Assembly: GCA_003427395.1 (NCBI GenBank) | Contig: BFEA01000005.1 | Span: forward strand, 656,625 to 720,624 | Source of the DNA: Chara braunii | Taxonomy: Eukaryota; Plantae; Charophyceae | DNA length: 64,000 nt | Direction of reading: 5' to 3' | In this document: positions 1 to 64,000 of the stretch, in pieces | How the letters are laid out: each line of letters starts with the position of its first letter | Numbering within the stretch: position 1 is the first letter of the stretch | Notes under the pieces: model-generated | The model's input: only the letters and a program-made list of their open reading frames with translations | Databases searched by the model: none | Told to the model about the DNA's origin: nothing | Translations under genes and position numbers: made by a program

Positions 1-2713
1 TGATGAATCTGGCCCAACCCTTGGGCCAAATTCCCAGTTTTGTCATTTTCCTTGCTTTGTTTTCCCTCCATTTTGCTGCCACCTCATTCCGGAGCTAGCC
101 GTTTTGTGTCAGCCCACAAAATATGACTAGATCTCCTTCTTCACAAGATCTGATTTTGGATCTAAGGTCAAAAAAATAGCCGCTCAACTCACATCAGCAT
201 TTTTGTGCATTTTTGCTGATTTAACTTAGATATTGCAGAGATAATGCCCCAAGGGCCTTATCTCTGCAATCCGGACTACCCTCCTAGAATCTTGGAGGGA
301 TGAGGTCATCATTGAGACCTGCTAGTCCCTACCGCTGCAGTCCCAACTTGGCGGCATTTTTTTCTCCACCTTTTCCTCCCTCTCTGTCTCTTCTTTCTCC
401 TTTTTTTCCCCTTTTTCTCCCCTTTTTCTCTCCTTCCTCCTTTATTTCTGCTGGGACAAGTGTCCAATAGCTATTTTCCCTCTTTTTAGCAGTTGGAGCC
501 CACCCAAAGTCTGATTTTGCAGCCGGCACATGACCGTTGTGCCTCGGACTGCAGTCTGGGCACCCCCGCGGCTCTAGGGGCTCCATTTGGCCACCGCTAC
601 TCCCCGTCTAGGTCCCTTTCACTCCGATTTTCCCCGGGCAGCCCTTTTTCCTTGCGGCCCTCCTGGAACTTTATTTTTCTTGGCCCGGCTGGCCCCGACC
701 ATTCCGGATTGTCAGCCAGACCTCCTTGCCGCTACTGCTCTACTTTTCCCGCGGCCTCCCGAGCCGGCGCTTGCCGCGGTGGTGCTTGGTGTATTTTTCC
801 CATCCCGACCCATGGTCCAGATGGGGCCGTCTGCAGGCGCCACCTGGCTATTTTTACCGCCTACCCCATTCAGTTCAGGAGTCCTCTAGGGCATCCCAGG
901 TCCTTTCCGAATTTTCTCGCATCACCCCCGCTCCTTTTCATTTTGTCAATGATTCTCCATCGACGCCCCGACTTTTTCCTGCTTTTCCGCTAATCTTAGT
1001 TCCCCTCCCGTCTTTTCCGGCTTCGCCCCGGGTGACGTTCCTGTTTTCCCTTGGTCTGTCTGGCGTCCTCGTCGTCCAATTGCTGGCTATTTCGCTGACG
1101 TCTTCTGATACTTGGTTCTTCGTGGCCTCCTGATACTTGGTTCCGTCGACTGTTCCTGACACTTCCCTGTTCACAAGCTGCGTCTTCTGCATTTGCGTAT
1201 TCGTAGTAGTCTCTCCTGTTTTTGCCAGCTTCCCTCGTTGTTTTCTACCCGATAGGCCACTCTCCCCAGACGGCTCGTCTTTTCCGCGTCTCGTCACTGC
1301 TCCCGATTTTCTCTGATGTGCACAAATCGGCCAAATCCAAGTTCTCGAGTGACGGGAATTCATTCGGGACCCACCGGTCCCGACACATTCCCCCCACTTA
1401 TTCGCAATGTCCTCATCGCGCATTAGTCCATAGTTAGTAGGAATCTGGAGGCACGGACGGGGGGGACGGAGGGGAGGGTCAAGATGGGCGATTAGCTTGC
1501 CAAGGTCCTTTTTTTCTTCTTCTCAATCTTTTCTCGGGGGTTCCTTTTGTCTTTAGGGTGGGGGAGGGTATGGGGCTCGGGGTTTCCTCTTCAAACTTTC
1601 TCCTTCCTTCCTATAAGTTAGACAAAGCTGCTCATTTTCGTCATAGCTCTGCCTTTTTATCGTCCCTTCCACCGAGACACGGGTTTCCTTCTCAGTCAAC
1701 TCTGTATACCCAGCAAGGCAGCCCAGCGTTCCTTTGACTCCAGTAACACGAGGCAGGCGAGGCTCCCCTTGCTTCCTGCTCTTAATTCCCAGCAGACGGA
1801 CTTCCTCCCCGGGATAACCATTCGTTGCCCTAGTCTGGTTGGTTTTTCCTGCCTTGGTTTTGCTGATAACAATTGTAGGCAAGTTTTTGGATGTGACTCG
1901 ATGTCAGGCATCTGCTCCGGAAGGGGGGTGTTCGTCCTGTACAACCGCCGCCTTTGCTGTGGTGATACCCACTTCGAATTGATGAACACAGGCACAACTC
2001 CCCTTAGCTGCATTATAACCTCGATTCCATCTCTCCACCACTCCCCACTGCTCCCTTCTTTCCCCTGGGTCATTTTTTTTCGGCCTTTTCTTAGGTCCTG
2101 CCAATCCTGCCCGCGTCTCACCCCAGTCACCTCATCGCTCTGCCATTCATTACCCCCTTCCCTTGTGCTTTCGTTTTGCCCGTTTTCTTTGATCCTTTGT
2201 AGATTTTGGAAAGACCGCCCTTTTCTTCCCCCCCACTCAATGACAAGAATCCCCCCTCCCTTCCCTTTTTTCTTCATTCCATTTTTTCTTTGTTTTCTTT
2301 ATTTCCCCTCGGCGGCTCTTTTGTGACCCGGCTCAACCACGACCAAAGGCAATTTTCACACTCCATATAACCGGCTCCTTTATGGCCCAACTCAGCCAAG
2401 TCCATTGCAATTCTCACAATCCGTCTGACCAGGCACCTTTATGGCCCAATTCAGCTAAGTCCAATGCAATTCTCACAATCCATCTGGTCAGGCACCTTTA
2501 TGGCTCAGCTCAGCCACGTCCAATGCAATTCTCACAATCCATCTGGTCAGGCACCTTTATGGCCCAGCTCAGCCACGTCCAATGCAATTCTCACAATCCA
2601 TCTGGTCAGGCACCTTTATGGCCCAGCTCAGCCACGTCCAATGCAATTTTCTTGGCCATCTTTTCCTGGGCCTTTTACTTCTTTGCACGCTTTGTCCTTA
2701 GGTAGATGGCACA
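1..2713 (-). repeat. 3' LTR of element 1 (>=2.7 kb, incomplete)
   Basis: Starts TGTGCCATC on the minus strand directly after the PPT. Segments in 1-1430 are homologous in inverse orientation to 59814-62100. No second LTR copy is available to confirm it. Confidence 0.7.
2372..2650. repeat. ~59-bp tandem repeat (about 4.5 copies) inside the LTR
   Basis: Unit GGCACCTTTATGGCCCAGCTCAGCCACGTCCAATGCAATTCTCACAATCCATCTGGTCA. Confidence 0.95.
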
Positions 2714-2727
2714 TCTTCCCCCCACTC
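2714..2727 (-). promoter_or_regulatory. Polypurine tract of element 1
   Basis: Minus strand GGGGACATCGCGATT-GAGTGGGGGGAAGA followed immediately by TG. Confidence 0.75.
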
Positions 2728-3628
2728 AATCGCGATGTCCCCATCACGTTACAGGTTCTCACTTGGAGGCACGCAGACCTTGCCTGCCGACTGAGTAAGC
2801 GGATGCCGGCCCATCAGCAAGAGGAAGGGTGATCAGTTATTCCCTTGTTGATAACTCACCTCATCCCCTACCTTAGTTCGGCGGCCACCAACTCGGAGAT
2901 AGGCATCATCATTGAGGTGCCTCCTCGCAGCCGTGAGACAGGTCTAGTCCCTATCTCCCAGGACCCCATCCTGCCCGAGAGTGGCTCCCTCACGAATCAT
3001 TCCTCCCAAAGTGGTATGTTTTGCGAATCCGGCCTCATCCAATCCAAGAGAGTTGGGGCTCTCAATTAGTCCGCGAGTGCAGTTACGAAGACCTCGCAAT
3101 TAGTCCCGAAACGGTTGTAATGCTCCGGCAGGGCAGTGTCAATGCCCCGTGGTGGCCGCGGACTCCACCCGGTACTCCGCCAAGCCGACAGTGCCACCCA
3201 ACTTAGTGCGGGCAGCCGAGGTCCGACCCAAACGGCCATGGCACCCCTCTATGACATGGCGTGTGGTTGGAAAGGACAAAATAGACTAGATGAGAATGGC
3301 TTCCTTGCCCATTTGGCTCTCTCGCCCTTTGACGTTTAGGCATTCAACAGGAGGCGCAGTTTGAACTCCCCGACTAGAGCTCACTGTCAGGGTCAGTTCC
3401 GGACGTCCCACACCGATCCAAGTGGTAGGTGCCTTAGTCCTTTAACCCTCATCCTCTTAAAGGAGGAGCAGGTCGCGCTGAGACTTTTTCCCTCAAAGGG
3501 ATAGAGGTCTTGGGGTCGCGGTGCGTGCACCAGTATCCCCCTCTCGCGGAGGCCAAAGACTAGAAGAAAAGAGAAATCCATTTCAGTGCCATTTCCAAGT
3601 CCATTTAAAGTCGCCTAAGGTCCCCTAA

Positions 3629-4189
3629 TTATGCAATGCAATTTCCAATACTCAATCCAATTCCAATGCTCAATCTCATTCCGATGCTCAATCTCAGTCC
3701 AATGCTTGATGCGATTATCTCTTCCAAGGCTGAGTCCAGTGTCCTTTCCAAGGCTGAGTCCAATATCCTTTTCAAGGCTGAGTCCAATCTCTTTTCCAAG
3801 CTCAGTCTTTCCAATGTCCTTTTTCCAAGGTTCAAATCTTTGAATATCATGCGTTTCAAGCAGTCATGCAAGGGGACCCCAGTGCCAATTCCAAAGAATG
3901 ACCCTTGTCAGGGGCCATTCCGAACAACCTGGTTAGGATCGTTCTTCTTTCCCAATCTCGAGCTTTGAACAGCCTGGTTAGGGCCATTCCTATTTCCATT
4001 CCATACTCATACTTGAATAGCCTGGTTAGGGTCATTCCTATTTCCATTCCCTTTTCCATACAAGCGCCCGAGGTGGTGGGCTGAGGGAGGCTCGGATCCG
4101 ATTGTCAGTTGAGGGTGGTAGGTGGTGGCCATTAGTTTTAGCGTGCTATGCATTTTCTTGCTCCACTTTTCTTTATCTTTCTCATACAT
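3629..4189 (-). pseudogene. Possible degraded second 3' ORF with short peptide repeats
   Basis: ORFs 4007-4189 and 3629-3871 share one frame, broken by two TGA codons. Repeats are GNRNDPNQ-like x3 and LDSAL x3 (24-bp units). Confidence 0.3.
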
Positions 4190-4830
4190 CCGACTTAGCG
4201 TCTAGCTCGCGGTGGGATTCACCCAGCCCTTAGCAATGCTAGCCCGCCCGGTCGTTCACTCATAGCTGCAGGTCTCATGCATATTGACGTTGAGGACTGG
4301 ACTCCGTCGGATTAGGCTCCTAGGGGAAAGCATTGTCGTGCCGTTCTACCCGTAGGTTCCCTAACCTCTCTTAACAGGACACCATCGTCATTCACACATG
4401 TGACCATACATTCTAAGAGACTCATTGTGTCTGTAGCCCGTCCCAAGTCCTTCCAATCCAACCAGTATCACAATTTGTTGAGAAGACAAAAACCAAATTA
4501 CAGATTGTTTAAATAGCAAAGAGAGAACCCCCTTATGTTCGAATTCCCCAATCACACTCTCCTTCGTCTTTGCCAAACTCAGAAAAGGTAGCTGATACTC
4601 AAAAAGTTGTTCCTCCCTGCATCTCCCAGCTTGCCCTCATGTCTTTTGGCAAGTTTCAGGTCAGCAGGCATCGTTTCACACAAAGTCCCACATCCTTGCC
4701 TTGACTAACTCTGTTTCTAGGAAGCCACTTAACAAAATACAACCCCCGTCTTTCTCCCCGATTGGTTTGCCTGGTCCCAGCGCCCCTATTTTACATCCAA
4801 CTGTGCCATCCGACCCCGGTTTGCCAACCC

Positions 4831-5546
4831 TTAATTCCCAGTATCCCGGTCCGTTCTTTGGCGCTTCGCGCCCCTGCCCTCCTCTGTCTTTGGTGGCGGC
4901 GCCACCCCCAGCCNNNNNNNNNNNNNNNNNNNNCCTTCATATCATGTAATGTTTCTTTTGAGAAAAAGTCCGTTGGCGTGACCCTCTCCCCAGCCGCCAT
5001 GAGGCTATGGGCTATAATAATCCAGTCATGTCTGAAAGTGTTGGCCCACACCTCGAACCAATGACTGGGTGTGGGGCCGAATACCTCCTCCCAATCATGG
5101 ACCTCCTCTGAGGCCCTGCTTGTTGATGCCTGTCCTTCCGGCCTGGGCCTTGAGACCCTATCCACCTCGTCATCGCTACTTACAATTACAATCTCCGGAA
5201 TGTCCTCCCCTGTCTCACTGTCATCTTATGTGGATCCCTTAGCGTCTTCCCGACTTCCCTGCCCAGGTTCTTCCTTGTGCTGGTCCTCTGTCCCTTTTTC
5301 TTCCCTCCTTTCCTTCCGTTCTTGCTCACTCTCATACTTTGACCAGGCTGGGAGCACATCGCCCTCTTTTGTAGGGGAGGGTCTACAGGCTCGCATCTTC
5401 CTTTTTCCCGTCCTCACAGGGGGCCGGGGTTGCGGTCCTATCACGAGCACTGGTCTGTTTCTGTTTTGCGGCCTCTCTGGTTGCTGCCATGGGTCCTCAA
5501 CATTGATGTTTGCTTGATTAATATCGTTCTCGTTGTTGGGTGCCAT
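4831..5546 (-). pseudogene. Accessory ORF at the env position downstream of pol (charged, low-complexity, with a Trp-rich C-terminal segment)
   Basis: ATG 5546 (MAPNNEND...), one in-frame TAA at 5226-5228, then ...DWEEVFGPTPSHWFEVWANTFRHDWIIIAHSLM... A small gap follows; probable stop at 4831-4833. Preceded by a pyrimidine tract plus CAG. Confidence 0.55.
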
Positions 5547-5964
5547 CTTGGTCTGCCTGACTTCTATACCTGAAAGGCAGGACACAAGACATGAGAAAGC
5601 CCGAACCCATTCCCTTGTGACACTCGTCCCAGGCTCTGCCCACACGTGTCCCTGAATCCCGGTTGCTCCCACGGAAACAGAAAGGCATGAAGAAGAAAAA
5701 AAAAGGAGGAACAGCCGACCACCTCGCCCCCTTTTCCCAACGCCCCTCCAATGCCATGTCTTATGGTACAATGTCCCATCCCCCATTGCTCATCCCAGTA
5801 TCCCACAAAAACTATGATACAGAAAAACCCCGCCGAATCGCATATTTTCCCATGCGACTCGTGCACACCCAGGCCGTCAAAGGGAAAGAAACACACAAAA
5901 AACAAAAGACAACAACCAGAAGCACAAGCGATAAGTAGGCCTCTTGCCACTGTCCTGAGCGGCC

Positions 5965-8900
5965 TTAGTCTTCTGCCTCCTTATCCTGGGCTTCTTGCAG
6001 CCATTGTTCCACCGGATCCCTAGTGAGAAACCTGACCAGTCGTTGCGCAGGGACTGGCCCCCTTATAGTGATCCCATCGAGGTTCTCAATCTCAAACGAG
6101 CTCACACCCAATTTTCTTGCAATACGGTAAGGTCCCTTGAATCGCCGCCCCAACTGGCCTGACCATGTAGTTTCTAGTGCCGAATTTCTGACTAGGACCA
6201 TCTCCCCGACCTGCAGAGGCTCCTTCCGGATATTCTTCAACTGGTCCCACCTAGTTTTGTCCTTCATGCGACTGTCTAGTACCTTGTGAGCTATTTCTTC
6301 CAAGGCTTCCTCGTTCCTGGCCGCTTGTTCACACCTTGCCTCAATCAATTGTTCCGTAGTCAGATGAGGGTCATCTTCCAATTTGTTCCAGGTGGGTACT
6401 AGGGCCTCTACCGGAAAGTCAATCTCCCTGCCATACCATAGCTCTGTCGGGATGCATCCCGTCGTCTTTTTTGGTGTCCTATTCTCGGCAAATACCGCGT
6501 GTCTGAGATAGTCCGGCCAGTTCCCAAGGTCATCTGCTGCCAACTTTGCAATCGTGTTCTTAAGCGTTTGGTGCCCTCGCTCGACTGGCACGTTGGCCTC
6601 ACGGTGGTATGGTTCTGTCAATTTGATCGGTACGCCAAGCCTCTTGCAGGTATTCAGGACGTCCTAGTTCACAAACTCAGTCACATTGTCGGCTATGAAT
6701 CTCCTAATGAACGGGTGCCTCAGATAAAAGTCCTCCACCTAGTCTGCAGCTGCAAACCCAGTTTTCTTCTTGAGCGCGGTTGCCTCGACAAACCCACTAA
6801 GGTTATCCCTTGCGTCAAGTATGTACCTGTACCCTTTTCTGGAAACCGACATGACTGCCAGGTGGAGATGTACCATATGCCATGGCCCCAGTACGCGGGT
6901 GGGTCTAAGTGGCTCGAAAATGCGGACCGTGCTTCGTTCCTGGCAGATTTTGCAGGTCTGGCAGTACGTGGCTACCATCGATGCCATTCCCGGCCAATAA
7001 TAGAGTGGCGTTATCTTGGCTAAGGTCCCTTTGGATGACCGATGGCCACCGGCCAATCCGTCATGCATGGCCTGAATAATGTCGAGTCGTCGCATCCTTC
7101 CACAGACTACTCTCCTGGGCGTCAGGCCTTCCTCCTTTCGGAATAGGTGCCCCTTTCTAAGCACATACCTATCCGCTTCCTCCCTAGCTTTAGGACTAAC
7201 CTCGTGGGGTTCCTTGTTTCCCACCAGTAGCAACCCAATTTCTCTGAACAAACCTTCATATGACTTGATGAGGAAGAACTGCTCTTCTTCCTGAGTACCC
7301 GTCTGATTATTATCCACCTGATAGGCCTGATAGTGCTGCATCTCCAGCTTCTGAGACTCCAGCATGCTCATAACCCTTCTCCAGCCTCCCTCAATGGCTA
7401 GTGCGATTTGTTCGTCCCGGGGCTTCACAACACTACCACAGGCGTCCTTCTCTTCCCTCCTTCCAACTCTGGTGACCGTTCCCTCCCTTAACTCGGCAAC
7501 CACTGCCAGAGGCCCTTTTTCGAGTGCTTTGATCAATAGCTCCCCAGTTGTGCAAGTGGTTCCGGCCATCTTGCTGTCTACTACCAGCGTCCCGCCCTCG
7601 TAGTCGAGGAACGCGTCGATCGGCTCTGCCTCTTCTAGCCCTTCGGGTGTGAGAGCCACCCTGCTCAGTCCGTCTGCTCGATTCCTAAGGCTGGCTATGA
7701 GCTCAATCTTATAGTCGAACTGCCAGATAAATCCTACCCATCTTCCAACAGTCGGGTCTATAGGCTTATAGTTCTTCAGGGCCCCGGCGACATTGGTTGG
7801 GTCTATCCTCAGGATAAACCTCCTCCCGAAGAGGTAAGCCTGAAAGACTTGAGGCAATGCAGTATCGCAAGTACCTCCTTCTTGAACTGAGAGTAGCGCC
7901 GCTCTACCGAATTGAGCGTCCTACTCTCAAATCTGATCGGTCGCTCTCTACCATCTTCGCCTTTTTGAATTAGCACCCCGCCGATTGCCATTGGTCCTCC
8001 ATCCGTCTCAAGGATGAAAGGTCGACCGACCTCGTCGTTGAAACATGGAGCGACAAGGGTGACTTCTTCGGATGTGAGAATATTTTTCAGGGTCTGGACG
8101 GCCGATTCCCTTTGCTCAGTCCAATCGAGTGTGCCTTCTTCACGGATCATGGCTCGAATCGGTTCCGCTATCTTTGCGAACCCTTTTATGAAGATTCTCC
8201 AAAAGCCTACCACCCCCAGGAATGCCCTGACTTCTGTTGTAGTTTGAAGGGGCATAGGCCACTGTGCTATCTTATCGGTCTTAGCCGGATCCGGCTTCCT
8301 TCCATAGGCGCCACAACGAAATCCCAAAATTGTGACTTCTGGAACTGCCAAGATACTCTTCGGGCCGCTAGCGGTTATGTTGTAATCTAGGAATCTTCGC
8401 AGCAGCTCTCTAATATCCTGCAGGTGGTCCCAAACAAACTTTCTTATCCCCGGCTGGACTTCGGTCTCATCCTTCTCTCATGCTCCTTTGACAGGGTTGT
8501 CGTCAATGTAGGGCTCACATTTGTCTGGGAACATGTCCCTGGCCACCGCGAGCATCCTCCTTTGTGCCTCTGCTACCGCATTAGTAAATCCCATAGGCGT
8601 GACCTGCATCTGCAACTATCCTACTGGCGTATGCATAGCCGTGTAGGGCCTATCTCGTGCGTCCAGCGGGAGCTGGTCGTATCCTGAGTACAGATCTATC
8701 AAGGAGTAAATACTGCGTCCGGCATGGGATTCGGCCAGGAGATCTGCCTGCGGCAACGATCCCGCATCCCGGATGGTGACAGCATTTAACTTTTGCAGGT
8801 CCTGAATCCACCTAAGTGACTTGTTGGGCTTGCGGAATACAAACCACTTGTTGGCATAAGGAGATGCGGTGGGTTCTGCCACGAAGGAGTCCATTTTTGC

Positions 8901-9320
8901 CCTAAGGAGCTCCTTCACTTCTCCTGCGATCCCAAAGTCGTAGGCCGGTCCCTTGTCATTCCAACACTCATGCTCGACCGTGTGGATCCTGACTGGTAGG
9001 ATCAACTTAGCGTCCAGGCGCCCTTTCTGATGGTCATTGAAAGTGAATGCTAGGTGAGATTCTTGGCACACTTCTTTGATTGCCTGTGTTTCTTGCTCCG
9101 TCAGAAAACCCTTTACTCCGATCTTCATGGTTTGGGCCACCTCATTCGGTATCCTATGTCCTTCTGCCACCCTCCTTTCTCTAATTACCCGAAGAACCTC
9201 CTCCTCCTTTTCCATGGCCTCCTCCTTAGTCATCGCGAGTAGGATGGAGACCGGCTTCGCCTTCTTTCCTACGGGCTTATACCTCCGAACGCTTCCTTCC
9301 CGGATCTTTCTTCTAAAAAA
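5965..9320 (-). pseudogene. pol: pol (RT, RNase H, integrase), disabled by stops and a frameshift
   Basis: RT: DLQKLNAVT, LIDLYSGYDQ, PMGFTNA, PYIDD (YIDD at 8499-8510). RNase H: FILETDGG, YSQFKKE, ADGLSR. Integrase: HDGLAGGH..CKIC, IADNVTEF, ANVPVER, FKGPY. Stops at 8616, 8478, 6739 and one more in IN; frameshift near 7850. Confidence 0.95.
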
Positions 9321-12300
9321 TGAACGGCCGGAGTTGCTTGAGGGGCTTCCACAATGCGGGGCTGAATACTAACCAACTCCCCATTTAGGCAATAGCCTTT
9401 TTGGACCCTCTCCTCAAAGCGGGCGAGGGTGGCCGAGTCAACAGCCACTTTGTGGTACCTGATTGCTTTGACAAGCTGCAGTAAGTCCGGGATTTCTAGT
9501 GTGACCTTATCCTTCTTATCCCGGATCTCCCCGTGCTTGGGCAAACTGGCTCCCAATTCCACCTCTGTTTCCTTCTCTACTACCATGACTCCCAGGCCGT
9601 CTTCGTCTGACCTACGTTTCTTCATCGGGAGTCCCATCTTGACCCATTCTTTCTTACTAAAGGCCTCTTCGATCATAATTTCCACCCTNNNNNNNNNNNN
9701 NNNNNNNNNNNNNNNNNNNNNNNNNNNNNNNNNNNNNNNNNNNNNNNNNNNNNNNNNNNNNNNNNNNNNNNNNNNNNNNNNNNNNNNNNNNNNNNNNNNN
9801 NNNNNNNNNNNNNNNNNNNNNNNNNNNNNNNNNNNNNNNNNNNNNNNNNNNNNNNNNNNNNNNNNNNNNNNNNNNNNNNNNNNNNNNNNNNNNNNNNNNN
9901 NNNNNNNNNNNNNNNNNNNNNNNNNNNNNNNNNNNNNNNNNNNNNNNNNNNNNNNNNNNNNNNNNNNNNNNNNNNNNNNNNNNGGTTCCCATAAGGCGAA
10001 GCAGCTCGCCTCGTCCTGTCACCGGGTCCTCTATGTCTACCATGTAGGCGCCGTCGTGCAGATGCATCCCGATCATTTGTACGTTCGCACACCACGGGCG
10101 CCCGAGGATCACGTCATGGTCCATTTCGTCCATGACGGTCATTCGTTGGAACGACCATATAGACTCTCTAACCCCGGCTTTAACTGCGCACTTGGTAACA
10201 TAGCCGGAAAAGGGGATTTCCCCACCTGCTCCCCGGACACTCCCCGTGACCTCCCAATTGATTGGGCACCCAGCAATTGTTGCAAAGTCCTTGCAAATGA
10301 GTGTGATTTCTGCCCTGCCATCTACCAGTGCATCCATGTGGTGGATGCCAATCTGGACTTTCAGTTTCCCTACCGGTAGCGCATGGAAACTCAGTTTCGT
10401 GCCAGGCGGTGCCCTCATGACTTCTCCGCCTTCCCGGTCTGGCAGACTTAGCCGGATGTCTGCGAAGGCCTTCTCTAGATCTTCCAGATCCCCGGGGGCC
10501 CTCTGAAGGTTTGCCACTTCCCGCGGTGGCTCCTCTTCCTTGCCTTCTTCGCGTACATCCGGTTCCTCCGCTACTTCCACCCTTTGCCTTGTTAGCAGCT
10601 GTCTTAGGCCCTTTAGTAGTCTAGGACTAACCTGCAACATGGTATGGAAGGAAACCGATACCATGGTCCCTAGCAACTGGCTAAGAGTGTGGTCTATCTC
10701 AGGATCGACAAGGATAGGGATCTGGTACCTGAATTTCTTCTTTGCGGATGTTACTTTGTCTACGGGCGCCTCCTCCCTAGGCTTGCCGTAAACTTTGTCC
10801 TGGTCCGATTCTGCTGGCGGATTCGACCCTTCCTGCACGTCTTCCATGACCGCGTCCTGAATTACCTTCTTTGTAGCACCCCGTTGTCTGGTGGTCACAT
10901 TAACCCCGTCGCGGTCATCACTCTCGGTGATGAAGTTGACCTGGTGCCCTCGCCCGGGTGCCTGTCCCCAGGTAAGTTCCTCTACTGGTTCGGCCTCAAC
11001 CGCGGCTGCATCCAGGTTGTTGAGTGCGATTACTGCTCTGCGCATCCCTCCCGGCGAGTTCCAGTTTACCCTCTCTCCTCGTGGCCCCAGGATTTCCCCG
11101 CACAAAGTTCTAAAGCACTGTTTAAGAATGATATCGTGGTTAAGCCTGGGACACATGCGGACAAAATGCCCGACTATCGTGCAGTACTTGCACTGCTCAT
11201 TGGCCGGGTCCTTTCGATTATTACCGCGGTTGGCTATCCGGGGGGGTACGATTGCCTCTTGTGGCGGGAGGGGGGGTCGTACTGCTTGCGTTTGCGAGAC
11301 TTGGGCTTGCATCACCAGTAAGGCATTCTCTACTCTCTCTATCTTGCCGTCAACCCCGTGGACCCGCTCATGCAGGCTTTCGATTCCTTTCTTCACTTTA
11401 TCTTCAACCTTGCCTGTCAAATCTATGATCTCTCCTTCTTTTAGCAGGGCCAACGAGTCAGTCACCACCATCTTCTCTGCAATATCCGTTATAGTGCTGA
11501 AATCTACGTCTCTAGTGTTCAGGAACTTTGCTGTCTGCTGGTAGGCGGACAAGATCTTATCCTTGTCAAACTCGGTGAACTGCTTTAGGAAGTACTTGCT
11601 CATTATTCGGTCCGTCACTCTGGGGATTCGTAGTGCTACGAGAGTAAACTCCCTTAGNNNNNNNNNNNNNNNNNNNNNNNNNNNNNNNNNNNNNNNNNNN
11701 NNNNNNNNNNNNNNNNNNNNNNNNNNNNNNNNNNNNNNNNNNNNNNNNNNNNNNNNNNNNNNNNNNNNNNNNNNNNNNNNNNNNNNNNNNNNNNNNNNNN
11801 NNNNNNNNNNNNNNNNNNNNNNNNNNNNNNNNNNNNNNNNNNNNNNNNNNNNNNNNNNNNNNNNNNNNNNNNNNNNNNNNNNNNNNNNNNNNNNNNNNNN
11901 NNNNNNNNNNNNNNNNNNNNNNNNNNNNNNNNNNNNNNNNNNNNNNNNNNNNNNNNNCTTTCCATGATCCGCTTGTTGCGACGATTGCCATTATGTCCCT
12001 ACCTAGGTTGAGTGACACATGCTGGCCTAGGTGCTCCATCTTTTCCTCCTCAATCCATCTTAGTAAGGCTGCTAGATTTTCATAATCGATTAGGAACTTG
12101 GTGATGTTTCCGCCATCGAAAGTCAGCTTTTTCTTGGCGTCGGCCAAGTATCCCTGGTTTTTGCTTAGAGCACGCGTGAGGGACGACACCACCTTCCTAA
12201 GCCCTCCCTCAATCATCCCGGGTCCTGTTGCGGAACTCGGACTGGCGCCTTCCTTGCTAAAATCGAGTTGCCCTTTTGGCTTTGCAATCCCTTCCGGGTC

Positions 12301-12942
12301 AAACCATCCTAGCACCCTTTCCCTCAGGCTCCAGAGTCCCTCGCATCCTCTTGCACTTACAGGCGACGCCGAGGGTCGGCTTGCTCTGCTGTCCAGTAGG
12401 GGTGGATTGACTGGTCTATCCCTATCCTCCCTAAGGAATTTTATTCCTTCTTTCCCTTTCCTTGTTGGGGTGTCCCTCGTGTCTCTGGGCCAGTCCTTCC
12501 TGTGTTGTGCATCCCCATCCTGGCTTCCTTGCCCGAGGTCCAGTTCCCCTTCTTCCCACGTCCTGTCATCAGCGACATTTTTCTCGGCATCGTTCATGAT
12601 CTCTTTCAATAGTTTTGCCCTGTATTCTGTCGTGCGTCTCTCTACTTCGGCTAGCTTTCTCCGTGCATCCGTTAGCCTAACCTTTTTCGGCTCCGTCCCC
12701 TCGGGCTGCTGACGAGCCGGACTCTCCCTGTCTCTGACTTCCTTGGTTCCCGGAGTCCCCCGTTTACTTCCCCTGCTCTTTCCTGAATCTTCCCCGGGCA
12801 CAGCGTCCTTGCTCCTCTCCCTGTTTCCTAGTGACTTTGCCGACCCCCGATCCCCTAGGTCCTGCTCTTCTTGATCTACGTCATCCTCTACGTCCTGATT
12901 TCCGTCCCTCAATTGACTTCCAGCCTCGTCTCCCGTGGCCAT
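9269..12942 (-). CDS. gag: gag-protease polyprotein ORF1 (spans two N gaps, so continuity is inferred)
   Basis: ATG 12942; gag-like LTFDGGNITKFLIDYE; zinc knuckle CKYCTIVGHFVRMC (~11151-11192); aspartic protease ALVDGRAEITL ... DVILGRPW. Confidence 0.85.
9314..9320 (-). promoter_or_regulatory. Candidate -1 ribosomal frameshift heptamer U UUU UUA
   Basis: In correct X XXY YYZ phase with ORF1 (CAT TTT TTA). It lies in the 100-nt overlap (9269-9368) with the pol frame, which is -1. Confidence 0.65.
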
Positions 12943-12960
12943 GTTTTCCTTCCTCTAGCC

Positions 12961-13000
12961 CTGTGATATGGAAGAAGGGGAAAAAATAAAATAAAATAAA
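12961..13000 (-). promoter_or_regulatory. Candidate 3' splice acceptor upstream of gag
   Basis: TTTATTTTATTTTATTTTTTCCCCTTCTTCCATATCACAG|G, 18 nt before the gag ATG. Confidence 0.6.
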
Positions 13001-13244
13001 TTGCAACCGCACATAATTCTCTTAGCCTTTAGAATTGCCTATTTTTCACCCCTTTTTGCTCTTCCCTTTGCTTATCCTAGGTATCTTGGCCGCACCTTTG
13101 GTTGCAACGGCGTCTCTTCCCCCCCCTTTTTCTGGCATGTGTTCAACCCATGGTAGACCTGGTCGCGGCCATCCAATCGGTTCTTTTATACCTATTTTTC
13201 TTTCCCTTTGGTTCTTATTTCTACCATCTTTCCCGACATCTTTC

Positions 13245-14030
13245 CTATGCTGGCTCTTCCGGTCTCTCCCTCTCATCCGATTCCTCAAATAGTCTTGCCA
13301 CCCCTGCGAGATAGTTCTCTCCCATCTCGATCTCCCTTATGATTATTGGCTCGTATTCCTCAAACGACAGACGGGGCGTTCCGAATATCAGGATCTCAAG
13401 AAGTTCCAGCAATTCCCGCGCCCGATTTCCCCAGAACGGCCCGTGCCTTACTGCCACGTCATAGAACATCCCCGTGGCCTGTGGTGAGAAGTAGCGTTCC
13501 CAGATTACGGTTGAATTCACCAGGTCCCTTGCCCGCGCGAGACTCCCAAAAACCAAATCAACCATGAACCGGGGCACCCGACAGCGCAGTCCCGACATAG
13601 GGGCCCTAAAGTCTCGCCATCCCCCTACTTCTACTCGCGTTCTTAATCCCACATTCCGTCTTCCCCTAACCTCATGGCCTATCCGGTTCAGGACCCCGAC
13701 TGCCCTCCGAAACACTGGTAACAACCCATGCCCCAAGGCCAGTCCAGTTCCCAACATTTGCCACCCGATTTCTGGGAAATATAGAGTCCCTGTCACCCTG
13801 AGGTCAGTATATAAGTCGTCTCCTGGCCCCCGATCGAATCTCATGCCACCCCATAGGCATTCGACTTGCATGAAAGCCTGATTCCGTCCTAGGGTCACAG
13901 CCCGCCATTCCGTATCTATCCCCCGGACAATGTAGCTTGCCGGGAGTGACACTTCCCATCCGCCTCCGGTTTCCATGGGCGGTTGCGGGTGCATGTCCCG
14001 CCGGTTTGTACGGACGCGTCTTGCCGCCAT
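13245..14030 (-). CDS. Accessory paralog A, unknown function (~261 aa)
   Basis: Intact ORF, ACCATGG start context; shares motifs with ORFs B-D. Confidence 0.8.
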   Translation of the reverse strand: MAARRVRTNRRDMHPQPPMETGGGWEVSLPASYIVRGIDTEWRAVTLGRNQAFMQVECLWGGMRFDRGPGDDLYTDLRVTGTLYFPEIGWQMLGTGLALGHGLLPVFRRAVGVLNRIGHEVRGRRNVGLRTRVEVGGWRDFRAPMSGLRCRVPRFMVDLVFGSLARARDLVNSTVIWERYFSPQATGMFYDVAVRHGPFWGNRARELLELLEILIFGTPRLSFEEYEPIIIREIEMGENYLAGVARLFEESDERERPEEPA

Positions 14031-14175
14031 GGTTGGCGAATATCGCCTTGCATTCACCACGCACAAAAAAAAAGGGAAAAAGGGAAAAGGAACCTCTCTT
14101 TTTAGTTTTCTTCAAGCCCCCTTATAGCCCGATCCCGCTGATCTACCTTCCCCCTTGCTTTTCTTTTCTGCCCCC

Positions 14176-14940
14176 CTACTCTTCTACCCCCTCGAACAGC
14201 CGGCGGACGTCGTCGACATACGTCAGCCCGCATCCTATCTCGCACCTAGCTATCTCCCACACGACTTCCTCGGTTACCGTCGGTATTCCAGGTCTAGTGC
14301 CCACTACGGCCTGTAGAATGTTTAGCACCTCGTACTCCTGCTCCTCATCGAACGGCCCTAGTTCCAGAAAGGCCCGGTAGTATTCTCGATATACGGTCAT
14401 GTTACTAAAACTCAACCTACCCAGGACTATTACTGCCATCTCAGCACATTCTACCCCTCCCATTCGCTCAAGCAAAAAGGGTGGCAAGACCATGCGCACA
14501 TTTTCATAAGGCAAGATACTAGCTCCTACCTCGACCACCCGGGCGGTCGCCGTCACGTCATCCCGGTCCGGGTTGGCGAACGCAAACCCTTCCCTCCAGG
14601 TCACCTGCCACGCCCCGTCAAACATCCGTACAGGGTCACCGCCATCCGCCAAGGCCACCCCGAAGGTCCGCCATCCCGCCTCCGACAAGTATAGGGACCC
14701 TGTCGCGCGCACCCGTCCTGGCAATTCTAGGTTGGTGCCCCCAAACTCACCCCTTGCGCGCCATTCTAGTTCCACCACCAGGTACACCGTGTCCTCTACC
14801 AGTTCTACCCCAACCCAGTCCATCACCGGATTATACACCCCGCNCCTGGAGGGCAGGCTAACCTCCACCCTTCTATCCAAGAAACGTGGCGGCAAGATCC
14901 CTCGCGGCCGAGTTTCCCAAAGCGTCATACGCCTAGCCAT
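14176..14940 (-). CDS. Accessory paralog B, unknown function (254 aa)
   Basis: Intact ORF; EVSLP, ATGSLYLSEAGW, LADGGDP, PPF, GPF, YVDDVRRLFE motifs shared with A/C/D. Confidence 0.8.
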   Translation of the reverse strand: MARRMTLWETRPRGILPPRFLDRRVEVSLPSRXGVYNPVMDWVGVELVEDTVYLVVELEWRARGEFGGTNLELPGRVRATGSLYLSEAGWRTFGVALADGGDPVRMFDGAWQVTWREGFAFANPDRDDVTATARVVEVGASILPYENVRMVLPPFLLERMGGVECAEMAVIVLGRLSFSNMTVYREYYRAFLELGPFDEEQEYEVLNILQAVVGTRPGIPTVTEEVVWEIARCEIGCGLTYVDDVRRLFEGVEE

Positions 14941-15166
14941 CTCTCGTTACCTGCTCCCGCTCCTCGCTCTTGATTTCTGCATGCACCACGTTAATCAAGT
15001 TCCCTTAGTTCTCGTCTTCTCCCCTTGTCCCCTAGTTACCCTAGCCTCCCCCCTCTCTATTTCGGCCCCCCCCTTCTCTTGTGTACACTACCCCTTCTTT
15101 TAATGTACAATGCCCTTTCTTTTCCCAGTCAATCCCCCCTATTCCCCTGTCTTCCCAGGTTCGTAT

Positions 15167-15918
15167 TCAAATCCATAGGACCTCAAACAGCAAGAAGACG
15201 TCCCCTACATACGAGGGCGCTGCGGCTATTTCCCGACGGAGTATCGCCTCCTCAACTTCCTCTCCTACCTCTAGTTGGTAGTCCTTAAGTTCCTTCAGGA
15301 TCTCGACCACTTCCTCAGCCTGGTCCCCGTGAAACGGCCCGAATCGCAATGACGGCTCGTAATAAGCGTCTGATAACCAGGCGAAGCCTATCTCTACCTC
15401 GTCCATGGATTCCGCTACGGCGCGGATATGTTCGTACCCTCCGAACCAGTCTGCAACAAAATGTGGCACCCTCACCTGGACTAACTGGTAGGGGAGCCTA
15501 AGGTCCTCCCAACCCCCCCATCACGACCCTGCTTCCCACTTCATCCCACCCCTCATTTGCAAAATCCTGCCCCATTTCCCAAGTTAACCGCTCGGCATCC
15601 TCTAAAATCCACATCGGGTCTCGTCCCGCCGCTAGGTGCGTGCAAAACATATACCACCCATTCTTCGAAAGGCACACCGTCCCAAGTGCTTCCACGTTCC
15701 CCTCGGCTATTTCATCCCACGCCTCATTTTCTTGAACCGGATCCCACACCCGTTCTACCCACAAAAAGGACAGTCGGTACCATCTCTACTCCCACCCAGT
15801 CGCAGGCCGCGCCGCGCCACTTGTTCCTTGTTGGCAAGACCATCTCTACCCCGCCCTCAACCCTCCTAGGTGTCCATCCTCTAAACATCCGCGCCCACAA
15901 GCTTTGCTCCCTTGCCAT
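15167..15918 (-). pseudogene. Accessory paralog C with two frameshifts
   Basis: ATG 15918 (MAREQSLW..DWVGVEM). A shift near 15780 leads to FLWVERVW..ALGTVCLSKNGW..LAAGRDP. Removing one G from the G7 run near 15515 restores GGWEDLRLPYQLVQVRVPHF..GPFHG..YVGDVFLLFE. Confidence 0.8.
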
Positions 15919-15979
15919 CCTTGATTCCCTGCACACCCCCGCGCGACCCAACCACTCCGTCCTCAGCCCCCCCTTTTCC

Positions 15980-16792
15980 CTAGAAATCCCATTCCTCGAT
16001 TTCCATCTCATCCTCCTCCTTGGAGTCATTTTCGTTCTCTTTCGGCCACAGGTCCCGTACACCCTCCAGAAAGATTTCCCCTACCGCAACATTCCTGTAA
16101 ACTATCCGCCAGTGCACGTTGCTTGGGACGAACAGGCCGTCTGTGCTGAGATGGTTTAAAATCTCGGCCAGTTCCCTTGCCCAGTTTCCCTCGAAGGGTC
16201 TCATTTCGACCGACAGCCGGAAGAAATCCTGGCGGGCTCCCTGGTGCAACCCCACTCCGGCCATGGCCCTGCATATTCGCACCAACCTACTCCGGGTTCC
16301 AAAGACGGCGTCAACCATGAAGGGCGGCATGACACACCTTAGGGCCCTGTATGGCTTCCGCACGTTTTCCCTATCCCCAAGTTCTACCCGCACATCAACC
16401 GATTCCATCGTCATCCCCACTCGTTGGCACGCAGCCCACACTACTTCCCGCTCGGCCTCCCTGAACAGTTTGTACGGAAGTTTCCCCAAGGCGAGTTCGA
16501 CAACCATCGCAGTCTCCCTCTCCTCTGACAGGTAGATCCATCCCCGGGCTTCCACGGTCCCCCGGAACTCTAAGTCAAATAGGCACAGCGTTATCCTGGT
16601 CAAGGTTACCTTAGTCCACATCGTTTCAATCCATAGGAAGGCATCACTTTCGGCCAGCATTACGGTTTGATAGGTCGGCTCCAGGTCCGTCCACGTTCCT
16701 TCCTCTGGCATTACAACTGATACCCCACTCTTCACATCTACTGGCATCTCTGGTCCATCTGAGTAGGTTGGCGACGCCAGCCACTGCCCCAT
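15980..16792 (-). CDS. Accessory paralog D, unknown function (~270 aa)
   Basis: Intact ORF from ATG 16792; AFLWIETMW, ARGWIYLSE, LALG, RVELG, PPFMVDAVFG, RPFEGNWARELAEIL, FLEGVRDLW match paralog A. Confidence 0.8.
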   Translation of the reverse strand: MGQWLASPTYSDGPEMPVDVKSGVSVVMPEEGTWTDLEPTYQTVMLAESDAFLWIETMWTKVTLTRITLCLFDLEFRGTVEARGWIYLSEERETAMVVELALGKLPYKLFREAEREVVWAACQRVGMTMESVDVRVELGDRENVRKPYRALRCVMPPFMVDAVFGTRSRLVRICRAMAGVGLHQGARQDFFRLSVEMRPFEGNWARELAEILNHLSTDGLFVPSNVHWRIVYRNVAVGEIFLEGVRDLWPKENENDSKEEDEMEIEEWDF

Positions 16793-19273
16793 CCTGCCTT
16801 CTTTATACCGGTGGTCAAGACCTGTTTCGTCCAATGAGCGCACCAATCGGCCCTCGGGTTAGGTCCACCATTATCCTAGATGAGCGTTGTTTTAGAGACC
16901 CCTCATAAAGGTCTCCCTAAAGTTCTCTGCCCGTCCTCCAAGCATATCAGCCAGCGCCACATCCCTAACCAGTCCCCCCCCCCCCAATCGATCACCAGTG
17001 GCTCGCATTCCTTCTTCTTGGTTCCACTTTCTTCCGACTCCTATCCAACCTCTTCCTCATGTTCTCTCTCTCGTGCGGACTCAGACTTGGAGGTGAGAAT
17101 AGACTTAGAAGCTCGGTCCCCGTCCAACGTTCATCCGGCAACTTTACAGAGGGAGACACAAAAGCAAAACCAGGCAAACGTCGCACACAGGTCGGTCATC
17201 TCCTCACCGACCTTTTTCCCAGAAATGGTCTCTCCACTGTTACTATAGGCAGGGTTTTCAGCCCAAACCTCCAGCACAGCTCAACCGTCGCGAGCGCGGT
17301 ACTCAGGTCTCGGCAAGGCATTGGCCCTTTCCTCCTTACCCAGAATACCCCATCCCGACTTGTCGCTTGTGTACCCACCGTTAATCTCGGGAATCACCCC
17401 ACACATCTCGGTAGGGCCATTGGAGCTAGCCGTCCAGGCATTCACTTCCATCGGTCCGATAAGGAACAACTTTTCCCAAGCCATGCTACGAGAATGCTCT
17501 TAATCGCCTCTGAGGCTCCTTCCTTGCCCCATATGCAGTGGTCCCCCTGCTGTCTGCCGACAAGCAGCCGCCCCGCCTGAAGAGGTTTCACATCCCACCT
17601 GGGCAAGGTCATCGAGCCATGCTCGGACAACTCGGGTGAGAATGCTACTAATCAGCCGACGAGACCAACCCTTGCCTGACAGTCCGGTGGCCCGACCCCC
17701 ACACACGGAACCCGGTGAACTTCAAAGAGGACGACCAGTTCGCATCCCGCACCGGCCGACGCAAACCAATCCTTTCCTTCCGAATGGCAGGACGCTCGAA
17801 ATCCCAATCATGCAATCACAAGCCCCAAGTGGGACACACATAACAAAAGTGCCTTTCCCCTGGTGCACCCAGCGCTTCCTACCCTTAGCTCACAAATTTT
17901 CTCTCAGGACAGCCTGTGCCACTCACCCGTGCTTTCCATACATAGTGCCCGGTTCCTTTTCATGAGCATCTTCAAGGGGGAGCTAGTTTTCCCTGGAGTC
18001 TAGCAACTCCGTTCATTCCCTTCATCTTCACTTGTGTGTCCGTTCATAGGGCAGGATTGTTCCTTCTCGATTACTGTTTGTGTTCATATGAGGTTCCTTC
18101 AAGCATTTAAGTGCGGTGCGCGGAGCCCACTGGGCTCCAAAGAGAAGCAGAGAAGCACCCAGGTCGGTCGGATCACTCCGCCGCGGGATTTTCATTGGAA
18201 CCCGGACTGGCCCGGAATCCCAACCGCCTGCCAGGTAACCGGAGGCCTTCTTTCACACGAAGAGGAAGGGTCAACCTGCGGCTTGCCCAAGGCTTCCCCG
18301 GCCTGACGAACATCGGTCCAAGGGAAGGAGGACTAGAGTCATCTTCAAAGAAGATGGATGAGTAAAAGTGCAAACATGCATGTTCTTCCTCCGGGCCTGG
18401 CCTTGCCATGCGCCCAGCCACCCTCAAATCTGATTCTCTCAGAGGATAGAGCACACACAAGTCCAGATTCCTTATCTTTATGTTTGTGTTCTCGGTCATG
18501 CGTCGGGCGCCCCCCTCGAGATCGTATGGGTCAATTTAACCCATACCCGGCACCTCCACCATTTTGTCGGGGCCGAACCTTGAAGGACTTTTGAGCCTTG
18601 GTCGACCCCACTGCGGGTCCCACTTGGCTCGACCCGCCCACGCTCATTCTCGAGGCACGGGTCGTTCGTCCCAGGGGCACCCCCACCTAGTGCTATGAGA
18701 TGGATGGGGTTGGGCCAATAGGGTGAGAGAGCTTGACATTGGGGATGTAGCTCAGCCCTCTAGCCGGGTGGTAGCCTCACTGGTCTAGGTCCGCAGGCGT
18801 AAGGTTTTCGATTCTCCGTTTGTCTTACCAGGCAATTGCTCCTTCCAAGACTCAGGCAGTCCAGGGAGGTTCATTGAGAGCTTTCTCTTCGTTACGGTGC
18901 GTAGGCTAAGCGTTCTCCTTAGGCCACGCACTCCTTCACTAACAACCCTAGTTTCCTATAGCATCATCGGGGCGGCTCGTCCCTCTCCCCCTAGCCCCTA
19001 TCTTTCCTCTAGTCGGCCTACGCATACATCTCCCAGGTCTCGTGACCGCCCTTAGTCCTTCCAGGCGGCCGTACCAAACTCGCGACCCAGCCACAACCAC
19101 ACATCACGGCAAAGTCAGCCTCTGACCCCATCCCCGACCCTTAGTCTTTTCAGGTCGCGCTAGTCATGCAATCGTCAAAGCCCAAAGTCCATCCCGGTCG
19201 TTCGAGATTCAACCCCCTTTCACGCGTTACGGTCCCATGTCGCACAATCCCTTCATTGCCAGATCGTCCAAGC

Positions 19274-19283
19274 CACTTACCTG
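19274..19283 (-). promoter_or_regulatory. Candidate major 5' splice donor in the element 1 leader
   Basis: Minus strand CAG|GTAAGTG, a perfect U2-type donor consensus, upstream of all ORFs. Confidence 0.5.
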
Positions 19284-19915
19284 CAACACATCCAAATAAA
19301 CATGACAATGGCATACGTCCGTCCCCGATGGGGTCAACACACCGCCCCTCATGCAAGTCCAAGTCTTCCCTTTCCTTTTTCCATGCTTTTGGGTGCTTTC
19401 CTTCCTTCCTCACAATCAAACCACACTCTTCTTACTCAGGCATGCAGTTGAGGAGGTGGTTGAGTCGACTGACCTTGTCCAAAACAACACTCCTTTTTGC
19501 TCTCACCAACGTCCTCAATANNNNNNNNNNNNNNNNNNNNNNNNNNNNNNNNNNNNNNNNNNNNNNNNNNNNNNNNNNNNNNNNNNNNNNNNNNNNNNNN
19601 NNNNNNNNNNNNNNNNNNNNNNNNNNNNNNNNNNNNNNNNNNNNNNNNNNNNNNNNNNNNNNNNNNNNNNNNNNNNNNNNNNNNNNNNNNNNNNNNNNNN
19701 NNNNNNNNNNNNNNNNNNNNNNNNNNNNNNNNNNNNNNNNNNNNNNNNNNNNNNNNNNNNNNNNNNNNNNNNNNNNNNNNNNNNNNNNNNNNNNNNNNNN
19801 NNNNNNNNNNNNNNNNNNNNNNNNNNNNNNNNNNNNNNNNNNNNNNNNNNNNNNNNNNNNNNNNNNNNNNNNNNNNNNNNNNNNNNNNNNNNNNNNNNNN
19901 NNNNNNNNNNNNNNN

Positions 19916-19997
<82 letters not shown>
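19916..19997. repeat. (GA)n microsatellite
   Basis: Read directly; adjoins a gap. Confidence 0.98.
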
Positions 19998-20049
19998 GCA
20001 AGTTTCACATCTTAATCGACCTCGATCATCGACTTATCCTAACCGGTGG

Positions 20050-20545
20050 CTGGTCTATGGTGGACGGGTGTAGGTGAAGGGGGGTTGCGGAGGTTGAAGG
20101 TGCATGGACGTAGGTGAAGGAAGGGGGTGGAGGTTGAAGGTGCATGGCTATGGTGGACGGGTGTAGGTGAAGGAGGGGGGGCGGAGGTTGAAGGTGCATG
20201 GCTATGGTGGANGGGTGTAGGGGAAGGAGGGAGGTGGAGGTTGAAGGTGCATGGCTATGGTGGATCGGTGTAGGAGGATGGAGGTTGAAGGTGCATGGCT
20301 ATGGTGGATGGGTGTATGTGAAGGAGGGAGACGGAGGTTGAAGGTACATGACTATGGTGGATCGGTGTAGGTGAAGGAGGGAGATGGAGGTTGAAGGTGC
20401 ATGGCTATGGTGGACGGGTGTAGGTGAAGGAGGGAGGTGGANGGTGTAGGTGAAGGAGGGAGATGGAGGTTGAAGGTGCATGGCTATGGTGGACGGGTGT
20501 AGGTGAAGGAGGGAGGTGGAGGTTGAGGGCGCATGGCTATGGTGG
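20050..20545. repeat. ~50-bp minisatellite
   Basis: Unit GGCTATGGTGGACGGGTGTAGGTGAAGGAGGGAGATGGAGGTTGAAGGTGCAT, about 10 degenerate copies. Confidence 0.95.
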
Positions 20546-20574
20546 GGGGGGGTAGGTGGAGGAGGAGGATGGAG

Positions 20575-23500
20575 GAACTGGCCCAGCCTTTGGTTGACCC
20601 GATCAAACTTCATGCAATACAGTCTTTCTCCCACCCTTCCCCCAGATGCAACCCCACAATTTGCTTTCAATCAGACAAAGAAGCTGAAACTGACATTATA
20701 CATGCGTTCCTTTACTTAGTCTGGTTATGTCATGAAAAGAAAGCAAAAATCATAGGGACAGGCATGCATACACCAATCAAACTACAGGGGGATATGCAAA
20801 CATGGGCGTAGTGGGTTATACAGATAGAGATGGATTACCTGATGGTTCCCTGCCTCCAGAACCTCGCCTAGGTTCCGGCAGAGCTCCCGCAATCGGTGGG
20901 CTGACTCCCCACAGTGTCTTGTTGCAGTCCTACGGGTTGCAATCCCGCCTGCCGCCTTCCTCTCAGAACTGGATTAGACTTAAGAGTAAGAAAGGCAGAA
21001 GATAGGGGCTTCAGACTCTCGAGATACAAGAAGGGACAACTCAACTCTCAGGAGAGGGCCTTGATACCTTCATTCGCCTGAGGGTCTCGCAATGGTACCC
21101 AATGTAACAGCTTGGTCAATCCAAAGTCAAACTGCTGAACTCAACCCTCCTGTCAAACCCTTAATTCGCAGTAATAGCCCCCCTTCTCAAGCCAAATCGC
21201 ATCACATAGCGGTCTGTAGCAGTTGGCAATAGCCGGCAGTTGTGCGCAGCAGTATGTGGCAATCAACAGCAGGCGGCAGTAGCAGTTTGCGTGCAGTAAG
21301 CAGCTGTGGTTTGTGCACGGCCAACAGCAGCCCACAGGAGTAGTCCACGCACATTCAATCAACAGCAGCAGTCGTGCATAGTAAAAAACAGCAGCAACTG
21401 TGAAAAGTAAAAAACAGCAGCAGTCGTGCATAGTCACAAACAGCCGCAGCCGTTCATGCACAGCCCACAGGAACAGCAGCCAATCGCAGCAGTCAGCCGC
21501 AATATGCAGCAGCTGCTTTGTCTCTCACCAGCTGCTCACCCACACATATCGACTACACAGTCCTCAGTCGCCACAGGCCTGCGGCCTAAAAGGCACAGTC
21601 GACAGACGCTGCAGCAGTTCGCGACAGCCAGCCCTAGCAGCCACCAGCAGTAGTCAGCAGCAGCAGCCAACCGTAGTACGCAGCAGCAGCCAACCGTAGT
21701 ACGCAGCCGGCAGCAGCAGCCAACTGTAGTACGCAGCAGCAGCCAACCGTAGTACGCAGCAGCAGCCAACCGTAGTACGCAGCCGACAGCAGCAGCCCCC
21801 TCAGTCAATAGTTCAACCCCACAATCCCTTCCGCCCTGGAACTTCCAACTTTCTAGCAGAACTTCGGACTGCAGATCCTCAATGAGGCCTGATACTCAAG
21901 TATTACCTTGGTTACCGAAATACTCCAACACATCTGCTCAGAAAGCAGGAGCTCAGAGACACAGTACTAATGGCGACTCAAGTCCGAACTCAAGTGTCGA
22001 TGAACACATGCATTGGCTACCACCGAAAATATGAACGGAGCCCTTTTCTCTTCCCGGCACCCTGTGCCCAAATTGAGATTCCACAGCTACTCTACCAGGC
22101 AAAACCTCCCACTACGACCTCGATCAGCATCCTCCTGAGTGCATGCAAGCGTCGTTCATACAGACTATCACGATAACCAGGTATATACACTCACCCTCCA
22201 AATCATTCCTCCTATCTTCACTGCTTTGTCTCTTCCTCGTGCATGTGGGTCGCTGCGCACACCTACTCCTCCTCCACTTCTTGTAATCTGCCGTGTACCC
22301 GGTCGCAAAAGAAGGCTAGATTCAGTCATGACGGAAGGGGGGGGGGTCTGGTAGAAACACGGCTACGAGGGTCGAGGCAACGACCCCCAAGTGCACGACT
22401 ATGAACACGACGATGAGCTGAGACGCCCAGCTACTCGCCAAAAGGTGCGAATTGAGAATGAACCTTCCACTAGAACATGAGCCAGATACACCCTCGGCAT
22501 AGGCTGCGCAGGTAAGCTTCCTACTCCTTGGCCCGCTCCCTGCTACTTCCGACAATAGGATGAGCAACACCAAATGAACTCTCCGGCCGAACCTGGTCAG
22601 GTGTCGTGCACGTAAGCGCAGAGCCGCACGTGGCTCCGGCCGACAAGGTAAGTCCTTCGCTTTTAAACGAGGGAAGATACACCGGCACCCTCGCTCATAG
22701 TGAGAACTGGCTCGCATGGACAACAGAAACGACCGCCGTGGAAAACAAGGAGATTGACCTCCATGACAACGATGGGTGGCCTACCAAAGCACAAAAAATG
22801 AGAAGGAATCCCCCACGAGAACATAGGGCGCACACTGCTTCTCCAACCCCGCGTGCAAAGAGAGAACTAGTCATTGTTTCCATCGTCAAAGCGAGCAAGA
22901 TCGGAATGAATCTTTCGCAAGAACCCAGGTAAGTTCATTCCTTTTTCCACATATCTCTTCTTCCTCACGCAAGCTCTAATCTATATGGCGCCAAACCCAC
23001 TGTGTCGTTGCCAAATCTAACCGCACAATCTAACTCGTCCTGCTCCAAAGCCTCGAAAAGGCTTTCGAACGATCAGAATCGGTCTAGAAACGACCGAATC
23101 ATTCCACTCCCCCCCCTGGCTTTCCTCCTCACCGCCATGCTCAGCGCAGCCCACTTCCCCCGTAGCTCCTTTTTTTCTAGCCCTTTGCTAAATTCGACTT
23201 CAGAATCAGATTCGCCCGCCCTTGAAACCTCAACCTAACACTTTCTCCTACCCGATTTCAACAAGAATTGTAGCATCGTTCTCCCACCATAGCCACTCCC
23301 TCGTTTTTCACCCTCGAGTGCACCCGGTGTGATCTCCGTCCGGGTTCATCCGTTGCCTTGGTTGCCTCCGCTCCCCACTACTCTAGCGCTCATCTCCTAC
23401 AGCGCTGTCACTTCGCCCGCTATCGCTCGGTGCTGCCCGGCCAGCCCCGCTAGTATTCTGCACGCACCCCACACAACCTCCCGTACAGATTCCCTCCATC

Positions 23501-24783
23501 GAGCACATCTTCCCGTGCTACTTCGCCACTCGACCGTGACCAGCGGCCACGAGATCATCGGTCAACCACTCCCTTCGAACCACAACGAGCACAAATGAAT
23601 CTTCGACCGTTTTAACCCACAGCCGGACGCTCCCGCATGGCTTACGCAGGTATGAACGAGTGACTACTTGCTGCTTCTAGATTTATACTTCTTCAACTCG
23701 TTGGTCTGCCTCCCTACTTGCCCCAGTGTACCTAGTCCCATATGGTACTTGCCGGCTAGACTTGAGGGGACTGGGACTGGACACTGCTGTCTTCTGCACA
23801 GGCGGACTCCAACGGCCAGCCCTCTGGTCTTAGCCCCGCCGTGGATTCTGGACAGTTTCCATCAGCCCATTTTCGAGACTGCCCTCAGCCTTTCGCTAGC
23901 GGCCTTGACCCTTGAGAGCTGTCGCAGCTATGACCTTGACTTTTGAAAGATCTATAGCAACCGAGGCCTACGACACAGGCCACAGGTCCAGCGCCCGATA
24001 CGACAAAAATAAGAAAAGGTAAACAATAAAAAAAATAAAAATTAAGAAAAACTCCTAACTAGTGAAGGGGTATAAACGGAAAAAGAGAGCGGGCCTATCG
24101 ACACTTCCCCGGTCCTACAAAAACGGGCCCGCGGTCGAGCTACCTCAACAAAACTGAGAGGGATACCCTCAACTCCTCAGCCCCTTCAATGCTCTAACGC
24201 TCCCACACCGCCGCCCACAGGTCTTGATCCCCGTACCTTCGCAGCCATAGTCCGGTGCCGTAACCTATAGGGCTAAGCCCAAGCCTGGGACTAATGCGCG
24301 CGGTATCCTATATAAACGGGTGTTGCGCAGCCCCCAGGCCTAGAAAAACAGCCCGGCCCTCATCCCTTCTTCTAACTAAGCATACTGTCACTAGGCCTCC
24401 GCGCTGGCTTGCCCTCTCGCGCCGCGACTACCTTGTGCCCCACCTCGTACATCGGCCTACCAGTGGTCAACCATTCTGAGTAAAAACAAACCTTTTATTC
24501 CTAGTAACAAAAAATTCAGGCCGGCCAACTAAGCCGGCTGTTTAATCAAACGGAGGAATCACATGCGCGCCTTAAGACTGCGCGCCCACTCACGCTCTAC
24601 TCTAGTCAACCACCCCACCAATGTAACCCAACAAACTTAGCCGCGACTCGCACGGTACACTTAGATTTTTAAACTTACTTCCTGTCACTTGCAAAAACCA
24701 GGGCTTAGATTTTTAAACTTACTTCCCGTCACTTGCAAAAACCAGGGCGGATACCGTTGTCAGGGTATTCGCACCGACAGCGC
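20575..24783 (-). mobile_element. Family X large non-coding repeat, copy 1 (truncated by the minisatellite)
   Basis: 20575-21080 is the reverse complement of 29690-30183 and matches 45000-45440; 24556-24783 is the reverse complement of 25966-26150. Confidence 0.8.
21200..21800. repeat. CAG-rich low-complexity tract with CAGCAGCAGCCAACCGTAGTACG repeats
   Basis: Read directly. Confidence 0.9.
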
Positions 24784-25089
24784 TGGCCAAATTTTCCCAT
24801 TTTTCTTAGTCTTTTTCTTGACGGCACACTTCGACGTCATGGGGGTAGCGAAATGCTGCCGAAATTTTTGAAAAACTCCAAAAGTTAGTTTCCCTTCACT
24901 CTCCTCCACCTCTTTATTTATTTATTTATTTATTTATTTATTTTTCTGAAAATTTTAATTTGCGGCGTTTTGAAAGTTAGTGTGCTCCTCTTGCTTTTTC
25001 CTTCCTCTTGGCACATTTTTGACCCCATGTGGGGTGGGAAAATGCTGTCGAAAATTCCAAAAAAATAAATATTATCTCTCCTCACTCCT

Positions 25090-25728
25090 TATATTTTATT
25101 TATTTATTTATTTCTATTTATTCTTTTATTTTATTTTATTTATTTTATTTTATTTATTTATTTTTATTTTTTTCCCTATATTTTTCTCTCAACTTCTGTT
25201 TCTTTGCCTTCCACTACCTACTCCTAAGACTATCTAGAGGGGACCCCTGCAAGCATAGTTTCCTCTCTCTGTGAAGGGGAGATTTCATGTTGCCCCTTGC
25301 CCCTAATGGTTAGGGTATAGGGTTGGGGCTGCCAGTGGGGGTCTGGCTAACACAAAGACCGAGACCTGCCAGTAGTTGTGCCTCCCTTTCTCATCGTCCC
25401 CCACCCTTCATCGAGTAGCAGCAGAGGCTATGGTCAACACTCTCCCACACACCACACACAACCCACTCGCGCTCACACTCACACCCGTGTTCCTGTCTCT
25501 TATACACATCTAGATGTGTATAAGAGACAGCTCTTACACACACCACACACAACCCACTCGCGCTCACACTCACACCCGTGTTGGTCATAGACCCCGCTAA
25601 TACCGATCAGGGGTATCCAGAGGACTATCACAGTCCGTTGGCACTAAGTGCGCCGCAGGCGGCCATGGGGCTTGAACCCACAACCTCCTGAATGCCACTT
25701 GCATGCCTAACCAACTGAGCTAGGCCGC
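25090..25728 (-). mobile_element. tRNA-derived SINE candidate
   Basis: Head 25728-25659: GCGGCC TAGCTCAGTTGG (A box) ... GGTTCAAGCC (B box) ... GGCCGC with a degenerate anticodon arm. Then a unique body and an (AAAT)n-type tail near 25090-25175. No clear TSD. Confidence 0.6.
25493..25530. other. Nextera mate-pair junction adapter (assembly artifact)
   Basis: CTGTCTCTTATACACATCT+AGATGTGTATAAGAGACAG, flanked by a duplicated ~45-bp genomic segment. Confidence 0.98.
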
Positions 25729-26940
25729 TGGATTTCTCTCCCCTTCCCCTCCATAGTTATTATTTTTTTTTCTTGACTAGGTCGCGGCTACCCTCCCTAA
25801 ACCACCTAAACTCCGGTTAGGGTTTTCTTAGGGTTTTCTAGGGTTTAGGGTTCTCCTAACCCCCCCCCCTCCTCCTTACTCTCCCGCCTCCTCGCGTCGG
25901 GCACCCTAGACCCAAACGGCTCCTCTCCCCTCGACCGGATTCATGCCACCATCTCACGCGCGACCCGCTGTCGGTGCGAATACCCTTATAAGGGTATCTG
26001 CCCTTGTTTGTGCAGGCGAAAAAAAATAGTTTTGGCTTAAAGTTTAAGTATACCGCCCGAGCCGCGGTTGAGTCTATGGTTTACGTTGACTGAGTGGTCG
26101 ACTAGAGTAGAGAGTGTGTGGGCGCGCAGATTTAAGGCGTGCGTGATCTCTTTGTCTTTTTTATGATTATCAAAACCGACGTTGGTCGCCGATCGGATCT
26201 TTTATTTTCTGATTAAACTATGATTAAAAAAAATTTTGTCCTTTGATTGATGCGCTTGTCTGTGACTTGCACGTACGTACAGAGGGCGCGACGTCCACGA
26301 CAGCATGGTTTCGTATAGTCGCGCGGTGGGCGCGAAAGGTTGACGGTCGGGAGTTCAGTTGGTAGGCCGATGTGTGGGTTTGAAATGTTTCGATAGATCC
26401 ACACGTAGCGCAATGTTCGCTTATTTTTATGTCCATCAATATTAGACTCAGCGTTGGCCCTAGCGCTGGCGGTTACGGCGTCGGATTTTCATTAGAGAGA
26501 TTCAGGGATCGAGATTGAGAGGTGACGTTGGAACGGTGTTAGTGTTTTCTTTTCCCCGTTAGTCATATTCTGACAATTAAAAATTTAGATATTTTAAATT
26601 ATATTTTTATCATTATTATGTTGCTATGCGTCGACATTTCTTGACTTGGACGCGAAGCCAGATTTAGTGGTCGTCACGGCAGTCGAGAACCTTGAGCACG
26701 CACCTTCCTTGGTTGACTTAAAAGTTCTTGCACGATCGGGATGCTGGCAAGGTCGGTCTGTTCTGACTATTTTTGAAACATGGACCGGGGAGGTCAACGT
26801 GGGTGAGAGTGGCGGGGTCCGTGGTCGTGGCTTCCCTCGCTCCCCACTTGGAGAGCGTCGATAGCCTAAAGTGGAGGGGAAATGGAGAGCATTCCGAGCG
26901 GACCGTGGGACTGCAGCCCGAGTTACGCGAGGGTCGTCGT

Positions 26941-27366
26941 GGGTGCACCGTGCGCCAACCGTGATCAGATGTGGGAGGTTTGAGGGTGTGCATGCCTGCT
27001 GGGACTCGAAAGAGGCCGCAGCAGTGGCTGCTCACCTGTGCACTCCGGTCTTCAAAGCTCTCTTTGGATCTCTGCTACTACCGTCGAGGCCGGTACCGGG
27101 CCCGGGGCACCTAGGCTCGGGCCTGGGTTTGCAACAGGTCCTCGCCCTTGACCCCATGGCCTGCTGCGAGAGGACTGAATGAGAAGCTGCCCGTTGATGG
27201 GCTGAAAAGGATGGCCGGTTGTGCCGATGGGAAGCGCCTGGGTGAACTCTATGGAGACTCGCAGTGACACAGTCGGGGCAACCCGTCCCTCGAACTTGGG
27301 TATGGGGCCAAGGGACAGGTAATACTGTGCGTGGGAGTATGACTGAACGCCTCTAAGGCGGAATTT
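26941..27366 (+). pseudogene. Mosaic of degenerate LSU (25-28S) rRNA fragments
   Basis: GGGTGCACCG..GGTTTGAGGGTGTGCATGCCTGCTGGGACTCGAAAGA (26941-27015); GAACTCTATGGAGACTCGCAG..ACTTGGGTATGGGGC (~27243-27308); TATGACTGAACGCCTCTAAGGCGGAAT (~27338-27364). These resemble non-adjacent conserved LSU segments. Confidence 0.75.
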
Positions 27367-30170
27367 GCGCTTGCAGTGACGACATATGCCTCCTCGGATA
27401 ATACAAGGATTGTCGAACCGTCCTTGTTGAGTTCTCCTCAGGATGGCGTCGCACTAGTTGTCAACCAGACTGAGGATCGAGGCGGAAGGGTGCTTGGGCC
27501 GACTAGCAACTATGGTCTCTAAAGCACCGCTAAGGAAGCCGAGTTGCCCGCCAAGCGGCTGCAATGGTGAAGGAGAGTTGCACCTGGTCGTTGTATTGCA
27601 CCAAGTGCATTCAGAAGCAGACGGCGGAGAGGGGGACAGAAAGAAAGGGCGCTGATCAGGACAGGCAGTGGAGACTATTAAGGCTGGTGCAAGGCGAGGC
27701 GCGAGGACAGCGAAGGGAAAAACGAGGGGGATGAACCTGGCACAGATTCGCGTCAGGGACGTTCGAAGAAAGGCAGTGGTAGAGGTGAGCATGGGCGCAG
27801 GTAAGAAAGTATGTAACTCACTCGATCCTTAACGGATTCGAGCGAGAAAAGAAGCAAGGAGTAGGTTTGTGGTAGGGCGAAGTCGTGTCAGCGGTCAGTT
27901 TGGACAAAGGACTAACGGAGTAGGAGTTAGTAGGGAACAGGGCCGCACGGCGATGCCAGAAGGAGGAGACGATGGGAAGTGAGGAAGTCGGGCTTTCACT
28001 CGATTCTTCGTGGGATTGAGTGAAGGTAGATTGAGATGGGGGTTGTCGGGGTGGGCGAGCCACATGGCGAAGTCGGATTTGGATGAAAGTTAATGGGATG
28101 AATGTTAGGTGAAGAAGGGGGTGCGCGAAGCTATCGAAGGTGGCGGGAGTAAAAGTAGGCTATCCCGCCCGATACTCGGCCAAAATAGGCATATGAGGGT
28201 GCGAGTCAGGGGTTTCAGAGCAAGGTGAGTTGAATGGCGGACCCGGAATCGGGTCAGAAGAGTTAGTCTAGGAGCACTAGAGGAAGGGTTCTTCCTAGCG
28301 ACGGGAGTAGTGAGAGGCCGGTCGCGAGGATTAGGGACTTCCTTGTTGGTCGGCACGATCGGACGGGGCTGCGCATGGGACATGCAATTTCGGAGTGTCG
28401 TGTATTCAGCCGTTTTCCGGCGAAAGGTTCATTCCGAATTTGCCCATCCCACTGGTGGGCGCAACCGTCTCCCTGCGTATATGGCTGCGAGGCAAGGGCA
28501 TCTTCCTGCTTTCTATTGAGAGTTTCATCCGGACCATGCATCGATGAGAGCGGGAGAGGGTTGAAGAGGATAGAGGAAAGTACGTACCTCAGTTGTGGTG
28601 ATAACTTACGTGGTCAATGTCGGCACGATTCGAGAGTTGTCGTTGCTGAAGTCGGCTCGTCGTTTTATCAATTGGTAGAGAAAAGGGAACGAAAACCTCA
28701 CCTGTTTCGAATAGTAAAGTGACAAGCAGTCGGCAGCCAGACACGTACGGGGTGTGAGAAAGGCAAGCGCGGGTACATACCTGGTTTTCACGATGGTCTA
28801 CAAGCTCGACACCTTCACGAACTTCGGTCGCTTCTGCTGACTGCTACAGGTGACTACAAGTTGTGTCGATATGGGCAATACTGTTATGGTGACTGAGTGC
28901 GCTGACCGGATCTTGCTGCAGGCCGGACTGTGTGGTTGTACCACTATTGCTACTATTAAAGGTCCTGTTGCTGCTTGCAAGGAAGTCTGACTACCAGTAG
29001 TTGCCGCAATTTTTACCATGGAGCGTCGCTCTTTCGTTGACTGCCTTTACTTCGCTCGGTGCACCAGGCTGGTGTACCTTGTGGAGTGCAGAGTTGAGGG
29101 TTGAGGGTCATACGCGATTGAAATACGGGGGTATGTCCTGTTCGAAGGCGACTTTCGGAGTCGTGGAGGCTGTTGTTGGTCTCTGACTGAGGTCCGTGTT
29201 GGTACGCAGTAGACCGTCGTGCTGATCGCTGCCTGCTGCGGAGCAAGTACGGTGTTATGGCTTGTTGCATTTGTGTTACGCACTATCTTGGTGCTTTGCT
29301 ACTATGCACAACTATTGGACATGCCGAATGCACTAAAGTCACCGAGGTTACGCCTGAACTTCGAGTAGCATACGAGGAAGGCATCCGAATGCAGGCTTTC
29401 TTAGATGGCGCAGCTGTTGGTTGTCCGAGGTGGAAACCCGGTGACTTCAGAGAGAGGATTAAACATTGTAAGGGGACCGCCGCTACGGTTTGGAGGATCG
29501 TCCGGGAGGGGTTATTCCGTTGGTTGGTCAAATTTTCAGCCATCTTCAGACTATTTTGACTACGGCTCAGTTGTTATTGCTGCGATTTGAAGAGTCGCCA
29601 GGGAGTCTACAACTGGTGGTTGACGTCATTTGGCCAAGCCGTAGCTGCGTTTACTGGCCGCCATTGCGGGGCCCTCAGGCGATGGAAGATAACAAGGCCC
29701 TCTCCTGAGAGTTGAGTCAGTCCCCCTCCTATATCGAGAGAGTCCGAAACCCCTCATTCTGCCCTTCTTAAGTCTAGTCCTGTTTCGAGAGGAAGGCGGC
29801 AGGCGGGATTGCAACCCGTAGGACCACAGCAAGACTCTGTGGGGAGTCAGTCCACCGATTGCGGGAGCTCTGCCGGAACTCAGGAGGAGTTATGGAGGCA
29901 GGGAACTAAGAGGTAATCATTGCTTTCCCTCTATAAACCCAGTTATAACCTTTATCTATACTCCTTGATATGTTTTAACTGAGTATACTGTGTGCATCCC
30001 TACTTTGGCTTTTTCAGTTTGACTTTCAGAACACAAACCAGACTAAGTAAGACATGTGCAATGTCAGTTTCAGTTTTATTGTTTGACTGGAAGCAGATTG
30101 TGGGGTTGCATCTGGGGGAAGGATGGGAGAAAGGCAGTATTGCATGAAGTTTGACTGGGTCAATCAAGGG

Positions 30171-30627
30171 CTGGGCCAGTTCCATAAGTTTGGGAAGGCC
30201 GAGTGCTATGTTTATTTTGAATTGCCGAGAGAACCAGACATGTTCCATAAGTTTGGGTGGTCTGGTTGCTCTGACTTGTGAGGGATGAATATGAACGACT
30301 TTTCAAGGACCAAGCATGTTCCATAAGTTTGGGTGGCTTGGTCGCCTTGTTTACTTTTGTTTTTTTTTGTCAGTTTCTTTTAGTTCCTGAACGAGGAGGA
30401 CTGAGCATGTTCCAAAAGTTTGGGTGGCTCAGCCTCTTCCTGCTTTGGCTTTAAGAGAAATGAATCAAGCTGAGGACCAAAAAATATTCCATAAGTTTGG
30501 GTGGTCTTAGTCCAACACCTCGCACATGCTAGAACCAGAAGGTTATAATTGGGCTATACCTTACTACTATTCTATCTATGAACAGGCTAGTCAGACAGTG
30601 TTCAATAAGTTTGGGTGGTCTGACTAG
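30171..30627 (+). ncRNA. Array of six hairpins with a constant apex and variable covarying stems (type A)
   Basis: Constant TTCCATAAGTTTGGGTG enclosed by a different complementary stem in each unit. Confidence 0.8.
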
Positions 30628-31106
30628 AGCTTATCATAAACTGAAGAGAGTATTAATTAATAATAAAATTGTGGTACGAAGGGGCAGACTGAATCTTGAG
30701 CTAAAGATGATCGGTTCAGTTATATGCTACCTCAAAAGACTAAGTGCAGACAATTATATAAATCTTGGATACTTAAACAGTTCAGGGCGACTAGGGTGGC
30801 CTAGTCACATGCCCAAAGAAGAGAAAAGTTGTTGTGCCCTGTGTTTGTGTATACTCCATGGCTGAACTATTGCTTGATAAATTTGACTTTGGGGATGGTG
30901 AGAGTACTTACCTTTGTGGTTTGGCCTGCATGTGACTGAGTGCGACTACTATTTAGTATGAGTTTAAGTTTGGTAGGTAGTTGCTTTAGTTGCTCGCTAC
31001 TTGCTAGAGTCATAGGAGTTAGTTTCAATTCCTGCATTTTCTTAGCTAAGTTTTTTTTACTTAGATCAATTTTTGCATTTTCTGGGATCTTTTATTATAC
31101 TTGGTC

Positions 31107-31418
31107 TTGTATAAATCTTGGTAAGCCACTTTCTCTACGGGAAGCGCTGCCAAAATTTCTACAAAACCAAGGAGTTAGTCAGACTTTGTTTTTTTCAGGG
31201 TCTAGTTCTTTTGACTTTTTGGCTTAGTAAAAATTTGGAAAGACTCCTTTTCTAAAAGGAGTGCTGCCCAAATTTTTGCTAATCCAGGGAGTTAGACAAA
31301 ATTAGACTTTGAAAAGTCAGAGTCATTTTAGATTTTGAACTTAGCTTTGTATAAATCTTGGAATAACACTTTCTCTTCGGGAAGCGCTGCCAAAATTTTC
31401 TTTGTTTAAAGGAGTTAG
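31107..31418 (+). repeat. Three ~120-bp-spaced hairpin units (type B), each followed by GGAGTTAG
   Basis: AAAT(C/T)TTGG...GYGCTGCC(A/C)AAATTT stems; two homologous units on the minus strand at 41318-41512. Confidence 0.7.
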
Positions 31419-33324
31419 ATTATATTTCGACAGGTGGCGATTCTGGAAAATCCACTCTGTATAGAGGAGATTCTGTCAGGGTCTACCTTTCTTTTGATAC
31501 TTGCTTAGAGGTAGACTTAGGCTTAGTTAGATTGAATGATTTTGAGCAAGATTGTGATATGGAGATTATTCGCCATAGACTTATAAATTTAGCTTCATGT
31601 CTTGTGTTACAGGTCGTCTTGATCGATTGATTCAAAATTTGGGCTAGATTTAGCTTAATACTACAAGGATCATCTTCTGTTATCACTGATAACAGGTTGG
31701 TTGTCGATTCGTCGATTTACGATTTAACTCCAATCCACTCCCGCCACTCAACCTAAAGGCTTTAGCGTTGTGATTTAAACTCTTTTGTTGTGTTTTCGCC
31801 CGGACTTTATTTGAATGGCCATTTAAAGAAAAGTACTGAGTATTTTATATTAAGAGTTGCACAAAGAGTGGGGCTTGTATGGCTAAAAGCAAGGGGTGTG
31901 AGTGCAGAGAATGGTTGAAGTTGACCCCGTGTAGTGCATGGACTTTTGGTTGAATCTTTGATGTGATTGCAGGTATGTTTGGTGATTCGGACTTTGGATT
32001 TGACTGTCTGCGCTCATATACATATATATGGCTGCGAAGAGTCCGACTGTGATTGTGAGAAGTGATCGTCACATATTTATAACCCTTTATATATATGTAA
32101 ATACATATACCTTGAGTGTTTCGGGCGACCTACTGTGACCGCGGGTAAAGGTTAAACAGATTATGTTTTTGAGAGAAAAGGGACTTCCCCTTTTTAGCCT
32201 TTACTTTTTAGAATTTCTATGGTTGGACGTTGTAGTCCGTGGCAGCTGTCAATGTCAAACCCCTTGATTTCTCTCCGGGCCCTAGGTGAAGGAGCTGGTC
32301 TCCAAGGCGATAAGAGACGATTGCCACCACAGGTATGAACCTGTGTACCACCCACTCTTCGCAGGGTGCAGAAGAGGGTGTGGTTCTCAACCGCACTTGG
32401 CTCTTGTCCAGCATCGAGAGATCAATCCCTCAAGGCGCGTGTCAGCCGACACTTGAGTGTCGATTGTGACCCTCAAAATTAACGAGGACGGCATGAGTAT
32501 GGGTATTACATAGTACGCCATCATTGCGACTGCTTGCGTTTGCTTGCATTGCGAGTCGATATGAGTTAGCCCTGCGTCCGCGCGATTTTTATACTAAGTC
32601 TCGCGCGCGTCGCCTATCCGAATTTCACGTCGGAGAGTTATGGGATGACTACTAAGGGACTAGGAGTGTTGTTGCGTTGTTTGTTCAGTGTCGTTCTGTA
32701 TATGTATATGTATGTGTGTGTGTGTGTGCGTGCTTTTATTTTTATGTTCTTTATAGTGGTGTGCGTGTGGCGTGTGGCATGCGCCCTAGTCGACCGGCAA
32801 CGAGTTGCGCTTGGGACCTCAGCCCCCCAAGATGCCGGTTCGCGCGCGGGTTCGATAGAGGCGTAATACCGCGCGTACCCCCTATGCTACAGCGAACGAG
32901 AAACGCCCTCGGTTGGTCCACCTCTGCGATTGCAACTGATAAGCTTTCGTACTGTGGACTAGTAGCTCGGCGGGGATACACCCACCGAAGGGAGGTGACA
33001 ACTCCCGTAAGGTGGAGGTAAGTCGTGCCTTGCGTAGGCCCTATCCTGTCGTAGGGGCTCGCGAGAGGTATGGCTGGCGCACTCGGTCGGAGCGGCTTGC
33101 GGAAGCTCCATGTATATTCGCAACGAAGGAACAGACCAACTCTTGCGTGACGCGGCCGGGAGGGTCCCGCGCTGCCTTGTGCGGTGCCGGACCGATGCGC
33201 TCGACACCGCTGGTCACTGGGCGAGCCGACCCACGATTACCCACTCCGCTCTCGCGGTCCCCTCCCTCTCGCCGGTGGTCCCCTGTCCCCATACCACAAC
33301 CCATATCTCCCCCCCCCTCCCACC

Positions 33325-33783
33325 ATGTCTACTTCTCTCTCTCCACCACCCACGGACAGGGCTACAACTGAGGAGCTCGTCGCGGCGCCGTCCACCTCTC
33401 AGGCATCCACCCACCCGACGGCCCAGGAACAACACGTTGTGGACCCCACGGACCTCCGCGCTATTCTTGCGTCTCTCCTCGCACCTCTGCAAGCGCGACT
33501 TGATGCGCTTGCACCCTTGGAGAGGCAAGTCAATGCGCTCGCCCTTGAAGTTCACCACCTCAAGGGCTCTCCTCATCGCTCTCCCCACCGCTCTCAGACC
33601 CCATTGCCTACCAGCTCGGAGTTCGGCTCTCCACAACTCCGGCGACGGAGACGTGGTTCGTTCTCAAAACGAAGTGTGGTCAGACCCATCGCGTTCCCTT
33701 CATTGGAACCACGGGCGACACCCCTCCTGACCTACCTCCCTAGGACCCTCATCCCTCAGGGTTGCACCCCAACGTCGCCTTGA
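33325..33783 (+). pseudogene. gag: gag N-terminal remnant of chromovirus element 2 (gag core and protease apparently deleted)
   Basis: CACCATG start; coiled-coil-like LRAILASLLAPLQARLDALAPLERQVNALALEV; joins directly to the pre-RT region. Confidence 0.55.
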
Positions 33784-34099
33784 CTTCCCCTCGTCAGTTT
33801 GCTCACTTCATACGACAGGAGGACGTTACGTTCTACTCAGTGAACGTCATGGATCTTCTTCGCTATGATCCACTCTGAGCCGAGGTTGAGCTCATCTCTC
33901 TGGAGCCCGATCCCCCTGGCCCTTCCTCCATCTTCGTGGCTCCCATCTCTACGTCCACCCGTTAGCCTGCGGATACCCCCTCCACGTCCCAGACCCCTGC
34001 TCCGTCGACTGTCGAGTCCACACATGCGTCTCGTGCCGATGCAGACATTGAGGAACTCACACGGTTCACAACAGACTTAGAGTCCGTCGTTCGCTACCT

Positions 34100-37000
34100 G
34101 ATTCGAGAGTACCGCGACGTCTTCTCTCCGTTTTTCTCATGCATCGGGATCCCTCCGATGCGCGGTGTTGAGCATTCTATCCAGCTCGTGCCTAACTATC
34201 GTGTTCACCATCAGGCACCGTATCAACTCTTGATTCCAGAGGCGACGGAACTCAAGCGTCAGCTTGAGGAGCCCCTTCGACCGAGTTTCATTAAACCCAG
34301 TAAATCCCCTTGGGGTGCACCCGTCCTCTTTGCTCGCAAAGCGGACGAAACTCTCCGCCTCTGCATCGACTACCACAGTCCGTTACACGGTTAAGAACAG
34401 TATCCCATGCCTCGCGTGGATGAGCTGTTTGACCGTCTGGCAGGCAACCGCTTCTTCACGAAGATCGATCTTCGTAGCGGTTACCACCAGATCCGCGTTG
34501 CCGCAGAGGATCAGCCGAAGACCGCCTTCCGGTCGCGCTTCGGCCACTACGAGTTCACGGTGATGCCATTCGGCCTCACCAATGCACCCGCCACCTTCCA
34601 GACGGCGATGAACGACATCTTCAGGGACATCCTTGAAGAATACGTTCTCGTATACCTGGACGACATCTTGGTCTACAGTCGTACCTTAGAAGACCATATC
34701 AGACACCTCCGCGATGTCCTACAGAGCTTATGCAAGCATGGTTTCTATGCCGAGCTTAGTAAGTGCCGCTTTGCCCAGCGCAAAGTGGACTTCCTAGGAC
34801 ATTATGTTTCTGACCAAGGTCTCCACATGGACGACGCAAAGATCATTGCTGTTGCAGAGTGGCCCGTCCCCACCTCTGCCAAGCAACTTCGCAGTTTCTT
34901 AGGCCTCACCAGCTACTATAGTAATTTTATCCAGGGATACGCTAGGTATTCCTACGTCCTTACCTCCAACCTCCTCCGTAAGAACCCGTCGTGGTTTTGG
35001 ACACCCCTGTGTGAGGACGCCTTTCGCGCCCTCAAGAAGGCAATGACTTGTGCGCCGGTTCTTTGCCTCCCCGATTTTAATTGTCCCTTTATCGTCACCA
35101 CCGATGCGTCAGATTTTGCAATAGGAGCAGTCCTCTTTCAGGTGTTTCCCTCTTGTCCGGATTCATTTTATCCCCATGTTCCTCCTTCCCCCCCCCCTCC
35201 TGCTGACACTGCTTCTCGACTGACGCCTACCCTCCCACCACTTCCCTCCACTGACAGTCCTCCCGTTACTTACTCCCCGACCATCGCGGAGGATGGGACT
35301 GTCGAGGCCCGTGCTGGGGATTGCCCTATCGCCTTCTACTCCCATCAGCTACTGCCTGCCGAGATAAACTACACTGTCGATGAACGTGAGGTTCTCGCAG
35401 TAGTTTATGCTACTCGGCACTGGCGTCATTACCTGCACGGGGCGCCCTTCACGGTGCGCACGGACAACTCAGTTGTCCAGGCTTTCCTCACGAAGCCCAA
35501 ACTCTCCCCTCGACAGACACGTTGGTGGCGTGACTTATCCGAGTTCAGTTTCACCACTCAGCCCATCAAGGGTGAAACGAACCGCGTCGCCGATGCCTTG
35601 TCCCGCCCTCCTGATCATAATCAGGAACCCATCCATCTTGTTGCCATCTCCATCACCACTGTTGATCAGTCGGTGATCGACGCATATCGCACCCAGCACC
35701 GTCACTGCCCGGATTATTGCGTCATCCATGCGACGCTTCGGAGTGGCAAGACCGTTCCCTCATACTCCCTTGGTGAGAACGGTCTCGTGTACTGGCATGG
35801 CAGATCTGGTCAGCTAGAACCACGTATCTGCGTTCCCTCCACCAGACAACTCCTCGTTCAGGCTATAGCAGAGTTCCATGACCAAGCAGTTGTCGGTCAT
35901 ATGGGCTTCCACAAGATGTTGGCTCGTGTTTGCCGCCTATACGTCTAACCGAAGTCCAAGGACTTCGTCAAAGCCTACATCCAACAGTGCGAACCACCTT
36001 CCGTATGGGTTACTTCAGCCCCTACCCATACCTGAGGGTCGTTGGCAGTCCATCTCGATGGATTTCATTGGTCCCCTCCGCCCACCCACTGAGCGCGGTC
36101 ATGATGCTATCTTGGTCGTTGTCGATCGCTTTACGAAGCGTGCACGTTTTGTCTTGTGCCGCTATCGTATTAGCGCTCGTGAGGTCGCCGACATCGTCTT
36201 CGACCGATTCGTGAGAGATCATGGCTTACCTCAGAGCATCATCTCCGACTGTGACCCGCGCTTTACCAGCATATTCTGGCGACGCCTACACGAGGTGTAC
36301 GGATCCCAGCTCCGCTTCTCATCGTCTTACCACCCTCAGACAGATGGTCAGACCGAGGTCGCCAATAAAACTCTCGGTAATATCCTCCGAAAGTTTGTTA
36401 GGGATGACCAGCAGTGGGACTTACACTTAGCCCACGCGGAGATTGCGTACAACCACGTTGTTTCGCTAGCCGCGGGGATGCCGCCATTCTATTGCGACCT
36501 CGACTACCACCCTCGCTTACCCGCGGACTTCCTACAACCATCGTGGTTGCGCCCAGACACTCGTTGTCCTGCACTGGATGACTGGATCGCCCACATAGTG
36601 GCGATTATGAAGCGCGCACACGAGAGTCTAGCCGATTCCCAGACTCGCATGGCCGCACGAGCAAACCGATCATGAATGGATCACCCATTCAAAGTCGGTG
36701 ACGATGTGCTCGTCGATGCACGCCACTTACAGCTCGAAGCAGATACGCTTCGCAAGTTCAGGCGTCGTTTCTTTTGTCCATGCCGCATCCTTCAGGCCGT
36801 CGGTTCTCATACTGCCTCTAGCTCGGTCAGCTTCCGTGTGAAGCTACATGATTACTTCGACAGGCTCGCGTACACGATGTTTACCGCGTCTCCTTGCTGC
36901 GTCCTTATCGCAGACCGTCCGAGCGCTTCGCCGGACGTCCTTATGAGCGCCCTCCACCTATCATGGTGGACGGTCACGAGGAGCTCGTTGTTTCCGACAT

Positions 37001-37319
37001 CGTATCTCACCGAGTTACCGACGACACCCCTCCACGCATCGAGTACCTTGTGCGTTGGAAGGGCTATCCTGATGAGGAGGCTACTTGGGAGCCCCTCGAG
37101 CACCTGGAGCACGCTCGAATGTTGGTGCGTGCATATGATCGTGCTCGTCATGCTGAGACATCTACTCCTACTCAGCCGACTGACCATCCTCCTCCTCCTA
37201 CGACTGAAGAGATTGCTGAGGACGAGCCTGCTCCCTCTGAGGCCGTTCTTCAGCAGCAGATGGGCGCCTCTGCGCGTCCACAACGCACTCGTCGACGTTC
37301 TCGACGTCTTGACGATTGA
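34100..37319 (+). pseudogene. pol: Chromovirus Ty3/Gypsy pol (RT, RNase H, integrase, chromodomain) with frameshifts and stops (element 2)
   Basis: SPWGAPVLFARK, KIDLRSGYHQI, MPFGLTNAPATF, VYLDD, TDASDFAIG, VADALSR, ISMDFI, ISDCDPRF, PQTDGQTE; chromodomain EYLVRWKGYPDEEATWEPLEHL (~36980-37140). Confidence 0.97.
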
Positions 37320-38710
37320 CACTTTGATCACCTACTATGACCCTATTGACTCACACCATCAGGTACTCCATCATCAACTTCTTCAGGATGTCAGTGTTTT
37401 GCGGCTCTGCTTCGACATCGACCTCGACTCCTACTTCATCGACGTCATTGACCACTTCGACGACTTCAACCATCTTATCGGCTTCAGCTACTTTGGACGT
37501 GACGACTTCACGCCACCACCCTACCCTGTACATTCCCTTGCATATGTCGCATGATGGTTCTCACTTAGCTGGGTCTCTTTGAGTTGGGCTCTCCCTTGGT
37601 ATCGCATAGGCATTGGGAACGCAGCGTTATCTTGGCTTCCTTGCTCCCAGATCTAGCTCCCTCCTCCCCCAGTCAGCGAGTTGTGTGCATGTTTCCCTCA
37701 CCCACTGCCCTCATCACCCTAGTGCCGCCCTTGCATGCCTTCAGTTAGGCATATCTCCACCCTATCCCAGGCTCCCCCTTTTTCATGGTCGACCTTGCAT
37801 GGTGTCCTCCTTTTGTCGAGCATTACCCGCCCTGATGGTCTATCTGTTAGAGTCATTGGTTTTGTTTTGCTACCACTCTCCCACCTTGAGCCTGATGACC
37901 TATCCCACCTTCATGTGTGACTGCCCTTAGGAGTTTCGATTCTTAGGCTGCATTCACCCCCTCTGAGACCATCCCACTCTTAATGGTTCAGCGACACAAC
38001 ATTATCTTGTGCCATATTGCTCTTTTTCCTTTCAGCATTGAGGCAATTGCCTCCAGGACTTTAGGATTGTATATTGCTACATTTCATTTTCTGCTGTTAG
38101 TTAGGATATGTATACCAGACATTTGCTTTTCATTTGACATTATGTAGCTTAGGTTGTATCGCATGGACTCCGCATGGAGCTTGCTCCGCATCCTAGATTT
38201 CTCAACTTTCTTTATTGCAGAGTTCCGCTGCTTTTGCGGATAGCGTGTTTATGGCTCTTGCGATCCATTACAGGTCTGAGGATTGTGCAGTGGGCCTTCA
38301 TTTGCCCTGACCTACAACCAGGGCCTATTTGGCTATTTGCCAGTTCGGCCTGTGGGACCAGGCCGTGGCCTGACCCCACAGGCCGTGTGCTGTTCCAGTC
38401 CTGCCTGGTACCACTGTCGGTACCAGGCCAATCCAGTCCAGTCAGTCAGTCCGTTGAGGGTATACCCCAACTGTTGTCTGTTTTTCGTCATTCTTAATTC
38501 TTGCGGTTGTTGGAGTACGTGCGGTGTTGAGTCTGTGTCGGAGCTGCACTGTCCCTTCCAGCTCCATCTCCACTTCCTCCTTCCTCAACCCCTTCTTCTC
38601 CATCCTGTCGGACCGCCATCCTGGCGGGTCCGCCACAGTCTGCCTGCTACGCTGATAGATGGGTTATGAGGGGCAGGCCAGCCCTATAGGGGAGATGAGT
38701 ATCGGGCGTC

Positions 38711-38863
38711 TATAAATAAGCACCGGCGGGGTTACCTTCCATTGGTTGTGATCGTCGTCCGGTCTGCGACGTTAAATCATTCCTGAGGACTTCGGGGGTT
38801 GTCCTTAAACGCCTCTTGATCAGCCAATCGGTTGGTGTAAGGATCGCTGCACGCGAGGGTAAA
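38711..38863 (+). ncRNA. Conserved TATA plus structured motif in the inferred chromovirus leader (copy 1)
   Basis: Near-match at 41130-41288 with a compensatory change in the closing stem. Confidence 0.5.
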
Positions 38864-39324
38864 CATTATGCAGGGTTGGCCAGCTCAGCATATACTTGAG
38901 GCACAGGGGTGGGCCGTGTGCACACCTTTAGACACTCGGGCTGTCTGGATTGCTCAGGAACGCTGACGTCAAGCGACAACCAGGAAGAATTGAGGAAGGG
39001 TAGATTCCAGGTAATAAGTTTGAGGAAAATTCCATTCTGCCAACAGTCCCACAAATGATTCTATTTTTATTTTTGATTAGTTAAGATGTACTGCCATTGA
39101 CATCTGACAGACAACATTAAGTAGAAATCTGCTTTCTGTTTGTGGATTAATCAATTAAAAATAGTTTCGTTTGCAGGAATCTGGACTCACCTGTTGGACC
39201 CGAATGTGTAGACTCTGACATAGCCACGGATTAATTATTTTACTTATTTTGAATCGGTCTGTGCACTGTGCTGCGGTAGGCATCGAAGGTGACCGAGTGC
39301 AGACTGTGTGCGGTGTTGTAGCTT

Positions 39325-39627
39325 ATGAGTGACAGGGAGAACACTACCGAGGACGATAGGATCCTACGATCGGCAAGGCGCCCGTCAGCCCACGTGGCAT
39401 TAGGACCCGAGGGTGACGGACTCCTGTTCCGCCAACTTAGGGAGAGGCAGCAGCAGCAACGAAGAGCTAGGACCGCAGAGGCAAGTAGGGCGTTTGCAAG
39501 CGAAGCTGCTACTTCCGCAGCCATGGCCACAGTTGCACAGCAAAGCTCCCAGGCCAGTAGTTCAGGGACTAACCCTGAGTCAGTCTGTTGGTGTCATGGC
39601 AAGCCAGCAGTTGGTGCTGACTCCTGA
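39325..39627 (+). pseudogene. Truncated gag-like N-terminus (probably family Y)
   Basis: MSDRENTTEDDRILRSARR..RERQQQQRRAR, low-complexity and gag-like; abuts a partial Y LTR. Confidence 0.45.
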
Positions 39628-39707
39628 GGGGATCGCCATACAGAGAGCAGATGCTCAAGAAGCACAACTATGCATGGTACATCTCATAGCACGAGTGTAC
39701 CATGGCG

Positions 39708-40498
39708 TGGGTGTTTGGGCATGCCTAACCAATTCCGTCCCAGACCACTCTTTGAATTGGGCCTGGGCGCAGACACTTTGGCCGAGACTGAAGCGACCGG
39801 AAACTCGGTCTCGCGTGGGGGTAGCAAAGGCAAGCGCCCGCCTCTTTCCATATAGGAAAGGGCAGGGTGCAGGGCTGGTTAGTCGGGCAATAGCAAGCAC
39901 ATGCGGCAGCGCTGCTGGAGCTAGCGCTCGGGGGCGGGGCTGCTGCTGCGCTAGAGTGTGGGCAAGTGTGTGCACGCGCGTGCGGTCGTGCGAGAAGGCA
40001 GGGTGCTGCTGAGGGCAGCGCCATAGCCAACCCCACGTAGTTGGGGCTCGTCTTGGACATATCCAGTGGAGGTGGTGGTGGTCTTCGTGGACGAGGGAAA
40101 AGACATGGGTGATGAAGTCAAGGTAGAGAGGGAGAGATGAGGTTGATGAGGGGAGGGCACGTACCTGGTCTTGGTGATGGTCTACAAGGGTCGACATCTT
40201 CGTGTACTTCGGTTCTGCTGCTGATATCAACAGGATGCATTGTCAATTCGTAGGCTGCTAGTAAGCTGTGTGATCGTAGTCTGGGCGCTGAGCGCCAAGT
40301 AGGATGAAGGACTCGGGATACATATGTTGGTGGTGGCGAGAGTATGCTCTCATTGACATTCGGATTCGGTGCTTTGTTTCCCCGTTGGTGGAATATCAGT
40401 GGATTACTGCTTTTTGGACAGTGTTTGGACTTGCTGGCTTTCAATGTGATTTTGCACTCGGGATTTCTGTCATTTTTCCATCGCTCATTTTCCTTGCA
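39708..40498 (+). repeat. Family Y LTR, 5'-truncated copy
   Basis: Homologous to 50772-51566 and 58831-59644; ends TTCCTTGCA. Confidence 0.9.
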
Positions 40499-40501
40499 AT
40501 T

Positions 40502-40513
40502 TGGTATCAGACC
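40502..40513 (+). promoter_or_regulatory. Primer binding site, tRNA-iMet type
   Basis: TGGTATCAGACC, 3 nt after the LTR-terminal CA. Confidence 0.85.
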
Positions 40514-41129
40514 TGGTTCGAGCCGCTCCTCTGGCTCCTTCGCAATAGCTGTTTGGTGCTTCGCTGGATATGGTGGGGCAGTGATAACGCTTGTGCGTGG
40601 GAATAGTGGTGGCCCAGTGTCGTCTGGGCACGCCCGGAAGGCTATGTGGTGATATAGGGGTGCATGCTGGATGATGAGAGCTTGCTGACGTAGCAATTTA
40701 AGTCGAGGTGGAACTGCATTGTATTGTGGGTTGTGTCGAGGCATCGACCGGTCATCATAAATGCACGCCAGGTTACTGGTGAGAAATCTGTGGTTGGGGG
40801 CAGCATTATGAGGTACGTTGCTCCTTACCTTATCTACCCTCTTCGTTACTTTTTGCCGTGAGGAAGTGAGTTTTGTCTTGATAGTCCTCTCATTGTGAGG
40901 TGTCGCGAGCGCTCAACCTTGAGAGTCAACATTCTTCCGGGGGAGCAAGCTGGTGGGAGACGGGCGTTGCCTCTGAAGGGCCCTGGACGAAGCACTCGGG
41001 TCACAGTCACCATGCCAACCCGTTGGGATTAGTACACACATGCTTTGCCGCTTGTCCTTTGTTCTGCTTGTTGCACTGTAGAGGGAACATGGATTGACCA
41101 GTCCTATGCGAGACGTCTACCAGACTGTC

Positions 41130-41288
41130 TATAAATTATTTTTGGCGGGATCTAATATGAATACTGGTTGTGATCGTCGTCCTGTCTGTGACGTTAAATA
41201 ATTCCTGAGGACCTTGGGGGTTGTCCGTAAACTGCCTCTTGATCAGCCAGATCAATCGGATGGAAGGCTCGTTGCACATGAGGATAAA
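41130..41288 (+). ncRNA. Conserved TATA plus structured motif (copy 2)
   Basis: Homolog of 38711-38863, about 620 nt downstream of the PBS. Confidence 0.5.
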
Positions 41289-41844
41289 TAAATAAATTCA
41301 CAAAGTCAAATTTTGTCTAACTCCCTGATTTAGTGAAAATTTGGGCAGCACCTCCCCTCGAAAAGTAGGCTTCCCAAATTTTAACTAAACCAGATATGAA
41401 CTTTGGCAAAAGTCGAAGTTTGCAAAGACAAAATTTGACTAACTCTTTGGATTTGCATAAATTTGGGCAGCACTTCCCTTAGCGAAAGTAACTTTCCAAA
41501 ATTTATACAAAGTCAAGTATGAGAAAATAAACTTATCCCATAAAATGCAAAAATTGAACTAACTCTTATGAAAAACAAACTTAACTCAGAAAATGCAAGA
41601 ATTCACCTAACCCCTATAGCTCTGGTGCATGGTGAGCATCTAAAGCAACTACCTATCAAAGTTGACACTCATACTAAGTAGAGCTCTCACTCAATCTCAT
41701 ACAAGTCCATACCACAATGGGTAAGCAACCCAAGTTGTTTTCTTATAGGATAGTTCATTGATCCTCCAGATGATTGTCCCTTTACCCATCTTACATATGG
41801 CATGACGCTAGACCATTCAGCTTAGGAACAATGTCTATCATGCC

Positions 41845-42887
41845 CAGGGTTGTCGAGCCCCGGCCCCGGGGCCCCGNNNNNNNNNNNNNNNNNNNNNNNN
41901 NNNNNNNNNNNNNNNNNNNNNNNNNNNNNNNNNNNNNNNNNNNNNNNNNNNNNNNNNNNNNNNNNNNNNNNNNNNNNNNNNNNNNNNNNNNNNNNNNNNN
42001 NNNNNNNNNNNNNNNNNNNNNNNNNNNNNNNNNNNNNNNNNNNNNNNNNNNNNNNNNNNNNNNNNNNNNNNNNNNNNNNNNNNNNNNNNNNNNNNNNNNN
42101 NNNNNNNNNNNNNNNNNNNNNNNNNNNNNNNNNNNNNNNNNNNNNNNNNNNNNNNNNNNNNNNNNNNNNNNNNNNNNNNNNNNNNNNNNNNNNNNNNNNN
42201 NNNNNNNNNNNNNNNNNNNNNNNNNNNNNNNNNNNNNNNNNNNNNNNNNNNNNNNNNNNNNNNNNNNNNNNNNNNNNNNNNNNNNNNNNNNNNNNNNNNN
42301 NNNNNNNNNNNNNNNNNNNNNNNNNNNNNNNNNNNNNNNNNNNNNNNNNNNNNNNNNNNNNNNNNNNNNNNNNNNNNNNNNNNNNNNNNNNNNNNNNNNN
42401 NNNNNNNNNNNNNNNNNNNNNNNNNNNNNNNNNNNNNNNNNNNNNNNNNNNNNNNNNNNNNNNNNNNNNNNNNNNNNNNNNNNNNNNNNNNNNNNNNNNN
42501 NNNNNNNNNNNNNNNNNNNNNNNNNNNNNNNNNNNNNNNNNNNNNNNNNNNNNNNNNNNNNNNNNNNNNNNNNNNNNNNNNNNNNNNNNNNNNNNNNNNN
42601 NNNNNNNNNNNNNNNNNNNNNNNNNNNNNNNNNNNNNNNNNNNNNNNNNNNNNNNNNNNNNNNNNNNNNNNNNNNNNNNNNNNNNNNNNNNNNNNNNNNN
42701 NNNNNNNNNNNNNNNNTGTTGGGTGCGGGGGTGCGGGGTGCGGGGGTGTTGGGGGCGGGGGTGCGGGGTTGGGGCAGGGCCGGGGTTGATTTTGCGGGGG
42801 CGGGGGTCGGGTAGCCCCGCGGCGGGGGTCCGGGGTTGAAACCCCTACCCCGGCTTGGGCCCCGGGGATCCCCGCGTGACAACGCTG
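41845..42887. mobile_element. hAT-type non-autonomous DNA transposon (interior mostly gap)
   Basis: TIR CAGGGTTGTC / GACAACGCTG; 8-bp TSD ATCATGCC (41837-41844, 42888-42895); GC-rich subterminal repeats. Confidence 0.9.
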
Positions 42888-43131
42888 ATCATGCCTTAGA
42901 TTATACACGAACAGTTTGCACAACTACTTTCTCTTCATTGTGCATGTGACTAAGCCATTTAACTTAGAAACCCTGCTTAGTCGCCCTGAGCTGTTTAATA
43001 TCCACCTGTCTTCAAAATATGGGTAGGGGACTGAGCCATTCAACTTAGAAACAATTATCAGTTTGTCCAGTTTACTTCCGATTATACTTTTTACTTTATC
43101 TCTCGTCTTAGTGATTTGGCTTAAACTGAAC

Positions 43132-43651
43132 CATAGCTAAGCCGGACCGGACCCCTGACCGAATCCAGGCCCCGGATCCGCACAGAATCCGGGCCCCCGA
43201 ATCCGAAACTTCCGGGCCCTTTTCTGACTTCCGGAACACCGAAATTTTGTGCAGGATTTTGACCGGTCCGGATCCCCTTTCTGTATGCCCATCCGAATGT
43301 ATCGTATTTTTCGAAAAAAAAACAACAACACGTACTTATATACATTACCTCGGTGTGTTGTCATATTCGCAATTACTCGAAAAAAGCATGACTGTCGGTG
43401 TGTGTGTAGGATGAGCAAAATTGAAATGTATCTTCAGCCAGAACATGGACATATACACTGCCACATTTTTTTTCTTTTTCTTTTCGTGTGTGCATTAACT
43501 GAGCAGCCTGCCAATGTGCAAAATGAGAAGGAATCTTCCACAAGAACATAGGAAGATACACCGCGACCAACAGATATATTGAAAAGAAATCCCGATGTGA
43601 GTATGGACTAAGGTGTTGTCAGATGCAAATGTCCCCACGTGCGCGTGTGTT

Positions 43652-43682
<31 letters not shown>

Positions 43683-43821
43683 GATGACGACAACGACTAT
43701 AACAGACATGACGATGAAGACAACTATAACGGACATGACGACAACAACGACTATAACGGACATGACGACGACGACTATAACGGACATAACGACGACGACG
43801 ACTATAACAGAAATGACGACG

Positions 43822-43882
<61 letters not shown>

Positions 43883-43917
43883 GAGGAAGACGACGATGAC
43901 TATAACGGACATGACGA

Positions 43918-43949
<32 letters not shown>

Positions 43950-44097
43950 GAGGAGGAAAAGGAGGAGGAGGAGGAAGAGGAGGTGGAGTAGGAGGAGGAA
44001 GAGGAGGTGGAGTAGGAGGAGGAAGAGGAGGTGGAGTAGGAGGACGACCATAATAGAGAGCGGAGATGACGACCACACGAGAGATAGATAGATAGAT

Positions 44098-44157
<60 letters not shown>

Positions 44158-44549
44158 AGTCACTCGCGCTGCTTCACCCTGCTGCACGCGCCGCTCCACA
44201 CGCTGGTCGCCGCACAGCTGCTCGCTACTCCCTCACGCACACGTTGCCGCTACGGGAAGATGCCTTCAAAAAATGGTGCGGGGGAAGAACTGTTGCTTTC
44301 GAAACGTGGCGGCCGCGAACTGCCCCCCTACGATTACCCAAAAAAAAAAAAAACGAACCAAAGGCCCAAAAATTATGGCCCATTTTTTTTTGGGCGGCCC
44401 AGGGCGTGAAAAAACGCCCTGGGCCGCCCAAACAAATTTTGGCCGTTGACCTGGAGGCCCTCCATCCGGACCGGTTACCAAAAAGTGGTACCAGATCCCA
44501 GATCCCGGAGAGTCCGGATCCTTTTTCGGGGGTCCGGATCGTAGCCATG
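43132..44549. mobile_element. hAT-type non-autonomous DNA transposon with a microsatellite-rich interior
   Basis: TIR CATAGCTA..CCGGACC / GGTCCGGATCGTAGCCATG; TSD AACTGAAC / AAATGAAC; TCCGG subterminal repeats. Confidence 0.85.
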
Positions 44550-47500
44550 AAATGAACCATTCGGTTTGGAAACAATGTCCAGCTGCCTGTTCATATGCAG
44601 ATATAGATAGAGTATTTTCAATTATACTCTTTTGTGCTTAGTGTGTGGTTTCAGGCTCAACCATTCGGCTTGGAAACAATGCCTAGCCTTTCACCAAAAT
44701 CCTTCCTCAGAATAAAACAAAAGATTGGACCATTCAACTTAATAACAATGTCCAATTTATCCCAAGTCACACAAAAGCATGAAGTTTGACCATTTAGGCC
44801 AACTTCTGTTAGAAACCCCAAAGGAAACAGAGAGACTATAAGCCTTTCAACTTAGTAACAATGCTTGGTCTCGAAGATTAGCCAGGCAAGCCCTCTAAAA
44901 ATAAACACAACAACCAGGTCATTCAGCTTGGAAACGATACCCGGTCCTTCATAAAATAAGCAAGAAACATATCTCTGGGCCATTCAAGTTAGAAACAATG
45001 CCCAACCTTTGGTTGACCCGTTCAAGTGCATGCAAAACCACCTTCCTCCCACCTTCCCCCAGTTCATCCCTTAATCTGCTTTTAGTCAGAATAAAATGAA
45101 ACTAATTTTTTACGCATGCATCCCTTCCAGTTAATTTGATTTAGTTCTGAACGGAAAGCAAAAATCATAGGGGAACGCACGCATACACACCAAACAAACT
45201 AGAAGGATGTAGTCAAAATAGGGGTATAGTGGGTTCAAACAGGACAAAGGAGGTTACCTGACAATTCTCTGCCTCTAGAACCTCCTAGGTTTCGACAAAG
45301 CTCCCGCAATCGATGTGCCGAACCTCCCACATAGGCCTTGGCACGAATTACGGGTTGCAATCCCGCCTGCCGCCTTCCTCTCTGAACCAATAGACTAGAC
45401 TGAGAGTAAGAAGGGTAAAGGAACATGAGAGGGCCTTGTTGCCTTGACGCGCCCGAGGGCTCCGCAGTGGCAGCCAAAAGTGCAGTTGAGATGGTTAAAC
45501 CTAGTCAAAGCGCAGAGCCACGACCTTCTAACAGCCCTCCAAGTCGCAGGGATGACCCCTTCACAAAGTGTAATCACTCCCTCCTAGTTACAATGTCTTT
45601 CCCCCTAACTAAGACCCCTGTGCGCAGCCTGGACAGGTTGTGTTCAAATAGAGCCCACCCCGTGTGCTCTATTCGAAACGTCAGCAGAACGTGGCCGAAC
45701 ACGGCAACCACTCACAGCAGCAAGGCACCATGGCAGCGTACGGCCCCAAACGTCAATGCCACAACACTGCTCAACAAGAGTTATGGTACATCTCATAGCA
45801 CGAGTGTACCATGGCGCTGCGGCGAAGCATGGTGAAGTACAACGAAGCGTAGTAAGAACACAGAGTGCGTACTGCAAAAACACAATGTGCGCATATCGGA
45901 TGACCAGCCAATATGCAGTAAATTACAGGGCCGCTCAACAAGGCTTTGCAAATGGCGAGCTCAACAAGCCCAAAAAGTGAAAAAACGACTTTCAACGAAC
46001 CGCAGCAGCTCGGACTTAAACCGCTCGGTAGTTTGGATGGAGTTCAGTCAACCCAGCAAGACTAGAATCACACCAAAAAGTGCTTTAATCTTTGCGAACT
46101 ACAGCTACCAGTCGTTTCTTCAGCAAAAACGCAGTGATCACCACCAACAAAATGGCGAGCAACATCGTAATCAAGAACCATTTTGTTGCTGACGAGGTCG
46201 AGGCCGCTGGTCCAAAAACGATTTTTCAGCAGGCCAACCTTTGCGGAGACGCTTACTCCACCAACTAAGAACGACCTTGCACCACTACCCATGGAATCAA
46301 GAAAAAACTCTCAACTTGTCATCCCTTCCCATGCCTAGCTGCCAAGAATGGCCACATACCATGCTCGGCCGTCCGACAAGCATCGTCTTGCTTGTTCGGG
46401 GCTGCTCATCATCAGCGGTTGGGTAAGGTTTTCTTCGCCTCTCTCCAGTCTTTCTCCCGATTCGTCCACTTTTCGTCAATTCACTCTCTCCCTCGATGCA
46501 TTTGACCGACCTTCTCGTCTAGATTCACTCTACTTTTCCCAACATGCAAAATGAAACTCGCACTAGAATATGGGCAGATACATCGCCAGATAGGCGTTCC
46601 CAACGTTCAGTCACTCACACGACCTCAGTTTCTCCGCGGTTAGCACTTCGGATTCTCTCTCTCTCTCCTTTATATCTTCTACTCTCTTTCCTCAATGTAC
46701 TCTCTCCACCATTCTCGCAACTCTCATATCCTAGTTGCCTTTTCGACCCCTTACAACAGCGAAGCCTGCTACCATGGAGATATGCACCGTGGTAGGGAAA
46801 TCAAGCGCCACCATCACGGCGACAAGCCTCACTAGGAGCAAGCGCCGCATCAAGAGACATTGAAGCAATGAGCATTGAGGCCGCCAAGCATCAACGATCG
46901 AGACAACAACAATGATCTCAGATGCAAGGGAACTGAACTCCGCGACCAGGAGCTCGCTCAGGCAACAATCCCGATTGTGGGTCCTAGTCCACTACTCACT
47001 GAATACACCAGATGAGAATGAATCTTCCACTAGAACATTCAAAGATAAGTATAAAAATTGCCTGCTGTTGTCCTCACTGGCTCCACTATGTTCTGCCCCT
47101 CTCAAGCGTGGTGGTTGAGAGTCCACCTTCCACTAGAACACTGCTGGGTGCATCTTCCGAAGCGACCCCCACGACGAGCAGGGTCAGGATCAGGATGACG
47201 AGCATCACCCGGGTCTCGATGATGACCACTAGCAGTAGTAGGCCGATCGCTGCACGTGGCAGTACGGTCACCATGATGATGGCGCAAACTCGAGCAACAC
47301 CTAGATGGACACGGCGACCTCAACCACCACGAACGCGATAACGATTAGCACCAGGACGAAGATTGCGGCCGCTGCTACTATGGCGAGCACGACAAGAAGC
47401 GGGGAGATGAGTACTATGAGGAATCGACCAACGAGCACCACGACAAATAAGCTCGGCCATGACCACGGGCCATAGGGACGACCCCAAGCTTGCCTCGGTC

Positions 47501-47673
47501 GGCCACTGCCATGGGCCTCGCTCTGCACTCCCGCTCTGTAAGCTTTGTAGCAGGCCTGCGCCTTCACGAGCACGGATGCACTCCGACAAGGTAAGCATAT
47601 TCACTTTCCTCGACTTCCTTTTCTCCCATCGCCAAAACGCATCCTCACGTGCAGCCCTTGACTTCATGTCGAC

Positions 47674-48113
47674 CTACGTAGCACCGTGTTCGCGTTCGGA
47701 GGCGAACACGAACATGTTCGCCTGAACGCGAACAAGCGCCCAAAACCCTCCGAACGCGAANGTGCCAAGTTTGTTATTAGAACTTAGTTTATACTTTATA
47801 GTAACTTTGTGCTAAGTTTGTTATTAGAACTCCAAACGACCACGCTGCCTCTCCAGCTGTCTCTTATACACATCTAGATGTGTATAAGAGACAGCAACAA
47901 TACAAGCAATTTTTGCCTTGGAGTCATGTTCAAATTCGTAGCCAATCATGAGTTAAAAATCAAAAACCGAAAAATTAATTATTATTATTATTTATTTTTT
48001 TACCCAAAAAAAATTTATGTTCGCCCGAACATGTTCGTAAGCTATTCGCGCGAATGCGCGAACACGTTCGCCCGAACGTGAAGGGGCGCGAACACGTTCG
48101 GCGTGCTACGCAG
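47674..48113. mobile_element. hAT-type MITE (interior mis-assembled)
   Basis: TIR CTACGTAGCAC / GTGCTACGCAG; TSD ATGTCGAC (47666-47673, 48114-48121); GTTCG/CGAAC subterminal repeats. Confidence 0.9.
47762..47894. other. Chimeric mate-pair read with Nextera junction adapter (artifact)
   Basis: Adapter at 47857-47894; the preceding 95 bp duplicate 55129-55223. Confidence 0.97.
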
Positions 48114-48567
48114 ATGTCGACTACTCTATTGACCCAACATGAGAACTAACCTCCCCATCGCATTCGCCCTGATTGAGAACCCCAATTTAGAATCTTACCT
48201 CGGTCGATTCCATCAAGAAACGATCGAGATTCACTTTCTTCACCCCCGTTTCTACTTCGATCAAGTTCGATGGAAGCGCATCACACCCATGTGCAACCTT
48301 GAACGCCCGTACTAACCTATTTGTTAACCCATTCCAAAAACTAGCGCCGTAAATCAACTCGTGGGGTCCCAAAACCTTAGTTTCATATCTTTGTTCGGCC
48401 CCTTTCGTTAAGAATCAGGCAAACTATGCGCCTTTTTCCCCGTTATACCCATCTCTCCTTCTGTCTCCACCATCTTCTTTGTTGCACGTATCTAGCGCGG
48501 ATCCGCGCCAGATTCATTCCTTCCTTCAATGCCTCGCGCCCCGACTGTGCCAACAGCGCGCTAACCC

Positions 48568-48931
48568 AGACACCACTAGACGGTGGTCATGGAAGTCAAA
48601 ATCCGCCAAGGAAAGTGTAGCAACTCACTTGCCGAATCATTCAGCCCCGACAATGGACGGCGCTAGAGCGCACGACCTATGCTCGGACGTCGGGGCAACT
48701 CCGACGCCGCAACAAGCAGGAGGGCGCGGGGCCTGCTATGTGAGCCCAGGTGAGGAGGGTCCTAGTGCAGATTTTGGTGGTAGCAGCAAATATTCAAATG
48801 GGAACTTTGAAAGCCGAAGTGGAGAAGGGTTCCATGTGAACCGCGGTGCAGCTAGCATCGCTGCGGGCCTCCCGACAGTGACCTGGGCCGCCTTTGAAGG
48901 CCGAAGTGGAGAAGTGTCCCATGTGAACAGC
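48568..48931 (+). pseudogene. Degenerate LSU rRNA fragment with an internal duplication
   Basis: GACGGTGGTCATGGAAGTC..ATCCGCCAAGGA..CAACTCACTTGCCGAATCA..GTGCAGATTTTGGTGGTAGCAGCAAATATTCAAATGGGAACTTTGAA..GGTTCCATGTGAAC. Confidence 0.9.
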
Positions 48932-49665
48932 TCCGGCCTGGTGACCCTTAGCCCCTGCCCTAGGCATAGTTCACCATCTTGTGGGTCTCGGCGGGCATGC
49001 TCACACTCAAACCTCTCACAACAGATATCGGGTGACAGTCAGTGCACCCGCAAAGGCTGGCCCCACCACTCAGGCCCCTCTCGCGCCCTGGCCAAATGCA
49101 CCCACCGACTCTCATGCACGTTGACCCCCTCGATCTGTGTTTCAACGCGGGTAGGATAGAGGAATTTTGCCAGCGCCCCGATCATGCAGGAGTTCCGATG
49201 GGCCTGCAAAAAGAGGCGCATGCTCAAGGTCCTCGACTGCCGGGTCGGCCACCCATGTCCGGCAATGTAGGAACTAAGCCACGCCCGTCGGTCTCGACGT
49301 CGGCCTCGGAACCGGTCATCAATCAAAGGCAATAAAATAAAAGTAAAAATAAAAATAAAAATAAGACGAGAAACAAAAAGATAAACGGGAAGGGGCCGTT
49401 GTTGCTGGCCTTCGACGCCGCGCATCCTCAGGCTGGGCATGGTTGCACCTCGCCGTCGATCCACCGCGCGCGCCGCTCACCCGGGTGAGGACTCAACTCT
49501 CACCCTCAAGCGCGCCGTCAACTTCGGACGAGGTCGTACCGGCGTGACTTGCAAAAAGCACGCCAAATACCCTTGTAAGGGTATTTGGCACAATACCGTA
49601 GAGCATATTAAGAAAGCACAAGATGCTCTGGTGACATCTGAGAACAAACACAGACAACCGTCTGC

Positions 49666-50290
49666 ATTTCTGCATCTTGGTTGGAAGCCCAGATCTGCTC
49701 TTGACTTTCTGTTACCTGAAAATCAGCCAACTGCAGCACCTGGAAGCTTAGAGTTTGCTGTAAAGTACGAACAGATGCTGCAGCAGGCCGTAGAGCATAT
49801 TAAGAAAGCACAAGATGCCATGGTGGCATCTGAGAACAAACACAAACGACCGTCTGCATTTCAAGTTAGGTGAACGAGTCTTGGTAAGATCATCTGAATT
49901 AGGCCAAGAGTTGGGAATTTCACGCAAACTGATGCCACAGTACTTTGGCCTTGGGAGATGCTGGACATACTAGGAGATCAACCCGACGGCCCATTATATG
50001 TGATTCACATTCCGGGTCACCTCCGTACGCACCCTGTTTTCCATGCAGCCAAATTGGCACCCTTCGCTGAAACTGAGCAGTTTCCCTCAAGAAGATCTAT
50101 GCTGCCCCCAACCATGGTTGGACACGTGGACATCGACGACATTGTTGAGCACAAGCTGATGCCTGCGCCCAAGCGTCCAGGCAGGGGACGCCCTCTGAAA
50201 CTGCAGATGCGGTACCGAGTGCGGTTCAGACACCATACAGATCCTGAAGAAGGTGGTTCACCAGAGAGAGCTAATGAAGACTGCGTCTGT
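49666..50290 (+). pseudogene. Integrase C-terminus plus divergent chromodomain remnant (family Y)
   Basis: AVEHIKKAQDAM, PQYFG(P)W, HPVFHAAKLAPF, IDDIVEH..YRVRF; followed by a purine-rich tract and an LTR. Confidence 0.8.
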
Positions 50291-50481
50291 ATTTTGTTTT
50301 GAGAAGCTTTGCTTACCTCATTGAATTGAATGTCTAATTCAGGCAGAATAATTTGACTGAACATTTTGGCATCTCGTTTGATGAAAAATGCTATTAAGTC
50401 CAAAAACTTTTGATCTTGAATTCGTGATAACAAGGCGCCGCTCAAGCTATGAACGGAATTTGAAAGGGAAGCAGCCTTCTG

Positions 50482-51566
50482 TGTAACGACTACTCAGAGG
50501 ACTATCGAAGTAAAGGAGGAGGGAGTGCGAGGGTTTATGCCTCGGCATAGGGCCCTTGAGCAGGCGCGTGCCTGCCATAAGTGAAGGTGGGCCCCCTGAA
50601 TCTCGATGTGCCCTGAACTCGTCAATTTTTGCAAATCTTGGTCGGCGCCAGACAGTTGCCACGTGCCAGTTGGTTACAATCCGCCTTTCTCGTGAGAATC
50701 CCAAATATTTGTGAGCCTTCCAGGCTCTTCCAGCAACGTAGTCGAAGCAGGGAGCATCTTACGTGTGTGCCTGGGTGTTTGGGCATGCCTAACCAATTCG
50801 GTCCCAGGCCACTGTCTGAATTGGGCCTGGGCGCAGACACTTTGGCCGAGACTGAAGCTACTGGAAACTCGGTCTCACATGGGGGTAGCAAAGGCAGGCG
50901 CCTGCCTCTTTCCATATAGGAACGGGCAGGGCGCAGGGCTGGGTAGTCGGGCACTTGCAAGCACATGCGGCAGTGCTGCTGGAGCTAGCGCTGGTGGGGC
51001 TGCTGCTGCGCTAGGTGTGGGCAAGTGTGGGCAAGTGTGCGCGTGCGCGCGTGCCATCGTGCGAGAAGGCAGGGCGCTGCTGAGGGCAGCGCCATAGCCA
51101 GCCCCACGTAGTTGGGGCTCGTCTTGGACATAGCCAGTGGAGGTGGCGGTGGTCTTCGTGGATGAAGGAGAAGAAGTGGGTGATGAAGTCAAGGTAGAGA
51201 GAGAGGATGAGGTTGATGAGGGGAGGGCATGTACCAGGTCTTGGTGAGTCTACAAGGGTCGACATCTTCATGTACTTCGGTTGTGCTGCTGATGTCAACA
51301 GGATGCATTGTCAATTCGTAGGCTGCTAGTAAGCTGGGTGATCGTAGTCTGGGCGCTGAGCGCCGAGTTGGATGAAGGACTCGGGATACATATGTTGGTG
51401 GTGGCGAGAGTATGCTCTCATTGAGATTCGGATTCAGTGCTTTGTTTCTCCGTTGGTGGAATATCAGCGCATTACTGCTTACTGGACAGCGTTTGGACTT
51501 GCTGGTTTTCATTGTGATTTTGCACTCTGGATTTCTGTCATTTTGCTATGTCTCGTTTTCCTTGCA
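50482..51566 (+). repeat. Family Y 3' LTR
   Basis: TGTAACG...TTCCTTGCA, preceded by GAAAGGGAAG, with no PBS after it. Confidence 0.85.
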
Positions 51567-51953
51567 TACGCGTACGTGCGATTTTGGGTTCGTACGCGTA
51601 AGCCGGAATATGTACGCATATGCCCTGCGTACTCGTACGGGGTGATACCCAGATTTTGGGCTACAGTGTCGAAGGGGAGTCATTTCTTCATTTCGCAAAT
51701 TTGTGGAAGTGCTGCTGGAGCTTGTGCAGACTAGCGACCTGGGGGAAGAAAAACGCTGAAGGGAGGAAGAAGACCAGCGCCCTGGCCGCAACAGAGCACC
51801 ATTGCCAGGAGGGAGGAGACGAAGTGTTTGGCGGCAATAGCCGCCCGTTTGCTGTGAGACACACCACAGAGGCATTCAGGGTAGATCTAGGACATTGAGG
51901 GAGGAGAAACAGTAGTGGGGAGCATTGAGGGATGAGCAGTGCAAGTAGCAAGT

Positions 51954-52018
<65 letters not shown>

Positions 52019-52083
52019 AAGAGAGAGTGTGGCATACTGCGCATCCACACGGGCCTGCAAGGCCGGACCAAACAAGGAAAGTA

Positions 52084-52290
52084 AGGCCCCTACAGGCCCT
52101 GTGTCGTTTTCACCCTGAAAGCCTGAAAACAAGGGCCTACAGGCCCTGTGTCGTTTTCAGCCTGAAAGCCTGAAAACAAGGGCCTACAGGCCCTGTGTCG
52201 TTTCAGCCTGAAAGCCTGAAAACGAGGGCCTACAGGCCCTGTGTCGTTACAGCCTAAAAGCCTGAAAACGAGGGCCATTTTCAGGCCCTC
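52084..52290. repeat. ~47-bp tandem repeat (4 copies), possibly a DNA-transposon subterminal array
   Basis: GGGCCTACAGGCCCTGTGTCGTTTTCAGCCTGAAAGCCTGAAAACAA. Confidence 0.9.
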
Positions 52291-52736
52291 ATAAAGTTGG
52301 CCTGCCCTGAAACTTAGGCACCAGACCAGGGTTTTTAGCACAGGCCAGACAACCTTTGTTTGAACTTCAACACCAGGGTCTGGCACGTTTTGGCATTGGC
52401 AAGAGCAGCCTCCTGGACGGGCCAGCACTATATAAGACTGGCCCGCCCTGCAGGCTGCAGGCAGTCACGAGACAGTCACGAGGTAGTTCCCAGGCACTTC
52501 ACGTGCAGGAGGCAGGAGGCAGTCTTCAGGATTCGGCAGCAGCACTCTGGAGGAGCGCTGCAGTAGTAGTAGTAGCGTTAGCAGTAGTCTTCAGCGCTGG
52601 GCGCTATCAGGAGCTAGAGTAGTAATGGAGAGAGAGAGATGGTTGGCGGAGGCCAGGGAGACTTACCTGTGGCGCCATAGCTCCAGCTTCGTCTTCGATG
52701 TACCTGCAACAAGCCGCCACCTTCACAGGGTAGTAC

Positions 52737-52817
<81 letters not shown>

Positions 52818-52832
52818 NNNNNNNNNNNNNNN

Positions 52833-52873
<41 letters not shown>

Positions 52874-53574
52874 CTTCTTCCTCTTCTAAGTCCACCATCT
52901 CCTCCTCCCCCTCTCGCTACCTGACTTCTCAGTATCTGCAGACTACGAGAGAGAGAGAGAGATTGGTGACTTTGGGACTCGACGACATTTGGGTCCAGAC
53001 TCAACATTGGGATTCAGACATTGACGAGGGATTATTTGGGACCTGTACCAAAGACTTGGTGTTGACGACATTCCCATCTTCCCCTCTTCTTCGTCTAACC
53101 CCCCTCTTCTTCGTCTGTGTATGGTTGGGGACTGGCGCATTCTTCCTGTGTGAGCGCCAGGCCCCTTCACACCATGGAATGATGATGATGTATGTCTGGT
53201 CTGTATGGCAACATTGATTGTTTGGATCATTGGTATTTAAGCCTTCCACTGTGCTATCTTGTACTATGTGAGAGAGGTCGGTTCTTGTTCTGGTCTGTAC
53301 CATTACGGTATGCGACAGAGAGAGAAGCATATCGGAAGGGGGAAGAGTCGGGTGCTTACCGGAGTTGTGTTGCAGCGGTTCTGCGCTTAGTCCCAAACTT
53401 TTTCAATTCTATATTCTGTAGTTTGAGTGGAACTGGAATTGGCACTGTTCATGGCCATCACTCAAGCTTGTGTGAGCTTTATCTGAATGCTCTCAATTTG
53501 CATGTGGTATTTTGCGTTGAATCTTGCGAGGTTCATTGCATCGTGGCGAAGTTAGTGTGAATGAGTTTGTGTGG

Positions 53575-53720
53575 ATAAGTTTGAGGACAGGTTTGAGGAC
53601 AAGTTTGAGGACAAGTTTGAGGACAAGTTTGTGAGTAAGTCTGTGGATAAGTTTGTCTGAATGAGTTTGTGCGGTTAAGTTTGTGCGAATGGGTTTGTGT
53701 GGATAAGTTTCTGTGAAAAG
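53575..53720. repeat. 12-bp degenerate tandem repeat
   Basis: AAGTTTGAGGAC / AAGTTTGTGGAT units. Confidence 0.85.
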
Positions 53721-56708
53721 TTTGTACTTGTGGATATATCTATGGCAAGGTGCAGAGAGCACAGACTAAGCAGGAGTGGGACAAAGGAGAAAGGGTATGA
53801 CTAGTTGAGCAGACGAGCTTTGGCAAAGGTTCTCAAGCTGTGCAGATGTGCAGCAGGTGTGTGTGGGTAATTTTGTGGATAAGTTTGTGGATAATTTTGT
53901 GAATGAGTTGGTTGACAGGGTTCCTGAGAAGTCTCCTCTTTAAGATAGCTGAAGCTGCCTAAACTTTAGAAAATTTCCAAAAGTGGTGTCCTCGTAGGAT
54001 GGCACGACATGTCTCCTGTGGAGACATGAGGTAAGATGCAAATGTGTCAGCAATCTGAGCGCATGGGTGACTCAGTGGTGATTGACCGGATAAACAGAGC
54101 TGATGACAAACTCAAGGTTGATTGAACTTATGATTCACAGTTGATGTGGATGGGGATGACCTGACAATTCTTGAAGAGTAAATGTCGGATAGATGATAGT
54201 TACAAAAAAACAAATTAAAGAATAAGAAAATAAGAAAATATGTAATATATTGTCAAACAGGGCTGCCTGGTAAACTGTAGGCAGAGAGGGAGAAGAGGAC
54301 AACAAACGAGGGGCTGTGTGACCGACTGATGTACTGTTGTTATAGTATAATAATAAGTTAATAACTCTATTATAGAATTTATAGTGTGATTTGTGTGTAA
54401 ATAGTAGGTAGTAATACAGTAATACTATTATCTATTACAATGTATAGAGAACGAAAAAGGAGCAGTGACGGAATGTGCCAACTTCTTATATTTGAATATC
54501 CTGTTGTGCTATTGTGGAAATTCAAACTTGTCAATGTCACAGACTATTTGGCAGATGCGATGGACCTGGCCATGTCCGAGCTGTGAGGGGATTAATACCC
54601 ACACATTCAAGCGATGCTGAGTTTGACACTGCCGTAAATACGCTCTGCTAATCCATTTGCGGATGCACAGAGCCTGGCCATGTTCGACCTGGCATATCAT
54701 CGAGGTTCAAAGTTCACAGTTCGAATGCTTACTTGATGAAGAGAACTGCTGTTCTAACTTCAAACTTCAAACTTCAAACTCTATTCTACTTTAGTCAAGA
54801 CAAAGTTCAAACTCTACTTTACGAAGATACGCAGGGGTGGAAATGCACATCCACAAATGCAAAGCGAAAAGAGCATTCATTTGGTATGCTGTTGATCTGT
54901 CATCGGTTGTGTTGAGACGGTTGATCTCTTTTACTTCATCTCGCAAGGAAGAATACATTTGATAGGCAGAAATATATAAATAGGAATCAGGGCATAATCA
55001 CACTAGGACTTTTTCTACTAAGCACTGGATGTAATTGCAGTCAGATTCATCCAGGTGTGGCCATAATTGTTGGTCAGATGCATTTATAAAAAGCTAGTGT
55101 GAGTAGACCCTCAGTTTGTAGCAACTTTGTGCCAAGTTTGTTATTAGAACTTAGTTTATACTTTATAGTAACTTTGTGCTAAGTTTGTTATTAGAACTCC
55201 AAACGACCACGCTGCCTCTCCAGTGACCATCATGAAATGCAGCTGAGTGTGCTGCAAGGCGAGCGCAGATGATCAGGGAAATATCCTTTTTTTTTTTGGA
55301 AAACCAGCCGGAGTCTTCTAGCGGGGTTGGTATGAGCAGGGAAATATCAGAATTGCCCATTGACGTGAAGGAAAAGTCTCAATTGTGGACAACCTCCACA
55401 AGTCATATTTCCAAAACTTCCAAAGGCACAAACCTTCATCTTCTCCTATTCTCTGTCCTTCCCACCTTGCTTTAGCACCAAGAGGTTGTTGGGTTACCAT
55501 AGAGTAAGGACCAGTAAAACGGGCATGTATATTATCATCTGCTTTATGAATAAGCTTTAATATATGTGCTTTTCTAACTGTGATTGCATCCTCAAATTCA
55601 GGAGTGGCTGAAGATTGTATACCAAGCTAAGACTGTGCTGCGGCAACTTAACAAGCATATTGTCAGTAGGTGGAAAACTCTAGTAAGGGAGAGAGGAATC
55701 GAGCAGCGAAGTAATGACCGCAGTTAATAGGTTACAACTGCAGTTAGTAGGTGATGCAGTGCAGTTCATAGGGAAGTTAACAGGGAATGACTGCACTTAA
55801 AAAGTTAATGACTGCAGTTTTAAGTGCAGTCAGTGGGGAGTGACTGCAGTTAAAACTCAAAAGGCAATGAATGGGGGGAGTTAGCCTGGTTGACATTGCA
55901 TTATGGTACCAAGGTAAGTTTGTGTTGGGGGGGTAAGGTGGGGGGTTAGGGGGGAGGGGGGAGGGGGGGAAGTCTTAGTGCTGCTAGGATGGGGCTGTAC
56001 AATATGCCTAGCTAACTTGTGAATAATTGCGAACCTGTTTCATCTGTCAATGATTGCAATTCTGTTAACTTCGTTTTAGTTTTCACATGTGGAAGTGTGC
56101 GAGATTGGCTTGTTTGTAGGTTTTGCAACTTTGCGCTCTTTTCTCCAGTTGGAAGGGCCAATTTGGCCATTTCCATGAACATCAGGACACTATGGTAGTT
56201 TGCAGATCCAAGAAACATTAAAATGAGTAACCTTTAACTTTTTGTCAGTTGTTGAGGAGTTGTTGCGGACTGGTGAATGTGCGAACTGGTGAATGCCTAT
56301 TGTTATCCAGTAGTGGGCTTTCCGAGTGAGTATATATACCCAATGGTTTTGGGTATCGCCCCCTCAGAGAAAAAGGGGGGGATTGCCATTTCGGTTGTTT
56401 GTTATGCCATGCCATTGAGGCCCAGCACTCGATGTCTCACAGGCAGTACATGGCCCATGGATGGCAGCAGGTCTGCTTTGCATTTTGCAGTTGGATTGTG
56501 TCCTTCCCACAGGGACTCATCCTGGTCCCAAATGGGAAAGGTCCCCTTAGAGGTTGAAGGGGTAGGCCTGCCTATATAACTCAGGTAATTCCTTGACTTG
56601 ACTGTGTTGGAATAGGTCAGTGGGTTGCTTTGTGTGGTCCCCTATGGGGCAGTTCATTATAGCTGAGTGAAGCAGCAATAAGGTCTGGAGAGCAGTGTTG
56701 GACCTTTC

Positions 56709-57311
56709 TGGCATGATCTTCAAGCTTTGGCTATGGTGGAAGCCCACCTGTGGCATGATCTTCAAGGTTTGGCTATGGTGGAAGCCCACCTGTGGCATGA
56801 TCTTCAAGGTTTGGCTGCGGCGGAAGGCCACCTGTGGCATGATCTTCGAGCTGTGGATATGGCGAAGCCCACATGTGGCATGATCTTCAAGCTTTGGCTA
56901 TGGTGGAATCCCACCGTTGGCATGATCTTCAAGCTTTGGCTACGACAGAAGCCCACCTGTGGCCTGATCTTCAAGCTGTGCATATGGCGCAAGCCCACAT
57001 GTGCCATGATTTTCAAGCTTCTGATACGGCAGAAGGGCACCTGCCACATGATCTTCAAGCCTTGGCTACCGCGGAAGCCCACCTGTAGCATGATCTTCAA
57101 GCTCTGGATATGGTGAAGCCCATGTGTGGCATGATCTTCAAGCTTTGGCTATGGCGGAAGCCCACCTGTGGCATGATCTTCAAGTTGTGGACATGGCTGA
57201 AGCCCACCTGTGGAGTGATTTTCAAGCTGTGGCTATGACGGAAGCCCACGTGTGGCGTGAAGGTCAAGCTGTGGCTATGGCGGAAGCCCACCTGTGGCAT
57301 GATTCAAGCTG
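56709..57311. repeat. 42-bp minisatellite (about 14 copies)
   Basis: TGGCATGATCTTCAAGCTTTGGCTATGGYGGAAGCCCACCTG. Confidence 0.97.
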
Positions 57312-58202
57312 TGAATGTAGTGCTAAGACTTTGTTGTTGAAGTCTTTTGTGACTCCCCCCTCTTGGTTGTGCTCGCAGTGCATGAAAAACTTTTACCTCT
57401 CCATGGCAGCTGAAGGTGTTGGGGAGACTGTGTTAAACCTTAAAACACTATGTTGAATTCTCTTCTGCTTTCCTTTTTCTCCTCTTGCTTGTGTCGCTGC
57501 TCCATGAATGCAAGCTTGTATCTCGTCATGGTGATTGAAGGGGAAGGGGGTAGGAGATGTTGGGAAGAACATGGTCTTCAACAGCCAGTACATCGCCCAG
57601 GCAACCTTGAGAATCGAAATCGAGCCAATCCGAAAATTCTGGAGGCTCAGGGTTGCCCGACACCAAAATGGCTGGTGGCGGCCAAAAGAAAGGCAAAAGC
57701 ACCGCACTGGCGTTTCGGCAAAGCTTGGCGCGCAGCGGCGCAGGGGGAATCCGCCTTGGTAAATGAGGCTCGGATGTACTGGTGGTGGTTTAAGATGTTG
57801 TTGAAGTCTCTTCTGCATTCCGTCTCCCTCTCGGTTCTGCTGCTCTTGCATGCATGTGAGGTCCTTCTCCATGGTTGAAGCATCCCCCCCCACCCCACCT
57901 TCTGTCCAATGCAGACAATGGGACTGCTTGTGTGTACTTGGGCAATGTTTCTGACCAGATTCAGGCAAAGTATCCCTTATGGCCCATTTGGCCTGCCTTG
58001 TCACAATTCACATCAGACCACATGCCCAACGAACACTCTGTCGAATACATGCTATCAAGGGATCATTGCGACTGAATTACAGACAAGTTCAGTCAAAGAG
58101 GTACTCGCGTGAGTATGACGGATACTATGACCTAAATGACACAATGGTTTTTTAACCCCCAGCAATTGAAGCTTGCCAGCCTTACCTTTTGATGTACATC
58201 AT

Positions 58203-58293
<91 letters not shown>

Positions 58294-58576
58294 AGATACT
58301 GTGACATATTTAACTAGATTCAACACCAGACATTCGCACAGTGAATATGGGTCAATGAGACCTCAATCTTGAAGTATATGGTACAGTAAAGAAGGATAAA
58401 TGAATTTAAGCTCCGTCCCTGCCATCATCTGAATGAATCCAAGCTCAGTCTCCATAAAACATCAAGGAAAATCTTGTCGCACATCACAATTACTTGCTAT
58501 ACGTGGGCCAATGAATCAATCAAAGACTTGAGAATTTGAGACGTCCAATGTGCACAGCTCTGGGTTGCAATCTGAA

Positions 58577-59213
58577 TGTCACAGTGAGTACCAATAGGAG
58601 GGTTTGATCCCTCGGCATAACTGCATAAGGCCCTGCATCAGGCGCGTGCCCGCCCTAAGTGAGGGCGGGCCCCTGAACTCGTCAATTTTTGCAAATCTTG
58701 GTCGGTGCCAGACAGTTGCCACGCGCCAGTTCGTTACATCCGCCTTGCCCGTGAGAATCCACAATATGCGTGAGCCCTCCAGGCTTTCCCAGCAAAAAGG
58801 TCGAAGCAGGGAGCATCGCGCGGTTGCGCCTGGGTGGTTGGGCATGCCTAACCGATTCGGTCTCAGGCCAATGTCTGAAAGTGCCTGGGCGCAAAGCTAC
58901 TGGAAACTCGGTCTCATGTGGGGAAAGGCAAACAATGCGCCCGCCACTTTCCATATAGGAAAGGGCAGGGCGTCGGGCCGGGCAATCGGACACTTGCAAG
59001 TTGCGGGCGGCAGCGCTGCTGGAGCGATTGCTCGCGGGCTGCTTGCTGCGCTAGCTCAGGTGCTGCGAGCACGTGCGGACGTGCAGGATGTAGGGCGCTG
59101 CTGAGGGCAGCGCCATAGCCAGCCCCACGTAGCCGGGGCTCGGCTTGGACATAGCCAGTGGAGGTGGTGGCAGTCTTCGTGTATGAGGGAGAAGACGTGG
59201 GTGAAGAAGTCAA

Positions 59214-59282
<69 letters not shown>

Positions 59283-59644
59283 GGGATTGGTGATGTGAGG
59301 GCACGTACCTGGTCTTGGCGATGGTCTACAAGGGTCGACATCTTCATGTACTTCGGTTCTGCTGCTGATGTCAACCGGATGCATTGTCAATTCGTCGGCT
59401 GCTAGTAAGCTGTGTGATCGTGGTCTAGGCGCAAAGCACCAAGTAGGGGGAAGGACTTTGGATACATCATGTTGGTCGTGGTGAGAGTATGCTCTCATTG
59501 ACATTCGGATTCAGTGCTTTGTTTCTCCGTTGGTGGAATATCAGTGCATCGCTACTTTTTGGACAGTGTTTGGACTTGCTGGCTTTCAATGTGATTTTGC
59601 ACTCAAGGATTTCTGTCATTTTGTTATTGCTCACTTTCCTTGCA
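58577..59644 (+). repeat. Family Y 5' LTR (diverged subfamily)
   Basis: TGTCAC...TTCCTTGCA, homologous to 50482-51566, followed by a PBS. Confidence 0.85.
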
Positions 59645-59647
59645 ATT

Positions 59648-59659
59648 TGGTATCGGAGC
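59648..59659 (+). promoter_or_regulatory. Primer binding site, tRNA-iMet type
   Basis: TGGTATCGGAGC, 3 nt after CA. Confidence 0.9.
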
Positions 59660-59813
59660 TGGTTCGAGCCGCTCCGCTGGCTCCTTCGGAATAGTTGTTT
59701 GGTGGTTCGCTGGATATGGTGGGGCAGTGATAACGCTTATGCGTGGGGTGAAAGGCGGCCAAGGGTCGTGTGGGCGCGCCAGGAAGGCTATGTGGTGACA
59801 TAGGGGTGCACGC

Positions 59814-62100
59814 TGAAGACCGACACACTAGGGACACATGAGGAGACGAAAAATGGGGCCGCCAAGGAATGGGAAATGCCAAGAAAAACCGGGACACAGT
59901 GGGGAAAGATGCCGGGAACCACATGGGACAAAGTAAAAATAATGACATTTCGGGACTAGTGACGGTAGGACCAAACGACGGGACAAGTGTCGGCTGGACC
60001 ACCGGCGGAACAAGTGTCGGGGACTAGTGAAGGACAAGTGTCGAGGACCTGAGTTGTCACAAGGAAGAGGTGTAGAGTGCCATGAGAAAAAAATATTCGA
60101 AGCAAGACGCGATGTCAAAATCAAGATATAAATGACCAAACGGGAGAGTGAGAAAGGAAACAAAGGAAGCAAACAAAATTGGAGGAAGGGGCATTATTGC
60201 AAACCGAGATATCTCGGATCAGCCACCATGAAGACAATGGAGCCTTAAGAGGCTCCATGTGAAAAATAAGCCTCCTGGAGAAAATCGGAGTAGGAAGGGC
60301 GGCGGTTTGGACCAAACGGCGGCAAAATGGGGCTCCCATGGGTGTGGGAGCACCATGACTGCAGTCCGAGAATTAACGGACTGCACCTTGGGCATGGGCT
60401 GGGCCAAAACCAAGAGGTAGGGCCTAGAAAAAACCTCAATAGCTAGTTGACACTTGCCATGCTAGAAAAAGAAAGGAAAAAAAAAAAGAAAAAGAAGAGA
60501 AAAAGTAGGAAGAATTATACAAAAAAGGGTGAGAGGGGGTGAGTGAGTTGGCCATCAATAGGGACTGGCACAGATAGGGATTGGCAAATCCCTACTGTTC
60601 AGTTTTGGAGGCAAAAAGAAAGCAAAAAGAAAAGGAAAAAAAAGGGTTACTAATGGTAAAAAACGGTAACTAGGGAGATGCATTTTGTGACCGGATTCAT
60701 CCTGGGTGAATCGGTTACAAAATGTTTTGATTTTTTTAATATTTTACTGAGAAAAGCAAAAAAAATCAAGGTATTTTGCAACCAAGATATAACGGATTAC
60801 AAGAGGGAGGGAAAACACATGTTTTCAGCACATCCGAAGTCAATATTGAGTCCGGATGCACTTGGAAATTGGTCGCTTCATTTTGTTTCAGTTTAAGGCA
60901 AGTTGTAGGGCAGAAAGGCTAGGAAAATGACCTCTACTGCAGTCCGAGAAATAACGGATTGCAGTGGGGTGCCAAGGCCAAGGGAAAATGAGCCTTGGCA
61001 CACTCAAGACATTAGAAAGGAGTGTCTCAAGCTTGGAGCAAGTGGAAACGGTAAATAACAACTCCGAGATGAGGATCTCGCGGCCGGGAATAATCAAGAC
61101 ACTTGAGACACATGAAAAGGAGAGATTGAGACTGGCGAGCACTAGGGAGTCCCAAATAAAAATGAGACGTCAACGGGGACGCTATCGGGGACTAAATGGT
61201 CCCAAATAAAAATAACTGAAAATCGGGACATGTGCCGACGGGGCTACCGGCGGGACTAGAAAATGAAACTAGTGCGGAATGAGTAACGGGGACTTGAGTG
61301 TCCCAAGAGAAATTGCAAGCTCACATGGAGGATGAGCACGCAAGGCAAGCGACAAGATCTTGATGGTAGGAAATACTATCAACCACAAGTGCAATCATTG
61401 AGTAGGGCCAAGAAATGGGAGAACATGGAGGCAAAAAGACTAGAGAAATGAAGTGGGGGGCCTACCCTGCAGTCCGAGATATCTCGGACCAATAAGACTT
61501 GAGAAAATAGAGCCCCAAGGGGTTCTATGCAGAAAATAGGTTGTCAAGAAAAAATCGGAGCAAAGGGGTCTCAAAATTGAGTAATGAAGGCAAAATGGAG
61601 CCCCCGTAGGTGTGTGGGCTTCATTGTTGTAATCCGCGATACAACGGTCAGCAGCTGGGCCTAGATCTGGCTCTAGATCGAGATTCATGGCTTAGAAAAA
61701 GAGTCAACAACTTCTTGAAACTTCTCACAGCAGAAATAAAGAAAAAGAGAGAAAAAGGGGAAAAAAAGGAAAAGAATGGAGGAGAATGTGTCGGTCAGTT
61801 GGGACTTATCACTCCGGATTTAGTGGAAGGCAATCCAAAGTGCAGAGATAATGCCCCATATTTGAATTAAAGAGGCGAAAATGAGAGAAAAAACAAAAAG
61901 GAGTTTGCTGTTTTTTTTTCGAACCATAGATTTGAGATTCAGATTCATGGAGGAGGGAATATGATCATCATTTGTGGAACCAACTCAAACGGCCAACTCC
62001 GGAATAAGTTGGCAGCCCAAAATGGAAAAAAACAACAGAGGGAAAAAAACAAAACAACGCATTTGGCCGAAAATGAAGGCCGGATGCACAAAATTAAAAA
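59814..62100 (+). repeat. Long LTR related to the element 1 LTR, inserted in the Y leader (right end not determined)
   Basis: Y-leader homology to ~40515-40668 stops at CACGC|TGAAGAC; 61550-62090 aligns with the reverse complement of 1-640. Confidence 0.65.
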
Positions 62101-62525
62101 AATGAGCCTTCGGGCTCAAGTTTGAAGCAATGGCCGCTTGGGGGTAAGCTTGGATTATTTTTAGCCTTGGATCCAGATCGAAGGCTGAGATGGCATCGAG
62201 GTACCCAAGTGCTCCCGGAGAGACTTAGTGGTGAGAAAAGGCCTTGGGGGTACCTTGGTTTACTTTGGGGCACATGGAGAGGTCCATGGGCTGGCCGAAG
62301 TGTTGTGCCCAACCTACATACATAAGTTGGGGAAGCAGCTCGCCACACTCACATTTGCATAAGGCAAGTACATGTTGCTTGCGTGAGCCCAAGGGAGCTC
62401 TACACTCAAGCAGAGTGAGAGGAGGGGAACCGTTGCCAATTTGGAAGCTTGGAGGAGGTTGTGGGCTAATGAGAGAGGCTGAGGCTGTGTCAGCCTAGGG
62501 AAGTGATCCGCCATAGCCTCCAGGC

Positions 62526-62556
<31 letters not shown>

Positions 62557-63160
62557 CAAAGGCTACTGGGGGTCCACTTAGCCCTCCTAGAGGGGAGGAC
62601 TCCATAGTCTTAGTGGTAGGAGCTTGCCAGAGAGGCTGGGGAATAAAGGAAATGAGGGCTTGAAGAAGAAGGAAGTCATTGCTAGGCTGCAAGTGTGCAA
62701 AGAAAGAGGAGACTTCACCAAGATTGACATCTCCATCTCAAGAGACTAGAGGAGGTGAGTGAAAGCTTCTTCTTCTTCTTCTTTTTCTCCTCTTCCTCCT
62801 CCTCCTTTTCCTTCCTCTCTTCTTCTTCTTCTTCTTTTTCTTCTTCCTCTTCTTTCTCTACTTCTTCCTCTTTATAACCTTCTCCTTCCCCTCCATCTTC
62901 TTCTTCTTCTTTCTCCTCCTCCTCCTCTCCTAATTAGTCATCAACTTTCCCCATCTCCTCTCTCCCCTTTCTTCTCCTTTTCTCCTCTCTTCATAACTAA
63001 CATACTAAGAATGGGGCAAGTAGGAAGTAGCTTCTCTACTAAAGATAACCAACATGTTATTCATTAAAATATGACATTATATTGTGTCCTCTTTCAGACG
63101 AATTCATTTTTAGTTGCCGCCTAAGAAATGTAGGCACGCCTATCCACTCGCCCTTAATGC

Positions 63161-63660
63161 GGAAGTGTGCTGAGATCCATACTTGTCAAACTTTATAAAT
63201 AAGATGAGCAATGTACTTGGATTGAATTGGACAATTTAATTTTTTAGGTTATCCCAAAGTTGTACAGGCAGGTCCATCCCCTCGCCTGAGACGATCGTTT
63301 GGATGTTTGATGAGATCCGGACTTGTTAAGAAGACTTAGTGGAATGACAGACTTGTCCATCTGGGAACCCTGACAGTGTGTGGAAGTGTGTTGAGATCCA
63401 TACTTGTTAAATTTAAAGTTTATAAATGTGATGAGCAAGGTGTCCTGATTGAATCTTTGTTGGATAATACATTTCTTTACTAGGTCATCCCTAAGTTGTG
63501 CAATGATACCGATCGCCCGAGACGGTTGTTTGAACGTTGAAGAGATCCGGACTTCTTTAGAATACTTAGTGTAATGACAGGTACGCTCATCATCTCGCCC
63601 GACATGAGGAAGTGTGCTGAGATCCATACATGTTTACAATTGTGATGAGCAAGGTGTATT
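63161..63660. repeat. ~225-bp degenerate tandem repeat (about 2.3 copies)
   Basis: GGAAGTGTGYTGAGATCCATAC..GATGAGCAA at ~63161, 63382 and 63608. Confidence 0.85.
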
Positions 63661-64000
63661 GTAACAACCAGTTAATGTTGACATACAGGTTCGTTTTGTG
63701 CAACAACACATCCTACCCCTTAAGCAGCATTGGCAGCGGGGGGAGGTGGATGGTCCGCTCCGCACCGGACTTGGGGGTGAAGTTTTGCTGCGGGCCGGCG
63801 GATGGAGGCGATCGAGGGCGGGGGGGCAGGCAGAGTGGCGCGCGTACCAAAATGTTCACAGCGCGCCAGAAAATGAGAGAGCGCGCCCAAGGGACGGAGC
63901 GGCGGCGGGCGTCGATGCGAGGGAATATCTCGAAGTGCCCGCCGTCGATAAGCGCGCGTCCTTTTTTTTTTTGAATTCATTTCCAGTTCCTTTTGTTTTC

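Follow-up and report, generated by a model that had tools for sequence, protein, structure and literature searches.

Why should an LTR retrotransposon carry four related genes ahead of gag? The question is raised by a 64,000-nt stretch of the Chara braunii genome (the window), where four open reading frames, in the order D, C, B, and A, follow one another in the same direction on the minus strand, with a primer-binding-site motif ahead of them and gag behind (Table 1). The best explanation, which we hold to be evenly balanced between right and wrong, is that D-C-B-A are selected accessory genes, likely alternatively spliced and likely encoding nonenzymatic, protein-binding adaptors.

The element is, on its sequence, a Ty3/gypsy LTR retrotransposon: Pfam matches follow the order gag-PR-RT-RH-IN on the minus strand (zf-CCHC and protease, both weak, then RVT_1, RT_RNaseH, and Integrase_H2C2), and the LTR ends in CA with a TGG motif directly after it, as in a tRNA primer-binding site. 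This motif may be complementary to the 3′ end of tRNA-Ala; no tRNA gene for comparison lies within the 64-kb window. DNA depth peaks around the LTR end (18538–18790); two runs also show loose ends at 18586, which have ~20 letters in common, ending in CA, before they diverge. By BLASTN, no second copy of 16800–19520 (a partner 3′ LTR) occurs elsewhere in the window. The 5′ end of the element falls inside an N gap, and its 3′ end may lie past position 1 of the window. The gag ATG is at 12942, and a related gene model (P0022) matches Retrotrans_gag at an E value of 0.0019. Compared with a close copy, pol in the window is interrupted by five stops and shifts frame at least once; the integrase C terminus has no chromodomain, its last 100 aa giving a weak SH3_Tf2-1 match only.

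Table 1. Features of the element in the window, in their 5′-to-3′ order on the minus strand
Feature	Position	Strand	Remarks
Probable 3′ part of 5′ LTR, ending CA at 18566-18565	18565..19520	-	Upstream side truncated by N gap
Primer-binding-site motif, starting TGG, 3 nt past LTR end	18546..18561	-	From sequence
Leader, 1.75 kb	16793..18545	-	39 ATGs; 108-codon ORF at 18499-18173
Paralogue D, 270 aa, acidic	15980..16792	-	Acidic-aromatic C-terminal tail ending WDF; CAG/G 1 and 30 nt before ATG
Paralogue C, ~250 aa	15167..15918	-	Two frameshifts, over three frames; TGCAG/G 11 nt before ATG
Paralogue B, 254 aa	14176..14940	-	Fastest divergence between subfamilies; TGCAG 37 nt before ATG; ambiguous base 14844
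Paralogue A, 261 aa	13245..14030	-	Arginine-rich N-terminal tail; pyrimidine tract and AG 17 nt before ATG
A-gag spacer	12943..13244	-	Best acceptor-like site of element at 12961
gag (zinc knuckle) and aspartic protease, N gap inside	9984..12942	-	Weak zf-CCHC and gag-asp_proteas matches
pol (RT, RNase H, integrase), decayed in window copy	5965..9688	-	RVT_1, RT_RNaseH, Integrase_H2C2
3′ extra ORF, sense, family without name, unrelated to A–D; own acceptor-like site 5570	4834..5546	-	

Judged by their protein sequences, D, C, B, and A are true paralogues. Their pairwise identities are ~22 to 33%, the alignment is almost without gaps, and their lengths are alike; alignment z values are 16 to 32, with scores reached by none of 500 shuffles. 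Local BLOSUM62 scores are 153 for A-B, 195 for A-D, and 130 for B-D, and the C-terminal piece of C scores 142, 114, and 102 against A, B, and D, respectively, while its short N-terminal piece is clear against B (z = 14) and unclear against A (1.9) and D (2.8). An earlier note, made from the letters of this stretch, had proposed this end-to-end protein alignment without obvious DNA similarity, and both hold: matches among the ORFs at the DNA level are chance-level short words only (best cross-ORF E value, 0.023; BLASTN, word size 7). Its coordinates for D, B, and A and their co-orientation with gag-pol were exact on recheck, the spacers were identical when recomputed (D-C, 61 nt; C-B, 226; B-A, 145; A-gag, 302), and C, broken as that note had said, is unbroken in other copies (P0017, P0018, P0020, and P0021). 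The window, leader included, holds no fifth paralogue.

The cassette is almost certainly an ancient duplication, present family-wide in C. braunii in a fixed order before gag. All 52 homologue matches looked up first, and 19 of 20 further ones, are C. braunii gene models, most of them joined to gag or pol; one assembly protein among the homologues is C-like. Among 95 proteins examined, 55 gene models hold at least two of D, C, B, A, and gag, and 53 of these keep the order D-C-B-A-gag; the two exceptions begin with gag and resemble models that run across two elements. In a 43-row tree, the paralogues form four clades, one per cassette position (each with support of 100/99 or better), which are older than the spread of the element subfamilies. 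Gene order, open frames, and the conserved core persist among subfamilies with only 50 to 75% identity. Other gene models have pieces of the leader ahead of D or B (56 to 94% identity). Cassette and gag are covered to a comparable DNA depth, and the leader is 10 to 20 times as deep as the cassette. Dozens of the genes listed as “hypothetical” in Chara are parts of this element.

Distant homologues (E- and F-type) sit before a different gag-like sequence; E- and F-type gene models have one domain copy each ahead of the gag-like part, although gene models often skip ORFs. Scans of metagenome and viral contigs with the D alignment returned no relatives, and searches by sequence and against Pfam, PDB, and viral libraries linked A–D to no host gene or known domain. 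The two deflating possibilities, ORFs confined to this copy or captured from an ordinary host gene, are refuted by the other Chara copies and find no match, respectively, and the description of an old, amplified, diversified accessory family stands.

Selection has to be read from other copies. Three intact ORFs beside a decaying pol do not testify to it in the window copy, which has two lesions in its ~3.1-kb cassette and about six in gag-pol, a similar density. As a measure, we used the conservative-substitution fraction, which is not dN/dS and has a neutral expectation of 0.25 to 0.30; the pairs in each set have one reference copy in common and are not independent, and annotated gene models are biased toward open frames. 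Fractions were 0.40 to 0.51 for D (11 pairs), 0.39 to 0.55 for C (10 pairs), and 0.33 to 0.55 for A (6 pairs), with controls at 0.48 to 0.62 (RNase H) and 0.40 to 0.45 (gag-protease). Between distant subfamilies, B is neutral-like (0.24 to 0.29 in five of six pairs), as is the gag N terminus (0.28 to 0.33). Within B, sites common to another paralogue are conserved at 0.72 to 0.83, versus 0.39 to 0.56 elsewhere (all six pairs; P ≤ 5e-5). These comparisons indicate purifying selection on the shared core of the paralogues.

How such genes might be expressed is suggested by the leader, whose many ATGs would keep scanning ribosomes from getting to D, still less to gag, so that a donor in the leader or LTR would have to be joined to an acceptor before each ORF. 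Donor-like sites occur in the leader at 17927, 17340, and 17208 and in the LTR at 19281 and 18829. TATA- and CCAAT-like words were seen by eye before D and gag. On a simple acceptor score made for this analysis, the site before gag ranks first of 1,152 AG sites and that before the 3′ ORF ranks second; sites before the paralogues are weaker, with a four-paralogue score that is by itself at chance (P = 0.39), and the six ORF starts jointly reach a P value of 0.0002. The word TGCAG, chosen after inspection, stands before B and C and before 2.5% of 244 other ATGs. Gene models, whose entry points are predictor output and not RNA, have their entry at the start codon or shortly ahead of it in 16 of 18 cases for D, 5 of 9 for C, 9 of 17 for B, 10 of 15 for A, and 25 of 43 for gag. 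No RNA run is listed as containing this stretch; of three poly(A) runs, two had 8 reads each within 11960–19520 and the third had 1,803 from both strands that track the DNA depth profile, and the portion read (6 to 13% of each run, with little coverage of this region) held no splice junctions. Based on the strong acceptor-like sites before gag and the 3′ ORF and the weaker ones before the paralogues, each accessory gene is probably expressed from alternatively spliced RNA; internal promoters remain the alternative.

The AlphaFold2 model of A (pLDDT, 81.6; pTM, 0.76; five models at 75 to 82) predicts a soluble, two-lobed fold with an N-terminal alpha/beta lobe (~19–152) and a five-helix C-terminal lobe (154–254); an earlier fold of D from a 17-row alignment reached a pLDDT of 41.9, and the structure search made with it was disregarded. 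Ten proteins (226 to 280 aa) contain no transmembrane segment, with maximum 19-residue hydropathies of 0.76 to 1.34. B, C, and D are acidic (pI 4.5 to 4.9) and A is not (pI 6.1 to 7.9); among the paralogues, the arginine-rich N-terminal tail occurs only on A, in all nine full-length N termini, and WDF closes 11 of 14 D-type proteins. No invariant catalytic residue was found, cross-group conserved columns being mostly G, P, W, F, and L and the best-kept charged residues falling short of invariance (E57 and R149 in 33 of 38 each, E206 in 31 of 38). An enzyme was rejected for lack of an invariant polar residue, and a zinc-binding protein for lack of a conserved Cys/His column. An Argonaute-hook suppressor was likewise set aside: A has five GW/WG pairs, but on a G-rich strand and with several in predicted secondary structure. 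Likeness to levivirus coat protein or RNase H was rejected on an rmsd above 11 or no match.

Database searches bear out the earlier remark that the domain is unrecognized. Pfam has no family for A, B, or D, for 17 alignment members, or for the distant homologues; a PDB sequence-profile search gave a best E value of 0.37, and a 41-row profile that included tail columns found nothing at E values up to 10. The model of A matched nothing convincingly by Foldseek against PDB (best E value, 0.11) or against BFVD (0.037), had no usable match in the ESM Atlas, and reached a best Z of 5.7 among 48,161 chains and 5.9 among 996 in a VIA structure search. The top neighbors of the N-terminal lobe are chimallin (Z, 5.9; rmsd, 4.2; 98 residues aligned) and the ring protein FliF (5.7; 4.5; 90); overall, matches of this type (Z, 5.5 to 5.9; rmsd, 4.2 to 4.5; 90 to 113 aligned) lie below the tool's noise level of 8 and tie in Z with OsmC, GNAT, and gelsolin-like folds. 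The predicted fold of A–D is without match among the solved structures searched, which does not in itself prove newness, and the C-terminal lobe was barely covered.

By elimination and analogy, we tentatively propose, at slightly less than even confidence, that A–D are nonenzymatic, protein-binding adaptors that bend the expression or silencing machinery of the host to the benefit of the element, in the manner of complex-retrovirus accessory genes. The anti-silencing or counter-defense role suggested in the earlier note is plausible. Unspliced RNA would serve as the genome, and a common scaffold would have been parceled out to different partners by means of its variable surface and the tails peculiar to single paralogues (that of A arginine rich, that of D acidic-aromatic and ending in WDF). 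B, whose noncore sites change fastest, would be the paralogue most likely to contact a host factor that is itself evolving.

Two other readings are unlikely, to a like degree. In the first, A–D are subunits of one hetero-oligomer (a ring, a lattice, or an extra layer of the virus-like particle), a single structure for which all four would be kept together in fixed order; their joint retention, nearly gap-free alignment, and equal length are consistent with this, as is the self-assembly of chimallin and FliF, but the sub-noise Z values of those two matches and the single domain copy of E- and F-type models (subject to the same skipping of ORFs) speak against it. A bolder and quite improbable version has a plant-lineage retrotransposon become complex-retrovirus-like, with five or more spliced accessory genes, and the products of the four paralogous ones co-assemble, with a fold not in PDB, into a hetero-oligomeric shell or lattice that shields RNA and reverse transcription from host silencing; if true, this shell would be the eukaryotic retroelement counterpart of the phage nucleus. 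In the second, A–D regulate the RNA of the element and leave host defense alone, with a Rev-like A that exports or protects unspliced genomic RNA, a transactivating D, and B and C in the part of cofactors. Were the cassette spliced out to express gag, some means of keeping and exporting unspliced RNA would be needed. The tail of A fits such a role, and the conserved tail of D recalls the acidic activation domain of the WDSV rv-cyclin, so far as that protein is described in PMC3185748; against these points stand the acidity of B, C, and D, the absence of any matched nucleic-acid-binding fold, and splicing that is itself no more than probable. The general RNA-binding role once suggested is weakened for the three acidic paralogues, A alone having the arginine-rich tail and a higher pI.

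It is very doubtful that A–D move the element between cells, as env-, FAST-, or movement-like proteins acting via plasmodesmata toward the germ line: their place 5′ of gag is that of the MDG1-group sORFs, one of which is described as a FAST-like infectivity factor (PMC11952523), but these are 70 to 110 aa against 250 to 270 aa here, and A–D lack a transmembrane segment and a BFVD match to viral movement or fusion proteins. Least probable, and already largely refuted, is a captured or passenger sequence without benefit, or an independent element inserted into the leader, for which the lack of visible expression (in three RNA runs with little coverage) and the leader depth count, the latter implying that many related elements may lack the cassette or carry a diverged one, and against which stand the absence of a host homologue, matches mostly joined to gag or pol, conservation across divergent subfamilies, and gag-like cassette depth.

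Extra ORFs in plant LTR retrotransposons are common and mostly unexplained, and reviews describe them as heterogeneous, independently acquired, one-off captures (PMC6317226, PMC7264820, as far as their accounts go). Here, one accessory gene became four, whose order was kept and whose selection was maintained while a large element family radiated among algal relatives of the land plants; four genes retained at the price of 3.5 kb in every genome copy suggest that accessory functions can matter to a retrotransposon as much as to a complex retrovirus. A–D also make up a new protein family that is well predicted and brings its own comparisons (four paralogues, several subfamilies, and distant single-domain relatives), which can serve the search for silencing or restriction targets in the host.

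Neither additional 5′ ORFs nor duplication of accessory genes in retroviruses is new; a four-member paralogue array was not met in the literature searched, which did not take in Repbase or the Chara genome paper with its supplements. Among known duplicates are vpr and vpx of HIV-2/SIV. The earlier comparison, which credited Ogre/Tat elements with a single extra ORF upstream of gag, was incomplete: the MDG1 group has two sORFs there (~110 and ~70 aa), Ogre has one or two extra ORFs, and in a fish retrovirus gag is preceded by an ORF, although none is presented in these accounts as a four-paralogue array (PMC11952523, PMC6431247, PMC3185748).

Similar in build are the OTA elements (Ogre, Tat, Retand, and Athila), likewise large Ty3/gypsy elements whose internal region is long and which have additional ORFs of at least 250 codons 5′ and 3′ and tandem repeats downstream (as outlined in PMC6317226, PMC6431247, and PMC7264820). 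In contrast, the Chara element has four paralogues of one family in fixed order, and the typical OTA domains were not found: PF10536, PF04195, and PF03078 matched 0 of 17 alignment members at E values up to 5, and the additional archaeal-type RNase H of Tat was absent at E values up to 1 from the ORF that separates RH from the zinc finger of the integrase (~240 nt between ORFs left out) and from the precomputed Pfam domains of 37 long gene models. The MDG1 group (412, Mdg1, Stalker2, and Blood) has more than one sense accessory ORF under selection between LTR and gag, but these are two small ORFs on unspliced RNA, one encoding a FAST-like membrane protein (as reported in PMC11952523), against four soluble paralogues with acceptor-like sites in Chara. 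The bdelloid Vesta and Juno and the planarian Burro are gypsy-like elements enlarged by accessory ORFs, with ORF3s made from spliced messages, whereas their extras, as characterized in PMC5408684 and PMC6431247, are recognizable captured domains (GDSL, DEDDy, env, BIR, and MATH) with no tandem paralogue array.

Complex retroviruses offer spliced subgenomic RNAs, protein-binding adaptors, an acidic C-terminal activation domain (orf a), an orf c 5′ of gag, and, from the title of a cited reference, an orf a and orf b duplication in WDSV/WEHV (PMC3185748). They are enveloped vertebrate viruses whose two paralogues lie 3′ of env or mid-genome, and the rv-cyclin has a cyclin fold. The Chara genes, by contrast, are four, lie 5′ of gag, and have no match in sequence or fold. 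The VANC anti-silencing proteins of Arabidopsis VANDAL transposons bind DNA in a sequence-specific manner, demethylate their element, and diversify between families. They differ from A–D in that VANDAL elements are DNA transposons and VANC proteins bind DNA, and they resemble A–D as transposon-encoded accessory proteins that diversify from one family to the next.

The cassette of four paralogous accessory ORFs (D, C, B, and A) upstream of gag in this Ty3/gypsy element is real, family-wide, and selected. As the earlier note had described, the ORFs lie head to tail, with spacers of 61 (D–C), 226 (C–B), 145 (B–A), and 302 nt (A–gag). Its claim that they are paralogues without obvious DNA similarity also holds: when A, B, D, and the C-terminal piece of C are compared pairwise as proteins, their scores reach z values of 16 to 32 (equaled by 0 of 500 shuffles), and nucleotide comparison within the window shows that DNA similarity is gone. 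Searched with a profile in all six frames, the 64-kb window yielded D, C, B, and A only. What failed in the window copy was the reading of intact ORFs beside a decayed pol as a sign of selection: pol carries five stops and one or more frame changes, a lesion density similar to that of the cassette with its two frameshifts. This copy is therefore dead, and taken alone it is silent on selection. At both C frameshift sites, DNA contigs disagree with the window sequence, and C is continuous in other copies (homologous proteins P0017, P0018, P0020, and P0021).

Features of the cassette-bearing element and of the rest of the window
Feature	Position	Strand	Remark
TGG-starting motif	18561–18546	minus	three bases after a CA
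Small inverted repeat	18524–18546		adjoins primer-binding site
108-codon ORF	18499–18173	minus	directly after primer-binding site; no Pfam match
Donor-like sites	19281, 18829, 17927, 17340, 17208
ORF D	16792–15980	minus	ORF call
ORF C	15918–15167	minus	spread across three frames
ORF B	14940–14176	minus	ORF call
ORF A	14030–13245	minus	ORF call
gag ORF	start 12942	minus	ORF call
3′ ORF	5546–4834	minus	sense, downstream of pol
59-nt tandem repeat	2314–2667		downstream of 3′ ORF
Second gypsy element	33000–37500	plus	unrelated
~1-kb dispersed repeat	39700–40670, 50770–51550, 58890–59815		three copies, 75–94% alike
42-nt tandem array	56.7–57.4 kb

Pfam domains follow the gypsy order: zinc knuckle and protease (weak), RT, RNase H, and integrase. 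Upstream of D runs a 1.75-kb leader, preceded by the TGG motif, which we take to match tRNA-Ala. DNA read data there show a depth peak and loose ends stopping at a matching CA, and we read the CA and motif as an LTR end plus primer-binding site, which places the cassette within the part of the element that is reverse transcribed. The 64-kb window yielded no 3′ LTR. The adjoining inverted repeat is possibly a packaging or dimerization hairpin. The 3′ ORF is acidic, of low complexity, and fast evolving, with a strong acceptor-like site; it retains 24 to 31% identity between subfamilies (86% in one close copy), and its open part had no Pfam match. The 59-nt tandem repeat, which may or may not belong to the element, resembles the arrays carried by large gypsy elements of plants. 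The second gypsy element carries RT, RNase H, and integrase, its RT matching that of the first at about 27 to 35%.

Word-seeded searches brought up 52 distinct proteins, each of them named as a hypothetical protein of Chara braunii, and HMMER run in full against 1.84 billion representatives produced 64 matches (43 new); 19 of the 20 new matches looked up are from C. braunii, the other being P0066, an assembly protein. Because the gene predictor joined adjacent ORFs in many models, gene order can be read on other scaffolds: with paralogue matches under 40% identity left out, 55 of 95 proteins examined contain at least two of D, C, B, A, and gag, and 53 of these keep the order D-C-B-A-gag (the two exceptions have gag first). 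DNA depth, which the read tool warns is no copy number, is 110 to 1043 over the cassette, within the gag range (100 to 1875), and 6,763 to 21,275 over the leader. DNA contig depth at 17020–18537 in the leader is 10 to 20 times that of the cassette or gag; numerous non-autonomous derivatives or sister families may exist that share LTR and leader, with the cassette absent or diverged. Seven more distant C. braunii carriers of the domain (P0085 to P0087, P0090, P0091, P0093, and P0095; 25 to 31% identity), including P0093, where it precedes weakly gag-like sequence, indicate that the domain family reaches other element families. In one Chara gene model (P0015, 376 aa), the C-terminal part of D is joined to a protein-kinase domain, probably an annotation fusion and possibly co-option.

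A tree of 43 rows gives A, B, C, and D one clade apiece (support 100/99 or better), so the duplications are older than the subfamilies. B and C join at 96/93, a node no longer resolved once distant homologues are added; P0066 sits on a long branch beside C (88/87). Orthologues are 50 to 77% identical between subfamilies, and RNase H mostly 76 to 85%. Selection was gauged at the protein level as the fraction of conservative changes, set against the 0.25 to 0.30 that a neutral codon model predicts at an assumed kappa of 4, using pairs that share one reference copy and annotated, hence open, frames, which supports and does not replace dN/dS. D (0.40 to 0.51), C (0.39 to 0.55), and A (0.33 to 0.55) exceed neutrality, comparably to gag-protease (0.40 to 0.45). 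B looks neutral against distant subfamilies (0.24 to 0.29 in five of six pairs); its frame is open where 3 to 6 stops would be expected, and the sites it has in common with other paralogues are kept at 0.72 to 0.83, versus 0.39 to 0.56 elsewhere.

The predicted fold of A (41 alignment rows; pLDDT 81.6, pTM 0.76) comprises a hairpin, three long strands, two helices, and two further strands (the N-lobe, to residue 152), then five helices. Foldseek searches of PDB and BFVD with this model gave no match below E 0.001, and the best VIA-align Z scores (5.7, FliF; 5.9, chimallin) do not rise above noise and come almost wholly from the N-lobe; going by the model, the family has no recognized fold. An enzyme, fusogen, or zinc-finger factor is disfavored: conserved columns are chiefly G, P, aromatic, or aliphatic, a hydropathy scan of the paralogues found no segment of transmembrane strength, and their alignment has no conserved Cys or His. 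Acidity marks B, C, and D, whereas the N-tail of A is rich in arginine and modeled at low confidence; at the C terminus of D, an acidic run plus WDF is present in 11 of the 14 D-type proteins listed. We infer a binding scaffold with paralogue-specific tags. At least eight gene models exit D at residue 152 (window ~16337, minus strand), near the predicted lobe boundary, which could mark a conserved internal donor yielding an N-lobe-only or N-lobe–Gag product or may be a predictor habit.

The leader holds 39 ATGs, putting D out of reach of scanning on full-length RNA. Of 1152 AG dinucleotides, the two that score highest as acceptor-like sites precede gag (19 nt from its ATG) and the 3′ ORF (24 nt from its ATG); the site of A ranks in the top 30, D is preceded by CAG|G sites, and B and C by TGCAG without a pyrimidine tract. 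Acceptor-like scores are significant for the six ORF starts jointly (P = 0.0002) and not for the four paralogues alone (P = 0.39). Such sites suggest that gag and the 3′ ORF are likely spliced and make splicing of A to D plausible, internal promoters being the alternative. Three poly(A) RNA runs gave 8, 1803, and 8 reads; the 1803-read set covers both strands, tracks DNA depth, and contains no splice joints, so RNA does not confirm splicing.

We give an even chance to an accessory cassette in the manner of complex retroviruses, in which the four Chara proteins would be subfunctionalized adaptors that bind host expression or silencing factors. That the four proteins instead build one hetero-oligomeric structure seems unlikely, and self-regulation of element RNA is doubtful to the same degree. 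Cell-to-cell movement is very improbable, and passenger DNA is scarcely credible.

Our literature search, largely without subscription papers, found no Chara cassette and no four-paralogue array. The cited sources describe plant gypsy elements with 5′ extra ORFs (PMC7264820, PMC6431247, PMC6317226), numbering one or two in Ogre (PMC6431247), a pair of sORFs ahead of gag in MDG1 elements (PMC11952523), spliced ORF3s in rotifer elements (PMC5408684, PMC6431247), and three accessory genes in WDSV (PMC3185748, where fish-retrovirus gene duplication appears only as a reference title). Beside these, the cassette-bearing element is a new form of gypsy element equipped with extra ORFs.
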